Below are positions 1-64,000 of a DNA stretch of 64,000 bases, piece after piece. How positions within the stretch are numbered: position 1 is the first letter of the stretch; each line of letters starts with the position of its first letter. The DNA comes from Macrostomum lignano (taxonomy: Eukaryota). The translations under genes were made by a program, and so were the position numbers. The stretch covers positions 148,535-212,534 of the forward strand of contig NIVC01001491.1 in assembly GCA_002269645.1 (NCBI GenBank). Direction: 5' to 3'. The notes beneath the pieces were generated by a model. That model saw only the letters and a list, made by a program, of their open reading frames with translations, was not told the DNA's origin and made no database searches.

Positions 1-231
1 ACGAAAGAATGCGATATTTTGGACTCAGCTTCTACGGAGCATGAGACGACGGCTTCCAATAACATGACTAAGTTAGGTTTAGCCAATACGGAGAAGGTAA
101 AGGATACTTAAAGTACATCGTAAAAGGCTTTTTAATCCACATGCACTGCCGAACAACAACTGATCGACCAAGCTTTAGGGATCAAAGATAATTTTCAAAC
201 AAGTTTTTATACAGACCATTAAACTAAAAAT

Positions 232-1143
232 ATGAATAACTTTCTCCCACTAATTGTACTGCTCTATAACGTCATATTCAATATTCATTTTGCAACATCA
301 ACTGCCTGCAGCTCTAAAAGGCTCGAATACAAAAAATATGGCTTCCTGCCCAACTGCTCCGAGTACCTAACTCTGAGCACAGGACGCTCTCAAGACTGCG
401 TCATGGCTGCAGCTGTGTCTCCCGTCCAGTCTGCCGCGGTCGTGTCTACTTCCGAGGCCGAATGTCACGTGACCACCGCCCAGTGTCATCGCTACCTCCT
501 GTGCTCCACCGACTGTCCCTACACTGTGCTCATGCCTGCCAGTATGCTCAACAGCCTCGAGCACATCGTGATGAGCGTGAAGAGCGGCTGCGGTTTTAAG
601 GTGTGGGACGTGCTGACTGGGTCGGCATTGCCACCTGACCCTGGTGTCCTGCCAGCTCACCCAGGCGCCGCCGACATACTGGACGCCTTCCGCTCGAACG
701 TTCTCGACGACATTCAGCGCCTGATATCCGGTCTGACTTTCAAGCAGCTCATCGTGCAACTGTACAAGAGCTCCGCTGTGGTTGTGAGGCTCGTGTTCGA
801 TGTCGGGACGAACTTCGCCAGTGTCAACCTGACGAACTGGTTCAGAAAGGAGCGTCTCGTACAGAGCTTTCCGGTCACCAACCTCGCCAACATGAGCACG
901 AACGTCTTCAGCATCAAATGAGAAAATAGAGGCTCGTTTCAGAGACGTTTTTTTGTCAACTTTAACTATGGTGGCTGCAATAATGACCGCGGGCTCATGG
1001 CAGTCTTGGATTCCAACGATGACTATTGCGCAGCATACCAATACTCACAGCCGATTCCTCGAATCGTGTTTAGTTCGGATCCCAGTCGCACAATGGCGAC
1101 GACAATTCAGGATGCCGAACATTTTGCCATTTTGGCGCGCTAA
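232..1143 (+). pseudogene. Secreted Cys-rich protein paralog A, interrupted by an in-frame TGA at 919-921
   Basis: Hydrophobic N-terminus. Past TGA 919-921 the frame continues ENRGSFQRRFFVNFNYGGCNNDRGLMAVLDSND...EHFAILAR to TAA 1141-1143 and aligns without gaps to paralog B. Both span 912 nt. Confidence 0.75.
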
Positions 1144-1345
1144 AGTTGAAAAATTATTAGACTACATATAACCAACGTTGGGATCAATGATACATATTTT
1201 TGCATATTACCATTTGTTTGCACGACATTAATTGTCTAATGGTTTACTCGTAGATATTTTTCGTTATCGAGTTTTGCTATCTTTCAGTGTCATAATTATA
1301 TAATAGTTAATTAATCTTATTAATCTTTATTGATAGTAAATAAAA

Positions 1346-1630
1346 ATTGATTACACCTGCCCTAATGGGCAGATGCGTAACCGACAGCTCAGCCGCTGCT
1401 ATTGCCTGGCGCATTTGAAGGCTGCGTACGGCTGTTCAGTCCAAGGAACGAGGGGTCACCATGCACACACACCCTCAATTACCCCAGCTACATGAAAGGA
1501 TGGCACCAAATTTACAGATGGGTGAGCTGAAGCAATTGCTCAACGACACAAACTGTTTCAAGGGGGTCGAGAATCGAACCCCCAACCTTTAAAACCTGAG
1601 TCCGACATTCTTACCACTCAGATACACGAG
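1346..1630 (-). mobile_element. tRNA-derived SINE family 1 (CORE-like middle), diverged copy
   Basis: Minus strand has A-box-like CTGAGTGGTAAG and B-box GGTTCGATTCT. Body shared with copies at 10938, 34388 and 53829. Confidence 0.75.
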
Positions 1631-2649
1631 CCTCACAACCAAAATCCCCAAGATATTGGGTAACTTTTAAAAATGCTGCATTGAACTATTATTGAAAAGG
1701 TATACTTTTTAATGCTGTAGGTAGTAAGCCTATACATAATTTGTCAATAAAGTCAAGCGTAATGCATGACTAGTTTGTTGAGCTGCAAATTTTTGTGTCA
1801 AATAAAGTAAAAATTGATAGACTAATAAACCGACTCAATTCATTTACATCTTGTCAAGTTTGGTTTATTTGACTTTGGTTTATTTGACGTTTGGCTTTTG
1901 AAATGGAAGTCTTCTTTAACGATCAATGCAGAATTTTATTCAAACACAAAGGAAATTTCTCTGTATCTTCAATAGGAACACAAATTGCCGGAAACAGTGA
2001 GATGCATAGACATGTTATGATAAAATTTGATAGACATTGATAAGCCGATATTCACTGTGTCGTGAATAGGGTCATTGAGCGAGAACCGGCGACCACTTTT
2101 AGCAGCAATAAAACACGCTTTTAGTTTTAACTAAGTGTTGCATTTGACTACATGAGCCCAGCATTGTCAGCCTTTGCCTAAAAGCATTGTAAAACGCATT
2201 TATGTATTTACGTTGTTGCATAAAAGCTCCTAACACGTCTGTATCTACTCTGGTTTAGAGTCAAATGTCTCTGAGATACAAAGCAAATACTCTATATTAA
2301 GCAGTTCACACCTAATGGCTGGCACGACACCGCCAGTGGTGTTCGCAGATAATTTTGATGGTATTCACAGATACAAGAATTCTAGATAACTCACTAGTAG
2401 GGTTCGGAGTTTGTCATTCAGTTAAACTACTTCTAAATAGCTCGTAAGTAGTGTGATGCGAGAATTATACGTTATTTACGACAAATTGGTTTTGAAAATC
2501 TGTTTAGATATAAATAAAATTTATCTTCTTCAGAGCTGACAAACGTCTTTATTTATCCAGTTTATTATCCGTGCGCTATTTTTGACATGGGATGCCTCCG
2601 CTTTCAGGTCATATAAGTAAAAATAAGTCTTGAGTAAAAATTATCTTTA

Positions 2650-2864
2650 AGCACCAAGGGGCTTTAGCACCAAGGGGCTTTAGCACCAAGGGGCTTTAGC
2701 ACCAAGGGGCTTTAGCACCAAGGGGCTTTAGCACCAAGGGGCTTTAGCAAGGGGCTTTAGCACCAAGGGGCTTTAGCACCAAGGGGCTTTAGCACCAAGG
2801 GGCTTTAGCACCAAGGGGCTTTAGCACCAAGGGGCTTTAGCACCAAGGGGCTTTAGCAAGGGGC
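2650..2864. repeat. 16-bp minisatellite (AGCACCAAGGGGCTTT)n, about 13-14 units
   Basis: Direct reading; two units are shortened by 3 nt. Confidence 0.95.
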
Positions 2865-4784
2865 TATCCAAACAAAGATTCTCAGAATATTTGTTGGGAT
2901 AGCCAATTCAAAAAAACCCGTGTGAATTGCTGGATATTTGCTTGGATGGCATAAAATGCCAGTCATATTTGAGCGCATCGAAGGTGATTGACAGCCAGGT
3001 AACGCGAAACCGCCGCGCATGATTGCATCTTAGCTAATAATTGGTTAAGCACTCTCCGAACGCATCTGGATCCCATTTAGCTCCACTCTGCCACAAGTAT
3101 TCCATGAGTTTATATGCTATCGTGATATGATTCCGCTATCTTCCGAACGGAAAGTTGCAAAAGTCAAAATTCCATGTCACCTACATGTAGCTCTTCCTGC
3201 CATTCACAAATCCAATTCGAGGATAGCATGGAGGATTCGAGGATAAAGCTGGACAGTCAGAAAAAATCATGCAGTTTAGATGGAATTTCTACATCTACCT
3301 CATAAATTGTATGCATTGAGAAGTCCCTTATTTAATTAAATTCTGTCAGCCATCGCAAATATGTAACAATTGTTTCCAGATTCATTTGCCAGCCCGAAAG
3401 ATTATTCGGCTCAGGTATAACATTGATTTTTTCAGAGCGGGGCAGTAGTGCTTGCGCTGGTCTCTTTCCTGTATTTTCTTTTCCGCTCTCCTCATGGGCG
3501 CGCTGGATTAAGCGAGAACCGCAGCACGAAAGAAGATCTCTAACATTTTTGGTAGCTACAGCTACCAAATCCTCAGTGGCCACCCTTTGTATAACAAAGG
3601 AATGTGGAGGGCAGGTGGGTTTAGCAAAAAAGCATTCTTGTTTTCCCACCGTGTGTCTGGGCTTCAATGCAGCGAAGTCAAGCAGGTCCAACATGTTCAA
3701 TGAGGAGGTCCAAAGCTTGGATGAAAAAAATCGATATTACTCGGCTCTGCATGATACAATATCGATTTTTTCAGAGCGGGTGGCTGCAGTAGTGTTTGCC
3801 CCGATCTCTTTCCGGCCTTATCTTCTCTCTTTTCTCCTCGTGGGTACCCTGGAGAGAGCGTCTCCAGCATTTTTCAGCAGTTATCCAGACAGCACAGCTT
3901 CAGTGTAGTGGATTTTTTACCTTTGTCAGAAGCCAGGTCTTGAGACAAGAATTTGGCCTCCAGGGTCTTCAGGTGCATACGCGTAGAATATTTTGAGTTT
4001 CTATAGAAGCCTTCTAATTTCAGCAAAGTTACTGTAAATTTAAAGTGCCATGAAATTTATTTATTAGCTACCTTATACAGTTGATTCAATGTAGTTTATT
4101 CGGCATTTTAATTTCGACTTGGGACAGAACTTTTGCATGCACTGGAGCGCATTCCTTCGGGCAACTGGCACTTGGAGTTCTACGAGCTAATTAGACTCGT
4201 GCTGTTTATAATATAAATTTACTGAGACAACTAGGAACATTTTTATGATGCCTTATTTTTTAGGACGGTCAGGACCATGTGCTGATGTTGAATTACGTTG
4301 GGCAGCATAAGAGATAAAATACTTCTAATCCTTCTTTAGGAACAATGAACATGGAATTAATGGGGATTATGGTGGCAGGGGAAAATTCTCTTAAGTATTA
4401 TGTTGGAAGATATTCGAGCTCATTCGAAACCCCCATACTACCGATATCTGTAGTAATAACGAATATAGAATCCACGCAATTACGAAGGAAGCGAATTATT
4501 CCCCATTATGCTTACCACTTGTCTACCCAATCAAGTACCCCCGAATTGAAGCAGGAGTTGATGAGCAGGTTGCAGCAGCCGGAGGCTTTTTGTTAGATTT
4601 CCTCATTCGCTGCGTCAATCTTCGCCAATGAATGCCAAGGCATCACAGGAGAGTCTACTGATACAGATAAATACCAAAGTCCACAGTAAGCTACAACATC
4701 CCGCGTTTTCGCTCCCACAGCGGCAAAAAGAACGATTTCTGCATGTAAAGCTTTGCTGTTTTGCTTATCTATTCAGAAATAAAA

Positions 4785-5696
4785 ATGGGAACTCTACGTC
4801 TCATAACGCTAGTATTATATGCGATCGTGAGTACATTCTCTTCGGAAGTGATTGCTGATTGCACCCATAAGCAATTGCAGTACAAGCGACACGCATTTCG
4901 TCCGAACTGCTCTGACCTGATGACGCTGAGCACAGGAAGTGCTCAAGATTGCGTTATGGCTGCAGCTGTGTCTCCCGTCCAGTCTGCCGCGGTCGTGTCT
5001 ACTTCCGAAGCCGAATGTCACGTGACCACCGCCCAGTGTCCTCGCTACCTGCTATGCTCCACCGACTGTCCCTACACTGTGCTCATGCCTGCCAGTGTAC
5101 TCAACAGCCTCGAGCACATCGTGATGAGCGTGAAGGGCGGCTGTGGTTACAAGATATGGGATGTGCTGACTGGGTCGGCATTGCCACCTGACCCTGTTGT
5201 CCAGCTGGCCCCTCCCAGCGCAGCTGCCCTGCCGAACGTCTTCCGCTCGAGCGTGCTGGACGACATGCAGCGCCTGATCTCCGGTCTGACCTTCAAGCAT
5301 CTCATCGTGCAGCTGTACAAGAGCTCCACCGTGGTTGTGAGGCTTGTGTTCGATGTCCGGACGAACTCCGCCAGTGTCAACCTGACGAACTGGTTCAGAA
5401 AGGAGCGTCTCGTACAGAACTTGCCGGTCACCAACCTCGCCAACATAAGCACGAACTTCTTCAGCATCGAGGGCGCCACTGACTATACAAACTTGAGAAG
5501 ATTTTTCATTAACTATAGCTACGGCGGATGCGACATTGACAAAGGGTTTATGGCTATTCTAGATTCGAAAAATGATGTTTGCTCCATGTACCAGTTTTCA
5601 GAGCCGATTCCTCGCATTGTCTTCAGTTCAGATCCGACAAAGTCGATGGCCTCAACACTTCAAATTGCCGACTACATGGCTATTCTAGTGCGCTAG
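4785..5696 (+). CDS. Secreted Cys-rich protein paralog B, 303 aa; possible PAN/apple-like N-terminus and an uncharacterised C-terminal domain with RRFFIN-x2-YGGC-x2-D-x-G motif
   Basis: Single-exon ORF from ATG 4785 with signal-peptide-like MGTLRLITLVLYAIVSTFSSEVIA; strong similarity to 232-1143. Domain names are from recognition only. Confidence 0.8.
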   Translation: MGTLRLITLVLYAIVSTFSSEVIADCTHKQLQYKRHAFRPNCSDLMTLSTGSAQDCVMAAAVSPVQSAAVVSTSEAECHVTTAQCPRYLLCSTDCPYTVLMPASVLNSLEHIVMSVKGGCGYKIWDVLTGSALPPDPVVQLAPPSAAALPNVFRSSVLDDMQRLISGLTFKHLIVQLYKSSTVVVRLVFDVRTNSASVNLTNWFRKERLVQNLPVTNLANISTNFFSIEGATDYTNLRRFFINYSYGGCDIDKGFMAILDSKNDVCSMYQFSEPIPRIVFSSDPTKSMASTLQIADYMAILVR

Positions 5697-5989
5697 TTTG
5701 ATCTGTGCGTTCAGAATTGGTCACAATGCTGCTTTGACGGGCGAGTTATTGACACAAGTGATGTCGTCGGTGATCACTATGTGGCACTACTGAAAACTTT
5801 TTACTAAACCTCAAAGCTAACGTAATTTTCATTTTTGTTGCTGTTAAAGGTCAAAAAGTCTAATTTGGGTGTCAAATTTCTTGTCTCGTATCTATAGTCA
5901 AGTATTTTATATAGATTTCTATACTTCTATCATTTTGTATCTCAAATTTGTTTATTGGGGGATATTAATCGCACGAACACCCCCGGCCC

Positions 5990-6140
5990 TACCGCGTTGG
6001 GAAACACACTAGGGGTCTTGTCGCGAGAGTGATAAGCTTAGGAGAAAAAAGCTGTGTTTCCAACAAAGAACTAATTTTTGCGTTTTTTGAACAGATCTGT
6101 TGTAAGCCGTTTCTATTTTTGTTTATTAGCTACTGAGAAC
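5990..6140. repeat. Dispersed repeat fragment, second copy at about 20590-20825
   Basis: Shared CTAGGGGTCTTGTCGC and CAACAAAGAACTAATTTT...TTATTAGCTA blocks. Confidence 0.6.
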
Positions 6141-6726
6141 GATCACATGTAACGTTATATTCGTCCCTTGTTAATAAATTTTCTCTGCATTATATTCAGT
6201 GACAGCAATTTTAAAGAAGTCCCTTAAAGTAGCTAGCTTTCCTCTTCAAATACACTTATTGCCTCCCTTTGAGCTCTTTGCAAACAGAAAAGTAACGACT
6301 CTAAACTTTTTAAATTCACACCATTTCAAGGCTTTGTTTTGGAGCTCCTTTAAAAAAGAAGGTAAAGAGGTGCCTCAAACTTATGATTGACACATTACTT
6401 CAAAATTAGCTACTGTATGGCTGCCCATGAGACCTTTTTCACCTGTAAGAAATTCGTCAAAGAATGAGCAGCCATTTAGCACATATGGATTTAATTGCAA
6501 TTTGCATCAGCAGATGCTGCAACTTAACAAGAAGATTCAGAATTGAAATCTGAAGTGCTACAAAAATTCTCATTGCAATTCTACCAGCTGCATAACTCTC
6601 ATATTCGTATCTGCAATGTTATGATAGTTGCCTATTCTCACTACGCATTGACGAAGAAAAATATTCTAAGCAAAATTGTCTTTTCTAACTTTTTTAATTG
6701 CAAAATTACAGGTGTATATACAATGC

Positions 6727-7341
<615 letters not shown>

Positions 7342-8290
7342 CTTCAGGTCTGAATTTGGTGGCTACTGGTTTTCAGTCAGGCGTAACTCCTGGATTTTCA
7401 ACAAGTGGCACCAGTTAACAAAGGACATCTACGAGTAGTTGGGAATTTTTACAGTGCCAATGGCCCAGCATCAACAGTAGGGATTGGTCTCTCACGAATT
7501 TATACGTCATCGTGAAGCTATCGACATCGACGTCTTCAACACGTAGCACCGCCAGGTAACTAGGGACACACTGTTGTGAATATGTCAGACTCGTTTTTAT
7601 CATAGCCCCTGTTGTGAACTTTAATGATATATGATATAATTGTCAATTCACCATGCGATCCGAGTATCCTCAGACGCAAGAAAATATGCAGTAGTCAGGC
7701 ATCCTATATACCAAAATTTGAGCTCATTAGATCGATGAGACCAACAAAGACGGCGGCTTGCACCAGTGCAGTAGGATCAGTGTAGGCCGAATTGAGAGCA
7801 AAGCAAAACAGTTTAGTTGTGAACATTAATTTGAGTTGGTACGCTAGTAATACAAAATTTGACGTTATTAAAAACAGTTAAAAAGTTAAAAAATAAATTT
7901 GTCTGTTACTATGTCTGAATGATATTAGCAAAAGCACATTCACATAGTTTAAAACAGTAATAATGTAAATTTATCGATAACAATATTAAAATATTATTTG
8001 TTACAATACTTCGTTCGTTATAACTAAAACACATCCACATTATTACAAATAGCTAGTCATAATTCATAAAATAAAACTGTTTTCTACAATCTACAATACT
8101 GAATTCGTAACAAAACACTGCTTCTTTTTCGCACCGAGAAACAGCTTGCAGTGATGATTCCGTCTCAAATTTTCTTCAAACGTACTTAGGCTTGAAGAGC
8201 CTAAACGATGTATGTAGATGTACTGTTAAGTAATTTATAACGTATGAAAATGTAAAAGTATGGCCAAGTTAAAAACCAACTGCTTCTATG

Positions 8291-9580
8291 TCACTCGCAG
8301 ACAGCGTACACGTCGAACTCGTCGTTACAAACGCCGATGAGGTCGTCAATGCCGCCGCAAGTGCCCACCATCGTGCCAACAATGGTATCGATAGCACTTT
8401 TCGCCTTGTCAATTTCTCTCCTTTGTTCGTCAGTCGGCGGAGGTCCGACATTCTCAAGGCCGAAGGTCGCTTTGGAGGCCTCTGCCAGACCCCGCAGCTG
8501 GTCAAATTTGGCTCTGGCGGCTCTCTGGTCATCAGAAGCGAGCGCTGCTTGCAGGGCGGCCGCCTCCGCCCGCTTGCGAACTGCCGAAGCGGCCCAGTCG
8601 GCCTTCGGTGTGGCGGAGTTCAACAGGTCCTGAAGGCGCTTCTTTTCCATGTCGAGAAACTCAATCAGACCCACGATGAGGCTGTTCCAGGGCTGCAGTG
8701 AAGCGTTGACTCGGTCAGCCTGTGCAGTTTGCTGCTGCACCCGATCGACCAGATTCGTACAATCGGCCTTGCGTTGAATTGATTTATTAAAGTTTGAAAT
8801 ATTGTATAAAAAGTGTAAATAAAGACTACTTCTGAAATTCAAAATTGCTAACTGTTGAGTCGACGTAAAAAATTCCAGTATTTGCAGCGGCAGAATGCTC
8901 TCGTACTTGACGTTTCATGCAAAGCAAGCAGAACAGGGAATAAACGTCAAACATTCCACTAGAGGCAAATTGAAACGACTTTAATGCTGACTTTTACCTC
9001 GAACTGCATCCAATGAATGCTGAAGTGCCGGCTGCACAGCCGCCTGTCGCAGTGCCTGCACTTGACGAAGACAGGGATGGAGCACTGGCCAGCTTCGTCC
9101 TTCCACCGGCAGGTGGCGCCCTCTTGGGGTATCAGGTGAGAGGAACTGATGAGCCTCTCCATTGTGCTGTTCTGTAGCGGTTGGGTGCTGAGCTGGCTCC
9201 TGCATATTGGACAAGTGCTGGCTTCCCGAAGAAGCCGCTCGTAGCAGGGACGGCAGAGCGTGTGATGACTCGCACACACGTAGAGAGGGTCAGTGAAAGT
9301 TCCCAAACACACAGGGCATTCTAGGTCTTTGTTAGTTTCTTCACCTGATTAAGATTGGATCGAATTGTAGAATGAGCAAAATCTTTTGAAAAGCACCAAT
9401 TATTCCACAATAAAACGACTAATCTTATATATTATATTATAGCAGTGCATTGTAATACATAGTAGGGCCTTAATATAGTGCAAACCAATTTGAAAACTAA
9501 CAAATCAGCATAAAAAATTTACCTGCATCGGTTTCATATTGACTGTAACAAAGGTTCAAATATACTCTTGAATCAGCCAT
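8291..9580 (-). CDS. TRIM-like gene 1: RING + B-box-like Zn finger + coiled coil
   Basis: Exons 9580-9523 (tentative first exon, phase-1 donor), 9344-8998 (CPVC..DPLYVCASHHTLCRPC..CPIC; CRHCDRRLCSRHFSIH) and 8767-8291. Exon lengths keep frame across GT-AG introns. Confidence 0.85.
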
Positions 9581-9989
9581 GCCGTAATTTCTCAAACACC
9601 AACAAACTGGAGATTAAAAAGTCGTTTTCAATTTTTAACCAAAAGTTTAAACGGCCCTAAAACACTTATGTAGGAATAAAAAACAAGCAGTCCACAGGAT
9701 GTACCGTCTTTATTATTCTTGCACTTTGCAGAAGCTTTTTTGCTTTTGATAGATTGTACGTACGAGAAAACAATACTTGGATTTGGAAACTGTTCGTTTC
9801 TACTCGTATTTTAGTTTCTATTTTTAGAGCAGATAAAGTAGCTTAGTTATTAATATTTATTTCGCCACCTCAGTACTTTATGCAGACTGCATGTACATTC
9901 AGATTCAGTGGCTGCAATGCATTGGAAAAATAAAAGAAGCATCCTTAAGCATTTTACCACCATATAACTTCATTGCCAAAGTGGCCTCG

Positions 9990-10500
9990 AGGTGGCCTCG
10001 TGTCAGCCAGCGATACGGTTATACCTGCAGTTATCGCTGAAGATGGGTTGGATAGAAAACTGTTTAATGTGAAGTAGAGGCTGTGGTAAAAAATATGCTT
10101 GAGAAGGCAGTGCGACCTTGTTGAGAATTCCGTTTCTTTTAATGCAGTGCTGTTGTCATTTAAAGATATTTTATGCATTCAGAGTACATTTTTGTGCAGC
10201 GGAGGGCAGTTGCAATAGCATCTGTTTTTATCGGAGAGGTACTTTATTTTACATCTGCCTTTTATTCCTACAATTTACGAGCGTATTATCTTAGCCTTGA
10301 AGAAACGCTTCTCATCGTACAATCAAACTCTGTAGCTGCCACTTTTGGCTTTCTGATTTTTGGTGCTAATTACGGAGGAGCAATGCTTTTGGCTTTGCCA
10401 AAGCTAGTTCTGTTTAGCTAATCTCTCCAGTTCACGGTGGGCTCTTCTTTGAGCCTGAAGTTGAACGTAAAAAGGCTTAGTGTCAAAAATAAAAGAAGCG
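9990..10500. repeat. Co-duplicated intergenic block, copy 1; others at about 17880-18380, 24080-24760, 25830-26280 and 26480-27290
   Basis: Shared GAGAAAGCGGTGCAACCTTG, GTGACGAAATTTAT, TACTTTATTTTACATCTG and AGCAATGCTTTTG words in the same order. Confidence 0.75.
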
Positions 10501-10937
10501 TGCTGTCAAACATAAGACCAATGAGTTATTGCTGAGCTGTAAGGGCTCATGGGGGAATATCTGAAATGCCGTGACTTTCAGCAACTTACGGTTAAAGATA
10601 GGGTTAAAGTTAGGATTAGGAACCCTTAGGGTTAAAAAATGAAACGATGTCAAGACTCATGAGGGAATTTCTGAAATGCTGTGGCTCGTAGGGGTTGCTC
10701 AGATGCCAAGGGTCAATTGCGAGTTGTTGGTAGGCCAAGCCAAAGGTATAGATCAACGGGAGAGTTGAGATGAAGCCATGGCCTTAAGGGAGGCTTTGAA
10801 AGCTGCTTTGATATATAGGTCGCCTTTTCTGCATTAGAAAGCATATGAGAAGCTTCTGCAAAGCTTCGCTTTTGTGAAATGAAATCAAACGATTAACATA
10901 ATTTATAATTTAAATTAAACAAGATGTTTTACTTTCT

Positions 10938-11211
10938 AATAATAATAATAATTATTGATTACACCTGCCAGATGTGCAACCGACAGCTCAGCCGCAGCTA
11001 TTGCGCGGCGCATCTGAAGGCTGAGTACGGCTGTTCAGTCCAAGGACTGGGGCAGCTAATACTGGCACCCATTTTACAGCTTGCGTGAACTGAAGCAGTG
11101 CAGAGTTTAAGTATCTTGCTCAAAGACACAAATTGTTCCAGGGGGATCAGAAATGGAACCCCCGACCTTCAGGTCGTGGGTCCGACGCTCTAACCACTAG
11201 GCTACTATACC
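10938..11211 (-). mobile_element. SINE family 1 copy
   Basis: Minus-strand head GGTATAGTAGCCTAGTGGTTAG...GGTTCCATTTC and (ATT)n tail at 10938-10955. Confidence 0.8.
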
Positions 11212-12994
11212 CTTTTTATTGAATATACTTTCAAGAAAAAAGAATATTTAATATCTATTTTTGTATTCTCCACCAGCCTTTATTCTCCACTAGATTTACT
11301 TGATCTTGATGGAACTTGATCTGGATACTGCAGTTGACACCCATGCAGCTTTACATGTACAGCCAGAATTGTAACGAAAATGTTGCAAATTTTTGTAAGA
11401 TTTATTTGTTTCCAGTTTAAAGCTATAGGCTCGGTTCATTATTTGAATTCAGATTCAGATCCGGTTGTGAAACTCAAATAAGAAATCTACATGTGGCAGC
11501 TGCTTTACTTGTGAGAGTTTGCATTCGGCATCGTGTTGGTGCGACAGGCAAACGTTTATATTAGCAACTGCTAACCCTGCTATTTAACACCGATCCAGAC
11601 CGGGCTAACTAAAATTTTTCCCAGCACGCTCAGTTTTTTTGTGGATGCTGCAAAATGGAGGTTCTATCCTATATTGAGTTTCGATGGGGAGGCGGCTTGC
11701 TGAGATACCAAGGGCCAATTGGTATTTGTTGTTAGGTCAAGCATAAAGGGAGAGTTATAGGGGAGGGGCAAAGGGAGTCTTTGATGGCAAAGCTCGCGTG
11801 GGTGATGCTTTATTGCCCAAAGCATCATTTCCCTAAAATACTAACAATAGCGACTGTACAAGATCATGGGGGAACTTCTAAAATTCTAAAATCCATTCTT
11901 TGTTGCCTCATCAATATAAGCGCTGATTGCTAGTATATCTTTCTAATAATTAGCAAGGCCATGCAAAGCTAAATTTAAAGATTTTAATAACCAAAAGAAC
12001 CAGATTTTGTAATGTCTAAAAAATCTGTTACGAATTATTGTGAAATATCTGCCCTGTCTTGACAGAAAGGAGACAGAAAAACTAATAATGGTGCTACTTT
12101 CGCAGATCCTTGTAAGTAGTATAATAGATATCACTACATTTACGCATCCAAAGCATTAAACTTGAAAGTGGAGCAAATCTTCATTGTCCAGTCAGAGGAA
12201 AGATAGAAGAGGTCAGAGGTGAGAGATGCATTTAATAGAGGTAAGAGAGAGAGAAGAGAGACCGAATGAAATTTATATGCAACATTCAGCTTTTATGATT
12301 AGTTTATAATTTATAGTTTCACTAAATTAAGAGTTGACGTCACCAAGAACTGATACTGATACCTGCAATAATTTTGCGATTTCAGGGCCGGTTTTACTGG
12401 CTCTGTAATCGGTTTTAGTGACCGGGGCCGGTGCCTCTGCCAAAGCTCATAGAGGTGTGGTTTGGGTGGGGGTGAGGGTGCGGTGTGCAGTGTGCGTGGT
12501 GTGGGGTGGTGGGGGTTGGGGTCACGCTGGCCCTTTTATTCGCGCCTTCTGCCCCTCAGTGTTGGCATGCTTGGCTAAATCTTTTTTCTGTGTGCTTGCC
12601 TTTGCATTTATCCTCTGCTTTTATCCCTCTGATTTTACCCCTTTGCTTGTAACACATTCATTTCGAGTCAAATACACTCGCTTCGCTGGGTTCGTTTCGC
12701 CCGCTTTTTCGCTGCCACCCCTGCGTCTTCTCCTTGTTCCTTTCGGCCCGGTTGGCTAAATTTTATCTTTTCACACCTTGACTGTTTTCATCTATCTACG
12801 AGCGTACTATCGTAGTATCTGAGAATAATCTAATCAAAAAGACGAAACATATACATGTAGGAAAAATAGGCAATGCACGAGGTTAAGACAAGCATATGTA
12901 GTTTCTTTGTCACATGTGAAAACTGCTTTCCATGCGCACACTTACGCTTCTTTTTTCGTCCAGTGTTGCCTAAACGAATCTTAAAACAGAAACG

Positions 12995-14560
12995 ATGCCC
13001 CGGTATGACCACAGCAGCGCCCTCAACGCGTCCTTGAAGCCGTAGCCGTCCTGCAGGTGCGTCTACAGGCCGACGACTTTCAGTAATGGTTGAAGCGCTC
13101 GAATGCAGCGTTGCCTTGCGGGTGGTAGTGCCGCGACTGGCGGTGCTGGGTGCCGCAGCGCTGGAGGAAGTTTTTGAAATCATCGGGCATGAACTGCGAC
13201 CCGCCGTCCGTGCTGATGCTCTTTGGGAGTCCCCAGCGGCTGAACCACGTCGTTGGGGCGTTGATCACATCAGCTGTGGCCCTGGGGACATGCAGGCTGC
13301 TTCTGGCCACTTCGAATGCGGGTCGTACAGCACCAGAATGAAGCGACATGAGTTCGGCGCCGAATGCAGCTCCCCGAAGATGTCGAGCTGAAGCTCCTCC
13401 CAAGGTCGCGTCGGCCACTTCGTCGGAGTCATCAGCCAGCACCGTTTTGGATGTCTTGAAGTTTTTCTCGCTGAGCAGGCAGGCCTCGCAGTGCCGCACG
13501 AACTCCTCGATTTGGCTGTCGATCTGCAGCCACCAGACCGAGTCCCCGCAGTGCTGCTTCATTCTGCTCACTCCGAGGTGCTCAAAGTGGGCCAGCTGCA
13601 ACGTCGTCTTTCTCAACAACGCGGGGATCACCGCGCGCAACCCATTCGCCAGGCACTTGCCTTCGTTCCAGACTGTGAGCTGCTCCTTGATCCGCCAGAA
13701 CGGCTGCAGCTCCGGCCTAAAGCTGCTTGATGGAACTCGGCCAGCCCTCAAGCGTCATCTCGATCGCCTGGCTGATCACCGGGTCCTGTAGAGATGCCTC
13801 AGCCAGTTCGCTTGGGCTCACGATCTGCAGCGCGCCAGACCGCAGGACGGCGTTCACCTGGAGCTTCGCTGGGTCCTCCTCGCTGCTGTCGTTGCGCGCG
13901 CCGTGTTGCGACAAAAAGTCCGGAACGGTGTTCTTTTCCCCGGAACGTGGCAGACCTGGAAGTCGTACGCGTGCAGGCGGTCGGCCCACCGGTGCAGTCT
14001 TAATGGCAGGTGCCCGCTGCCCTGAGCCGTCAGCGACGTAGTCTGCGCTTGATGGTCCGTGTGCGACTCAAATCTCCGGCCGAACAGGAAATAGTGCCAC
14101 CTCTCATAACTCTCATGCCTCTCGCATGCCAATGCCTCTCTTTCAGACGCGGAGTCGCTGACAGGGTTCGGGATGCAAACGCAACTGGTCTCCGGACGCC
14201 GGCGCAGTCTTCTTGAAGCAAAACTGAGGTCATTGCAGATTCGGATCTTACCGTCAGGATTTGGGACGACCACCAGATTCGAGATCCACTCGGATGCCTG
14301 GATCTCCACGACGATCCTGTTGAGAGCCCCGTCCTCCAGAGCGACGCCTACAGCTGAACCCTGTTGGGAAGCTGCGACCCCCAGGTCCCCAGTAGAGCTC
14401 CCGTCCCGTGTCCCAGGGAGACGCAGGAAAATGACAGAGCAGAACTCACGAGCTTCCGTGAAAAAGCCGATGCAGTTCGCACTTTGCTATGGTAGACAAG
14501 TAAGTTTGTTTTGAAGTAGCCAACGATAGGACCAAGAAAACGCAAGGCCGCGGCTGCCCA
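12995..14560 (-). mobile_element. Ty3/Gypsy LTR retrotransposon internal relic (RT start, RNase H, integrase), frameshifted and internally deleted
   Basis: WISNLVVVPNPDGKIRICNDL (RT N-terminus), RPVAFASRTLS and FLFGRRFESHTDH (RNase H), HLGVSRMK..VWW..CEAC (integrase HHCC), GLPKSISTDGGSQF..HPQGNAAFERFN (integrase core). Confidence 0.92.
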
Positions 14561-14569
14561 CTAGACAGC

Positions 14570-14770
14570 AAATTTATTATATTATATTAACTGATATATA
14601 ATATATATAATATATTATTAATTAATAATAATATATTATTAATAAATAAGCTCCATAATAATATATTATGGAGCTTATTTATTATATCAGTTATATCAGT
14701 TATAATATATACTTTCTTTATAATATTATAATATATATATAAGTTATAATATATTTAAGGTACTTTCTAA
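14570..14770. repeat. AT-rich low-complexity tract
   Basis: Degenerate TA/TAA runs. Confidence 0.85.
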
Positions 14771-16060
14771 TGTATTTAAAAAGGTAAACTAACTCAGCTA
14801 GAGGCTGGATGTTTTTAAAGTATCTCACAGTTAAAAATATAAATTTCGGCACCCTTCTCTACTGCAAGTCGTCTCCGCTGCACATACATAAACTCTTACT
14901 CTTCTTGAACTTTTAAATTTGTCATTTATTCTTACCATTTTGCATCTTTGTCTTGATGAGATGATTTCACCTTACATCATCTAGCCTCTACAAGAGTTAT
15001 TTCACCTTTTTAAATTTCATTACAAATTTCGGAGAACTGCTTTTTTGGTTGAGCGTGTGCAGTGTTTGCTATTGCTAGTTCTCCTAGCTAATGCTTCTTT
15101 GATAAAGTGGGCTTTTCTCTGAGCCTGAAGGTAAACGGAGGGAGCTAGTTAATAAACAAGCTGTATCACTTTGTACGCCTGATCTCTCTGGCGCTTTATG
15201 CTGGGCCTTTTCATCTCCTCGCTGCATCCGTCTCTTCAGGGCTACGAGTACTCTAAGATAGATTAAGTTCAACAAAGTTCAACATTGTTTAAGAACAATG
15301 GTTAATGCCTACACAGCCTGGGGATCATCGTTTTACGCACAGACTTTCAAAATCAAGAGAAAAGTACGAATGCTCTTACAAGAAAACATTTAGCTCGTGT
15401 TTAGTCTTGCAATCCATCTTATAGCTACGCTTTTTTGAAACACAGAATAGATAGAAAAAGACAAATAGTGGTTGGTACTTTTGCATATCCTTGTAAGTAG
15501 CATGATAGATGCTTTCGCTGGGTTTCGTAGTAGATTTGCTCACGTATGCGTGAGGAAAATGTTTTGCTGGAATTTTTATATTTTAGAATTTTACACGTAC
15601 TAAAAATTGGATACTCAAACATATATTTCAGCAGTATAGTTAAAATATGGAAGAGCAGGGCAGCTATTGAAACAGTAAACTACACTGGAATAAATAATTT
15701 ACGGGTTTATAATAAGTGTTTTATATGCATAAATTAGTTTTACCTGTGTGCAGTTGCAGCTACACTCATACAAAAACTAGCTACTTAGGAAGTTTACAAG
15801 TTAAAATTTTATTTGCTTCAAAAAGTGAGCTTGAGTTTAGGAACTGAGGAGCCTGGTGCATTTCTAAATGTCACTGAAGTCATTGTGGAAATAGCAGACA
15901 AACTGCTAAATGGTGCTGGGGTTGGTGATAGTGAGGAAAAAATCTACATTCCTGAAACTCCTCCGACTTCATCGGGAATGCTGTAAGTTGTATGTCCTGA
16001 GTTAACTTCTTGCTTTTTTGTCATGGCTTTGAGACATAGCAATTGTTTGCTGCAATAGGA

Positions 16061-16917
16061 TTATTCTGGGATGCCACCGCAAGTTTTAGTTGCAGTGTCG
16101 ATTACGGTGTCCAGCTTTGATTTACAAGCTTCAATTTCCTTTTTCTGCTCACTGGTTGGAGGCGACCCGAAAGCTTTCGATTCCAGCTTGGGCGCTTCAG
16201 CAGTAGCAGCTTTCAGCCGGTCTGAGATGGCTTTGGCTTCCTTTAGTTGGAAAGATTGAAGGGATTTTTTCAGGCCCTCCGTCTCAGCCCCTCGGGAGGA
16301 CCCGGCAGCTGCCTGCTCCAGCCTCTGCTCTGTGGCTCTCAGCAGCTTCTCCAGGTGCTCTTTTTTCTTACCGATAAATTCGATAAGATTTTTTATTTGA
16401 GCTTTCCAAGGCTGCAGTTTAGCGCTGACTTGTTCGCATTCCTTTGCGTCCTTCTCCACTGTGCTTAACAGGTTCAGGCATTCAGTCTGAAATATAAGCG
16501 TTCCGTTTTATTAATTTGAATTTGAATAAATATTAAATATGTTAGCTTCCATTACTTGAAACTTCAACCGATGATCGCTGAAGTGCACATCGCAAAGATT
16601 CTTGTCGCAGTGACCGCAGTTGACAAGGACCGAGTAGGAGCATTGGGTTTCGCCTTCGCCTTCGCCTTCGCAGGTGGCGCCGAGCAGCGCTTTCGAACAG
16701 AAAACCTTAATGAGCTTGGCCATGGCGGCGTCCTGCTTAGGTGTGATCAGCTTCTCTCGGCATTCCGGACACTTTGCTGCATAAGGGGTTGTCTCTAAAA
16801 TGCCTCTGTGGCATTCCCGGCACACGGTGTGGTGGTTCGGGCACACGAAGCAGGGATCAGTAAAAATGGTTTTGCACACTGGGCAGCGCAGGTCTTTTAT
16901 GTCTACTGAGCTCACGT
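16061..16917 (-). CDS. TRIM-like gene 2 (first exon/start not found)
   Basis: Exon 16917-16556 (CPVC..DPCFVCPNHHTVCREC..CPEC; CGHCDKNLCDVHFSDH) and exon 16486-16061. The ATG positions of gene 3 read CTG and GTG here. Confidence 0.8.
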
Positions 16918-17209
16918 CTAAAACTTTAGGGGTCAGGTATTGAATAGCGATTTTAAAATCCCAGTTAACGCTGTATTATATTCACATTCACCATAGTATT
17001 TAGAAACTAAAAAGGATAAAGATTAAGATTATTGTGCGGTCCGAAGGTGAGTCCAGTCACAAGAGAGGGACTAAACCAATTAATAAAATGCTGCATTCAC
17101 ATTTTATCTAAGCTTTGTGTCACAAATTGCGTGCGTGACACGTGATAGAAATCGTCTTGAGGTATCCTTGACCTCGTCGAAAAGCAACCAATTAGTGATG
17201 CCAACCGTA

Positions 17210-17577
17210 TTTATTTATTTTTTTATTAGAGGCAGGGGGTTGTGTGCACCCTGGCGCACTTTAAGCGACATAGGCACACAACCGGCGAGAGGCATTACTG
17301 CCCATTCCGCCGACTCCCCTGAGCAGGCATACAAGCGCGCGGATACGTACGCAGGCACACACTCACACAGGAGTGTACAGCGGCCCTAACTTTATATTAT
17401 CGTTAGGCATGTACACTTCACTGCGCCTTGGGGGGTTGGCCCTCAAGGCCGTTAATTGTACGAGCAGAGCCAAGCCGAGATTCCAATTCAGCCCCAAATT
17501 AATGTGACTGCACTTGGAATCGAGCCTGGGTCGCTGGCACACCAGAGCAGCTGCGCTACCGCTGGGCTACGGCCCCC
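17210..17577 (-). mobile_element. tRNA-derived SINE family 2, young copy with 14-bp TSD
   Basis: Head GGGGCCGTAGCCCAGCGG...GGCTCGATTCC, A-rich tail, TSD TGATGCCAACCGTA at 17196-17209 and 17578-17591. Confidence 0.92.
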
Positions 17578-18424
17578 TGATGCCAACCGTAATTGATCAT
17601 AGAAACTTAGTGGGGTCAGTAAAAGTATTTGTATTGAGGCGGACAAATGCCTGAGGGCGATTCGCATCAGTCAGTTCAATCTAGGAGGCGGATGTTGTGA
17701 TTGGTGTAGAGATTACTCTGAAGTAGACGGAAGTTTGATGGGGCTTGGAGTTCCAGGGTGGAAATCAGTTTCACTCCAGCTCGCATGCATAAAAGCAATA
17801 AATCTTTGTTTGAAACTTTGCCTCATGCACTGACGCAACTCCATGTACGAGTACGAGCAGATGATGGAAATTTAAATGAAGCGCACTTGAAGCATTTCAC
17901 CACTTTTTAACTTCGCTCGCAGGAATGTTTTTTAACTTACCTTTTAAAAGTGACATTGTGTAAGCAAGCCAGTGATACCTTTTTTTCTGCGGCCCAGGTT
18001 ATCTCTGAAAACAGATGGGGTATTTGCTAGAAAAAAATTAGGGCGAAGCAGAGACTGTGGTAAATAAAATGCTTCAGAAAGCGGTGCAACCTTGTTTAGA
18101 AATTAGAGCGGAGAAGAGTTTGCAGAAGTGAAGAGTGACGAAATTTATATTTTTATCTGTGAGGTACTTTATTTTACATCTGTTTATTATTATTTTTATT
18201 TAGCAACCCTTGACCTTGAAGAGATAATTTCACCTTACAACCAACTTCCAGCTGCTACTTTTTGCCTTCTGAACTTTTAGTAAAGTTGCAGATGAGCAAT
18301 GCTTTTGGTTGTGCTCGTATTTGGTTTAACTTTCTCGTAGTTCTGTTAGCTAGCTAATTTCTCCACTAATTCAACTAATTTCATTCATAAATATGGAAGC
18401 TTTTCGGGAAGTTTCTATTCAATC

Positions 18425-20130
<1,706 letters not shown>

Positions 20131-21319
20131 GGCAACTTAATAAGCCGGAATAGGTAAGACTTGTCTCAGAAAAGGACATGTTTAGTAACAATGGTTAATG
20201 TCTTCGGCCTTGGAAAGCATCGTTTCAAATACATGTACAGACTGCTTGAAACCGGTGAATTCTGCCAATTTTTACAGGTACAAGTGCTTTTAAAAGCAGG
20301 CATTTAGTCTCTCTTTCACCATTTGGCTAGGCTTTTTAGAAACAAAATCGCAGGAGAAGTGGTCTTTCGGATCTCCAAGCTCGAATTTGTATCTAACTAA
20401 CTAATAGATTGGCAAAACAGTAAGGAGTGTTGAGAAAAAGCAAGCGTAGTACATATTATCCTTGTCTAAAATGATTTCAATAATAATTTCAAACATGTTT
20501 CATCTCAACCTAAAAAACTTGTCGGAAGGCTGTAAGCAACGCCTTCGGTAACATTGTCTCACAAACAGTACCGAGTGCGTCGCAACCTTGGTGACCGCGT
20601 TTGGAAACGAACTAGGGGTCTTGTCGCAAGAGTTAGAAGTTTTTACGCTGAGCTGCTCTGCTCCTTATTTTCCTAATTTTTTGTTACGTTTTAACATACC
20701 AAACATATTGAAATAACTTTAAGAGAAAGAAGCAGTGTTGCAACAAAGAACTAATTTTCGTGCTTATGAACAGACCTGTTTTGTGTTACAAGCCGTGTCT
20801 CTTTTTTATTAGCTATTGAGAATTTCAGGTACTCTTTATTCGTCATGTAGTAGGGCTCCTTGGATAATACGTACTGACGCCGAATTACTAATAATGAAAT
20901 AGGTTTTCTAATACATGCAATTTATTCACAGAAATACTTGTACAGGCGCCGATTATTAATGTACTGGAATTACGCGACGGTTGTACCAATTATTTTGTTA
21001 GAATGCACTGAAATATTTAGTATAAATACTGCTCGCACCAATTTGAAGTTTCGCGCTCGTCGTGGCCCGTTGAAGTTTGGCCCCTCCTTTGTTGCGACGG
21101 AACCGCTCTTAGTTGAATTGTGCTGGCTCATGTGAAGCCCGGCCTTAGTACATAGTCAGTTTGTAATAGATCTAGTTACTCGTACAAATATTCGACATGA
21201 GTACGAGTGATCTCGAAATTATGAACTATTGATTGAGAAGAAGTCGTAGATTTTAAGCTGAAACTTAATTGCTTTAATGTCCGGAGCGAAGAGGCGGAGA
21301 CGGAGTGAGTGGTGATCGA

Positions 21320-21512
21320 CAGGGGCGGATTTAGCCCCCCCCCATCCAAAGTAGCTTGACCGAACATATTGCGCCCCCCAAAAACCTAAACTTGCGCCCT
21401 CTACACTTGATTTTTCGCCCCCTATACGCATTTTTTGCGCCCCTAGCTTAAAAATTGGCGCCCCAAACTTGGACCGCCCTCCCCCCAAAATGAAAATCTA
21501 GATCCGCCACAG
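21320..21512. mobile_element. MITE, probably hAT-type, 193 bp
   Basis: Imperfect TIRs CAGGGGCGGATTTAG / CTAGATCCGCCACAG, 8-bp TSD GTGATCGA at 21312-21319 and 21513-21520, internal GCGCCCC subrepeats. Confidence 0.85.
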
Positions 21513-21798
21513 GTGATCGAGCACAGCAATGCAGGTCCCAAAGCGATTCGGAGGCGCATTATTCGAGTATATTGATTCGAAAATTAAAAAGAAAAAAAAT
21601 TGAGCGGCAGCAGCGCCCTCTCGCGCTGAGCAGAGCAACATATAAATAAAGCACACGCACACCTGGGGTTAGAGGTGTTAGTCAGAGCACGTACAGGTAC
21701 CTACAGCGCCTAAAACAAGTACAACGCGATAAAAAGGGGAGCAGCGAGGCAGGTCGCTCCGCCATCAACAATGGGTAAAGCCCACTTGCTTCACCCGC

Positions 21799-22525
21799 CA
21801 TCAGATCATCTCAGGGTAAATATCTGTCGCACTCTATCAGATCATCTCAGGGTAATTATCTGTCGCACTTCATCAGATAATCTCAGGGTAATTATCTGTC
21901 GCACTTCATCAGATAATCTCAGGGTAATTATCTGTCGCACTCCATCAGATCATCTCAGGGTAAATATCTGTCGCACTCTATCAGATCATCTCAGGGTAAT
22001 TATCTGTCGCACTTCATCAGATAATCTCAGGGTAATTATCTGTCGCACTCCATCAGATCATCTCAGGGTAAATATCTGTCGCACTCTATCAGATCATCTC
22101 AGGGTAATTATCTGTCGCACTCTATCAGATCATCTCAGGGTAATTATCTGTCGCACTCTATCAGATCATCTCAGGGTAATTATCTGTCGCACTCTGTCAG
22201 ATCATCTCAGGGTAATTATCTGTCGCACTCTATCAATAATCTCAGGATAATTATCTGTCGCACTTCATCAGATCATCTCAGGGTAATTATCTGTCGCACT
22301 TCATCAGATAATCTCAGGGTAATTATCTGTCGTACTCCATCAGATCATCTCAGGGTAAATATCGGACGCACTTCATCAGATAATCTCAGGGTAATTATCT
22401 GTCGTACTCCATCAGATCATCTCAGGGTAAATATCGGACGCACTTCATCAGATAATCTCAGGGTAATTATCTGTCGTACTCCATCAGATCATCTCAGGGT
22501 AAATATCGGACGCACTTCATTAGAT
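21799..22525. repeat. 36-bp minisatellite, about 20 units
   Basis: Unit ATCAGAT(C/A)ATCTCAGGGTAA(T/A)TATCTGTCGCACT(CT/TC/CC); the plus-strand ORF shows the 12-aa periodicity. Confidence 0.95.
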
Positions 22526-22829
22526 CATCAGATCATCATCATCTTCGGCTGGTGCAGCATAAACGTCTATCCCTAGGCCCAAGCATCGCAACTACCATTC
22601 TTCGAAGTTATTTATTTTGGGATATTTGTCAGCTGAAATAGAGACCGCTTACTCAGCAAGTTAAGAGTTCGTGGACCGTTAACCCAATTAACCCGAGCCA
22701 GACGCTGAGTAATTACCGGTTTCTAATCAATTTTTCTAAGTTTTTGGGAGCCAAAATATGGCAAAAGTTTTCTAATGCGAGTTTGCTTTGGGGCGAATAA
22801 ACCCGCCCAAAAAACCGGTAAAAAAAATA

Positions 22830-23681
22830 TACGAGCTACCGAGCAATTTTCACGTGTAGTCTCGATTATGGTGCTCAGCTTTGCTTTACAAGCTTCAATT
22901 TCATTTTTCTGCTCCTCGGTTGGAGGCAACCCTAATTTTTGCGAGTCCAGCTTTGGCGCTTTAGAAAAAGCAGATTTCAGCCGGTCTCCGATGGCTTTGG
23001 CTTCCTTTAGTTGGTCAGATTGAAGGGCGGTTCGCAGGCCGTCTGCCTCAGCTCGGCGAGAGGACCCGGCAGCTGCCTGCTCCAGCCTCTGCTCTGTGGT
23101 TCTCAGCAGCTCCTCAAGGCTCTTTTTTTCACATCGATAAATTCGATAAAACTGGCGATCTGAGCTTTCCAAGGCTGCAGTGTAGCGCTGACTTTGTCAC
23201 ATTCCTTCGCGTCTTTCTCCACAGATTCCAACAGGTTCTCGCATTCAGTCTGGGAAGGAAAGCGTTCTGTTTTATTAGTTTTCGTGTTAATACCTGCTAA
23301 ATACTTTAGTTTACATTACCTGAAACTCCAATCGATGCTTGCAGTAGTGAAACTCGCAAAAATACTGATCGCAGTGACCGCAATTTTTGGAGACTGAGTT
23401 GGGGCACTGGGTTTCGCCTTCGCGTACCTGGCAGGTGGCGTCGGGTGGCGGTTTTGAGTGGAATTCTTTGACGAGCCTGGCCATGGCGGCGTGCTCCGTC
23501 GGTGTGCAAAGCATCTGTCGGCACACCGGACACCTTGCGTGTCCGAAAAGGTGCGTCTCCAAATGGCGTTTGTGACATTTGCGGCACAGAGTGTGGTGAT
23601 TCGGGCACACGAAGCACGGATCAGTAAAGATGTCTTTGCACAGCGGGCACTTCAGGTCTTCGTCCTCTCTTGAACTCATAT
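22830..23681 (-). pseudogene. TRIM-like gene 3 with a 1-nt frameshift in an A7 run at about 23123-23129; 3' end uncertain
   Basis: RING/B-box exon 23681-23320; coiled-coil exon from 23249. GATGTG-AAAAAAA-GAGC-CTTGAG is 1 nt shorter than the paralog GATGTG-GAAAAAGAGCGC-CTGGAG. May be a sequencing error. Confidence 0.7.
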
Positions 23682-25427
23682 CTAAAACTTCAGGGGTCAT
23701 TTGTTAACTAAGTATATTAAAATCCATGTTAACATTCTAGAATATGCTAAGCTACTATGTAGAAACGGAGAAGGGCATAGATGAAGAGTATTATTGAGCG
23801 GTCTGAAGGCAAGTCCAGTTCCTAAAGAGGGACCTATCCAGTTAATCGATGTATAGCACGAGTTGAAAAGTGGTTAAAGCCTGCTCCAGCTAATCAGCTT
23901 GTATGTGCCATAAGTAATTTCCAGTACTGTATAGATTTGTCTATCGCTTCGCTTCGCTCGCCTCGAGACCATTATATGCGACCTCTGACTTTCTGACCAC
24001 AGAATGCGCATTATAAAGCTATTATCTTATACTTAAAACTCCCTTGGTTAATGCAACTGCACATGAAGATGCAATGAAGAAAATAAAGAAGCGCACCTAA
24101 AGCATTTCACCATCCTTTTACTTTATCGCCAAGAATATACCGGACTGCATTTTCAATAATTGTGCAGACAAAATTTCAGACAATACAGCTTGTAGGAGTG
24201 TTTTAACTACCTTTGGGAAGTGACCTTCCGCATTTCGATTTTGCGTAGTGAGCCATATAGTTTTTGTCTGCGGTCCAGGTCGTTGCGGAGAGCAGCTAAA
24301 TTTTTTGCCAGAAAAACTAATGCGAAGCAGAGGCTTTGGTAAATGAAATGCCTGAGAAAGCGGTGCAGCCTTGTTTAGAACTCTGATTCTGCGTCCAGCA
24401 TTGCTATGGTCGCTTCAAGCTATTTTATGCATTCAGAGTTCATGTATGTACAGAAGAGACGAGTTTGAAGCAGAGAAGAGTGACGAAATTTATATTTTTT
24501 ATATTTTTATCTTTGAGGTACATTATTTTACATCTGTCTTTTATTCTTACCATTTAGCATCATGGTCCTTGAAGAGACGATTTTCATCTTGAAAGTAACC
24601 GGACCTCAATAGCCGCTACCTTCGCTCCCCTGATCTTTAAGTGCAAATTACAGATGAGCAATGCTTTTGATTGTGCTTATGTTTGGTTTAGCTTTCTCGT
24701 AGTTCTGATAGCTAATGTCTTCACTTTAGAGTGGGTTTTTCTCTGAATCTGAAGTTAAATGGTGGAGTTGTTAATATACGAACTACATCCGTCCGTACGC
24801 GCGTGATCTCTCTAACCTTAAATTCTCTATATCTGTCTGGCCCTCCTATTCCCGCTGTATCTGCGTCTCTTCAGGACTTCTCCTAGACTGTTAAAGTTTA
24901 ACAAAAATGAGAAATTATTTCAAATCAGCCGGACTAGATAAGACCAGTCTAAGAAAAGGACGTGTTTAACAACAATGGTTGATGCCTTCAGCCTGGGAAA
25001 CATCGTTTCAAGAGCGGACTGCTTGAATCCAGTGAATTCTGCCAATTTTTACAGGTACGAGTGCTCTAACAAGCAGACCTAATCTCTCTGTCCGCCCTGT
25101 GGCTAAGTTTCTTAGAAACGCAAAATCGCCGGAGAGGTGGCTCTGCAGGCTCAAATTTGTATCCATCTATACTAACTAGATAGGCAAAACAGTATAGAGT
25201 GTTGAGAAAAAGCATTCAGAGCACACATTTTCTTTCTGTAATGACTAAAAATAAATGTTACGAATGATTGTGAAATATCTGCTTTGTCTTGGACAGAAAA
25301 AGACAGATAAAGACAAATTGTGGTGCTACTTTTGCAGATCCTTGTAAGTAGTTAATATAGTAAATATAAAAATACTACTGCATTTATGCAACCAGCGCAT
25401 TTAATTTTTAAAGTGGAGCCAAATACT

Positions 25428-25830
25428 CTATTCTCTCACTGGGAGAAGCAGGCTCACTGGGAGAAGCAGTGGATGTCTCTTCCCTGTGCTCTGACCTTCT
25501 ATAGGAATCTCTGACCTTCCACCGCAAATTCGTGTTGCAGTCCCGATTATGGAGACCAGCTTTGCTTTACAAGCTTCGATTTCTTTCTTCTGCTCATCTG
25601 TTGGAGGCGACCCAAAATCTTGCGACTCCAGCTTCGGCGCTGCAGCAGGAGCAGCTTTCAAGCGGTCTGCGATGGCTTTGGCTTTTTTTAGCTCACCAGA
25701 TCGAATGGAGGCTTTCAAGCCGTCTGCCTCAGCTCGACGGGAGGACCCGGCCGCTGCCTGCTCCAGCCTCTGCTCTGTGGTTCTCAGCAGCTCCTCCAGG
25801 CGCTCTTTTTCCACATCGATAAATTCGATA
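25428..25830 (-). pseudogene. TRIM-like copy 4: orphan, 5'-truncated coiled-coil exon
   Basis: EKERLEELLRTTEQRLEQAAAGSSRRAEAD... matches genes 2, 3 and 5. At about 25830 it abuts the intergenic block with no RING exon upstream. Confidence 0.8.
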
Positions 25831-28468
25831 CTTGAGAAGGCGATGCAACCTTGTTAAGAATTCCATTTCTGCTTTTGTCATTTCAAGCTGTTTCAAGCAT
25901 TCAGAGCTCATGCATTTACAGCGGAGACGAGTAGCAGTAGAGAAGTGTGACGAAGTTTTTATTTTTATTTTTGAAGTACTTTATTTTACACTTGTCTTTT
26001 ATTCTTATCATTTAGCATCTTGCCTTCTGAACAAACGATTTTCACCTAACAACCAACCTGTAGCTGCTACATGTACTCCTCGCCTTCTAATCTTTGAGTG
26101 CAAATTACAGAGAAGCAATGCTTTTGATTGTGCTCATGTTTGGTTTATCTAGTTCTTTTAGCTTATCTCTCCACTTTAGAATGGGCTCTTCTCTAAGCCT
26201 TAAGTTAAACGGCAGAGTTACGAGCTAGTTAATAACCAAGCTGAATTCGTTCGTACGTCCGGTCTCTTCGACGTTTTATGCAGGGCCTTTTCTATTCTAT
26301 CTATCCCTATCCCTATTCTATCTATATCCTGGTGTATACAGAAGATTCGTGGAGTTTAGAGTTTTAGTTTCAAAATCAGTTGAGTGCAAATTGCCTGCAT
26401 ACGAGTAGAATGAAAAAATTATGCTTAAAACTCCACTTCTAGTGCTATGGCTTGTAAATTCAGTTGCAATGCAGATGCAATGAAAGTAATAAAAGAAGTC
26501 CTCTTTGGCATTTTACCACCTATAACTTCATTTCGAAGAGCTGTATTGTCACTAAATTGGCAGATCAAATTAAATAATTTTGATTATTGAAGCTCGTAGG
26601 AGTTTTTTATCTATCTTTGAGAAGTAACGCTGTAGGACAGTGATACACTTATTCCTGCGGCCCAAGTTGGTGCTGAGAGCAGATGGGTTAAATAGCTTCT
26701 AATGGGAAGCAGAGGCTGAGGTAATTAAAATTCTTGAGAAAGCGGTGCAACCTTGTTTAAAATTCCGTTTTTCCGTGCTGTTGTCGTTTCAGTTATTTTA
26801 TGCATTCAGAGTACATGTGTGTACAGTGTGGAGACGAGTTGCAGCAGTGAAGGGTGACGAAATTTATGTTTTTTACTGTGAGCTACTTTGTTTTACATCT
26901 GTCTTTGATTCTCACCGTTTAGCAGTTTAGCTTTGAAAAGACGATTTTACCTTACAACCTCTAGCTGAATGTATAGCTGAATGTATTTTGCCTTTTTAAA
27001 TTTTAGTTCAATTCCATGGGAGAAATGCTTTTGGTTTTGCTTGCGTTTAGGTTAACCAGTTCTCTTAGCTAATGTCTTCATGTCACGGCGGGCTCTTATC
27101 TGAGCCTTAAGTTGAACAGGGGATTCAATTAATAAACGAGCTACATCCGTCCGTACGCCTGATCAAACTCTTTGTCCTTGAATGCCGGCCCCTCTTGTCT
27201 CCTTGCAGCATCCGTCTCTTTAGGGCTATTTCAAGATAACGTAAGTTAAAAAAAAACAAGCAATAATGTCATAGCAGCCAGACTAAAAAATCAGTGTTAG
27301 AAAAGGACGTGGATAGCAAACAAGGGTTGAGGATCTTTATAAGCCTGAGAAGCCTCGTTTTAAGTACAGACTGCTTGAACCCGGGGAATTCTGTCAATTC
27401 TTACAGGTACGGGTGCTCGTATATAATCTTTCTGTCATCTCTAAAAATATACTTTACAAATGATTGTGAAATATCTGCTTTGTCTTTATTGACAGAAAGG
27501 AGACAGATAAGGATAAATAGTGGTGCTAGTTTCGCAGATCCTTCTAATTAGTACGTGTATGATTGTTACTACTGTATTTATGCAGCCAGCGCATATGACT
27601 CGACAGTGGAGAAAATTATATGTGAAGTGAGAAGTGTACTGAAGGAAGGTTTTATGATTTTTATATAATTTATAGTTTTAATTTATGAAGAGTTGACGTC
27701 ACCAATAAACTGTTGTTGACACCAAGGACCACTTTTGGAACTTTGCATAACATTTTACTCTTCTAATATTTTACAGTTTTGTATAGACTATCATATTATC
27801 CGTATGAATTAAAGTAGCCAAAACATACGCTCGTACATGTATGAAAGATAAGCAAGGTTACTTTAAGGTATGAAGTAAGGACTAACATAAGTAGTGTTTT
27901 GGTTACATGTGCACTCTACATCTCAAGTGCACCCTTACGCAATTCTGATTTGTACAGTGCAGCCTAAAGAAGCTTAAAACAGAAAAGATTTCGAGATTAG
28001 CCTGGGATATACGAACTTAAATCGAAACTGAAGTGCTTAACATCTGTCATGTGAAACTTTGTTTACAAAGAATCATTCATATCGTGTTATATATGAAATA
28101 TGAAAAATTAACCACCTGAGCATAAATAATTATTTTTCTGATTACTATCAGTTCCATAGTAATACCGATTATTCAAGTTTTTAGTCTCTATGCCACTAAA
28201 AAACAGTGTTAATCAGCGATAGAAAAAATGTGATACAAGTATTTTTTATGATACAAGCATTAGCGTTGAAATGAAAAATAAGTAACTTTTTATTGTCACA
28301 TTTCGTGAAAACAATAAATGATAAGTTTTACAATACGTGCTGATTTGTTACTTCTTTTTTGAAATAAAAACACTGTTTTTAATCTCTTTCGCTCTCGCCC
28401 TTTTGCAACCAATATATCAAGCGCGCTGGACCATCGTGCAGTCGCCGGACAGCACTGCATGTTGCCAG

Positions 28469-29408
28469 CTATATATCATCATATATAGCCTCTGCATATA
28501 TCGTATCATCTTCAAAATCATCACGACAGCTCACACCTCCGCAAATTCCTGTAGCGGTCCCGATTACGATATCCAGCTTTGCTTTACAAGCTTCGATTTC
28601 TTTTGTCTGCTCATCGGTTGGAGGCCACCCGAAATCTTGCGAGTCCAGCTTTGGTGCAGTGGCAGCAACTTTCAGCTGGTCTGCGATGGCTTTGGCTTGC
28701 TGCAGTTGGCTAGATCGAAGGGAGGCTCGCAGGTCGTCTGCCTCAGCTCGGCGGGAGGACCCGGCCGCTGCCTGCTCCAGCCTCTGCTCTGTGACTCTTA
28801 GCAGCTCCTCGAGGCGCTCTTTTTCTATATCGATAAATTCGATAAGACTTTTGATCTGAGCTTTCCAAGGCTGCAATGTAGCGCTGACTTGGTCACATTC
28901 CTTTGCATCTTTCTCCACAGATTTTAACAGGTTCTCGCATTCAGTCTGGGGAGAGAATAGTTTCATTTCATTAACTTTCGTGTCAATACCTCCTGTACTT
29001 CAGCACAAATTACCTGAAACTTCAATCGATGATCGCAGAAGTGCAGATCGCAAAAATCCAGGTCGCAGTGACCGCATTTGACAAAGACTGAGTTGGAGCA
29101 CCGGGATTTGCCTTCAAACATTTGGCAGGTGGCGCCGGGCGGCGGTTTCGACTTGAAAGCCTGGACGAGCTTGGCCCTGATGGCATCCTGCTTAGGTTTG
29201 GAAAGCATCTCTCGGCACTCCGGACACTTTGCGGGTCCAAAAAGGGACATGTCCGAAATGCGTTTGTAGCATTCGCGGCACAGCGTGTGGTGATTTGGGC
29301 ACACGAAACACGGATCAGTAAAGATGTATTTGCACACCGGGCACAGCAGGTCTTCGTCGTCAGGTCGCTTTTGAGCTTCCATCATGGACGAATTGCCAAG
29401 GGAGCTCA
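28469..29408 (-). CDS. TRIM-like gene 5
   Basis: Exon 29408-29014 (ATG at 29385; CPVC..DPCFVCPNHHTLCREC..CPEC; CGHCDLDFCDLHFCDH) and exon 28945-28469. Confidence 0.88.
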
Positions 29409-30479
29409 CTGTTTCCAATAATAATTGGTGCAAATGCACTTTTTAGCTGTGCGACGGTTACACTAAGAAAATAATTTTTGAGCTGACTTGTTTTATACTT
29501 TACTGTTCTCGTAATCAAAAATGACGTGCAAAATGTTTCGCTAGATATGAAAACCAGGCCAACCTTTAGTCTGTCAGCCATGCAACTCAGTTTGCTAAAG
29601 ACTGCTTGAAGTCATATAAGAAAGGACGCTAAACAAAGTACATTTTATGAAACCAACCAAAGTATTTTGATGCGAGCTATTAAAACCCCTTGATAATCTT
29701 TATTTTAGGACATTTTTCGAATCGCAGATAAGCTCTATCACTCTTCAATCCAGAAGAATTCTATAATTAGGACTTTGATTTTTTATTTGTTTCAGAAAAG
29801 TAAATAAGAAAATTCTCAGTTTATAAAAATGCACCAGTAAGCATAATGCAAAATTAGCTATGACAAAATGCCTATTCTTGTCTACACTAAATTTGACGCA
29901 GTGTAGCAAACTTTTGAAAATTTTTGCCTTTAGCAACTATTTTTTCAATAGATCCGCGTTAGTAGTATGTTTTGCTTTAAACTGCTTTTTTATCTAAGTT
30001 CAGTTGATGAGGACGCACTTTTTTCCAAATTTCACGCTCGCACATGGGTTCAAAACTTGCTAGCCTACTAACAGCATGCTATGGGCGTTTTTTTCTTTTT
30101 CTTTTGTATTTTTTCTAGAATTCATCCTAGTAGGACTTCTGTAGCTATATTAATCTGCCATACTTGTAGTTATAATAACATAGGCGCGGTTTTTTGCTGC
30201 TTTTGGGTCATAAATCATTGCGTCTGAGCTGGTCTGACAGCCACCTGCGCCTCAGTGCTGGGGCTGGCGCCAGATGATCTGAGAGGATGCGGGCGGTAGC
30301 TTTTTTCTCATCATTTTGACAGTCCATCAAGATTTATGAGGTCAGGGCCTATTGTTCGTGTTCACTCAAGCGTGTGACAGCTTTGGCAGCTATGCGTTTT
30401 ACCTCTAAAAGTACGATGGGATTAGCGATTAGCGATTTCTCTTCATTATCTTCACTTTCTAATTAATAAGAGCTTTCTA

Positions 30480-32030
30480 ATGTATATTTTTTAATTAGTT
30501 TTTGTCAATTCTACGCGGAAAGTCATAAATCATTTTGTTGCGATTTTTATTGATTTATGGCCGCATCTGTCATATATTTACGACCCCGAGGGAACTGATA
30601 GGATCTCTTGGTCACGTGACTTTGGGTGGCAACAAGCTCAGCCGATCAGAAAATTCGACGTGCGTTGTAACAAATCGGCTCAGCCAATCAGAATCGAGGT
30701 GTTCCATTATAACAAATTGCGGTCCAGTTGGTGGCTATTTAAACCGGCGTTTTTGGCCGGCGCGGACCTCAACTGGCTCGGAACTTCCTGCTACTTGCTC
30801 GGGCCCAGTACACGACCGTCGTTTCTTGATCCCCGGATTGCGACTTCCCCCATCATCATCAAGGATGAGTCCCCCTGGTCGTCAGCAGTAAACATCAAAG
30901 TTAAGAGCATCACCTGCTAGCTATCAGCGAAGATTGGGACATCAGCATCATCCCGGGTCTACAGCTGCGAAGCACTAAGCCGATTCGGTCGCTGTGGATT
31001 TCCTGGTCTCCGCCTGTTGAGTTTCTGATTGGTTGGGTAGAGGCTACCTAGACTTGCTTGATTGGGTGATTCCTCATCTGTCCCCTGTTTCAGTAGCTGG
31101 ATTAGGCGCACACTTTTGCTCATTTTGTTCAGTAGTGCTGTTACTGAGGCAGAAATCATTCAATAATACTGATAGTAGTCTGAAACTCCAATTCAATCTG
31201 AAGTGTGAGGAGATCTAAGGAGAAGGTTAGATCTAACAGTTATTTTTATCGGTTTTATTTCTTTGTTCGCCGATGGCTCAGATGAGTAGCTAAGCTAGTA
31301 GGCGCCGGTCACAGTGGACCAATGGCAAGGCAGTTCTCAATCGATCAATCTATCAAATCAGTTAGCGAAACTGCCAGTAGTGCAGAATCGGCGCCAGAGA
31401 TGTACTTTGTGCACTCTAGGTTCGCCAAGCGGCTCGGGTAATGAATCATGTGGTCTCTGAGGTTCGAGTTAGCCTATCATCAGCACTAGGAGAGGCTGGT
31501 TGGCGCGTTGAAGGCCAAAAGTACAATTCTTCGTATTTAGCAATGTAATAGTACATGTAGCTACCCCATAGTCTCGCCACTGCAAGAATCCCCTGCACAA
31601 GTCCCCTCTGTACCTGCATGGCCAATGCGATCAAGTCCCAGCAGTGTCCCTTAACATCGGCTATGACTTCGAGATTGACAGCAACAAGACACTAGTTGGC
31701 AGTTAAGTGCAAAGCCCCTTCTAGTCGGAAGCCCGATTTCGAGAGTCCCGGTGTAGTGAGCCAGGGCCCACGGGCTGGTGGCAGCGAGTTAGTTAATCTG
31801 CGGGTTAGCTAATTTCTACTTTCAAAATTCTCCCTGCTCGTCTCTCGCTGTCCCTCTCTTAGCTATAGGACCTAGACTGCTCGCCACACGATCAAGCTAC
31901 CATGGGGCTGACCATCTGACAGGAGTGGGGGGGCAGGACTCTAATTTATTGATTTCTGAGACCTGAGGCCCGAAGGCTTCCCCACAAGGGAGCTGAAAGG
32001 CCGAAACCCATCACAGCTAAAAATGTCCAA
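30480..32030 (+). mobile_element. Possible LTR-retroelement relic: promoter-like segment plus a decayed retropepsin
   Basis: CCAAT boxes and TATTTAAA at about 30.6-30.75 kb. Broken frames give SAPEMYFVHSRFAKRLG (about 31395-31440) and VSLNIGYDFEID (about 31645-31680), resembling retropepsin motifs. Confidence 0.4.
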
Positions 32031-32498
32031 AAACGATTTTATCGAAATGATTAAACCTAATTGTCGGTTAAAACCTAATTGTTCAAGTGAAACAGTGCTG
32101 TACACGAGTTCATGGGCATGAAACTTTAACTTAACTTCTGCTAGTGTAATAATCTAGGGATTTCAGATATGGACTTATCGGGGACTTAGAATAATACGAG
32201 AATAAGGGTTTATGTTAAAAAGTATCTAGACAGAAATTTCAAAATATTTATTCAACTCATAACTCGTTATTGTCATTAACTTTTCTTAGCTCAAGTGTCC
32301 CTTTTCGGGGTATCAATGAATGAAATTTCGTCTCGAATTTTCGTAGTCTATGGTAAAACAAGTTCCAACAAGTATGGTTTTATATTTTAAAAGAAATTAT
32401 ACTTTTATAGGATTATTACGATTTAGTTTTCTTCTACGCTTTCGTACTTTTATATTTTCGTAACAGTAACGCAACACTTTTCGGCTTGTTAATTCAGT

Positions 32499-33047
32499 TC
32501 ATTCAATCAGACGACGTTTTACTTTTTCCAACCTACTGATTACCTTGTATTTTTGGACCATGGACACTAGCATCCGATTGGCAGCGGTAAACACGGGATC
32601 TCCGATAATGTTTACTCCTGGATGGTTGAGATTGAAGAACCTACAGAGTCTGGCTCGAATGCAAATCAGTGTTGGAGGCGCATAGAACAGGCCATCCTGG
32701 GTCCTTAGCGTTGAATAGAAGAAACGCAGATAGTTGTTCAAAATAGTAGGAGGTACTCGCATCAGATCTGATGACAATTGCTTATCAGTCAAAAACGTTT
32801 GAAACCTCCTCACAGCGTCCGCCATCTGTCTTTCAGAGGACTTCGGGATTCCTTCTCGTTCAATTTCTTTAAGTTCCTCGAGCGCATCTTCGCTTAGGTC
32901 TTGGATCTCTTCAGCGTCTAGTTGTCGAGCGAACTCACCACTCAATTCTTCCAAATAGCGGGTTGCTGACTCTGACGACACCCAATGCAAATCCTCTGTT
33001 GACAGACCACTGATAAGTTGGTCGGGCAGATTCGCATAGTTCAACAT
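32499..33047 (-). mobile_element. Crypton-like / KCTD1-DUF3504-family tyrosine-recombinase N-terminal fragment
   Basis: LNNYLRFFYSTLRTQDGLFYAPPTLICIRARLCRFF...IIGDPVFTAANRMLVSMVQKYK resembles the core-binding region of Crypton-derived proteins. I found no catalytic domain downstream. Confidence 0.65.
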
Positions 33048-33715
33048 TCTTAGTCAGTAGTTGATTCGACAGACAGAACTTTCTAGAATCGTTGCTTCAA
33101 AACGCGGCTCCATAGCCCCGTCCTCTCGATTAATCCGAGTGTTTAGTCTATGGCACAAGGATTTGCCCATCCACCGAAAAAATAGCCTTCGACCATAGAC
33201 TTTCTCAACTTTCTGCCTATCTCTAACATAGTGCCCGCAAATTTCCACATTTTTACCCGCAAATTTCTTGCATTGATTAAGTTAGTGACAATCTTATTGA
33301 CATAGAATTTTGCTAGTTGTCAATGCGGAATTCTATGTTAATGTTATATTGTTGCGATGCATGCATCATTCGGGGCTCAAGAATGATCATACAAGAAAAA
33401 GATATTATATGTTTTATGCTTTTAAAAAGCTCATTAAAACAAATTTTAAAAAGCATCTTGTTCATGCTCTATAGAAGTTAAAAATTCCTACTATATTATC
33501 AGGTTGAAATGTTGCATAATCATCATATTGGCATTTAATTTAATCGAACTATATTTTAAGCACGGCCGTGCTGATGCAAATTTCACACTGCAGGTAAAAA
33601 TAGTTAAATATTTGCTTTCAAGTATTCGCTGGCTGCATTCGAAATGGCAGTTGTCATATATATCGAAGTTTCATTAGTTCGCATTGCTTTTGTCTTGTCT
33701 CTTAAGTCTCCATAG

Positions 33716-36387
33716 TCAGGGTACAAAGCGACGCAGAATCTGCCTGAACGGCTCCTCAGGATGGCCTCTACCAGCGGCCGAGAACCTTCCAGTCGGTCGA
33801 AGGACGCCGCTAGGCGTGAGTATCGTCGAGTCGCCGTGCACCGCCTCTAGAAACGGTCGCTCCATCTCGTGTCCCAACTCTGTCGCTTTTAAATCGAATT
33901 CCTGACCAGATTTTACCGGCGGAGACACCTTCGGCGTCTTAGTCAACGAATTCAAGTTGTGAAGTCCTCGACGATTCAGTCTGTTGAAGGCGACACTGGC
34001 CACTTTTAAGTCGCCAGTGTCCAGAGCTTCGCGCAACTCGACAGCATCGGCAGCCGCGGAAGTTGACAGGGCAGCTCCGCGCGAGGAATCCGCCATCTCG
34101 GCGGCCATAGCGGAGAGCGCATCGAATCGCTGCCGCTGATGCTCCAGGGCATCGCGACAGTCGGCAAAGAGGCGACTCCACTGCTGTAGAGCCGACTGGC
34201 GCTGCTTGGCTGACTGGTTTGCCGACTCTGCCGCTCTAATTAAAGTGCTGGACTCCTCCTGAAAGAAAATTTGACAAGTTGACATGTAGAACATGAACAC
34301 TAATTGCAGCAATATCCGTTGTAAACCGTTGCTTTGTTAAAATTTGAGCGAAAAATGTTAGTTTTAGTTTTGGAACTTTAGTTTTATGTAATAATAATTA
34401 ATTACCTCGTGCACCTGCCCAAATAGGCAGATGTGCAACCGACAGCTCAGCCGCAGCTATTGCGCGGCGCATCTGAAGGCTGCGTACGGCTGTTCAGTCC
34501 AAGGACTGGGGGGGGGGGGGGGTCGCCACATGCACCCTCAATTACCCCAGCTAATGCTGGCACCCATTTTACAGCTGGGTGAACTGAAGCAATGCAGAGT
34601 TAAGTGCCTTGCTCAACGACACAAATTGTTCCGAGTGGGTTGAGAATCGAATCGAGGATCGACCTTTCAGTCGTGAGTTTCGACGCTGTAACCATTAGGC
34701 TACAACCCCTTTGTTGCAGTTTATTAATATTTGTTGTTACTTTGGTAAAACAATAGGAATCGGAAATCCTATTATAGTTTAGAATTTATAGCTTTGCATA
34801 CGAGTATAAGTAGCAAACTACGAGCATAAGGTATAAATACGGTATTCCACCCAAATAATTTTTATTGTCAAAGCTGTCAATCAGTTATAATTGTGTTCCC
34901 CGTGTAAAGTCAACAGATCATCAAGTACTCCTAAAAAGATATGTAAAGTCAGCTTAATGAAAGCCAATCTTAGATTCATGAAAGGTCTAGAAATGGAGGA
35001 TCAAGGCTGAAAGCATTGCAGCAAACCTGGGAGAAATCCGAATGACCATATTTTTTAAGGATTCAAAATGGTCTAGCGCTTATTAAGGTATTCAATCGCT
35101 GTTTATTAAAAAAGTGTTTGTTATGCTACTGATTGAGGGAAATACCAATGAAAGAAAACATACGGCTATTGATACGGATCGAACTGCTACAAACCGATGA
35201 CTACTTCTACCGATTGATCTGTTACAAACCAATGACTACTTCTACCGATTGATCTGCTACAAACCAATGACTACTTCTAGCGATTGATCTGCTACAAACC
35301 GATGACTAATTCTACCGATTGATCTGCTACAAACCAATGACTACTTCTAGCGATTGATCTGCTACAAACCGATGACTAATTCTACCGATTGATCTGCTAC
35401 AAACCGATGCCTACGTCTACCGATTGATCTGCTACAAACCAATGACTACTTCTAGCGATTGATCTGCTACAAACCGATGACTAATTCTACCGATTGATCT
35501 GCTACAAAACAATGACTACTTCTACCGATTGATCTGCTACAAACCGATGACTACTTCTACCGATTGATCTGCTACAAACCAATGACTACTTCTACCGATT
35601 GATCTGCTACAAATCAATGACTACTTTTATCGATTGATCTGCTACAAACCGATGCCTACATCTACCGATCGAGGACTACTAAATTTAAACAACTATAAAA
35701 GATTGAACGACCGTACAGCAATCATGCGCTTTCGTTAAACTAACTCTGAACGTTTTAACTTACGAAGTTACGATTATAACCCACCTTAAATCGCATCTGA
35801 TCGTTAGCGTAATGCATCTCGCACAGGTTCCGATCGCAGTGCTCGCACCTGGCAAATACCTGCTGCAGACAGGCACAGTTACCGGCACCCTCTCGAGCGT
35901 CGCATTTCGCGTGATGAAGCCACTGCTCCCGCCGACGCCAGCTGTCTACCACGCCGCGGACGTGAGGATTCTCCAGCGGACGATCGACCAGACGCTCGCG
36001 ACAAATCGGACAGCGGGCCACCTCGCCAGACGAGTGACATTTGGTTGCGATAGCCTGGTGACAGCCGCGGCACAGAGTGTGATGACGGCTGCACACGAAG
36101 CACGGATCAACGAAGGTGCTCAAGCACACTGGGCATTTCAGCTCCTCTTCGAGATCTTTGACTGCCGGAATCGAAACGTATTTTTGCATTTAAATAGACA
36201 GTTTCAAAACTTGAGCACTTTGCTCAGGTTTGTTGCGTTTTAAGATTGATTCAATTTGATCATAGTCTACCGTAATACCGAAAGACTTAATTGTTAAATG
36301 TCATGGGTTTGAATTTTTACAACAAAAAACTTTACAATGCAGAAACAACAACTTAGATAACTTACAGGTTCCACTTTCTGCAGACAT
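33716..36387 (-). CDS. TRIM-like gene 6
   Basis: Exons 36387-36366 (ATG...T|gtaagt), 36161-35785 (CPVC..DPCFVCSRHHTLCRGC..CPIC; CEHCDRNLCEMH) and 34258-33716; frames consistent. Confidence 0.85.
34388..34709 (-). mobile_element. SINE family 1 copy in intron 2 of gene 6
   Basis: Head GGGGTTGTAGCCTAATGGTTAC; body shared with the other copies. Confidence 0.85.
35178..35670. repeat. 35-bp minisatellite, about 14 units, in intron 2 of gene 6
   Basis: Unit CTGCTACAAACC(G/A)ATGACTA(C/A)TTCTA(C/G)CGATTGAT with alternating variants. Confidence 0.95.
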
Positions 36388-37161
36388 AATCGCAGGCCTA
36401 GTCATAGTCCTTCTTTATAGTAAAGGTACTTTAGATTGAAACAATTGCAAGGTTGAGTTAGTTGCAGGAAAAAGTGTCACCTCAACAAAGATGAATGCTC
36501 TTCACATGGCCTGAATGCTTTAAGAGGAGGAGGCCTCTTGTGTTCTCTGAGCAGACAGAAGTTTAGTTCTCACTCTGGTCTGTACACTGGGAATATAGTA
36601 CATTCACTTACGAGTACAGCTGGGTTAGGGTGGACTAGAAAGAGATTGCAGCTCAGTGAGTATATATGGAGTACAGTAAAGGTTTGAGAAGCTACACTGC
36701 AGACACCTCAGACTGTACGCGGGCACGGAAATTGAAAAGTTTATTGTTTGAGACCAGTGAACTGTACTTACTCGGAATGCCTTATCAAACTATGAAAAAT
36801 TACTGAAGTAATTCAGGCAAAAGCGCTGAGTGCAATTCCAGGCACTGAGAGATAATATGTATTCAAAATAAATTTTAACCTTTTTGTTAATGACAGATGT
36901 TTCGTATCCTCTCAGTTACTAAATATGCAGTACTCCGAAGTACGAATTCAAACTATGTTCTGGAAATGCCAACAACTGCACTACCGCCAACTTCATTCTC
37001 TTTTTGTGTCTTTTATCAAACGTTACCATTTTTAAAGTCTATCAAAATAGATAGTAATATTATATTCTGATGCCACACTTTCGAGGACATTGACTCACAA
37101 TTGACTCGCAATGTGGCAATGCGCGGAATCAAACAACTTGTCGAGGTGCATTATAGCGCAT

Positions 37162-37539
37162 TTTTTTATTTTTTTTATTTTTTTTTTAGAGGCAGGGGGG
37201 TTGTGTGCACCCTGGCGCACTTTAAGCGACATAGGCACACAACCGGCGAGAGGCATTACTGCCCATTCCGCCGACTCCCCTGAGCAGGCACACAAGCGCG
37301 CGGATACGTACGCAGGCACACACTCACACAGGAGTGTACAGCGGCCCTAACTTTATATTATCGTTAGGCATGTACACTTCACTGCGCCTTGGGGGTTGGC
37401 TCTCAAGGCAGTTAATTGCACGAGCAGAGCCAAGCCGAGATTCCAATTCAGCCCCAAATTAATGTGACTGCACTTGGAATCGAGCCTGGGTCGCTGGCAC
37501 ACCAGAGCAGCTGCGCTACCGCTGGGCTACGGCCCCCTT
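37162..37539 (-). mobile_element. SINE family 2, young copy with 13-bp TSD
   Basis: TSD CATTATAGCGCAT at 37149-37161 and 37540-37552. Confidence 0.92.
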
Positions 37540-38085
37540 CATTATAGCGCATAATATCGGTATAACTTTTGGCTTTTAATTTAATCGCTTTATTTTTTAA
37601 TGAAAAGAAACGTTTAAAAGATTCTGACAGAACAAAGCCATGATACCCTGCTGTATGTATATTCATACTGTATAAACAAGAAATTAGACAGGGAGATACA
37701 ACTGTAGCCATCTATGTTTCGCATTCATGGAGGTGTGCAAATTGTAGATTCACTCTGAAAAATTACTCGTAGAAGCTTTCTAGGGATTCAAATTATCAAT
37801 ATTATTCTACGAAAAAAGGAGTTTATATGACTGAATCATCATTCGTCAAGCTTGTTTCTGTTTCTTTTCAGAAACATGTTCAATTGGATGTGAAAGACTG
37901 ATCGAAGCTTATATCTTTATAAAACGCCGGCTATGACAAGCTGTATCAAATATGAATTAGATAGTACTCGTATTTTTTAAGAATAACGACACCCAGAAGA
38001 AAGAATAATAGTTGAAAAAACCAAACTCAACACAAACGTCAGAAAGTAGTTCTCCGTTCATCAATCACAACTAATTCTGAATCAT

Positions 38086-41230
<3,145 letters not shown>

Positions 41231-42104
41231 TTTTCAGTAAGAATTCTAATTGCAAAATTCATACAATGCGAAGAATCCGAGAAATAAAACTTAGAGGTAG
41301 AGCTTGCATGGTTCCTAGTTCTAAAGCGCGTTTAATGTAAAAAATCAGATTGTAAGTGCAATGTCTATTTATAGAGTAGCCAGTGCGTACGCTTCTAGTG
41401 TACAAAAGAACAGAATTCCAACGTACTTCTCGGCGTACAGTACGTACTCGTACAATGGGTATAGGTACAGCGTACGTTAGTCAGTGCATACTATTTCTCT
41501 TGCTCTTTCCCACGCAGCAATTTCAAATAAATATCCGTAAAACCAACTGCTGTCTTTCGCTTGGACACAACAACCTTTATAATTATAACCTACCATTCGA
41601 TCTACAAAATGAACGATTTTGGTTCAGGTAAGGTTGAAAGCAAGTTAATCCCCAAATTTAAGTAAAACAGGCCTGCTTTGAAGCTTTTTAAAATTTTTTA
41701 TGGAATTTCGATTCAAATTGAAACAATACGTGCGCCCGTTCTTGCATAGTTCTAATTAGGAGAGTAGCGGAGCTGGAATTAGTTTGAGGGTTCATCAACG
41801 CAAATTGGCCTGTCCAAAGCTGTCTTGCGATTCCCATGGCTTATGACGGCCAACCAAGTCTCAAGGGACAGGGTAAAGGTCGGGGATGCCCGACGATGGG
41901 AATAGCGGCGTTTTTGCGTCATTTATGTGTTTAGGGTTTTTTATTGAACCAAGCAAGATTAGCAGTTTAAATATTGAGGGTTTCATTGACACTATAGCAA
42001 AATGACAAAATAAAAAAGTGCATTTTGGTCATTTTTGTAGACTGTACTTGGTTTTGGTTGATTTTTTATACATGAGCCCAAAACCCAACGCCTGGCCCTC
42101 TGCA

Positions 42105-44151
42105 ATGAGCAAATCATCTCAAGGTTTCAATGTTGTTCCTATATTTTATACTTCTGATTTGCAGAGGTTGCTGAGGAGCTGCTATGCCCCGTGTGCTTGG
42201 ACCCCTACAACGACCCCGTATATGTGTGCATCCATCACCATAGCCTGTGCCGCGAATGCTACCAAATGATTGTTTCGACAGCTGGCAGTGACATCCCGCA
42301 GTGTCCGCAGTGCCGAGAGAAATTGACCAGACCCGTTGATAATACTCAACTGCGCCGTCTGGTGGAGGCTCACCAACAGCAATCTCAGCAGGCGGTCCAA
42401 TGCCAGGACTCTTCCTCTGGCGGCATCTGTGCTCGGCGTAGTGCTGAGCGATGCGGGCACTGCGAGCAGAGCTTCTGCGCGCAGCACTTCATCGCTCATA
42501 AAGAGCAGTTTCAAGTGCGTATGAAATTCACTGTTTCTTTATTGTTTTTTAAGGTTCTCGCTCTGAAGATTAATTTTTAGGTTCTTAAATGCGATCACTG
42601 ATTTCAGACCGATTGCGTTGAGCTTTTGTCGGCTGCAGATGAAGCAGCTCAGCAGTCAGAGAGTCGACAAAGAGTGCTAACCGAATGGGAAGTCTTTATT
42701 CAAAGCTGTGTAGCGCATCTGATTGAGAATTCGAGACTGCAGCGATTAATTCCCGAATCCTGGCTCGACGATGCATCCCGGAGGCACGCCGAAGATTTAC
42801 GAAGCACCCTCAACGCCGGTGACCTGCGGGCAGCCAGAGTTGCCTATGATGAACTCAGGATGGCCAAAGCGAGATTCGACCAGCAAGGACCGCCTCGCGA
42901 GATCGTTGGAGAGTTCAGCCGAGATGCGTTGTTCTCTCTGTTTCAAGAGAAGCTTTCAGCTCTGCTGACCGCAGCCGAACAGGTGTACCTTGACGGCATC
43001 TACGGCTTGGTCGAACGCGTTTGCCACATTGGAATTTCCACAGTCAAGCTGAAGATTGGGAAAGAGATTCAGAAAATTCCGGAGCTCAAATGCCGGCTTA
43101 GTTTCGTCCTGCCCGGTCGAGGCAGTCACTTCACTCCCTATGTTGACCTCAAAGCCATTCGTGCCGAGCAATTTGAAAGGGACATTCTGATTCGTTTCGA
43201 TTTCCAGCAGCAGTTCGACTACAGCACCATCAGTATGTCGAACGGTCCGGCCGTTTTAGCACAGTTTCTGCAGAGAGGACCGATTGAACTGCCGTTTTGT
43301 CTTCAGATGAAGTTTAAGGAGAGGCTGGCCTCCGGGGTGGCTGAAAATACCTACTGCAGCAGAATGTATCAACTCGCAGCTTTGCTGCCACTGGCGGAGG
43401 CGATCAGTCGTGGGGAGAGCATCGAAAACGTGGAGTGTCCTTGTGAGATTCTGAATAAGAAGTACACTTTAAATTACCTTTGTCTACTGAGTCATGACCC
43501 TGTTATTTAAACTACAAAAGCTTTTAGTGATAAAATGCACCAAAAACTCGCGAAACTAACTTTTCTGGTTTCTTAGAAAATATTTGGATTCTGGGCTTGC
43601 GCAAAAATGCAATGCTGTCAAGCTGAAATAGGAAATAGCTTCTCTTCAACACAAATGATAATAATATTCGTTTTTGTAGAAGCAGATTTATAGTAAACTT
43701 TTCTGCTGGTTAGATCAGAGGTATTTGGAAAGAGTACTTAATTGTTCAAAATCAATAGTTTTTTGCTTTATGAACTAATTAGATAGAAATTGACTTTTAC
43801 AACTGTAATGCGCATACAAAATCAAGGATTTACAGAAGTTGCCCTGTCTGTCTAATGAGTGTCTGACTGGTGGAACTTAACATTGAAAACGTGAGCTCCT
43901 AGCTCGACCGTAAAGACCAGCTGACGCAGTGCAATTAGCCAGTCGTTGGAAGCCGGTTCCGGCTTCTTCTGAGATTGAATCTCCAAGAATCAGCCTTAAT
44001 TGGTCTTCCCGCAGTGCTGGATGAAAATGAGGCACCTCGCGGATATGTCACGGTGTCCACCAACCTGCCGTGTCTGCTGAACCAAGTCTACCGGGAGCTG
44101 CCGGCTGAGGAGCAAAGCGAAGTTGAATTGAGGCTTCGAGGAGAAGAGTAA
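42105..44151 (+). CDS. TRIM-like gene 8: RING + B-box-like + coiled coil + RPGRIP1L-type RID (C2) domain, about 446 aa
   Basis: Exons 42105-42123 (alternative in-frame ATG 42072), 42165-42514, 42608-43442 and 44015-44151. C-terminal FDFQQQFDYS..LAQFLQRGPIELPF..LAEAISRGESIENVECP|LLDENEAPRGYVTVSTNLPCLLNQVYRELP aligns with the RID of RPGRIP1L in this window. Confidence 0.85.
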
Positions 44152-45480
44152 TTTCGTTCGTCCGAAGTCAAAATATGGTAAAATTGAAAGGTTAATTAGT
44201 TCGCTAACGATGAAAACTGGAAACTATGGCGTTGTCTGAACAGATTTTAAAAAACTTTTTTTGAACAGTAATTGTTTCTTCAAATATTACTCCAGTGGTT
44301 GTCTACATGTATATTTAAACAACTTCATACAATACTATCGCCGTAGTATTTCTGTTCTGACCTCAGTTGGTGCCTCAAAAGGCGTGACTACGCACTTCTT
44401 TCAAGCTCAGGAAGCAGGAAAATATTGGATTGCTATTAACTTTTCGCAAAAAATTTTTTGTTCAATTTTTATAGAAAATATTGGAAGAGATTATTTAGCT
44501 AGCCAGGAGTTTTACACATGATTCTTTTTGTCAAGAGTACGAGCGAATTATGCACTGTGCTCGTTTTGTGTTATAGATATTCTATTTACTCTAGAAAGTT
44601 TTTTAGGGTGGTTTGTAGCTCGTAGGTTTGGACGCACTCATCTTGACGTCGTCCGTTGTTAAATTTCAGCATCTTTCAGAGTCGTGTGGTGAGGAAAACA
44701 CACGCGTAGTGTCCTATTTAAGGCTTTAAATGATTTCTTTTCGAGTCATTGTATAATTATAACTTTAAACCAACTGGTTAATTAAGCGTCTTTTTCAATT
44801 GTTTGTCTCCAATTTTCGCAGTATTCACGCTCGTATTTAACTAAATGGAACGTATTACGAGCTAAAAAGCATATATATTTTGAATTATCGAAGTGCGTAT
44901 TTTTTTAACCTCAAAACTTATTAATCATGTGAAGAACAGTTTAGTTTCATAAAACGCTTTTTGGGGTATATACACGCTCAAAAAATCGCTTATTTTTAAG
45001 CAAAACAAAGAGTTCTTAAACAATTAATTACCCATAAAACTTTGTTTAAGTTACTTACGGGGATAAGGCATTTATTAAGGCACTTTATCAGATACCTCGT
45101 GCAGAATCAAACAGCTCAAAAGTTAAAGGCTGCATTATTCGACTCGAACTCACATGCAAACTAATCACAGACAAATATAACAAGAGTTATAAAGTGAAAA
45201 TCGATATGAATCCAGTATAATATGGAATTAAAAGTCAGGTGGTGAGTCACCTTTTGAGAGATGAAAGCATAAAATTAAGTCTTTCAGACTCAAAAAATAT
45301 CACTGCATTCCATACTCACTTTTAACGTGATGAAGCAGCCGTGGCAGGCTGGTTTCAATCGCGATGCTGCCAATCTTCTTCTCGTTTTGAATGACTGAAA
45401 TGAAAACGTTGATTGAATCTGGGGTGATTAACAGTAAAATACATTTTTTCTTTGTTGGATTGTGTTTTAAATGGTGTTTT

Positions 45481-45845
45481 TTTTATTAGATTAGAGGCAG
45501 GGGGGTTGTGTGCACCCTGGCGCACTTTAAGCGACATAGGCACACAACCGGCGAGAGGCATTACTGCCCATTCCGCCGACTCCCCTGAGCAGGCATACAA
45601 GCACGCGGATACGTACGCAGGCACACACTCACACAGGAGTGTACAGCGGCCCTAACTTTATATTAATCGTTAGGCATGTACACTTCACGGCGCCTTGGGG
45701 GGTTGGCTCTCAAGGCCGTTAATTGCACGAGCAGAGCCAAGCCGAGATTCCAATTCAGCCCCAAATTAATGTGACTGCACTTGGAATCGAGCCTGGGTCG
45801 CTGGCACACCAGAGCAGCTGCGCTACCGCTGGGCTACGGCCCCCG
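45481..45845 (-). mobile_element. SINE family 2, young copy with 14-bp TSD
   Basis: TSD TTAAATGGTGTTTT at 45467-45480 and 45846-45859. Confidence 0.92.
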
Positions 45846-46188
45846 TTAAATGGTGTTTTAGAAATCGAACAAACTCGGAGAAGAAGTATAGCTCGTAGAT
45901 CTATTTTTACCGTTACAGAAAATAACAAAAATTAAATATAAATATTAAATATTAAATATAAAAACTGACACTCTGCGGAACCTTTGTGAGAATTCTATTT
46001 ATCGGTTGATTTTTTATAATTCGGCTAAAGTAACTTGGTCACTCATTTAGTAGTCAATATATGATCCACTACACAAAACTTTAATGCCTTATAAAAGACC
46101 CACGAAACATTTCAACGTCTGTAGACCCCACGTCGATGTACGTCGCAGGCAATTGGGTATTTTGACGTTACGCCGAAGGACAATGACA

Positions 46189-49100
46189 TCATGCGTAGGT
46201 CAGAATTCGATGTAATGTATTAAATGTACAAATCTGCCCCGCAACATAGATGGACGTCGAAAACGTCTGCTGACCTAAATGACTTCAAATTGCAGACGGG
46301 AGAGAGAAATCTCTAAATCTCACGTGGAAACTCGTTCCAGATGCAGCGGTCCTGTTCGATACTGGGTTGCAGGCCGACTCTAGCCTCGCACAAGTCGCCG
46401 GCTGCCTTACAAGCCAGCGTGAATCGAAGCTCGACTGGATCAGCCAGTAGCAAGCTGGTTAGCTGCTTCCTCATTCCTTCTTCTGAGTAATCGAAGCGCC
46501 ATATATAGTCGAAGTTTAGGCGATAATCTCCAGGCTGAGACCACCCGGGTCTGGGGATGAGCACGCTGGGCGTGTGCGTATCCTCAGAGTCGTAATAGCC
46601 AGGTAGATTGAAGTAAACATAGCAGAATTGGTTGTTAAGTTTGGGATTTTCTAAGACCTCACTGTTCTCCATTAGATGCACAGTTGATATGGCGATGTCG
46701 CAGTGCCTCGAAACACTTTTCACTGTGAATGGTTTTTGTGTTTATGCTTTTTCTAGAATTTGAAGCGTTTACAAGGGTTAAAAGTCGAAAATACTTACTC
46801 CTATAATTCAGATGACTTCTGATGCTGATAGGTACAAATCTAAGTAGAGATTTTGGTAGCTCACGGCCGATCTCCAGTAGCAAGCTGGGCAAATCCGTGC
46901 TGATTTTGATGCTGCCCACCTGCTCGGTCCTCGCCATTACTAAAAGTTTTTGATAAAATTCATTACAAAATCCGAAATTCATATTTAGCGTTTTATGCAA
47001 AATCCAGAAAAAAGTAAGTTTACACGTACCAGGAAATCTCTTGTCTCTAACATTTTCGCCACGTCTTAAGTACTCATCGAGTTTTATAACAGACCTACCC
47101 AATTCAGTCTTAACGAAAGAGCTTGCCAAGTTTGGTGATTTGCAAAATACTTTGAACGCGATCTGCAGGTTTCCCTCGAGAATCGACTTGGCCAGCATCA
47201 GGCGGTTTTGGTAGTTGCCTGTCATGCTGTAGTCGTAAGTCTTTTCAAAATTGAAAGCAAGAAGGAACCCGTTTTTCGGAGATTGCACCGAATTCAGGAC
47301 TGGTCTCAAAAGAGACGTCATTGTTTCTTGAAGCTTGAAGCCGACTAGGTCAAATGCTACGTAGCACTTTCCCTTGCCAAGCTGTGAATTTGTCAAGACT
47401 TCAGATGAGCCGTTCAGTTGCACGTCAGCTATTCGCACAGTGCAGTTCTCAACGAAGGCTTCATCGAATTTGCGAATAGGCTGATTATTACCTGTAATCG
47501 AAAGGTACATGTCTGTCGTATCTATGGGAATGCATAGTTGTAAATATGAAGCCTCATTTATTTAATAGTTAAAATACAAGGATAGTTCGACATTGTCTCA
47601 CCCTCGGCTTCATTTTCCTCAGCAGTAGGTTTTTGGACGTCCTCAAACGAGTCTAACCGTTTCCTGATCGAAATTAGCAGACTCGGCAGGCTCATGCTGA
47701 TTTTGATGCTGCCAACTTTATTACCGTTTGACAGTACTAAAGATACAAGGGATACGTTTGTTGCGACAGCAATTCGGACACTATCAGCATGTGATGGTAA
47801 AAGCCACCTAGCTTTTTAACAGACAGTAGACAGTTTTTTAAACTCGTGAAACTTGACTGAAACCTGCATTGCTTGCATACTAGGAACTCAGATTAATGCC
47901 ATATGATTATCAATGCTATCATATAACACTGGGACTACTGAAACAAAGGGAAAACCACCGTTGGACTAGTTCCTGTTAATAATAGCTAAGAATTATATCA
48001 TTAAAAGTTATTCCTGTCTTTATTGTGCTACTCGGGTAAACGGATGACACATTTTGAGTCTCCCTAAGCCACCCACTGTCTATCTACCGATCGAAAAAAA
48101 CTCACGTGGAAAGCTTTGTTTTCGAATATCCTCGCCTCGAGCAACAAACTCGTCCATTTTGACAGTCGCCTTGCCAAGATCCATGTAGAATTCACTCTCT
48201 GAGTCGGACGGCTCGCAAGCTACCACGAACGGAATCTCGATGCACTTTCGTCTTAAAAGCAGCATAGTTAATATTTTGCTCTTGCTTGCGCTGCTGTAGT
48301 CGTAGACTCCTTGGAAATTGTAGCTGAGGCAGAACTCCTCAGGTCGCGACCTGCCCGGCCTGGGCGTCGGCACAGATCCAGGCGTTTCCGTCTCCTCGCT
48401 TCGGAAACCGGGTAGCGAGAAGAGCACGGAGCACTTGGTGTTGTCGAGTTCTGGCTTCCTCAAAACATCGCTTGTTTCACTGAGCTCCACATTGAATATC
48501 TGGACTTTACAGCTTTCCATAGTGAATGAAACTAAACCTAGTAGCTTTTTTAAGTCGTTCTAATTCTGTCTGGCATCGTTTAAATAGCAAGTTCGCAAAC
48601 TGCAACTTCAGCTGAACTTTGGAATCTAAGAGGGAAGGTGAAGTTCTTAGGTAAAAATTGTCCACCTTAATGAACTCCCACTTTCTCTGAGTAATTTGGG
48701 CTCTGGAATAATATTAGCAAAAAATGAAGTCAGAGATCTTCTACGTGCTGCAAAAGCCAATCTTCCTTTGTGCGAAAGAGAGTTAGAAATTGTCAGAAAA
48801 GTGGATGCGCTGCACACATCTTTGAGTACGTCATTGTGCATAATAAAATGGCAGCACTAAAATTAGCAGCTTACCCAAATGAAGTTCGCTTGATATTTTC
48901 TATTTATCTACCAAAATATAAAAATAAAAACGCTGAAACAATATCTAATTCATAATATAATCAGAATATAATTCTGAATTAGAAATAAAAACAAAAATTG
49001 CAAACTTATTCACTAAGAATCTACGATACACACACCGTAAAACATAACAAACGAGATTCTCTATAGATGTACATGTTAGTACAGGAAATTTAATTTAGAA

Positions 49101-51221
49101 ATAACCTGATGCATCAGTTACACAACCAATGAGCATATGCTTACATGTAAAGTTGAGCAAAATATTAGTAGCATGTACAGCTGATTCTAACGAGCGCACT
49201 GTTTTGATTTTAGCTCTCATAACTTTTTTAGCAGAATTTCAAACCACTTGGGCACTTTGAAATTGATAAGCTTTCTAGCTCTTTAAAAAAGTTATTGACT
49301 TTTTTTTACCCTCTGGTATTTCATCGCAGATTTCCCGCAGCAGACTGGGCAAGTTGGTGCTAATCGTGATGCTGCCAACAACTTCATCTCCGTTCAGTAC
49401 TGAAATAATAAAAAACGGCGTGTCTGGTGAACGACGCGTCTACTCGACATGTCCACTCAAAGCCCATTCTAATGACTTTTAAGCACGCACAAACATGAAA
49501 ACAATCATGAACTCATCAACTCAATCATGAAATTATCAACGCAATCATGAATCATCAACTCAATCATGATATCATCAACTCAATTATGAATCATCAATGT
49601 AATCATGAGATCATCAACTCAATCATGAATCATCAGCTCAATCAGGAAATAATCAACTCAATAACGAAATCATCAACTCAATTATGAATCATCAATGTAA
49701 TCATTAAATCATCAACTCAATCCATGAAATCATCAAGTCGATCATGAAATAATCAACTCAATCATGAAATTATCAACCAAAATCTTTAAATCATCATCTC
49801 ATTCATGAAATCATCAACTCGGTCATTAAACCATCAACTCAATCGTGAAATCATCAAATCAATCAATGAATCATCGACTCGATCATGAACTCCTGAACTC
49901 ATGAGTTTGATTATCATCAAAAGCGTGGATCATTCAAAATTAAGACCACAAAAGAACATCAAAAGTTAGTTAGGATAAAAAATTAAAGCGAATAAACTAC
50001 TCGTAATTAATTAACATGTCTTGAAAAAAACCTACACGGAAAGCTCTCGTCTTGAATGTCCTTGCCATCAGACACACGATCTTCGAGCTTGACGACCGCA
50101 GTGCCAAAATCCAAGAAGAACTCGCTGTCCTGATCCTCCGCCTCGCACACCAAGGTGAACGGAAGCTTAACTGGACTCGCCATTAACAGAGTGGCAAGCT
50201 GGATCCGCTTATTGTAATTTGTATCGTAGCTGTAGTCAAACCTCTTCTGGAAGTTAAACCGAAGATGGAAATCTTTTGCCTTGGTCCGGCCTGGTCTTGG
50301 CGTTGGTAGCGAGAGAGAAGTCTCCGTTTCATCCATATCAAAACCAGGTAGATCGAAGGACACAAAGCTGTTGGTGTTGTCGAGCTCGGGATTCTGTAGA
50401 GCTCGGGAAGATTGCTCTAGCTGGACACTCGATATACAAACTGTACACATCTCGCGCGAGTCTGCTTTAGAAGTCGACTGAGTCCTCCGACTGAGTGCTG
50501 AAGTTTGTTTCAGGTTTCAAACTCTTATTGAGAGTGTCTTTATGAGAAAATGACGAATAAATACAGAGTAAAATGGCAACAATAAAGCTTAAATTCTCAC
50601 AGTCTTTAATATGATCATCGGCAGCTGGATTCGTTTCTATGCAAACGGCGAGCAGTAAGCTGGGAATACTTGTGCTCAGTTTTATCGTGCCAACTTGCTC
50701 TTTGTAGTAGGAAAGCACTAAAATATAAAACATCCGATTGATAGTAGTTAAGGAATTGATTTCAATTTATTACCTACCGGTATTTTGTAAATATAACATT
50801 CTCAACCCGCACCAGGAAAGCTTTCCTTTTGGACGTCCTCCTTTCGAGCAATTCTATTATCGAGTCTGACAACGGCTCGGCCCAGATTAACTTCACTTTG
50901 CGATTCGTCCGGCAGGCACATCAAGGTAAAATTGACATCAGCATGATACCGGCTGAGCATATCATCCAGAGCCTGCCGCTTGCCCCTGCTCGAATAGTCG
51001 TATGAACTTTCGTAATCGAATTTCAAGACCAGATCCTGGCGTGTGGACGCTCCTGGTTTTCGGGTCGGCAGGATGGCGGGGGTCCTGGTGGCCTCCAGCT
51101 TATAGCCTGGCAGATCGAAAAGCACATAGAACTTTGAACTTCTCAGATTCAATCCTGCCAAATCAGGGCAAGTCTGGTCGAGCCGGACGCTGAATATTTT
51201 CACCACACAGCTTGATTCCAT
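46189..51221 (-). CDS. Poly-RID unit: five tandem RPGRIP1L-like RID domains, about 908 aa if spliced as one gene
   Basis: Exons 51221(ATG)-50813, 50717-50601, 50497-50036, 49399-49310, 48531-48106, 47736-47602, 47491-47030, 46939-46799, 46722-46324 and a tentative last exon 46274-46189. All introns are GT-AG phase 1 and I found no in-frame stop. Confidence 0.75.
49498..49920. repeat. Degenerate 19-20-bp tandem repeat (AATCATGAAATCATCAACTC)n in a poly-RID intron
   Basis: Direct reading. Confidence 0.85.
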
Positions 51222-52067
51222 GGCTCCGCTGTAAAATCCGTATAAAATCCATGTAAAATTCAGATATTATTAGGTTGATAAGAAAGTTCTCGCCGTTTCT
51301 AGAAAATTCCAGAAACTTTTTTTCCAGAATGTTCTGAATTACTGAATAACTTTGTTTGAATTACTTCGTTGAATAACTTTGTTGTTATACTCGTGAAATC
51401 TCGGTTTGTTGAAATGAAGAAAAAACGGCGAGAACTTTCTTATCAACCGGATATAATTATTATCAGTTGCTCTTTCTGCAAGCTTACCCAAATTGATGGT
51501 TCTTTACTATCAAGACTTGCAGTCAATATAATCGTACTTGCATATATGATTGCGAACTTATACACTGCTACAGAGAAATTCTGAAACTTTTTCTGCATTG
51601 TGGTTGGCTTTTTAGCGAGAGACAGTTTGCATTTTGAAAGACTCACAATTCGTTCCGATGGATGGACGTATGTACGAGTGAGCGCTCAGAAAGACTTACT
51701 CATGCATGATATGTGAGAGAACCATTTAATTTCGACAACTCTTACACTATTCATCACTGGTCTATTGTACGAGTACATTAAACTGCCTGCCAACTCTCTG
51801 AAATTAGCTATTATTGTGGAGTATGTGCGTACTTAGCATCCACATCTAGTCTGTCTGAGGTTTGCGTCCACTTTTTACAAAGCATTCTTTTATTAAAATG
51901 CGTCTAAACAGTCTCTAAGCGTAGCTTTCTGTATGCTAGAAAGACTACTGCACTCGTACATCCGTTTTAATAAGTTACATGTATTTAATTTTTCTCAAAA
52001 ATAGTGCATCGAACTCCTAAAGGACAGTTAATTGCTCGCTTTCTTATTTGAAAGTAAAATTCACTGC

Positions 52068-52415
52068 AGCCTAGTGGGTTGTAGCCTAGTGGGTTGTAGC
52101 CTAGTGGGTTGTAGCCTAGTGGGTTGTAGCCTAGTGGGTTGTAGCCTAGTGGGTTGTAGCCTAGTGGGTTGTAGCCTAGTGGGTTGTAGCCTAGTGGGTT
52201 GTAGCCTAGTGGGTTGTAGCCTAGTGGGTTGTAGCCTAGTGGGTTGTAGCCTAGTGGGTTGTAGCCTAGTGGGTTGTAGCCTAGTGGGTTGTAGCCTAGT
52301 GGGTTGTAGCCTAGTGGGTTGTAGCCTAGTGGGTTGTAGCCTAGTGGGTTGTAGCTTAGTGGGTTGTAGCCTAGTGGGTTGTAGCCTAGTGGGTTGTAGC
52401 CTAGTGGGTTGTAGC
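52068..52415. repeat. 15-bp minisatellite (GGGTTGTAGCCTAGT)n, about 23 units
   Basis: Direct reading; nearly perfect, one unit has CTT for CCT. Confidence 0.97.
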
Positions 52416-53606
52416 GAATATTATAAACTTTGTCCTAAAAAAAGCTTTCCATCTCCCTAATGATAAATCCTCGAACGAACTTTTAAACTGCGTCCTTTAG
52501 ATGTCCATGAAAACTTTCTCAAATTTGAGTCCCACACCGCCTTTCTAACAAAATATGTAGAGTGTACTAGCGTAAATAATAAATAAAAGTCCATTCGTGC
52601 CAATGCTGCAATTCCACTTGCATCGTTCAAAAACAGGTCTTTTGAAAGAGATTTTCTTACCATGTTTTACTCAGAATCTAAAAGTATTCTGATTTTTGCA
52701 TGTACTGCATTTGGTACTGTATGGTATTGAATGATGGGTCTTTGATCGAACCAAAAAGTCTGAATTTAGAGCAAACCTTGTTTCTTAGTTTTTTGAATTT
52801 GCTCGTATATTTTCTATCCGATATTTCGTGTCAGCTGATGGAGAATCTTTCATAACTCTAAATAACTTAACCAAATAAGCATTATTAGAAGAGGATATAG
52901 TTAAAATTAGATTTAAAATTTTCTCAGATCGACAACCGGCACATCTCAGGCGCATAACCCTTAGAAAAGCGTTTATTTCGCTTTTGAGTTACAAAGCAAT
53001 TTTTAACTTAACTTTATCCCTGCTCGTCGCAATCGCGCTAAAGTAGTTACGCTCGTAGAAGTAAAAGTATCAAATATTCAAATCGGTAAAGTACGAGATG
53101 CAGCATCTGCGATAGAAGATAGACAGGTTTTTTCGACATTTTTGTAGAAAATCACAGCGAGAAAGCGAAAGATCAGACGTCGAAATAATAAATAAATAGT
53201 TCTTAAGAGTACGAGCGTATTCCTTTACATAAATGTGGTGCGAGGTTTCTGAGAGTGCATGTTTACTCTTACAGAAATACCGAAAAGAGACAGTTCGTCT
53301 AAATTCTACCACAAAGTACCTTAACCGAAACGGGAACGAACCAGAAACTATTAGCAAGACACTCCAGGTGCCGATATTACCAAGCTACCATAACTAGCCA
53401 TAAATCTAAGAAAACTAGAAAATACGTAACACCATTTAGCTTCAAAACATGACACGTGCCAGACGTTATTATAACGTACAACAAAATCGCAGTGTACCAT
53501 GATGAGAATCGCATAAAGGTAATAAAATATCTGCAGGTTTTTTACAAAATCCATTACACTAAAATCAAGTCTAAAATTTCTTCAACAGCCAGAAGACAGA
53601 GCAGGA

Positions 53607-56600
53607 TTAGTTAACGAATCTGACGGCAGACTTTTTCGCGTCCGGGAGTTCGTTGTAGACCTCCAGTAGCAGGCTCGGCAGGTTCATGCTGATTTTGATG
53701 CTGCCCACTTGTTCATCGTTCAGCATTACTAAAATTGTTAGAAGACACATGGCATGATTAATGTGAGGTTTGGATTAGTCAAACTTATTTATTATTTACC
53801 AAATATTGAAAAAAATCTAAAATTACATATTACTACTAATGATAATAATTGATTACACCTGCCCAAAGGGTATTGCGTGGCGCATCTGAAGGCTGCGTAC
53901 GGCTGTTCAGTCCAAGGACTGGGGGGTCGCCAGACACCCTCAATTACCCCAGCTAACGCTGGCACCCTATTTACAGCTGGGTGAACTGAAGCAATGCAGA
54001 GTTGAGTGTCTTGCTCAAGGACACAAATTGTTCTGAGAGGGTCCAAAATCAAACAACCGACCTTTCAGTCGTTTGTCCAACGCTCTGTAACCACTAAGGC
54101 TACAACAAGTATTTGTGAAAATTTATTTCAAATAATCCTACTCGAGTTTTCACCCGAGTCAACTGGAACTCACGAGGAAAGATCTCTTCTCGAATGTCCT
54201 CGCCTTGAGCGATTCGATCGTCCAAATTGACCATCGTTTTGCCCAGATCCACGAAAAATTCGCTCTCTGGATCAGACGGCTCGCACACCACAGTAAACGG
54301 GATCTCAATACTCTTCTGTCCCAATAGCAGCATCGCCAGTACTTTGCGCTTCTCGTAGCTGCCGGCGAAACTGTAGTCGTAGACTCTCTGAAAGTTGTAA
54401 CTGAGGCAGAACTCATTGGGTCGGGACTGGCCGGGCCTGGGCGTCCAGAGAGACACTGGCGTCTCCGTCTCCTCCTGCGAGAAGCCAGGCAAGAGGAAGA
54501 ACACGTAGCACTTGGTGTCATCGAGGTCGGGATTTCTTAAAGCCTGGCAGGTCTCGCTAAATTGCACGTTGAATATCTGGACTGTGCAGGCTTCCATTGA
54601 AGCACGACCAGTAGCTGTCAGCATCAGCTGCTGGCGGAGCTCGTCCCCGTGGCTGCTCTCCGTCACCACGCCATCGGATTCCTCCGCCTCCGGTGCCGGA
54701 CGCTCTGTGTCCTCGTAGTCGTCCTCATACTCAACCTCCTCCACTTCGTCTTTCGGTTCCGCCTCGGCAACGTCGTAATTGTCGTCTCGCAGACTGACGG
54801 ATTGCTGATGCGAAGCGACGCCGCTTCTACCAACGCTTGGACCTGAAGAATTCGTGGAGTGTAGAATTCGCTTGGAGCTTGGAACTCTTGGTTTAGTCTT
54901 TATCTTCTGCAACCTGCTTATTCGTTTTTTAGACAAGCCCTGGGTCAGGGTCATTGACAATGCCGAACTCACCTAACGATGTATTTCTCACGTCCTGCGT
55001 ATCCGTGATGCTAGTTACGCTGTCGGTGACGGATGCTAAAGTGATGAAACCAGTTAGGAAAATTTTAGCAGCCTTGCTTTAGCCAGAAATAGTACTAACA
55101 GTAGGTTGATTAAACATGCATAGGCCTACCGTCCATGAGGGTGCTGACCCGAGTCTGGCTCGCCTGCGTATCGCCAGCGCCACCGCTGCCGCCGATGCCA
55201 AGCCGACGCTCTGCCGCGGCAGCGGCTAAAGCGGCGGCCGACGGCGCGTGCCGTTTCGGCGGTTGCGGCGTCTGAGACACCTGCGGCTGAATTTGGAGTT
55301 GGGATTCAAAAATACAGCTAGCTAAAAAATAAACTTCAGTAATTTTTTTATTATCTTGTCAACACTACCAACCTGATTGTCCCCAGTCAGAGATCCCGAC
55401 CGACTGCCAGTTCGTGCACTCGGTCGTGGCGACGACGATCCCGACGCTGAATTCGGTGCTACAGCCGACGCTGTTGGCGATGGACCATGGCTGCTTCCGC
55501 TGGCACTTCCTGTGCCTCGGCGCGGGGTTCTCGGCTGCTGAACTGGCTGTGGCTGCGGCTGCTGGGGCTGAGGTCGCTGCTGCGTGCTTCTCGCTGATCC
55601 GGTGTCGGATCCCAAGGCCACCGCCGCGCTGCGATCAAGAGTAGAGTCATACCCAGGTTCCCGACGGTGCTTCAACTGCGGCTTGTCTCTCAGCAGTTCA
55701 GCTTCGCCAGTCATCAGTGGCAGAGGCTCGGCAGGTCCGTCCCAATGACCAGCTGGATTGTACGCAAACTGCCAGCTGAGCTCAAGCTCCAGAGTGCCGT
55801 TCGGCTGCTGATCAGCTCCAAGTAGTTGGTAGATGCCCTGCACAGCCCGGTTCTGGCTTAAGGACACTAGATCGATCTACATGGGGATAGATAGGGGATT
55901 AGTAATGGGGTTAAATCGGTAAGAATAAGAATTTTTTGAGCCTTGAATATGCGAGAAATATGAAAAGTTTAATCATGGCTGTTAAAACGTGTCTAAATCC
56001 TTATTGAAAACAATGAATGACATCAAAGTCACCTTAGCAACGCCTAAGTAGGCGCTTTCAAGAGGATCGTCTTCGTCCAGCACCCAGACGACGAGCTTCT
56101 GCGTCTTCAAATAGCGATCCAACTCTGGGGTCGGCGTCAGAGTCAGCTGCTGGTAGAATTGGAACTCTGGATCGCTCGAGTTTGGGATGGCTGGTGAAAC
56201 AGTGTCCTCACAATCGAAGAACTTGTAGGAGCAGTACGGCGTCGGCTGGAAGTCCGGTCGGCGAGCTTTCAAGCCTCGACAGCGGACGATCTTCACGCCC
56301 AGAGTGTTGGCACCGCCGGCTGCGCGACGATTCTGCGCCAGGTCGTCGAGCGCTTTAAGGCCCTCCGCGGCCGCTTGGTGATTGGCCGACATGTAGCCAA
56401 GAGCCTTGGCGCGCTCCCGGTAGAGCCGCATCGCCTGCTCCATGGGCACCCGCATCCGCATCCAGTAGTCCAGGCAGCCCACCACCGTGCCTCCGTCCAC
56501 CGACACCAGCTGAGCTCGGCCGGACACCGGGGCGGTCGGTTTCGAGTCGAGCAGCTCGCGGAAGTAAAGTCGACAAGCGGCCACTTGGTGATAAGTGACG

Positions 56601-59600
56601 CCTACTGAGTGGTAGAGCTCCAGCCGTGCCTGTTGTGGGGCAGATTACGCTTCTAGTAGAATACGAGCAGAGAGAGTCTAAATGTATTTCCGATGAGTTT
56701 TTACTAAACAAGCTTCCGAAAATTAAAGGGGCTCATCAAGCGGTGGTTCGGCGGTGAAGGTAATTCTGTCCACTTCGCTGACTTCTAAGCACATCAAAGC
56801 TACAAGCGCGCCAATACTGTACGCAGGCACGCACTCATACACGTACGCTCACACAGGATGTACAGCGGCCCTGACTTTCTAAGGCATGTACACTCTCTGT
56901 GCTTCGGGGGGTTGGTTCTCATTGGTGTGAATTGCACGACAACCCACGGGAAAATTTTCGAGCACACAAGCCCCAAATGGATGTCGCCACGCACGGAAGC
57001 AAACCAGGGGTTGTGTCGCGGGAGTCAGCCGCGTTTCCCTCTGAGCTACTATGCTTCTTAATCCGCTTAGTATCCCAAAGAGCTGATCAAATGACCAACA
57101 ACACGTGTACATTACCTTTTCCTTGTTTATGTAGTGCAGGAACGAATCGTCAACCTTCACCACGTACTGCACGGTCTTGTTGAACTCGGCCACTCCGCCA
57201 GCTGCGCGCAGCACATCGGTGGTCTGCAACTCGCACACATAGAACGGCCAGGTGCAAAACAGGGACGGATTCGAGTCGCCACCGAGCAGCTGGATTCCTT
57301 CATCTGTCAGGGTTAGACGGCCAACGTGCAGCTCGACGAGATTTTCGCCGTTTTGCAGGTGCACAGTTTCGTCGATTTCGTCCACTCCGTCGGCCTCTTC
57401 GCTTTGAAGCTGGTTTTGCTGGTCGAGCAGAGCGAATTGCTTGGTGCCTGCAATGATAGCCCGGGGTGTCAAATAAGCTGTGCTGAACTACAGAAACGTC
57501 TTTTTTGCGATTGAGCATTAAACGTCTGTTGTGCCAGGCTTCTAAGCAATCCGAAGAAAAGGTAGGGTACACTCAGTACTGAAAGTTCTTGTAAGGGACT
57601 AGACAGCACTCTCGATAGCTTGAGTACGGCTTTATAAATCTCGTTTAGATCCAGCACTGAGAGTGAGCATAATTAATTGTTTTATCGTCTTGATCGCGAC
57701 ATGAATCATTTGTCCAGATCCCTTAAACCGTTGAAGGCTAAGAACTCTTCTTAAAAAAACTGCTTTCTCATCGCAACACCGGTAGAGACACTCACCATAG
57801 GCAACGTCTCTGAGCTGTCGCTCCAGTTTTCGAATTCTTGCAGCTCGAATGTCGAGTAGCTTGGCCGATTCGGCCATCTTGGCGTCGTGATCCGCTTTCA
57901 TCGCTTCTAGGCGACGCTCCGTCAACGACAGGCTGGCCTTCAGGTCCTGATTGATGCGATACTGAGCCTCCAGTAGCTGCCGTGTCTTGTCAAGCTCTTG
58001 GATCGTGTCCGAGTGGGCGGCTTCGATCTCGCGTAGGCGTCGCTGGTTGTCCTTTGAAACCTCAGCGTCCACTTGATGTAGGAAGTCTAGCTCAGATGGT
58101 TGCTGCTGCTGGCGCCGCTGCTTCACCAGCACGATGGCCTCTTCAACTTCGTCCAAGTCCACAGCACCCTCCTGCAGTTTTCGTCGTCGGAGAAATGTTC
58201 GAACCCGTTTGAATTTATAGAAGGACCCACTTTCGATTTAAAATGGAATGTCAAGATAGGACTTGCTAGCGCAGTCTCTTATCACTGTATTAACTATTTA
58301 TAATCAAATCCAGTTGTGCGTTTAGCCCCAGTTGGTCTCAAAAGTGTTTTTCTTTGATTAAAAAAGTCTATTGAGAATTACGAGTGTCAAATCAAAAAAA
58401 AATTCTACAAGCTACAGTGTGTTTTTTCTAAAATGTTTGCTCTCATCAGAAAAGCTAATCACCGGGATGAGCAGGACTTCCTCACCGCCGGAGATAAGAA
58501 TAATGTTACCAGTAGGGCTGCGGCTACTCTAACGCAAAGCCTCCGTTGACATTGTAACACAAACACGGAATGAATTTGGTCGCGTACGGAAACGAACCAG
58601 GGATGGTGACGTGGTCAGAAGCGTCTTACCATTGAGCTTCTCTTTTCTCTCACCGCTGATTGTGGGACAACGTCGCCAAATGCGTAGCATCAAGTGGCCT
58701 ACAACCTTATTGCAAATATGCTTTTACGAGCGTAGGTATGTGTCCTAAATATAAAATTGCAAACTTGCAAAACAAATGCATACTTGTATCAGCTTTACAA
58801 GCATCGTGGAATTCAATAGAATGATAAATAAGTTCTGAAATATCTAACGAAAATCCCAATATGCCTTAAATATCCAGCACTAACCTTGTTAATAAACTTC
58901 ATTTTTTCTCGCAGGCTCTCATGCTTCTGCTGCAACTCGTAAAATTTGATTCTCAGATTGCTCAGCTCTTTTTCAACTTCTTCGCCTTTGTTCCGTTCGT
59001 CCTCCAATCGGTCGAGGAACTCGCCTTTCTCGCCGACGTCTCGGTGCATTGTGGCCTCCAGCTGCTGAATCTGCGTCATCAGGGCCAGCTCGCGAGCTTT
59101 CCACTGACGCTCGCGCTCGGTGTCGAAAGCGCTGCAAAGTTCAGTAGAAGTTGCAAGCTGCAAGGGCATCTGATTTGTGAATGATTTGAAAAGCTATCCA
59201 CCCCTAGTTGTGCAATGGACGACAAAAGGACTCAAAGACAAGGCTCCTGAGCAAGTCCGTCTCTTTGTCTTTAACTTTATCAAGCTTTATAATTTTGATA
59301 TGTTTGTTATGCTTGAATCACAAACAAACATAACAAAAATAACATTGGGTCTGCATTCTATCATATACAGATTCATATCTTTCTTCTCAAGTAGTCCTTG
59401 AAATCAACATCGTTCAAATCGGATAGTTGCTCAATTTGGAATCGAAAGTGTTATTTTGTCTGTAAAAAACTGGAGAAAGTTCACATCTTTCAAATGCAAT
59501 TCGTATTTATCAAGCAAAATTTCCCATATTTTAAAGATTTTGCGATTGTGCGGTAGCTGTTTGAAATGCGACTAAAATATAGGCAGCTCTGACCTGTTTG

Positions 59601-60661
59601 TCAGCTTCTCGTTGGCTTCTCGCAGAATATTCGCCTCCTTGTTGGCGTCCTCAAGCGCGTGCTCCAGCTCCATCAGTCGCCGTCTGGTTGCCTGCGCCGA
59701 TCCGGCGCTCTCCTTCATGCTCTCGGCCTCGCGCTCTCGAGCTCTCAGCTCACGCTTCATCCGCTCCAACTCCTCTAGGAAGCGCGAGTTCGTCTCCACT
59801 GTCTCGCGCATCCGCTCCTCGTGCTGCTCGCAGCGCGCCTGCAGCTGCTCAATGATGGCGGACTTTTCGCGTAGCTCACGTTGTAGGCGAACCTTGTCGA
59901 GATCTTCCTGCATGGCTGAGCGCTTGTCTGTGCCGGCCTGCATGCGAGCCAAGTCCAACTCCGACTGAAGGTCCTGCGTCAGTTTTTTGACAGTTGAACG
60001 AATCGGTAATTGTCCTAATAAAATTTGAATAGCCTATAGATACAAGTCAAAAGTAATTGCGTAATTGGTTTTTCTTTCCGTGTTAAATAAAATGGCTCGC
60101 TATCCTACGTGAAGTACTCAAATGATGCTGTCACTACAAAATGACTTCAATTCAAATTTTAACAAATCAGTATTGAAAGAGCTAGTATAATAAGAATTAT
60201 TAGTACTTTCTTGTCTTAATTTTCTGTCTCACCTGTATCCGCCTCTGGTGCTCCATCTCCTGAGCGTACAACTTGTCCTTGAGTGCATCCAACTCAGATT
60301 CCAGGCGCTCGTTAGCCATCTGCAGCTGGGTTCGCTCGTTGCGCATATCTTCTGAGCGTCCCAGGCTGCGCTGACGCTGATCCCGCTGCATCTGCATCGA
60401 CTGTTGCTGCTGCTGCGGTGGCTGGTAAAGGACTCGCGTGTTGGGACCTCCGCGGGGCCGCGCTCGACCGCTGGGCAGTCCGGAGTCTCTCTGACCAGCG
60501 TTGCCGCCACCCGGCTTCGCCTGCTGCAGGAGCGACAGCCGCTGCCGCAGGTTCTCAGTCTGCTTCTCCAGCTCGGCATTGCGCAGCTCAAGTTTCACCA
60601 CCTGATCGGTGGCGCGCAGCTCCGCGGCGCTGGCGCCGTTTTGCACTTTTAGGGCGCGAAT
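53607..60661 (-). CDS. RPGRIP1L: RPGRIP1-like ciliary transition-zone protein (fantom/MKS5/NPHP8 family): coiled coil, two C2 domains, C-terminal RID; about 1291 aa found, 5' end not found
   Basis: Exons 60661-60233, 59973-59594, 59131-58885, 58171-57796, 57447-57116, 56629-56033, 55876-55373, 55286-55130, 55035-54973, 54842-54174 and 53728-53607, all frame-consistent. Diagnostic motifs: [64 protein letters not shown]. Confidence 0.93.
53829..54106 (-). mobile_element. SINE family 1 copy (internal deletion) in the last RPGRIP1L intron
   Basis: Head GTTGTAGCCTTAGTGGTTAC; CORE-like GTGTCCTTGAGCAAGACAC...CACCCAGCTGTAAATAGGG. Confidence 0.85.
56800..57050 (-). mobile_element. SINE related to family 2 with a different tRNA-like head, in an RPGRIP1L intron
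   Basis: Shares GTACGCAGGCAC..CACACAGGA.TGTACAGCGGCCCT..AGGCATGTACACT with family 2; head reads TAGTAGCTCAGAGGGAAAC...GGTTTGCTTCC. Confidence 0.7.
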
Positions 60662-61540
60662 CTGGACGATAGTTTTGGTTTTTGTTCGAGGGCGTTACGC
60701 AGAATTTTGTGGTTGTTATGTGACTCTGGGCGTGTGACTCTGGGCGTGTGACTCTCGAACTGATCCTTACGAATACGACAAAATTAAATAGATCACGATT
60801 TTTAGCACGATCTCATCAATAAAATACATGCGCTTCCCTTTGAAAATCCATTGAAACCATAGCATGAGGATAAACTGCACTACAGTTTTTTTTTCGCACC
60901 GCTATTTAAAATCAGAATGTCATTCTCTATGACCTCTATGACCTTTTATCGTTATTTTACTGCACACGGTTGGTCTGCTAGCTATGCCCAGTTTGTTGAC
61001 CGGTCACCGAAGACTGGTGTGAGTTAGATGAACACTGTCAAGAACCAGACAGAAGTTTTAAGTCCATAACAATGAGTACAGAACTTAATAGCCTTGGATT
61101 AGGAATCAGAAACTGAACTCGTACCCAAATTAGACTTCAAAATTCGAAACTCACGCGAACGAAGTTTGATGATAAGAAAGACAGCTGTTAGGGCTTTGAA
61201 TAGCAAAGATTTATTCGGCAGTTAGCGTTGTCAAAACATTTTAAATCGACGACAAATCCTCGCCGTAGATGTAATTTTGCGCTTTCGCTTTGAGGTTTAT
61301 AGAGTACATTGCATTGCGTTTTCATTTCAATATCTTTAATACATTGCAAGATAAAACGGTGACTTTGCGATAAAAAACTTGCAAGTGTTTTACATCGCGG
61401 TTTACGAGTACTGTAAGTGAAAGTTGCTTCCGAGCAAGAAGCGAAACAGAAGGTTTAGGAATATCAGAGTTGCCAATATATCTCTGCAGTTATTTTCGTA
61501 CAGTAAAATTATTTAAATAATGCAAGTTGCTCTTCTTCTG

Positions 61541-64000
61541 CTACTCCCAGTTTATTCGTTCGATTGCGCTGTTCACCGCTTGCAGCACCAGCTGCATCTG
61601 CTGAGGCGCCACGTCGGAGTTGGTTCGGTCAGGTGTGCTGGAGCCGATCCTCAGAGGTGCAACTGGCTGGGACGTCTCCTCCGAATCAGAGGAGCAACCG
61701 GTGTCAGTGCATGTGCAGGTGCTGCAGATGTCCTCGCTGCCTTCATCGCGCTGATGCTGATGGGCCAGGGTCGATTCGACCACTTCAACAACCGCGGTAG
61801 ATGCTGTGGCGAACTGCATGCTACCGCCGAAGCCTCGCGTGGCGGCGCTACCGGTCAGCAGTGCTGGCAGCGGTTCGCTCGAAGGTAAATCGACTTCCTC
61901 GCCGGAGCTCACTGGCTCCGTGTTGTTCTTGTTTGCAAGAGTGTCAGGTGAGCTATGAGCGCTACAGCTGCACGAACTGACACTGCTGCTACCGTTGTTG
62001 TCATTGCTAGTGCTGTTAGTGCCAGTGGTTGTGGTGCTACCAATCAAAGAAATCTCCACGCCGATTATTGACGACGGCACAGGTCGCACGCGCGGCGGTT
62101 GGCAAATCAAACAGCGAGAGAGCCTTGCCAGATCTGCTGCGTGTGTGGCAGCGTTGCTTCCTGACGGCTCAAGTTTCTCAGCCTCTGGTGGAGTCGGGAA
62201 GAAACTTAACAAGTGCTCGTATTTATCTTCATCGTCTGAATTGGCGTCGTCGTCTAAAACAGCATCAACAGTTCCAGTGTTGGCGTGAAACTCCGGACGG
62301 TCTTGCAGTTGGATGCGCAGCGCCGGTCGACGCCGATCCGCTTGGCTTGCCGGACCCGCGGAAGTCACCGCCACGCTCGGCGTTTCAGCGGCCACGCCAA
62401 CTCCGAATACAATGTCTGTTACGGCATCGTTAGATGAAACATACTGGTCGCAGATGCGGGTGGACGCTGCCATTGCGTTAGTTGGTTCGCAAAGCCGGTA
62501 CCGAGACGGGGGGTTATCTTCAGCTTGCTTCAGTGAGCACTCACTTGTCGATAGAATCACTGCATCAACGCGACAGACTTTGGACTCCTCGGACAGAGGC
62601 CAAGACATCATGGCTGGAGAGCCCCCGGCGCCAAGGGAAACGAAGCTGCCATTTAGATCAGCGTAGCTGCTGTCGCTATTCCAGATTTCCACCGACTGTC
62701 TGATGGTTTGCGTCAAAGTGGCAGTTGACGACGTTGGCGTGGCCCTGGTGCTTGAACTAGAGATAATTCCCATCATTTGTTGGCGCGGATTCGGCGACAG
62801 GTTTGGTTGTTGGAGTGTCTCTAACCGATGCAGTTTCGGCATCGGATAAAGCTTGGCTTGGTGCAGTTCGGGGCGATATTGTGCGACGTTGTCAATTGCT
62901 TTGGTTGCTCAGGCTCCTCTTCATCGCTTATTTTGTCTTCGTCAGTTGATTTTTGTTCATTGACATGCTCGACTTGAATGTTTTTAATCGATTGCCGCTC
63001 CATTGACTTGGGTATCGTGGGCGATGTATTTTGCTGTTTCTTGGACTTTTCAGCGTTGGGTTGTTTGTCTGGCATTGTTTTCTGATCGTCGTCACCATTT
63101 GGCGCGTGTTTGTTCTTCCTTTGCATCCATTTCTGCGCGCGGTGGAAGAGCTTGTAGCGGTAGAAGTGCGCCGCTACAAAAACACAGCAGCTAGAAAGCA
63201 TAGTACAATTGCAACTATAAGAAGAATGGTCGTCACGTTCGACAATGCGCCAGAGTTCGAATCAGACGAATTAACTGAGCTCGACTTCGTCTGTCTTGAA
63301 CTTTTAGGATCGTCGCTTTGCAATCGATTCCAGCCTCTAGATGGAAGCTCGAGCCATGCAGATTCCACAGCTAGCAGGAGCCGGGAGAAGCGATTCTCGC
63401 CCAATGCTGCCCGATAAACTGCAGCCGAGGCTGCACTTTCAGCGACTAATCGTTGTCGACGACCGCTACTGGCATCCTTGTCAAATCTGTTCTCTGAATA
63501 GTAGAACAGCTGAGTGCAACGCAATCGCGCAATTGGTTCTGACGTCACGAGCTGACTGACGCTGCTTAACGTTTGCTGGGGCGGCTCGCCTCCTCTGGGC
63601 TGCAGTGTGAACAGAAAAGCGACGGAAGACGCCCATGCTTGGCAGTCTAGCGGCTAGATTGGTCTCTAACGGGCATCGGAACTGATGGCACTGCACAGTA
63701 TTCAGACAGTCGGCCAGGCAGAACGCGTTGGCTGGTGCTGGTAAAACTTCTACCACTGAGAAAGCCACTAGACCGCGACCGCGAGCGTCCATTGAGTGGC
63801 AGCGTATAAGTATAGAGCCACCGGAAGTGCTGTCATTGTCTAGACGAATCTGAGTAAAACGCAGGCTAAGCTCGATACCCCCGCCAGGAATAGACAAAGA
63901 ATGAGTCTCTGTGGACGTTTCCACTCCACCAGGGAGCCGTGCAGTCTTTAGCTGAGTGACTGTTGAAGCAGCTGACGATTCTGACAACAAATCAAGGCCA
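61541..64000 (-). pseudogene. 3' part of a probable single-pass membrane protein gene with a long Ser/Thr/acidic tail, broken by two frameshifts; runs off the window
   Basis: ORFs 63990-63481, 63548-63174, 63201-62821 and 62842-61541 are collinear. Adding one T to a T5 run near 63177 restores TILLIVAIVLCFLAAVFFVAAHFYRYK. A second shift lies near 62900. A short intron is possible at about 63571-63511. Confidence 0.5.

Follow-up and report, generated by a model that had tools for sequence, protein, structure and literature searches.

A TRIM-like RING gene of Macrostomum lignano carrying an RPGRIP1L-type RID at its C terminus

The window analysed here, a 64-kb stretch of Macrostomum lignano contig NIVC01001491.1, contains two groups of minus-strand genes: a cluster of RING genes at 9-39 kb and, at 46-61 kb, RPGRIP1L together with a series of RID copies. 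Between them lies gene 8, the sole plus-strand member, whose inversion relative to both clusters and position at their boundary had been proposed in the original prediction and are confirmed. Gene 8 spans 41609-44151 on the plus strand, corresponds to BOX15_Mlig013276 in GenBank (annotated gene length 2543 nt, same span) and encodes a protein of 446 aa (PAA67346.1/PAA87951.1) labelled "hypothetical protein"; UniProt names it only 'RING-type domain-containing protein'. Its exons and domains are as follows.

41609..41627, plus strand: annotated first coding exon in the GenBank and UniProt models (MNDFGS plus 1 nt, donor GTAAGG)
42105..42123, plus strand: putative alternative first exon of the original prediction (MSKSSQ plus 1 nt, weak donor GTTTCA), within annotated intron 1
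42165..42514, plus strand: exon 2, coding for the RING and the B-box-like zinc finger, ending in FQ before the donor GTGCGT; the end FQ-GT is common to all RING family members
42185..42310, plus strand: C3HC4 RING finger, residues C14-C55, C-x2-C-x10-C-x3-H-x2-C-x2-C-x13-C-x2-C
42401..42499, plus strand: B-box-like zinc finger, residues C86-H118, C-x8-C-x7-C-x2-C-x4-C-x2-H-x3-H
42608..43442, plus strand: exon 3, whole, ending in CCT T before the phase-1 donor GTGAGA
42608..42868, plus strand: helical/coiled-coil region in the first part of exon 3, residues 124-210, homologous to the second exon of the RING family
42869..43012, plus strand: junction zone, residues 211-258, helical, with the fusion point inside the continuous exon
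43013..43442, plus strand: main part of the RID (C2-type), residues 259-401, up to the conserved phase-1 donor
43443..44014, plus strand: phase-1 intron, at a position shared by all local RIDs and by a B-box+RID gene of Mytilus
44015..44151, plus strand: terminal exon 4, coding for VSTNLPCLLNQVYRELP, which supplies the RID's final strand and helix (GYVTVSTNLPCLLNQVYRELP), then an acidic tail and the stop codon

When spliced, the gene gives an open reading frame of 446 codons with GT/AG at all junctions, and the model that starts with exon 41609-41627 is identical to PAA67346.1/PAA87951.1 (P0101). Exons 2-4 and their splice sites as originally predicted match the annotated model exactly, and the peptides quoted in that prediction were all found where it had placed them. 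Its first exon has to be replaced: the GenBank and UniProt models start at 41609-41627 (MNDFGS) instead, and exon 42105-42123, which keeps the reading frame, is used by none of the database models of gene 8. The M. lignano GenBank annotation was built from RNA-seq and transcriptome data (StringTie, TACO and de novo assemblies, with TransDecoder; PMC5730564). Gene 8 is a real gene and, according to this annotation, a transcribed one. Literature full texts and supplements yielded neither expression data for Mlig013276 nor any work on this gene or on RPGRIP1L in M. lignano.

The N-terminal half of the protein is that of a TRIM-like RING protein. The RING has all eight zinc ligands (C14,C17 / C28,H32 / C35,C38 / C52,C55), none of which varies in the family alignment, and Arg56 follows them; this Arg after the last Cys (CPQCR) stands where active RING E3s have their 'linchpin' residue. 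Pfam RING models match the single gene 8 sequence at E values of 1e-4 to 7e-3, below the Pfam cut-offs, and a profile of the RING family matches the TRIM21 RING at E 2.4e-9. An AlphaFold2 model of exon 2 alone (pLDDT 84) finds as its best PDB match the TRIM21 RING 6fga (TMt 0.77, rmsd 1.8 A), which is an E2-bound form, and the nearest relatives of this half in sequence and structure are the RINGs of TRIM21, TRIM25, TRIM69 and TRIM72. The zinc finger that follows is B-box-like. Pfam zf-B_box does not match it in gene 8, and ANCHR-like_BBOX does so only at E 0.04-0.4; in favour of the label are the Cys/His pattern, whose columns are invariant across the alignment of the local RING family, the profile and structure alignments to the TRIM21 RING-B-box 5olm_A and to TRIM72 constructs, which extend over the finger, and the retrieval of RING+zf-B_box proteins by the local family profile. 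Helices are predicted over residues 112-256 at low confidence (pLDDT below 55), and in the full-length AlphaFold2 model the RING, zinc-finger and coiled-coil part has a pLDDT below 50. Residues 124-210 reach 40.9 bits against the HMM of the coiled-coil family, and BLASTP aligns residues 7-206 with gene 6 (P0016) at E 2e-33. By these alignments, the first ~210 residues of gene 8 derive from the local TRIM-like RING family, whose other members P0013-P0016 have 295-321 aa and carry no extra domain.

The C-terminal half points to the opposite side of the boundary. The neighbouring features are listed here.

38086..39345, minus strand: gene 7, a RING/B-box-like/coiled-coil member lacking a C-terminal domain, head-to-head with gene 8
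39401-41111: 1.7-kb (ACTA)n array between gene 7 and gene 8
46313..51221, minus strand: array of five RID-only duplicates (c51, c50, c48, c47 and c46)
46324-46720, minus strand: RID duplicate c46
47030-47456 and 46659-46939, minus strand: RID duplicate c47
48106-48520 and 47558-47736, minus strand: RID duplicate c48
50036-50450 and 49275-49399, minus strand: RID duplicate c50
50813-51221, minus strand: RID duplicate c51
53607..54597, minus strand: RID of RPGRIP1L, with the main exon part at 54174-54597 and the terminal exon at 53607-53728 (Pfam RPGR1_C E 2e-13)

The local RPGRIP1L, a product of 1290 aa (P0008), has C2-C2_1 and C2 domains upstream of its RID. Of the local RIDs, the parent and three of the five copies score above the Pfam PF18111 threshold; c51 and c50 are annotated as a single tandem-RID protein, and in at least some duplicates phase-1 splice sites lie on both sides of the main exon. 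Microsatellites and transposon debris are found near the array boundary that holds gene 8.

A tblastn search of the window with the gene 8 protein brings up the five RID duplicates (46-51 kb, E 4e-8 to 2e-2) as well as the RID exons of the parent gene (53.6-54.6 kb). Against an HMM made from the six local RIDs, gene 8 left out, gene 8 reaches 70.5 bits, while the best of 5000 shuffles reaches 7.2 bits; in seven of seven RIDs a phase-1 intron comes immediately behind the Pro codon. The family profile of the local RIDs in turn matches 4qam_B, the RID of RPGRIP1, at E 1.3e-10. AlphaFold2, with the local RIDs in its input alignment, predicts a C2 beta-sandwich for this part (pLDDT about 60-88), for which 4qam_B is the top Foldseek match in the PDB (E 7.6e-8, TMt 0.59, 181 columns), followed by generic C2 domains. 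The Pfam search that had been suggested for the spliced protein gave no match to RPGR1_C (PF18111) at E<=1, and phmmer of the C-terminal part alone against the PDB returned only a chance match to a PDZ protein and not 4qam. Because both of these searches miss, the link between gene 8 and the RID is a transitive one, made through the local paralogues and through a model built with them. Score, intron and model together bear out the original assignment of the last ~190 residues: by profile homology they belong to the local RPGRIP1L RID family, and they are predicted to adopt the C2 fold seen in chain B of 4QAM. Gene 8 shares with the RID of RPGRIP1/RPGRIP1L the predicted fold, the phase-1 intron and the terminal-exon motif, but carries the domain on a RING protein rather than on a coiled-coil/C2-C2 body.

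Where the two halves meet can be narrowed down to a short interval. Homology to the RING family is detectable only to residue ~210 and homology to the RIDs starts at residue 259, so the fusion point must lie within 42869-43012; for the residues between, 211-258, homology to neither parent family was detectable. The match at the end of the coiled coil that had been put forward earlier (AAEQVYLDGIYG versus EMERPFLEAVHG) is not significant on its own. The RID of RPGRIP1L is the ultimate source of the acquired domain, and the five RID-only duplicates are its likely immediate donors: since homology starts exactly where these short genes start, the RID copy was probably taken from one of them. We regard gene 8 as a clear instance of domains shuffled between two tandem arrays that lie side by side. 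Its origin cannot be explained by a simple inversion or deletion: the two arrays share the minus strand, the RIDs being the upstream ones, and from this arrangement neither event places a RING upstream of a RID. It must have taken two rearrangements or more, such as a junction-forming duplication or a read-through fusion combined with an inversion. Inverted repeats that could explain the inversion were not found flanking gene 8; a dispersed direct repeat was the only one.

A second protein of M. lignano shares the complete architecture. A0A1I8GQ13 (P0011, 420 aa, 'RING-type domain-containing protein') comprises a RING, a B-box-like finger, a helical region and a RID; it matches the HMMs of the RING family and the RID (41.6 bits for the RID) and aligns with gene 8 from end to end at 26% identity. 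Neighbour-joining trees of the two halves both place it as sister to gene 8, a grouping that comes from short and very divergent alignments in which long-branch attraction is possible. Unlike gene 8, it has a shortened middle of the RID, and its RING retains the ligands but has a Lys after the last Cys where gene 8 has Arg. No coding locus for A0A1I8GQ13 lies within the 64-kb window. Because the two proteins share their architecture at so low an identity and group together in both halves, the fusion is, judged by this divergence, an old one.

What has become of the domain since the fusion? Of 22 columns conserved in at least 80% of canonical RIDs, gene 8 keeps 12. The hydrophobic core of the C2 domain is retained in the chimeric RIDs, and what has disappeared from both gene 8 and A0A1I8GQ13 is ETETP..P[RK], a surface motif and the most conserved one of canonical RIDs from human, mollusc and flatworm; a conserved Arg and a D.G have gone as well. 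Identity between the chimeric RIDs and the other RIDs of M. lignano is only 20-34%, compared with 26-61% among those others. The loss of ETETP..P[RK] from both makes binding of RPGR by the chimeras doubtful, and their partner is probably no longer, or not only, RPGR. The loss could reflect relaxed constraint rather than a new function.

The layout of gene 8 follows the order seen in TRIM/RBCC E3 ligases such as TRIM21, TRIM25 and TRIM72: a RING, a second zinc finger, a long helical region and a C-terminal domain, which in these ligases binds the target. It departs from them in a zinc finger that Pfam zf-B_box misses and in belonging to a family that otherwise lacks a C-terminal domain. TRIM subfamilies are defined by their varying C-terminal domain, and to our knowledge a RID-type C2 is absent from the described classes (SPRY, COS-FN3, NHL, filamin, PHD-bromo, MATH, ARF and TM). 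A looser analogy is offered by the NEDD4-family HECT ligases ITCH and SMURF1, E3s that use a C2 domain for localisation or partner binding and whose C2 domains are among the Foldseek matches to the gene 8 RID; in these, however, the catalytic domain is HECT and not RING, the C2 is N-terminal and of the lipid/Ca type, and the whole proteins are not homologous to gene 8.

The structural core of the original prediction, a RING/B-box-like/coiled-coil gene with an acquired RPGRIP1L RID, is borne out by homology of both halves, the C2 model and the annotation, and it stands up to each of the refuting conditions set out with it. The best explanation, and one that we consider reasonably probable, is that gene 8 is a shuffled TRIM-like RING + RID gene in which the C2 acts as a target-binding or localisation module. 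If it works like TRIM ligases, the helical region would dimerise the protein, the RING would recruit a ubiquitin-charged E2, and the RID-derived C2 would bind the target or position the enzyme. E3 activity of gene 8 and its targeting to cilia are likewise inferred.

A more specific reading, that of the original prediction, places the chimera in the ciliary transition zone, where its RID would bind the RCC1-like propeller of the flatworm RPGR or another partner of RPGRIP1L, so that the protein either ubiquitinates transition-zone components or is tethered there. The descent of the domain from the RPGRIP1L RID and the position of gene 8 next to RPGRIP1L and the RID array speak for it, as does the binding of RPGR by the RID of RPGRIP1 and RPGRIP1L, a protein-protein C2 module according to Remans et al. 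(PMC4519163). However, the missing ETETP..P[RK], Arg and D.G weaken the RPGR/transition-zone part of the functional claim, and so does the low identity of the chimeric RIDs to the others of this species; we consider this reading unlikely as it stands.

Less probable still is a role as a non-catalytic regulator or decoy, with no ligase role for the RING: the protein would oligomerise by way of its helical region and either sequester the partners of RIDs or be a competitor of RPGRIP1L and of the RID-only proteins. The expansion of RID-only and tandem-RID proteins in M. lignano would fit such a role, as it suggests selection for free RID modules, and the RING matches do stay under the Pfam thresholds. 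Yet in gene 8 all eight zinc ligands of the RING are intact, as is the Arg that follows the last Cys, and its RING model superposes at 1.8 A on a TRIM21 RING that holds an E2.

Gene 8 could also be an evolutionary by-product, a transcribed but functionless and drifting fusion left by rearrangement of neighbouring tandem arrays. Its site between two unstable arrays, amid microsatellites and transposon debris, would suit this account, as would the fast divergence of the RID with the loss of its conserved motifs and the fact that the literature searched holds neither functional nor expression data. Against it stand an intact reading frame of 446 codons with correct splice sites, the retention of the C2 hydrophobic core and of all zinc ligands, and A0A1I8GQ13, whose intact reading frame and identical architecture at 26% identity imply long-term maintenance after the fusion; we hold the account to be very improbable. 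An assembly misjoin or annotation artefact that joins a RING gene to a RID fragment, a worry raised earlier for the region near 43.0 kb, is hardly credible: the Mlig_3_7 assembly does show high redundancy and is rich in repeats (PMC5730564), but the junction lies inside the uninterrupted exon 42608-43442, a copy of the gene that is 100% identical, introns included, is present on a second contig with differing flanks, the gene model is transcript-derived (PMC5730564), and UniProt A0A1I8GNY8, from an older independent annotation outside the NIVC GenBank record, is the same 446-aa protein with 7 substitutions.

The 64-kb window displays the steps of domain shuffling side by side: the parent gene RPGRIP1L, a stepwise series of RID-only and tandem-RID genes, a tandem RING family, and the chimera at the boundary of the arrays. 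Gene 8 widens the range of TRIM-type C-terminal domains by a C2/RID module, one that standard domain annotation has missed. If its targets are indeed RPGR-like or transition-zone proteins, gene 8 would tie ubiquitination to ciliary gating; failing that, it would be a lineage-specific curiosity. RNAi and transgenesis exist for M. lignano, which makes its function directly testable.

The statement in the original prediction that this architecture is not known from elsewhere is only partly true: it has to make room for the second M. lignano paralogue, with the full architecture, and for a B-box+RID combination in a mussel. In Mytilus edulis, five predicted 'RPGRIP1L' proteins of 241-255 aa (CAG2186541.1 and four relatives; P0039, P0088-P0091) resemble gene 8 in having a B-box fused to a RID (Pfam zf-B_box E 4e-8, RPGR1_C E 4e-49), and differ from it in having neither a RING nor a coiled coil. 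With a canonical RID that clusters among those of mollusc type, they represent an independent fusion. It is tempting to see in the independent B-box/TRIM + RID fusions of flatworm (two paralogues) and mussel (five copies) an unrecognised TRIM-like class, in which a ciliary C2 module would recognise RCC1-type propellers or transition-zone partners and serve ubiquitin-dependent ciliary gating in heavily ciliated animals, a proposal that we offer as a long shot. In the Mytilus gene, the B-box is encoded on a separate upstream exon, and the final RID intron is at the same position as in gene 8.

The C-terminal domain of gene 8 (BOX15_Mlig013276, 41609-44151, plus strand, 446 aa) is a diverged RID, the C2-type RPGR-interacting domain that ends RPGRIP1 and RPGRIP1L. 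The original prediction had placed a RID here, and it is borne out by a profile HMM made from the six local RIDs, with gene 8 left out, which gives the protein 70.5 bits against 7.2 bits for the top of 5000 shuffles. In tblastn, the protein matches the local RIDs with E values of 4e-8 to 2e-2, and gene 8 and the RID family have in common a phase-1 intron after an FP/CP codon and the terminal-exon motif G.I.(I/V)S.(N/D)LP.LL. The RID family profile matches the RPGRIP1 RID structure (PDB 4qam_B) over the whole domain length (E 1.3e-10). In an AlphaFold2 model of the UniProt entry A0A1I8GNY8, with the local RIDs as alignment input, residues ~260-430 form a beta-sandwich (pLDDT about 60-88); the top Foldseek PDB match of the model is again 4qam_B (E 7.6e-8, 181 columns, TMt 0.59), with ordinary C2 domains next. 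The Pfam RPGR1_C search suggested alongside the prediction returned no match in the last 190 residues of the spliced protein, and these residues, searched alone, did not find the solved RID structure. Because its RID has diverged, public annotation gives just 'RING-type domain-containing protein'.

A0A1I8GNY8 (446 aa, 97% identical) is the sole match to the spliced protein in a protein database search; separately annotated in UniProt, it is the same protein with 7 substitutions, and its 90% cluster includes GenBank PAA67346.1/PAA87951.1 ('hypothetical protein BOX15_Mlig013276g2/g1'). The databases already list gene 8 as a hypothetical protein but leave its RID unannotated. Its contig, NIVC01001491.1 of the flatworm Macrostomum lignano assembly GCA_002269645.1 (Mlig_3_7), agrees with window 31609-54151 at every base. 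Three-frame translation and splice-site inspection reproduced the predicted exons 2-4 exactly (42165-42514, 42608-43442, 44015-44151); all introns are GT/AG, with a phase-1 donor CCT T|GTGAGA at 43442, and the peptides quoted for neighbouring genes all lie where they had been placed. The predicted first exon differs from the databases: 42105-42123 (donor GTTTCA) falls inside intron 1 of the database models, which start MNDFGS, coded at 41609-41627 (donor GTAAGG), and the gene 8 model with this exon is identical to PAA67346.1. The Mlig_3_7 GenBank annotation has RNA-seq, transcriptome assemblies and TransDecoder as its sole sources (PMC5730564); the 446-aa model therefore implies a transcript across all gene 8 exons, on the basis of the transcript-built annotation rather than the reads themselves. 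A second copy on NIVC01000210.1 (compared with window 40109-45651) is 100% identical over 2543 nt, introns included, amid flanks with 110 differences in 3 kb, which could reflect recent gene conversion or assembly redundancy.

The front half can fairly be described as a TRIM-like RING, a B-box-like finger and a helical region, with the B-box and coiled coil short of strict proof. Six other members of the exon 2 family lie within the window, each on the minus strand; in the family alignment, the C3HC4 RING is invariant at all eight of its ligands and the second finger at seven Cys/His. In gene 8, RING matches to Pfam stay below threshold and Pfam finds no B-box. Among solved structures, the family profile matches the TRIM21 RING best (E 2.4e-9), then other TRIM RINGs, and its alignments to TRIM21 RING-B-box and TRIM72 constructs continue through the second finger; searched against sequence databases, it finds proteins that carry both Pfam RING and zf-B_box. 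The AlphaFold2 model of exon 2 (pLDDT 84) superposes at 1.8 A on the E2-bound TRIM21 RING. Residues 124-210 are homologous to the helical second exon of the RING family, of which P0013-P0016 (295-321 aa) carry no additional domain. The earlier observation is borne out, and its structural reading, a RING/B-box/coiled-coil gene with a RID, is supported. The layout is TRIM-like and, by analogy, the mechanism probably is too. TRIM subfamilies are distinguished by their C-terminal domain; a C2/RID domain is not known to be one of the described classes.

The canonical RIDs of the window lie as follows:
53.6-61 kb, minus strand: RPGRIP1L, with Pfam C2-C2_1, C2 and RPGR1_C; product P0008, 1290 aa
between RPGRIP1L and gene 8, minus strand: five RID duplicates, three of the five passing Pfam RPGR1_C

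RING-family homology of gene 8 fades at about residue 210 and RID homology begins at residue 259, and the fusion point therefore falls within 42869-43012, inside a continuous exon. That RID homology begins at RID HMM position 2, the start of the RID-only genes (ME.C...), suggests that an entire RID-only gene was joined to a RING gene whose stop was lost. The proposed match of coiled-coil ends between gene 8 and genes 6 and 7 proved not significant. A search for inverted repeats flanking gene 8 found none, and a single inversion or deletion was rejected as its origin, being unable to yield the RING-then-RID order.

Scanning 1.84 billion representative proteins in full with HMMER and the gene-8 profile yielded just two clusters with both halves, gene 8 and M. 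lignano A0A1I8GQ13 (P0011, 420 aa), although this profile is divergent and further RID chimeras elsewhere may have escaped it. P0011, whose coding sequence is not in the window, aligns with gene 8 over its full length at 26% identity and clusters with it in neighbour-joining trees, for the RID part as for the RING part. These results indicate one old fusion, duplicated later, with both ORFs and all zinc ligands retained; this retention counts against gene 8 being a functionless by-product. In Mytilus edulis, five predicted proteins of 241-255 aa combine a Pfam B-box, on a separate upstream exon, with a canonical RPGR1_C whose final intron is that of the M. lignano RIDs. Their RID clusters with mollusc-type RIDs in a neighbour-joining tree, and the mussel fusion is therefore independent. 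The architecture had been called unknown from elsewhere; P0011 and the mussel proteins qualify this. One mussel gene, named 'RPGRIP1L' (CAJPWZ010000139.1, locus positions 10001-21323), consists of a B-box exon and a four-exon canonical RID (248 aa), and has four close relatives on the same and two other contigs.

What might the gene 8 RID bind? A published study describes the RID as a C2 domain serving as a protein-protein module that binds RPGR (PMC4519163). In an alignment of 15 canonical RIDs (human RPGRIP1, mollusc-type, M. lignano RPGRIP1L, its second homologue and RID-only copies), conservation reaches 80% or more in 22 columns; of these, gene 8 retains 12 and P0011 retains 6, mostly core hydrophobics, and the losses include the E-T-E-T-P..P motif, one conserved Arg and D.G. 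These residues are read as a fold retained as a binding module, with a partner that has probably changed. The proposed E3 ligase using a transition-zone domain for substrates or localisation is plausible, and weakened as to RPGR binding. Gene 8 records domain shuffling in well-preserved form, in an experimentally tractable animal; it would become important only with evidence that ties it to cilia or RPGR.

The RID family has expanded across the M. lignano genome, as seen from proteins encoded outside the window (P0012/P0093/P0094), which cover a second RPGRIP1L-like gene with a RID (Mlig022890/Mlig033584, about 1016 aa) and further RID-only proteins (A0A1I8H3X0, A0A1I8FUE8). Within the window, the duplicates c51 and c50 (49275-51221, minus strand) are annotated as a single tandem two-RID protein (A0A1I8J8Y7 and relatives, 331 aa; a 370-aa GenBank gene), in which a phase-1 donor behind the first RID joins an acceptor a short way before the Met of the second RID. 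A comparable phase-1 acceptor (cacag|TG) is present in the duplicate c46; some RID main exons, at the least, therefore have phase-1 sites on both sides. The GenBank record calls no gene at the duplicates c48, c47 and c46 (46313-48520, minus strand), which may be pseudogenes or genes that escaped annotation. No terminal exon is recognisable in c46, and the c47 intron is open in frame, with ORF 46659-47510 running through. Upstream of the RPGRIP1L coding exons, a 433-aa Ser/Thr-rich ORF (61541-62842, minus strand) without a Pfam match may be a separate gene or part of the RPGRIP1L 5' region. Two paralogous plus-strand ORFs (232-921 and 4761-5696) have hydrophobic N-termini and long identical stretches in common; a Pfam scan of the latter gave no match.

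Repeats in the window are the following:
39401-41111: perfect (ACTA)n microsatellite, 1.7 kb, most of the gene 7/gene 8 head-to-head spacer
6727-7341: (CTGT)n long tetranucleotide array
18425-20130: (CTAT)n long tetranucleotide array
21798-22529, 35173-35669, 49502-49901 and 52068-52415: minisatellites
12830-14309, minus strand: retrotransposon fragment with integrase zinc-binding and core domains and RNase H, within the RING cluster

Direct copies of a ~370-nt dispersed element (37172-37537 and 45477-45844, 96-99% identical) lie either side of genes 7 and 8, and a near-identical peptide in ORF 17117-17389 suggests a third. In the UniProt-type model P0010 (806 aa), two RING genes seem to have been falsely fused with the retrotransposon fragment.

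Follow-up and report, generated by a model that had tools for sequence, protein, structure and literature searches.

Tandem RID cassettes beside RPGRIP1L in Macrostomum lignano: an annotated di-RID gene and a putative second multi-RID gene

Contig NIVC01001491.1 of the flatworm Macrostomum lignano carries, within the 64,000-nucleotide stretch analysed here (the window), an array of five diverged cassettes of the RID, most of them spread over two exons, on the minus strand at positions 46189–51228. On the evidence of its sequence, this array is a set of old tandem copies of the last domain of RPGRIP1L (old because synonymous sites between the copies are saturated) and its architecture, a free-standing multi-RID arrangement, is lineage-specific. 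We judge it slightly more probable than an even chance that the locus represents a Macrostomum-specific RID expansion organised as two adjacent genes, gene A with copies 1 and 2 and gene B with copies 3, 4 and 5, rather than as one.

In the ciliopathy proteins RPGRIP1 and RPGRIP1L, the RID is known as a C2 module that occurs once, at the C terminus, and binds protein; it has been described as a C2 domain of type II whose ligand is RPGR, not Ca2+ or lipid (PMC4519163). The gene upstream of the array had been recognised as RPGRIP1L in the initial annotation, and this identity holds: BOX15_Mlig004133g2 has coiled-coil exons, C2-C2_1, C2 and a single RID, and its protein (P0001) shows the orthologue architecture of N-terminal coiled coils, C2-C2_1 (PF11618), central C2 and single C-terminal RID. 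Mapping this protein to the window and resolving the junction placed the parent RID body exon at 54174–54842 on the minus strand (669 nt, both ends phase 1, with the RID proper at ~54609–54175) and the terminal short exon, which reads (L)MLNDEQVGSIKISMNLPSLLLEVYNELPDAKKSAVRFVN and then stops, at 53607–53728 on the same strand. The parent RID unit scores 59.3 bits against Pfam RPGR1_C and matches PDB 4QAM_B with E = 5e-7.

The array had been described as splicing into one open frame of about 908 aa. When we respliced the chain from the window, all the listed exon lengths, GT/AG pairs and phase-1 junctions were reproduced: each of the ten exons is flanked by AG and GT, every junction is in phase 1 and the conceptual translation runs for 908 aa without an internal stop and contains the peptide HLNYRMKSVSR. 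The acceptor reported 7 nt before GCC-ATG-G is also present (ttttacag/CGGAGCC ATG G). Body-exon open frames are unlikely to be accidental, as only 5e-5 to 2e-3 of mononucleotide shuffles of each exon remain open; the real sequences contain 2–12 stops in each of the two other frames. Copies 1–4 are complete two-exon cassettes, as claimed, but copy 5 lacks the VGSI..LPSLL short exon, so the array comprises four complete cassettes and one truncated one.

Domain search with the Pfam RPGR1_C profile (PF18111; gathering score 22.9 bits) gave 31.9, 45.7, 43.7 and 37.9 bits for units 1–4, whereas unit 5 had no match at E ≤ 0.01, although its homology to the parent RID is evident by tblastn (E = 5e-18). 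PF18111 was the only domain found in the 908-aa chain and in the 370-aa protein of gene A, neither of which has the architecture of RPGRIP1L. An AlphaFold2 model of unit 2 (pLDDT 93.9) found the RPGRIP1 RID (4QAM_B) as its best PDB match (E = 8e-14, TM-score 0.78), while the other matches listed, nearly all of them other C2 domains, reached TM-scores of ≤0.52. As modelled, unit 2 is thus a C2-type beta-sandwich closest to the RPGRIP1 RID, at ~22% identity to the human domain. According to this model and the alignment, the short exon, which unit 5 lacks, encodes the last strand and helix.

Copies 1 and 2 are already annotated, from transcripts, as the 370-aa protein PAA67347.1 (A0A267F2E4), the M. 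lignano annotation being built with StringTie/TACO, TBONE and TransDecoder (PMC5730564). Our 370-aa splice product is identical to it, and the first three introns of the initial annotation are the same introns. Gene A lies on the minus strand, and its exon 1 (copy 1 body, 50813–51221, 409 nt, an exact match to PAA67347.1) begins with an ATG at 51221 that corresponds to the Met of the ME(S/A)C motif, an internal residue in the ancestral domain. The AG acceptor 7 nt upstream of this ATG (ttACAG/CGGAGCC, 51222–51230) is a candidate trans-splice site, perhaps within an operon with RPGRIP1L, since its TTACAG agrees with [T/C]TNCAG, the spliced-leader acceptor motif of M. lignano (PMC8629364). Exon 2 (copy 1 short exon, 50601–50717, 117 nt, VGTIKLSTSIPSLLL) has a new GTGAG donor, confirmed by the annotation, and is followed by exon 3 (copy 2 body, 50036–50497, 462 nt, matching PAA67347.1) and exon 4 (copy 2 short exon, 49275–49399), which runs to the ancestral stop (..LPSLLREICDEIPEGKKKSITFLKS and stop) at the annotated CDS end, 49275. 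A donor, G/GTAAAA at 49310/49309, sits inside exon 4 and would shorten it to 90 nt (49399–49310); it is unused in PAA67347.1, in which the annotated stop (..EIPEGKKKSITFLKS and stop), agreed by two independent annotations, lies 35 nt beyond it. Beyond this donor, the copy 2 tail retains its homology to that of the parent, and the two stops differ in position by no more than one codon. There are three further 370-aa homeologs, and four loci carry NCBI models of this length; UniProt A0A1I8J8Y7 (331 aa) shares the start and stop of the 370-aa protein but skips short exon 1. BOX15_Mlig026271 g1–g4 and A0A1I8J8Y7 cover copies 1–2 only and are unnamed hypothetical proteins titled ‘RPGRIP1 C-terminal domain-containing protein’; our literature search found no paper mentioning them.

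Copies 3–5 would form gene B, again on the minus strand. Its putative exon 1 (copy 3 body, 48106–48531, 426 nt), unannotated and identified from the spliced chain, tblastn and Pfam, is the copy closest to the parent RID (66–67% aa) and holds an ATG at 48520, at the ME(S)C position matching the annotated start of gene A; the acceptor before it, GTTTAG, falls outside the spliced-leader motif. Putative exon 2 (copy 3 short exon, 47602–47736, 135 nt, VGSIKISMSLPSLL) ends in a GTGAG donor and shows zero differences across the four loci compared below; putative exons 3 and 4 are the copy 4 body (47030–47491, 462 nt) and short exon (46799–46939, 141 nt, GTAAGT donor), the latter retaining the ancestral tail ..KSLLRFV with the stop lost and ten codons added up to the donor. 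Short exons 1, 3 and 4 all fit the M. lignano donor motif GT[G/A]AG (PMC8629364). The putative last coding exon is the truncated copy 5 body (46313–46722), which spans 399 nt (46722–46324) if donor 46324 is used and otherwise reads ..NEFPREI to a stop at 46315–46313; lacking its own ATG, copy 5 requires an upstream phase-1 junction. The final 28-codon exon proposed initially (46189–46274, minus strand, from the spliced chain) did not survive comparison: it has no RID motif and carries frame-changing indels that differ among homeologous loci, and is therefore probably non-coding. None of the four homeologous loci has a gene model for copies 3–5, no protein with copies 3–5 was among the hits when 1.84 billion representative proteins were searched with a profile, and look-up in a collection of 15 billion proteins did not find the 908-, 545- or 197-aa products.

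We compared four homeologous loci (the window, L003, L004 and L005), all of which contain the array at 94–98.6% identity with every splice dinucleotide intact. Copies 1–2 are open in all four, with omega ~0.18 (P = 5.6e-6), and thus show neither the stops and frameshifts nor the equal rates of a pseudogene. For copies 3–5 we counted 11 synonymous against 18 nonsynonymous changes (omega ~0.47, P = 0.04); recent constraint on these copies is weaker by this estimate, although the difference from copies 1–2 is not significant (Fisher P = 0.11). All pairs of paralogous copies, including copies 4 and 5, have pN of 0.19–0.55 against pS of 0.64–0.89, the latter saturated. The earlier proposal of selection on the frame is accordingly borne out for copies 1–2 and, through the excess of pS over pN, for the longer history of the array, whereas copies 3–5 have lately been held less tightly. 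Nor is copy 4 intact throughout: L003 and L004 share a 1-bp deletion at ~47464 that gives stops from codon 566, so that two of the four loci contain the stops which the initial annotation had itself named as counting against its reading. In the window and L005, no stop interrupts the 908-aa chain. The copy 4 body also carries an in-frame 6-bp indel near its 3′ end between the other three loci and the window, and array exons are less diverged than most of their own introns, a comparison confounded by intron repeats. Taken as sequence evidence, the open frames, the in-phase splice sites and nonsynonymous divergence well below saturated synonymous divergence argue that copies 3–5 have long been coding exons, most simply those of a second gene of ~545 aa.

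The free poly-RID protein originally envisaged stands in so far as copies 1–2 are spliced without an RPGRIP1L body (PAA67347.1), but a single 908-aa product is unsupported. It is unlikely that splicing at donor 49310, in an isoform if not generally, yields one penta-RID protein of this length. Such a product would be favoured by the open chain with phase-1 GT/AG junctions throughout in the window and L005, by the 778-nt interval 49309–48532, unusually conserved among homeologs (0.6–1.3% divergence), and by the exon 2 skipping of the 331-aa model, which shows that symmetric exons are used flexibly; G/GTAAAA also lies inside the range of real M. lignano donors, which are often non-consensus (PMC8629364). 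However, 49275 is where each of the five available gene models ends, the tail beyond the donor keeps its parental homology and stop, copy 4 is frameshifted in half of the loci and the sequence is absent from the 15-billion-protein collection; moreover, TransDecoder would be expected to favour the longer ORF if it were in the assembled transcripts (pipeline in PMC5730564). Very improbable, in our estimation, is that the cassettes serve as alternative RPGRIP1L 3′ ends, with the phase-1 donor at 54973 joining body-exon acceptors and so swapping or adding RIDs. The phases would allow it, since both ends of the parent RID exon are in phase 1, as are the acceptors of all five body exons, that lying 7 nt ahead of the copy 1 ATG among them, but RPGRIP1L models finish at their own RID and stop, gene A is modelled separately, from its ATG, in two annotations, and between the two genes lie 2.4 kb with a minisatellite and several AATAAA/ATTAAA signals.

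A sizeable, though clearly minority, share of the probability goes to the reading in which only gene A is functional and copies 3–5, coding for a long period in the past, are unexpressed relics decaying after the recent genome duplication. The copy 4 frameshift in L003 and L004, an omega barely under neutral, the truncated and sub-threshold copy 5 and the unconserved frame of exon 46274–46189 all point that way, as does the lack of any model in the four loci and of any matching protein in two annotations. Yet annotation is uneven among loci (the RING-RID gene described below is missing in L004), which makes a missing gene model weak evidence; and all three bodies are open, with pN well below pS even though synonymous sites are saturated, all ten gene B splice dinucleotides are intact across the four loci, the window and L005 have no break in the frame of the chain, the remaining indels are in frame and the exons, intron repeats notwithstanding, are less diverged than most introns.

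We return to the two-gene reading, under which the two-exon cassette that ends RPGRIP1L would have undergone tandem expansion in Macrostomum. The body exon of this cassette encodes a C2-type beta-sandwich, which the short exon completes with the last strand and a helix. The ancestral body exon would already have been phase 1 at both ends, and cassettes would have fused into genes as short exons lost their stops and gained donors, with phase-1 acceptors waiting before the next body. Gene A (51221–49275) yields a free 370-aa di-RID protein, expressed, annotated and under purifying selection; gene B (~48520–46313) is predicted to encode a tri-RID protein of ~545 aa or slightly shorter, coding through most of its history but now under weaker constraint, broken in one homeolog pair and with an incomplete last domain. 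Such proteins would consist of RPGR-binding-type modules, a role that we infer from the domain. Since they lack the coiled-coil and C2 parts of RPGRIP1L, they would engage the RID partner, either the RPGR RCC1-like domain or what corresponds to it in flatworms, at a distance from the RPGRIP1L scaffold, and might serve as bivalent or trivalent adaptors or competitors; partner binding and a ciliary role are purely inferential.

Array units resemble the RID of RPGRIP1 and RPGRIP1L (PF18111) and share the two-exon structure and phase-1 intron of the neighbouring RPGRIP1L. Known RIDs, however, follow coiled coils and C2 domains, one per protein at the C terminus, whereas those of the array are free-standing and in tandem, two (probably three) per protein. 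No protein other than the M. lignano di-RID itself had two or more full-length RID matches when 1.84 billion representatives were searched with the profile. Detached and multiplied RIDs also occur in Mytilus edulis, in B-box + RID proteins labelled ‘RPGRIP1L’ (e.g. CAG2186541.1, 241–255 aa) with neighbouring accession numbers and shared contigs; their B-box, like the RING of the M. lignano RING-RID neighbour, is a zinc finger, but these proteins have one RID each and belong to another RID clade than the M. lignano copies. Short RID-bearing isoforms or fragments of vertebrate RPGRIP1 without the N-terminal scaffold exist, but each carries one RID and they are produced from a single gene, through splicing or proteolysis, whereas M. 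lignano has separate genes with several RIDs.

The RING-RID neighbour is BOX15_Mlig013276g2 (PAA67346.1, 446 aa), a convergent gene at 41609–44151 on the plus strand located by annotation, domain search and tblastn. It combines a RING finger, a coiled coil and a seventh RID cassette, whose body ends at 43442 and whose short exon lies at ~44015–44148, with a phase-1 intron at the matching position. A broader proposition, which we regard as quite unlikely, is that M. lignano possesses a toolkit of detached RID modules around RPGRIP1L (di-RID, tri-RID or a penta-RID isoform via 49310, and an E3-type RING joined to a RID) that would regulate the RID partner. If that were true, the modules would capture RPGR or another transition-zone protein multivalently, compete with RPGRIP1L for it and target it for ubiquitination, giving the ciliary gate an additional level of control particular to this lineage, in an animal whose whole surface bears motile cilia.

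The value of these findings lies mainly in domain evolution and in genome annotation, the latter because three cassettes are absent from the current gene set; they have no direct bearing on long-standing open questions. Here, exon-cassette copies of the RID have become parts of free multi-RID proteins through splicing, and of a RING protein through fusion, providing a clean natural case of new genes arising from a symmetric-phase exon through stop loss and donor gain; they would also serve as natural RID-only reagents for finding RID partners in a genetically tractable flatworm.

The RPGR-interacting domain (RID) array downstream of a Macrostomum lignano RPGRIP1L homologue probably comprises two genes: the annotated di-RID gene A (copies 1 and 2) and a putative, unannotated gene B (copies 3, 4 and 5). 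The window is the last 64 kb of contig NIVC01001491.1 (assembly GCA_002269645.1, Mlig_3_7), at 100% identity, and a window position equals 64001 minus the position in the locus record L001. Upstream of the array and on the same strand lies the RPGRIP1L homologue (BOX15_Mlig004133g2, 1290 aa, partial; ~60658-53607, minus strand), with coiled-coil exons, C2-C2_1, C2 and a single C-terminal RID. This parent RID is encoded by a body exon (54842-54174, minus strand; 669 nt, phase 1 at both ends) and a short terminal exon (53728-53607, minus strand) that encodes ..VGSIKISMNLPSLLLEVYNELPDAKKSAVRFVN and then a stop. The last RPGRIP1L intron houses one copy (53871-54106) of an older dispersed repeat (82-85% identity) that recurs at 34458-34706 and 1400-1536. 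Between RPGRIP1L and gene A, a nearly perfect 15-bp minisatellite (AGCCTAGTGGGTTGT x 23; 52068-52415), which is longer in the homeologous locus L005, creates a spurious (CSLVG)n ORF.

The initial annotation joined five tandem RID cassettes (51228-46189, minus strand), each a body exon plus a short exon, into one protein of about 908 aa. Its exon lengths, AG/GT flanks and uniform phase 1 were reproduced by script, as was an open chain of 908 codons from the ATG at 51221 to the stop at 46189, and the junction sequences contain an AG 7 nt ahead of GCC-ATG-G. Each body exon is open by chance in only 5e-5 to 2e-3 of shuffles, and its other two frames hold 2-12 stops. Units 1-4 pass Pfam RPGR1_C (PF18111) and are members of the RID family, but the count of five stands only if a truncated RID is included: unit 5 aligns well with the other copies, gave no match in the Pfam RPGR1_C search and lacks the VGSI..LPSLL exon, and is a degenerate member. 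Unit 2 was modelled with AlphaFold2 from a 15-row RID alignment; the model reached a pLDDT of 93.9 and found its best PDB match in the RPGRIP1 RID (4QAM_B; E = 8e-14, TM-score 0.78), with the other PDB matches listed at TM-scores ≤0.52. In this model, the short exon is predicted to supply the last beta-strand and a helix. The array proteins are not RPGRIP1L orthologues. An antisense gene under the array was ruled out because the plus-strand ORFs are all ≤71 aa; no tRNA or Rfam families were found in the window.

Gene A (370 aa; 51221-49275, minus strand) is already on record at NCBI: the splice product of 51221-50813, 50717-50601, 50497-50036 and 49399-49275 is identical to PAA67347.1 (BOX15_Mlig026271g1; UniProt A0A267F2E4, ‘RPGRIP1 C-terminal domain-containing protein’), and three further 370-aa homeologs have been deposited. 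These existing, unnamed database records are the closest entries to the array proteins; searches of papers and supplements for Mlig026271, Mlig004133 and Mlig013276 returned no mention of these M. lignano genes. The M. lignano annotation was derived from transcripts assembled with StringTie/TACO and de novo, with spliced-leader and poly(A) reads setting gene boundaries and TransDecoder calling ORFs (PMC5730564). Since the gene A model is thus transcript-derived and shares introns 1-3 with the proposed chain, those introns are confirmed. In an older model made independently (A0A1I8J8Y7, 331 aa), start and stop are unchanged but the 117-nt short exon 1 is left out. Ahead of the copy 1 ATG, the TTACAG acceptor matches the spliced-leader acceptor motif (PMC8629364), a match that may reflect trans-splicing of gene A, perhaps out of a transcript shared with RPGRIP1L. 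Intron 3 contains a 20-bp minisatellite (CAATCATGAAATCATCAACT, ~20 copies; 49502-49901), the length of which varies among homeologous loci by 114-320 gap columns.

Whether the five cassettes form one product turns on the donor at 49310. A single 908-aa five-RID protein would fit the open chain but requires this donor, which every available model reads through: gene A continues for 11 codons to a stop (EIPE/GKKKSITFLKS, stop), and these residues, homologous to the tails of the parent (LPDAKKSAVRFVN, stop) and of other M. lignano RIDs, are the retained ancestral C-terminus. We dropped the weak consensus of the donor as an argument against it, since GTGCG, GTAGG, GTTGG and the like serve as donors in annotated introns here. 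The exact 908-aa chain was absent from a collection of 15 billion proteins—as were the 545-aa product of copies 3-5 and the 197-aa product of copy 3. Given its need for the 49310 donor, we consider the single product improbable. Splicing into the array from the RPGRIP1L donor at 54973 is formally possible, as this donor is in phase 1 and so is every array acceptor, the one ahead of the copy 1 ATG included, but it is unsupported.

Separate genes A and B remain our preferred reading. For gene B, the predicted start is the ATG at 48520, which matches the start position of gene A in an ME(S)C motif—a methionine that is internal in the parent—and four short introns (369, 110, 90 and 76 nt) would link copies 3, 4 and 5. 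Donors in short exons 1 and 3 read GTGAG, in agreement with the GT[G/A]AG motif of M. lignano donors (PMC8629364). Short exon 4 has kept the ancestral tail (..KSLLRFV), lost its stop and gained ten extra codons before a perfect GTAAGT donor. Copy 5 lacks its own ATG, the methionine of ..NYR-M-KSVSR arising at the junction (A/TG); that it has nevertheless long been open implies splicing to the upstream phase-1 exon. The terminal exon of the initial annotation is doubtful: it lacks the RID motif and bears 1-bp indels that differ among loci, and is probably non-coding; copy 5 otherwise ends in ..NEFPREI and a stop at 46313. The gene B region carries no annotation, and even the uninterrupted ORF of copy 3 is missing from the called genes on record. 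A word-indexed homologue search with the 908-aa query returned only the two RPGRIP1L paralogs, missing the existing 370-aa entry, and gave no matches when run with the RID alignment instead; our conclusions therefore rest on exact look-ups together with a full HMMER profile search against 1.84 billion representatives, which recovered no protein with copies 3-5 and more than one full-length RID match only in the M. lignano di-RID.

M. lignano is described as a hidden polyploid (PMC10468722), and the complete locus is present on three further contigs (L003, L004 and L005) at 94-98.6% identity, with L003 and L004 identical to each other across nearly all of it. All 18 splice dinucleotides of the proposed chain are conserved in these loci. 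Preservation of the frame was borne out in L005, where the chain is open for 910 codons, but not in L003 and L004, where the body exon of copy 4 has lost 1 bp at 27 nt from its start (CGCAAA[T]TCG, ~47464), a deletion that introduces stops from codon 566 onwards; the remaining body-exon indels are multiples of three. Comparison of the homeologs gave 18 synonymous versus 11 nonsynonymous changes for copies 1-2 (omega ~0.18, P = 5.6e-6) and 11 versus 18 for copies 3-5 (omega ~0.47, P = 0.04), a difference that is not significant (Fisher P = 0.11). Between paralogous copies, synonymous divergence is saturated (pS 0.64-0.89) and pN is 0.19-0.55 in every pair, including copies 4 and 5; untranslated sequences of this age would be full of stops, which implies translation for most of their history. 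The claim of selection on the frame is thus upheld for copies 1-2 and by the long-term record, but weakened for copies 3-5 by the higher omega and the L003/L004 frameshift. These results point to a gene B constrained over the long term, relaxed recently and disrupted in one homeolog pair. Exon-versus-intron divergence is weak evidence here because the introns are rich in minisatellites and indels. The 778 nt from the gene A stop region to copy 3 (48532-49309) differ by 0.6-1.3% among homeologs, with no indels, versus 3-10% for neighbouring introns; this could reflect 3′UTR function, promoter function or a recent gene-conversion tract.

A neighbour-joining tree placed all M. lignano RID copies inside a Macrostomum clade, with copy 3 adjoining the neighbouring RPGRIP1L RID (66-67% aa), copy 2 adjoining the RID of the RPGRIP1L paralog Mlig024872 (54% aa, its closest relative), and copies 1, 4 and 5 and the RING-RID copy branching deeper. 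No RID array was found downstream at the paralogous locus (NIVC01003397.1), where the RID body lies in two separated blocks (14966-16758 of that record).

The convergent RING-RID gene (PAA67346.1, BOX15_Mlig013276g2, 446 aa; 41609-44151, plus strand) encodes an N-terminal RING-type zinc finger (weak Pfam matches below cut-offs) and a second Cys/His cluster, followed by a coiled-coil-like stretch and a seventh, very diverged RID cassette. This cassette has the same phase-1 intron ahead of its short exon (..VTVSTNLPCLL..), and thus an E3-ligase-type gene has also captured a RID. Nearby, an (AACT)n microsatellite (~278 units) explains the low GC and strong skew of 40000-41111; 18001-20000 (GC 0.27, GC skew -0.70) is probably another simple repeat. 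A ~365-bp repeat present three times (45477-45844, 17214-17577 and 37186-37537; 97-98% identity), in which ARAGORN found no tRNA, is probably a young mobile element. Mytilus edulis proteins labelled ‘RPGRIP1L’ (P0018, P0031-P0034; 241-255 aa) likewise combine a zinc-finger (B-box-like) N-terminus with one RID; several copies exist, some of them neighbours by accession number on a single contig, in what looks like an independent expansion of the detached domain.

The binding partner of the RID, a C2-type module, is the RCC1-like domain of RPGR, not Ca2+ or lipid (PMC4519163). By analogy, RID-only proteins would bind this partner while lacking the coiled coils and C2 domains of RPGRIP1L, and may act as multivalent adaptors or competitors. 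Interest in the array is moderate and lies in domain and gene evolution; three of its cassettes are missing from the current M. lignano annotation.
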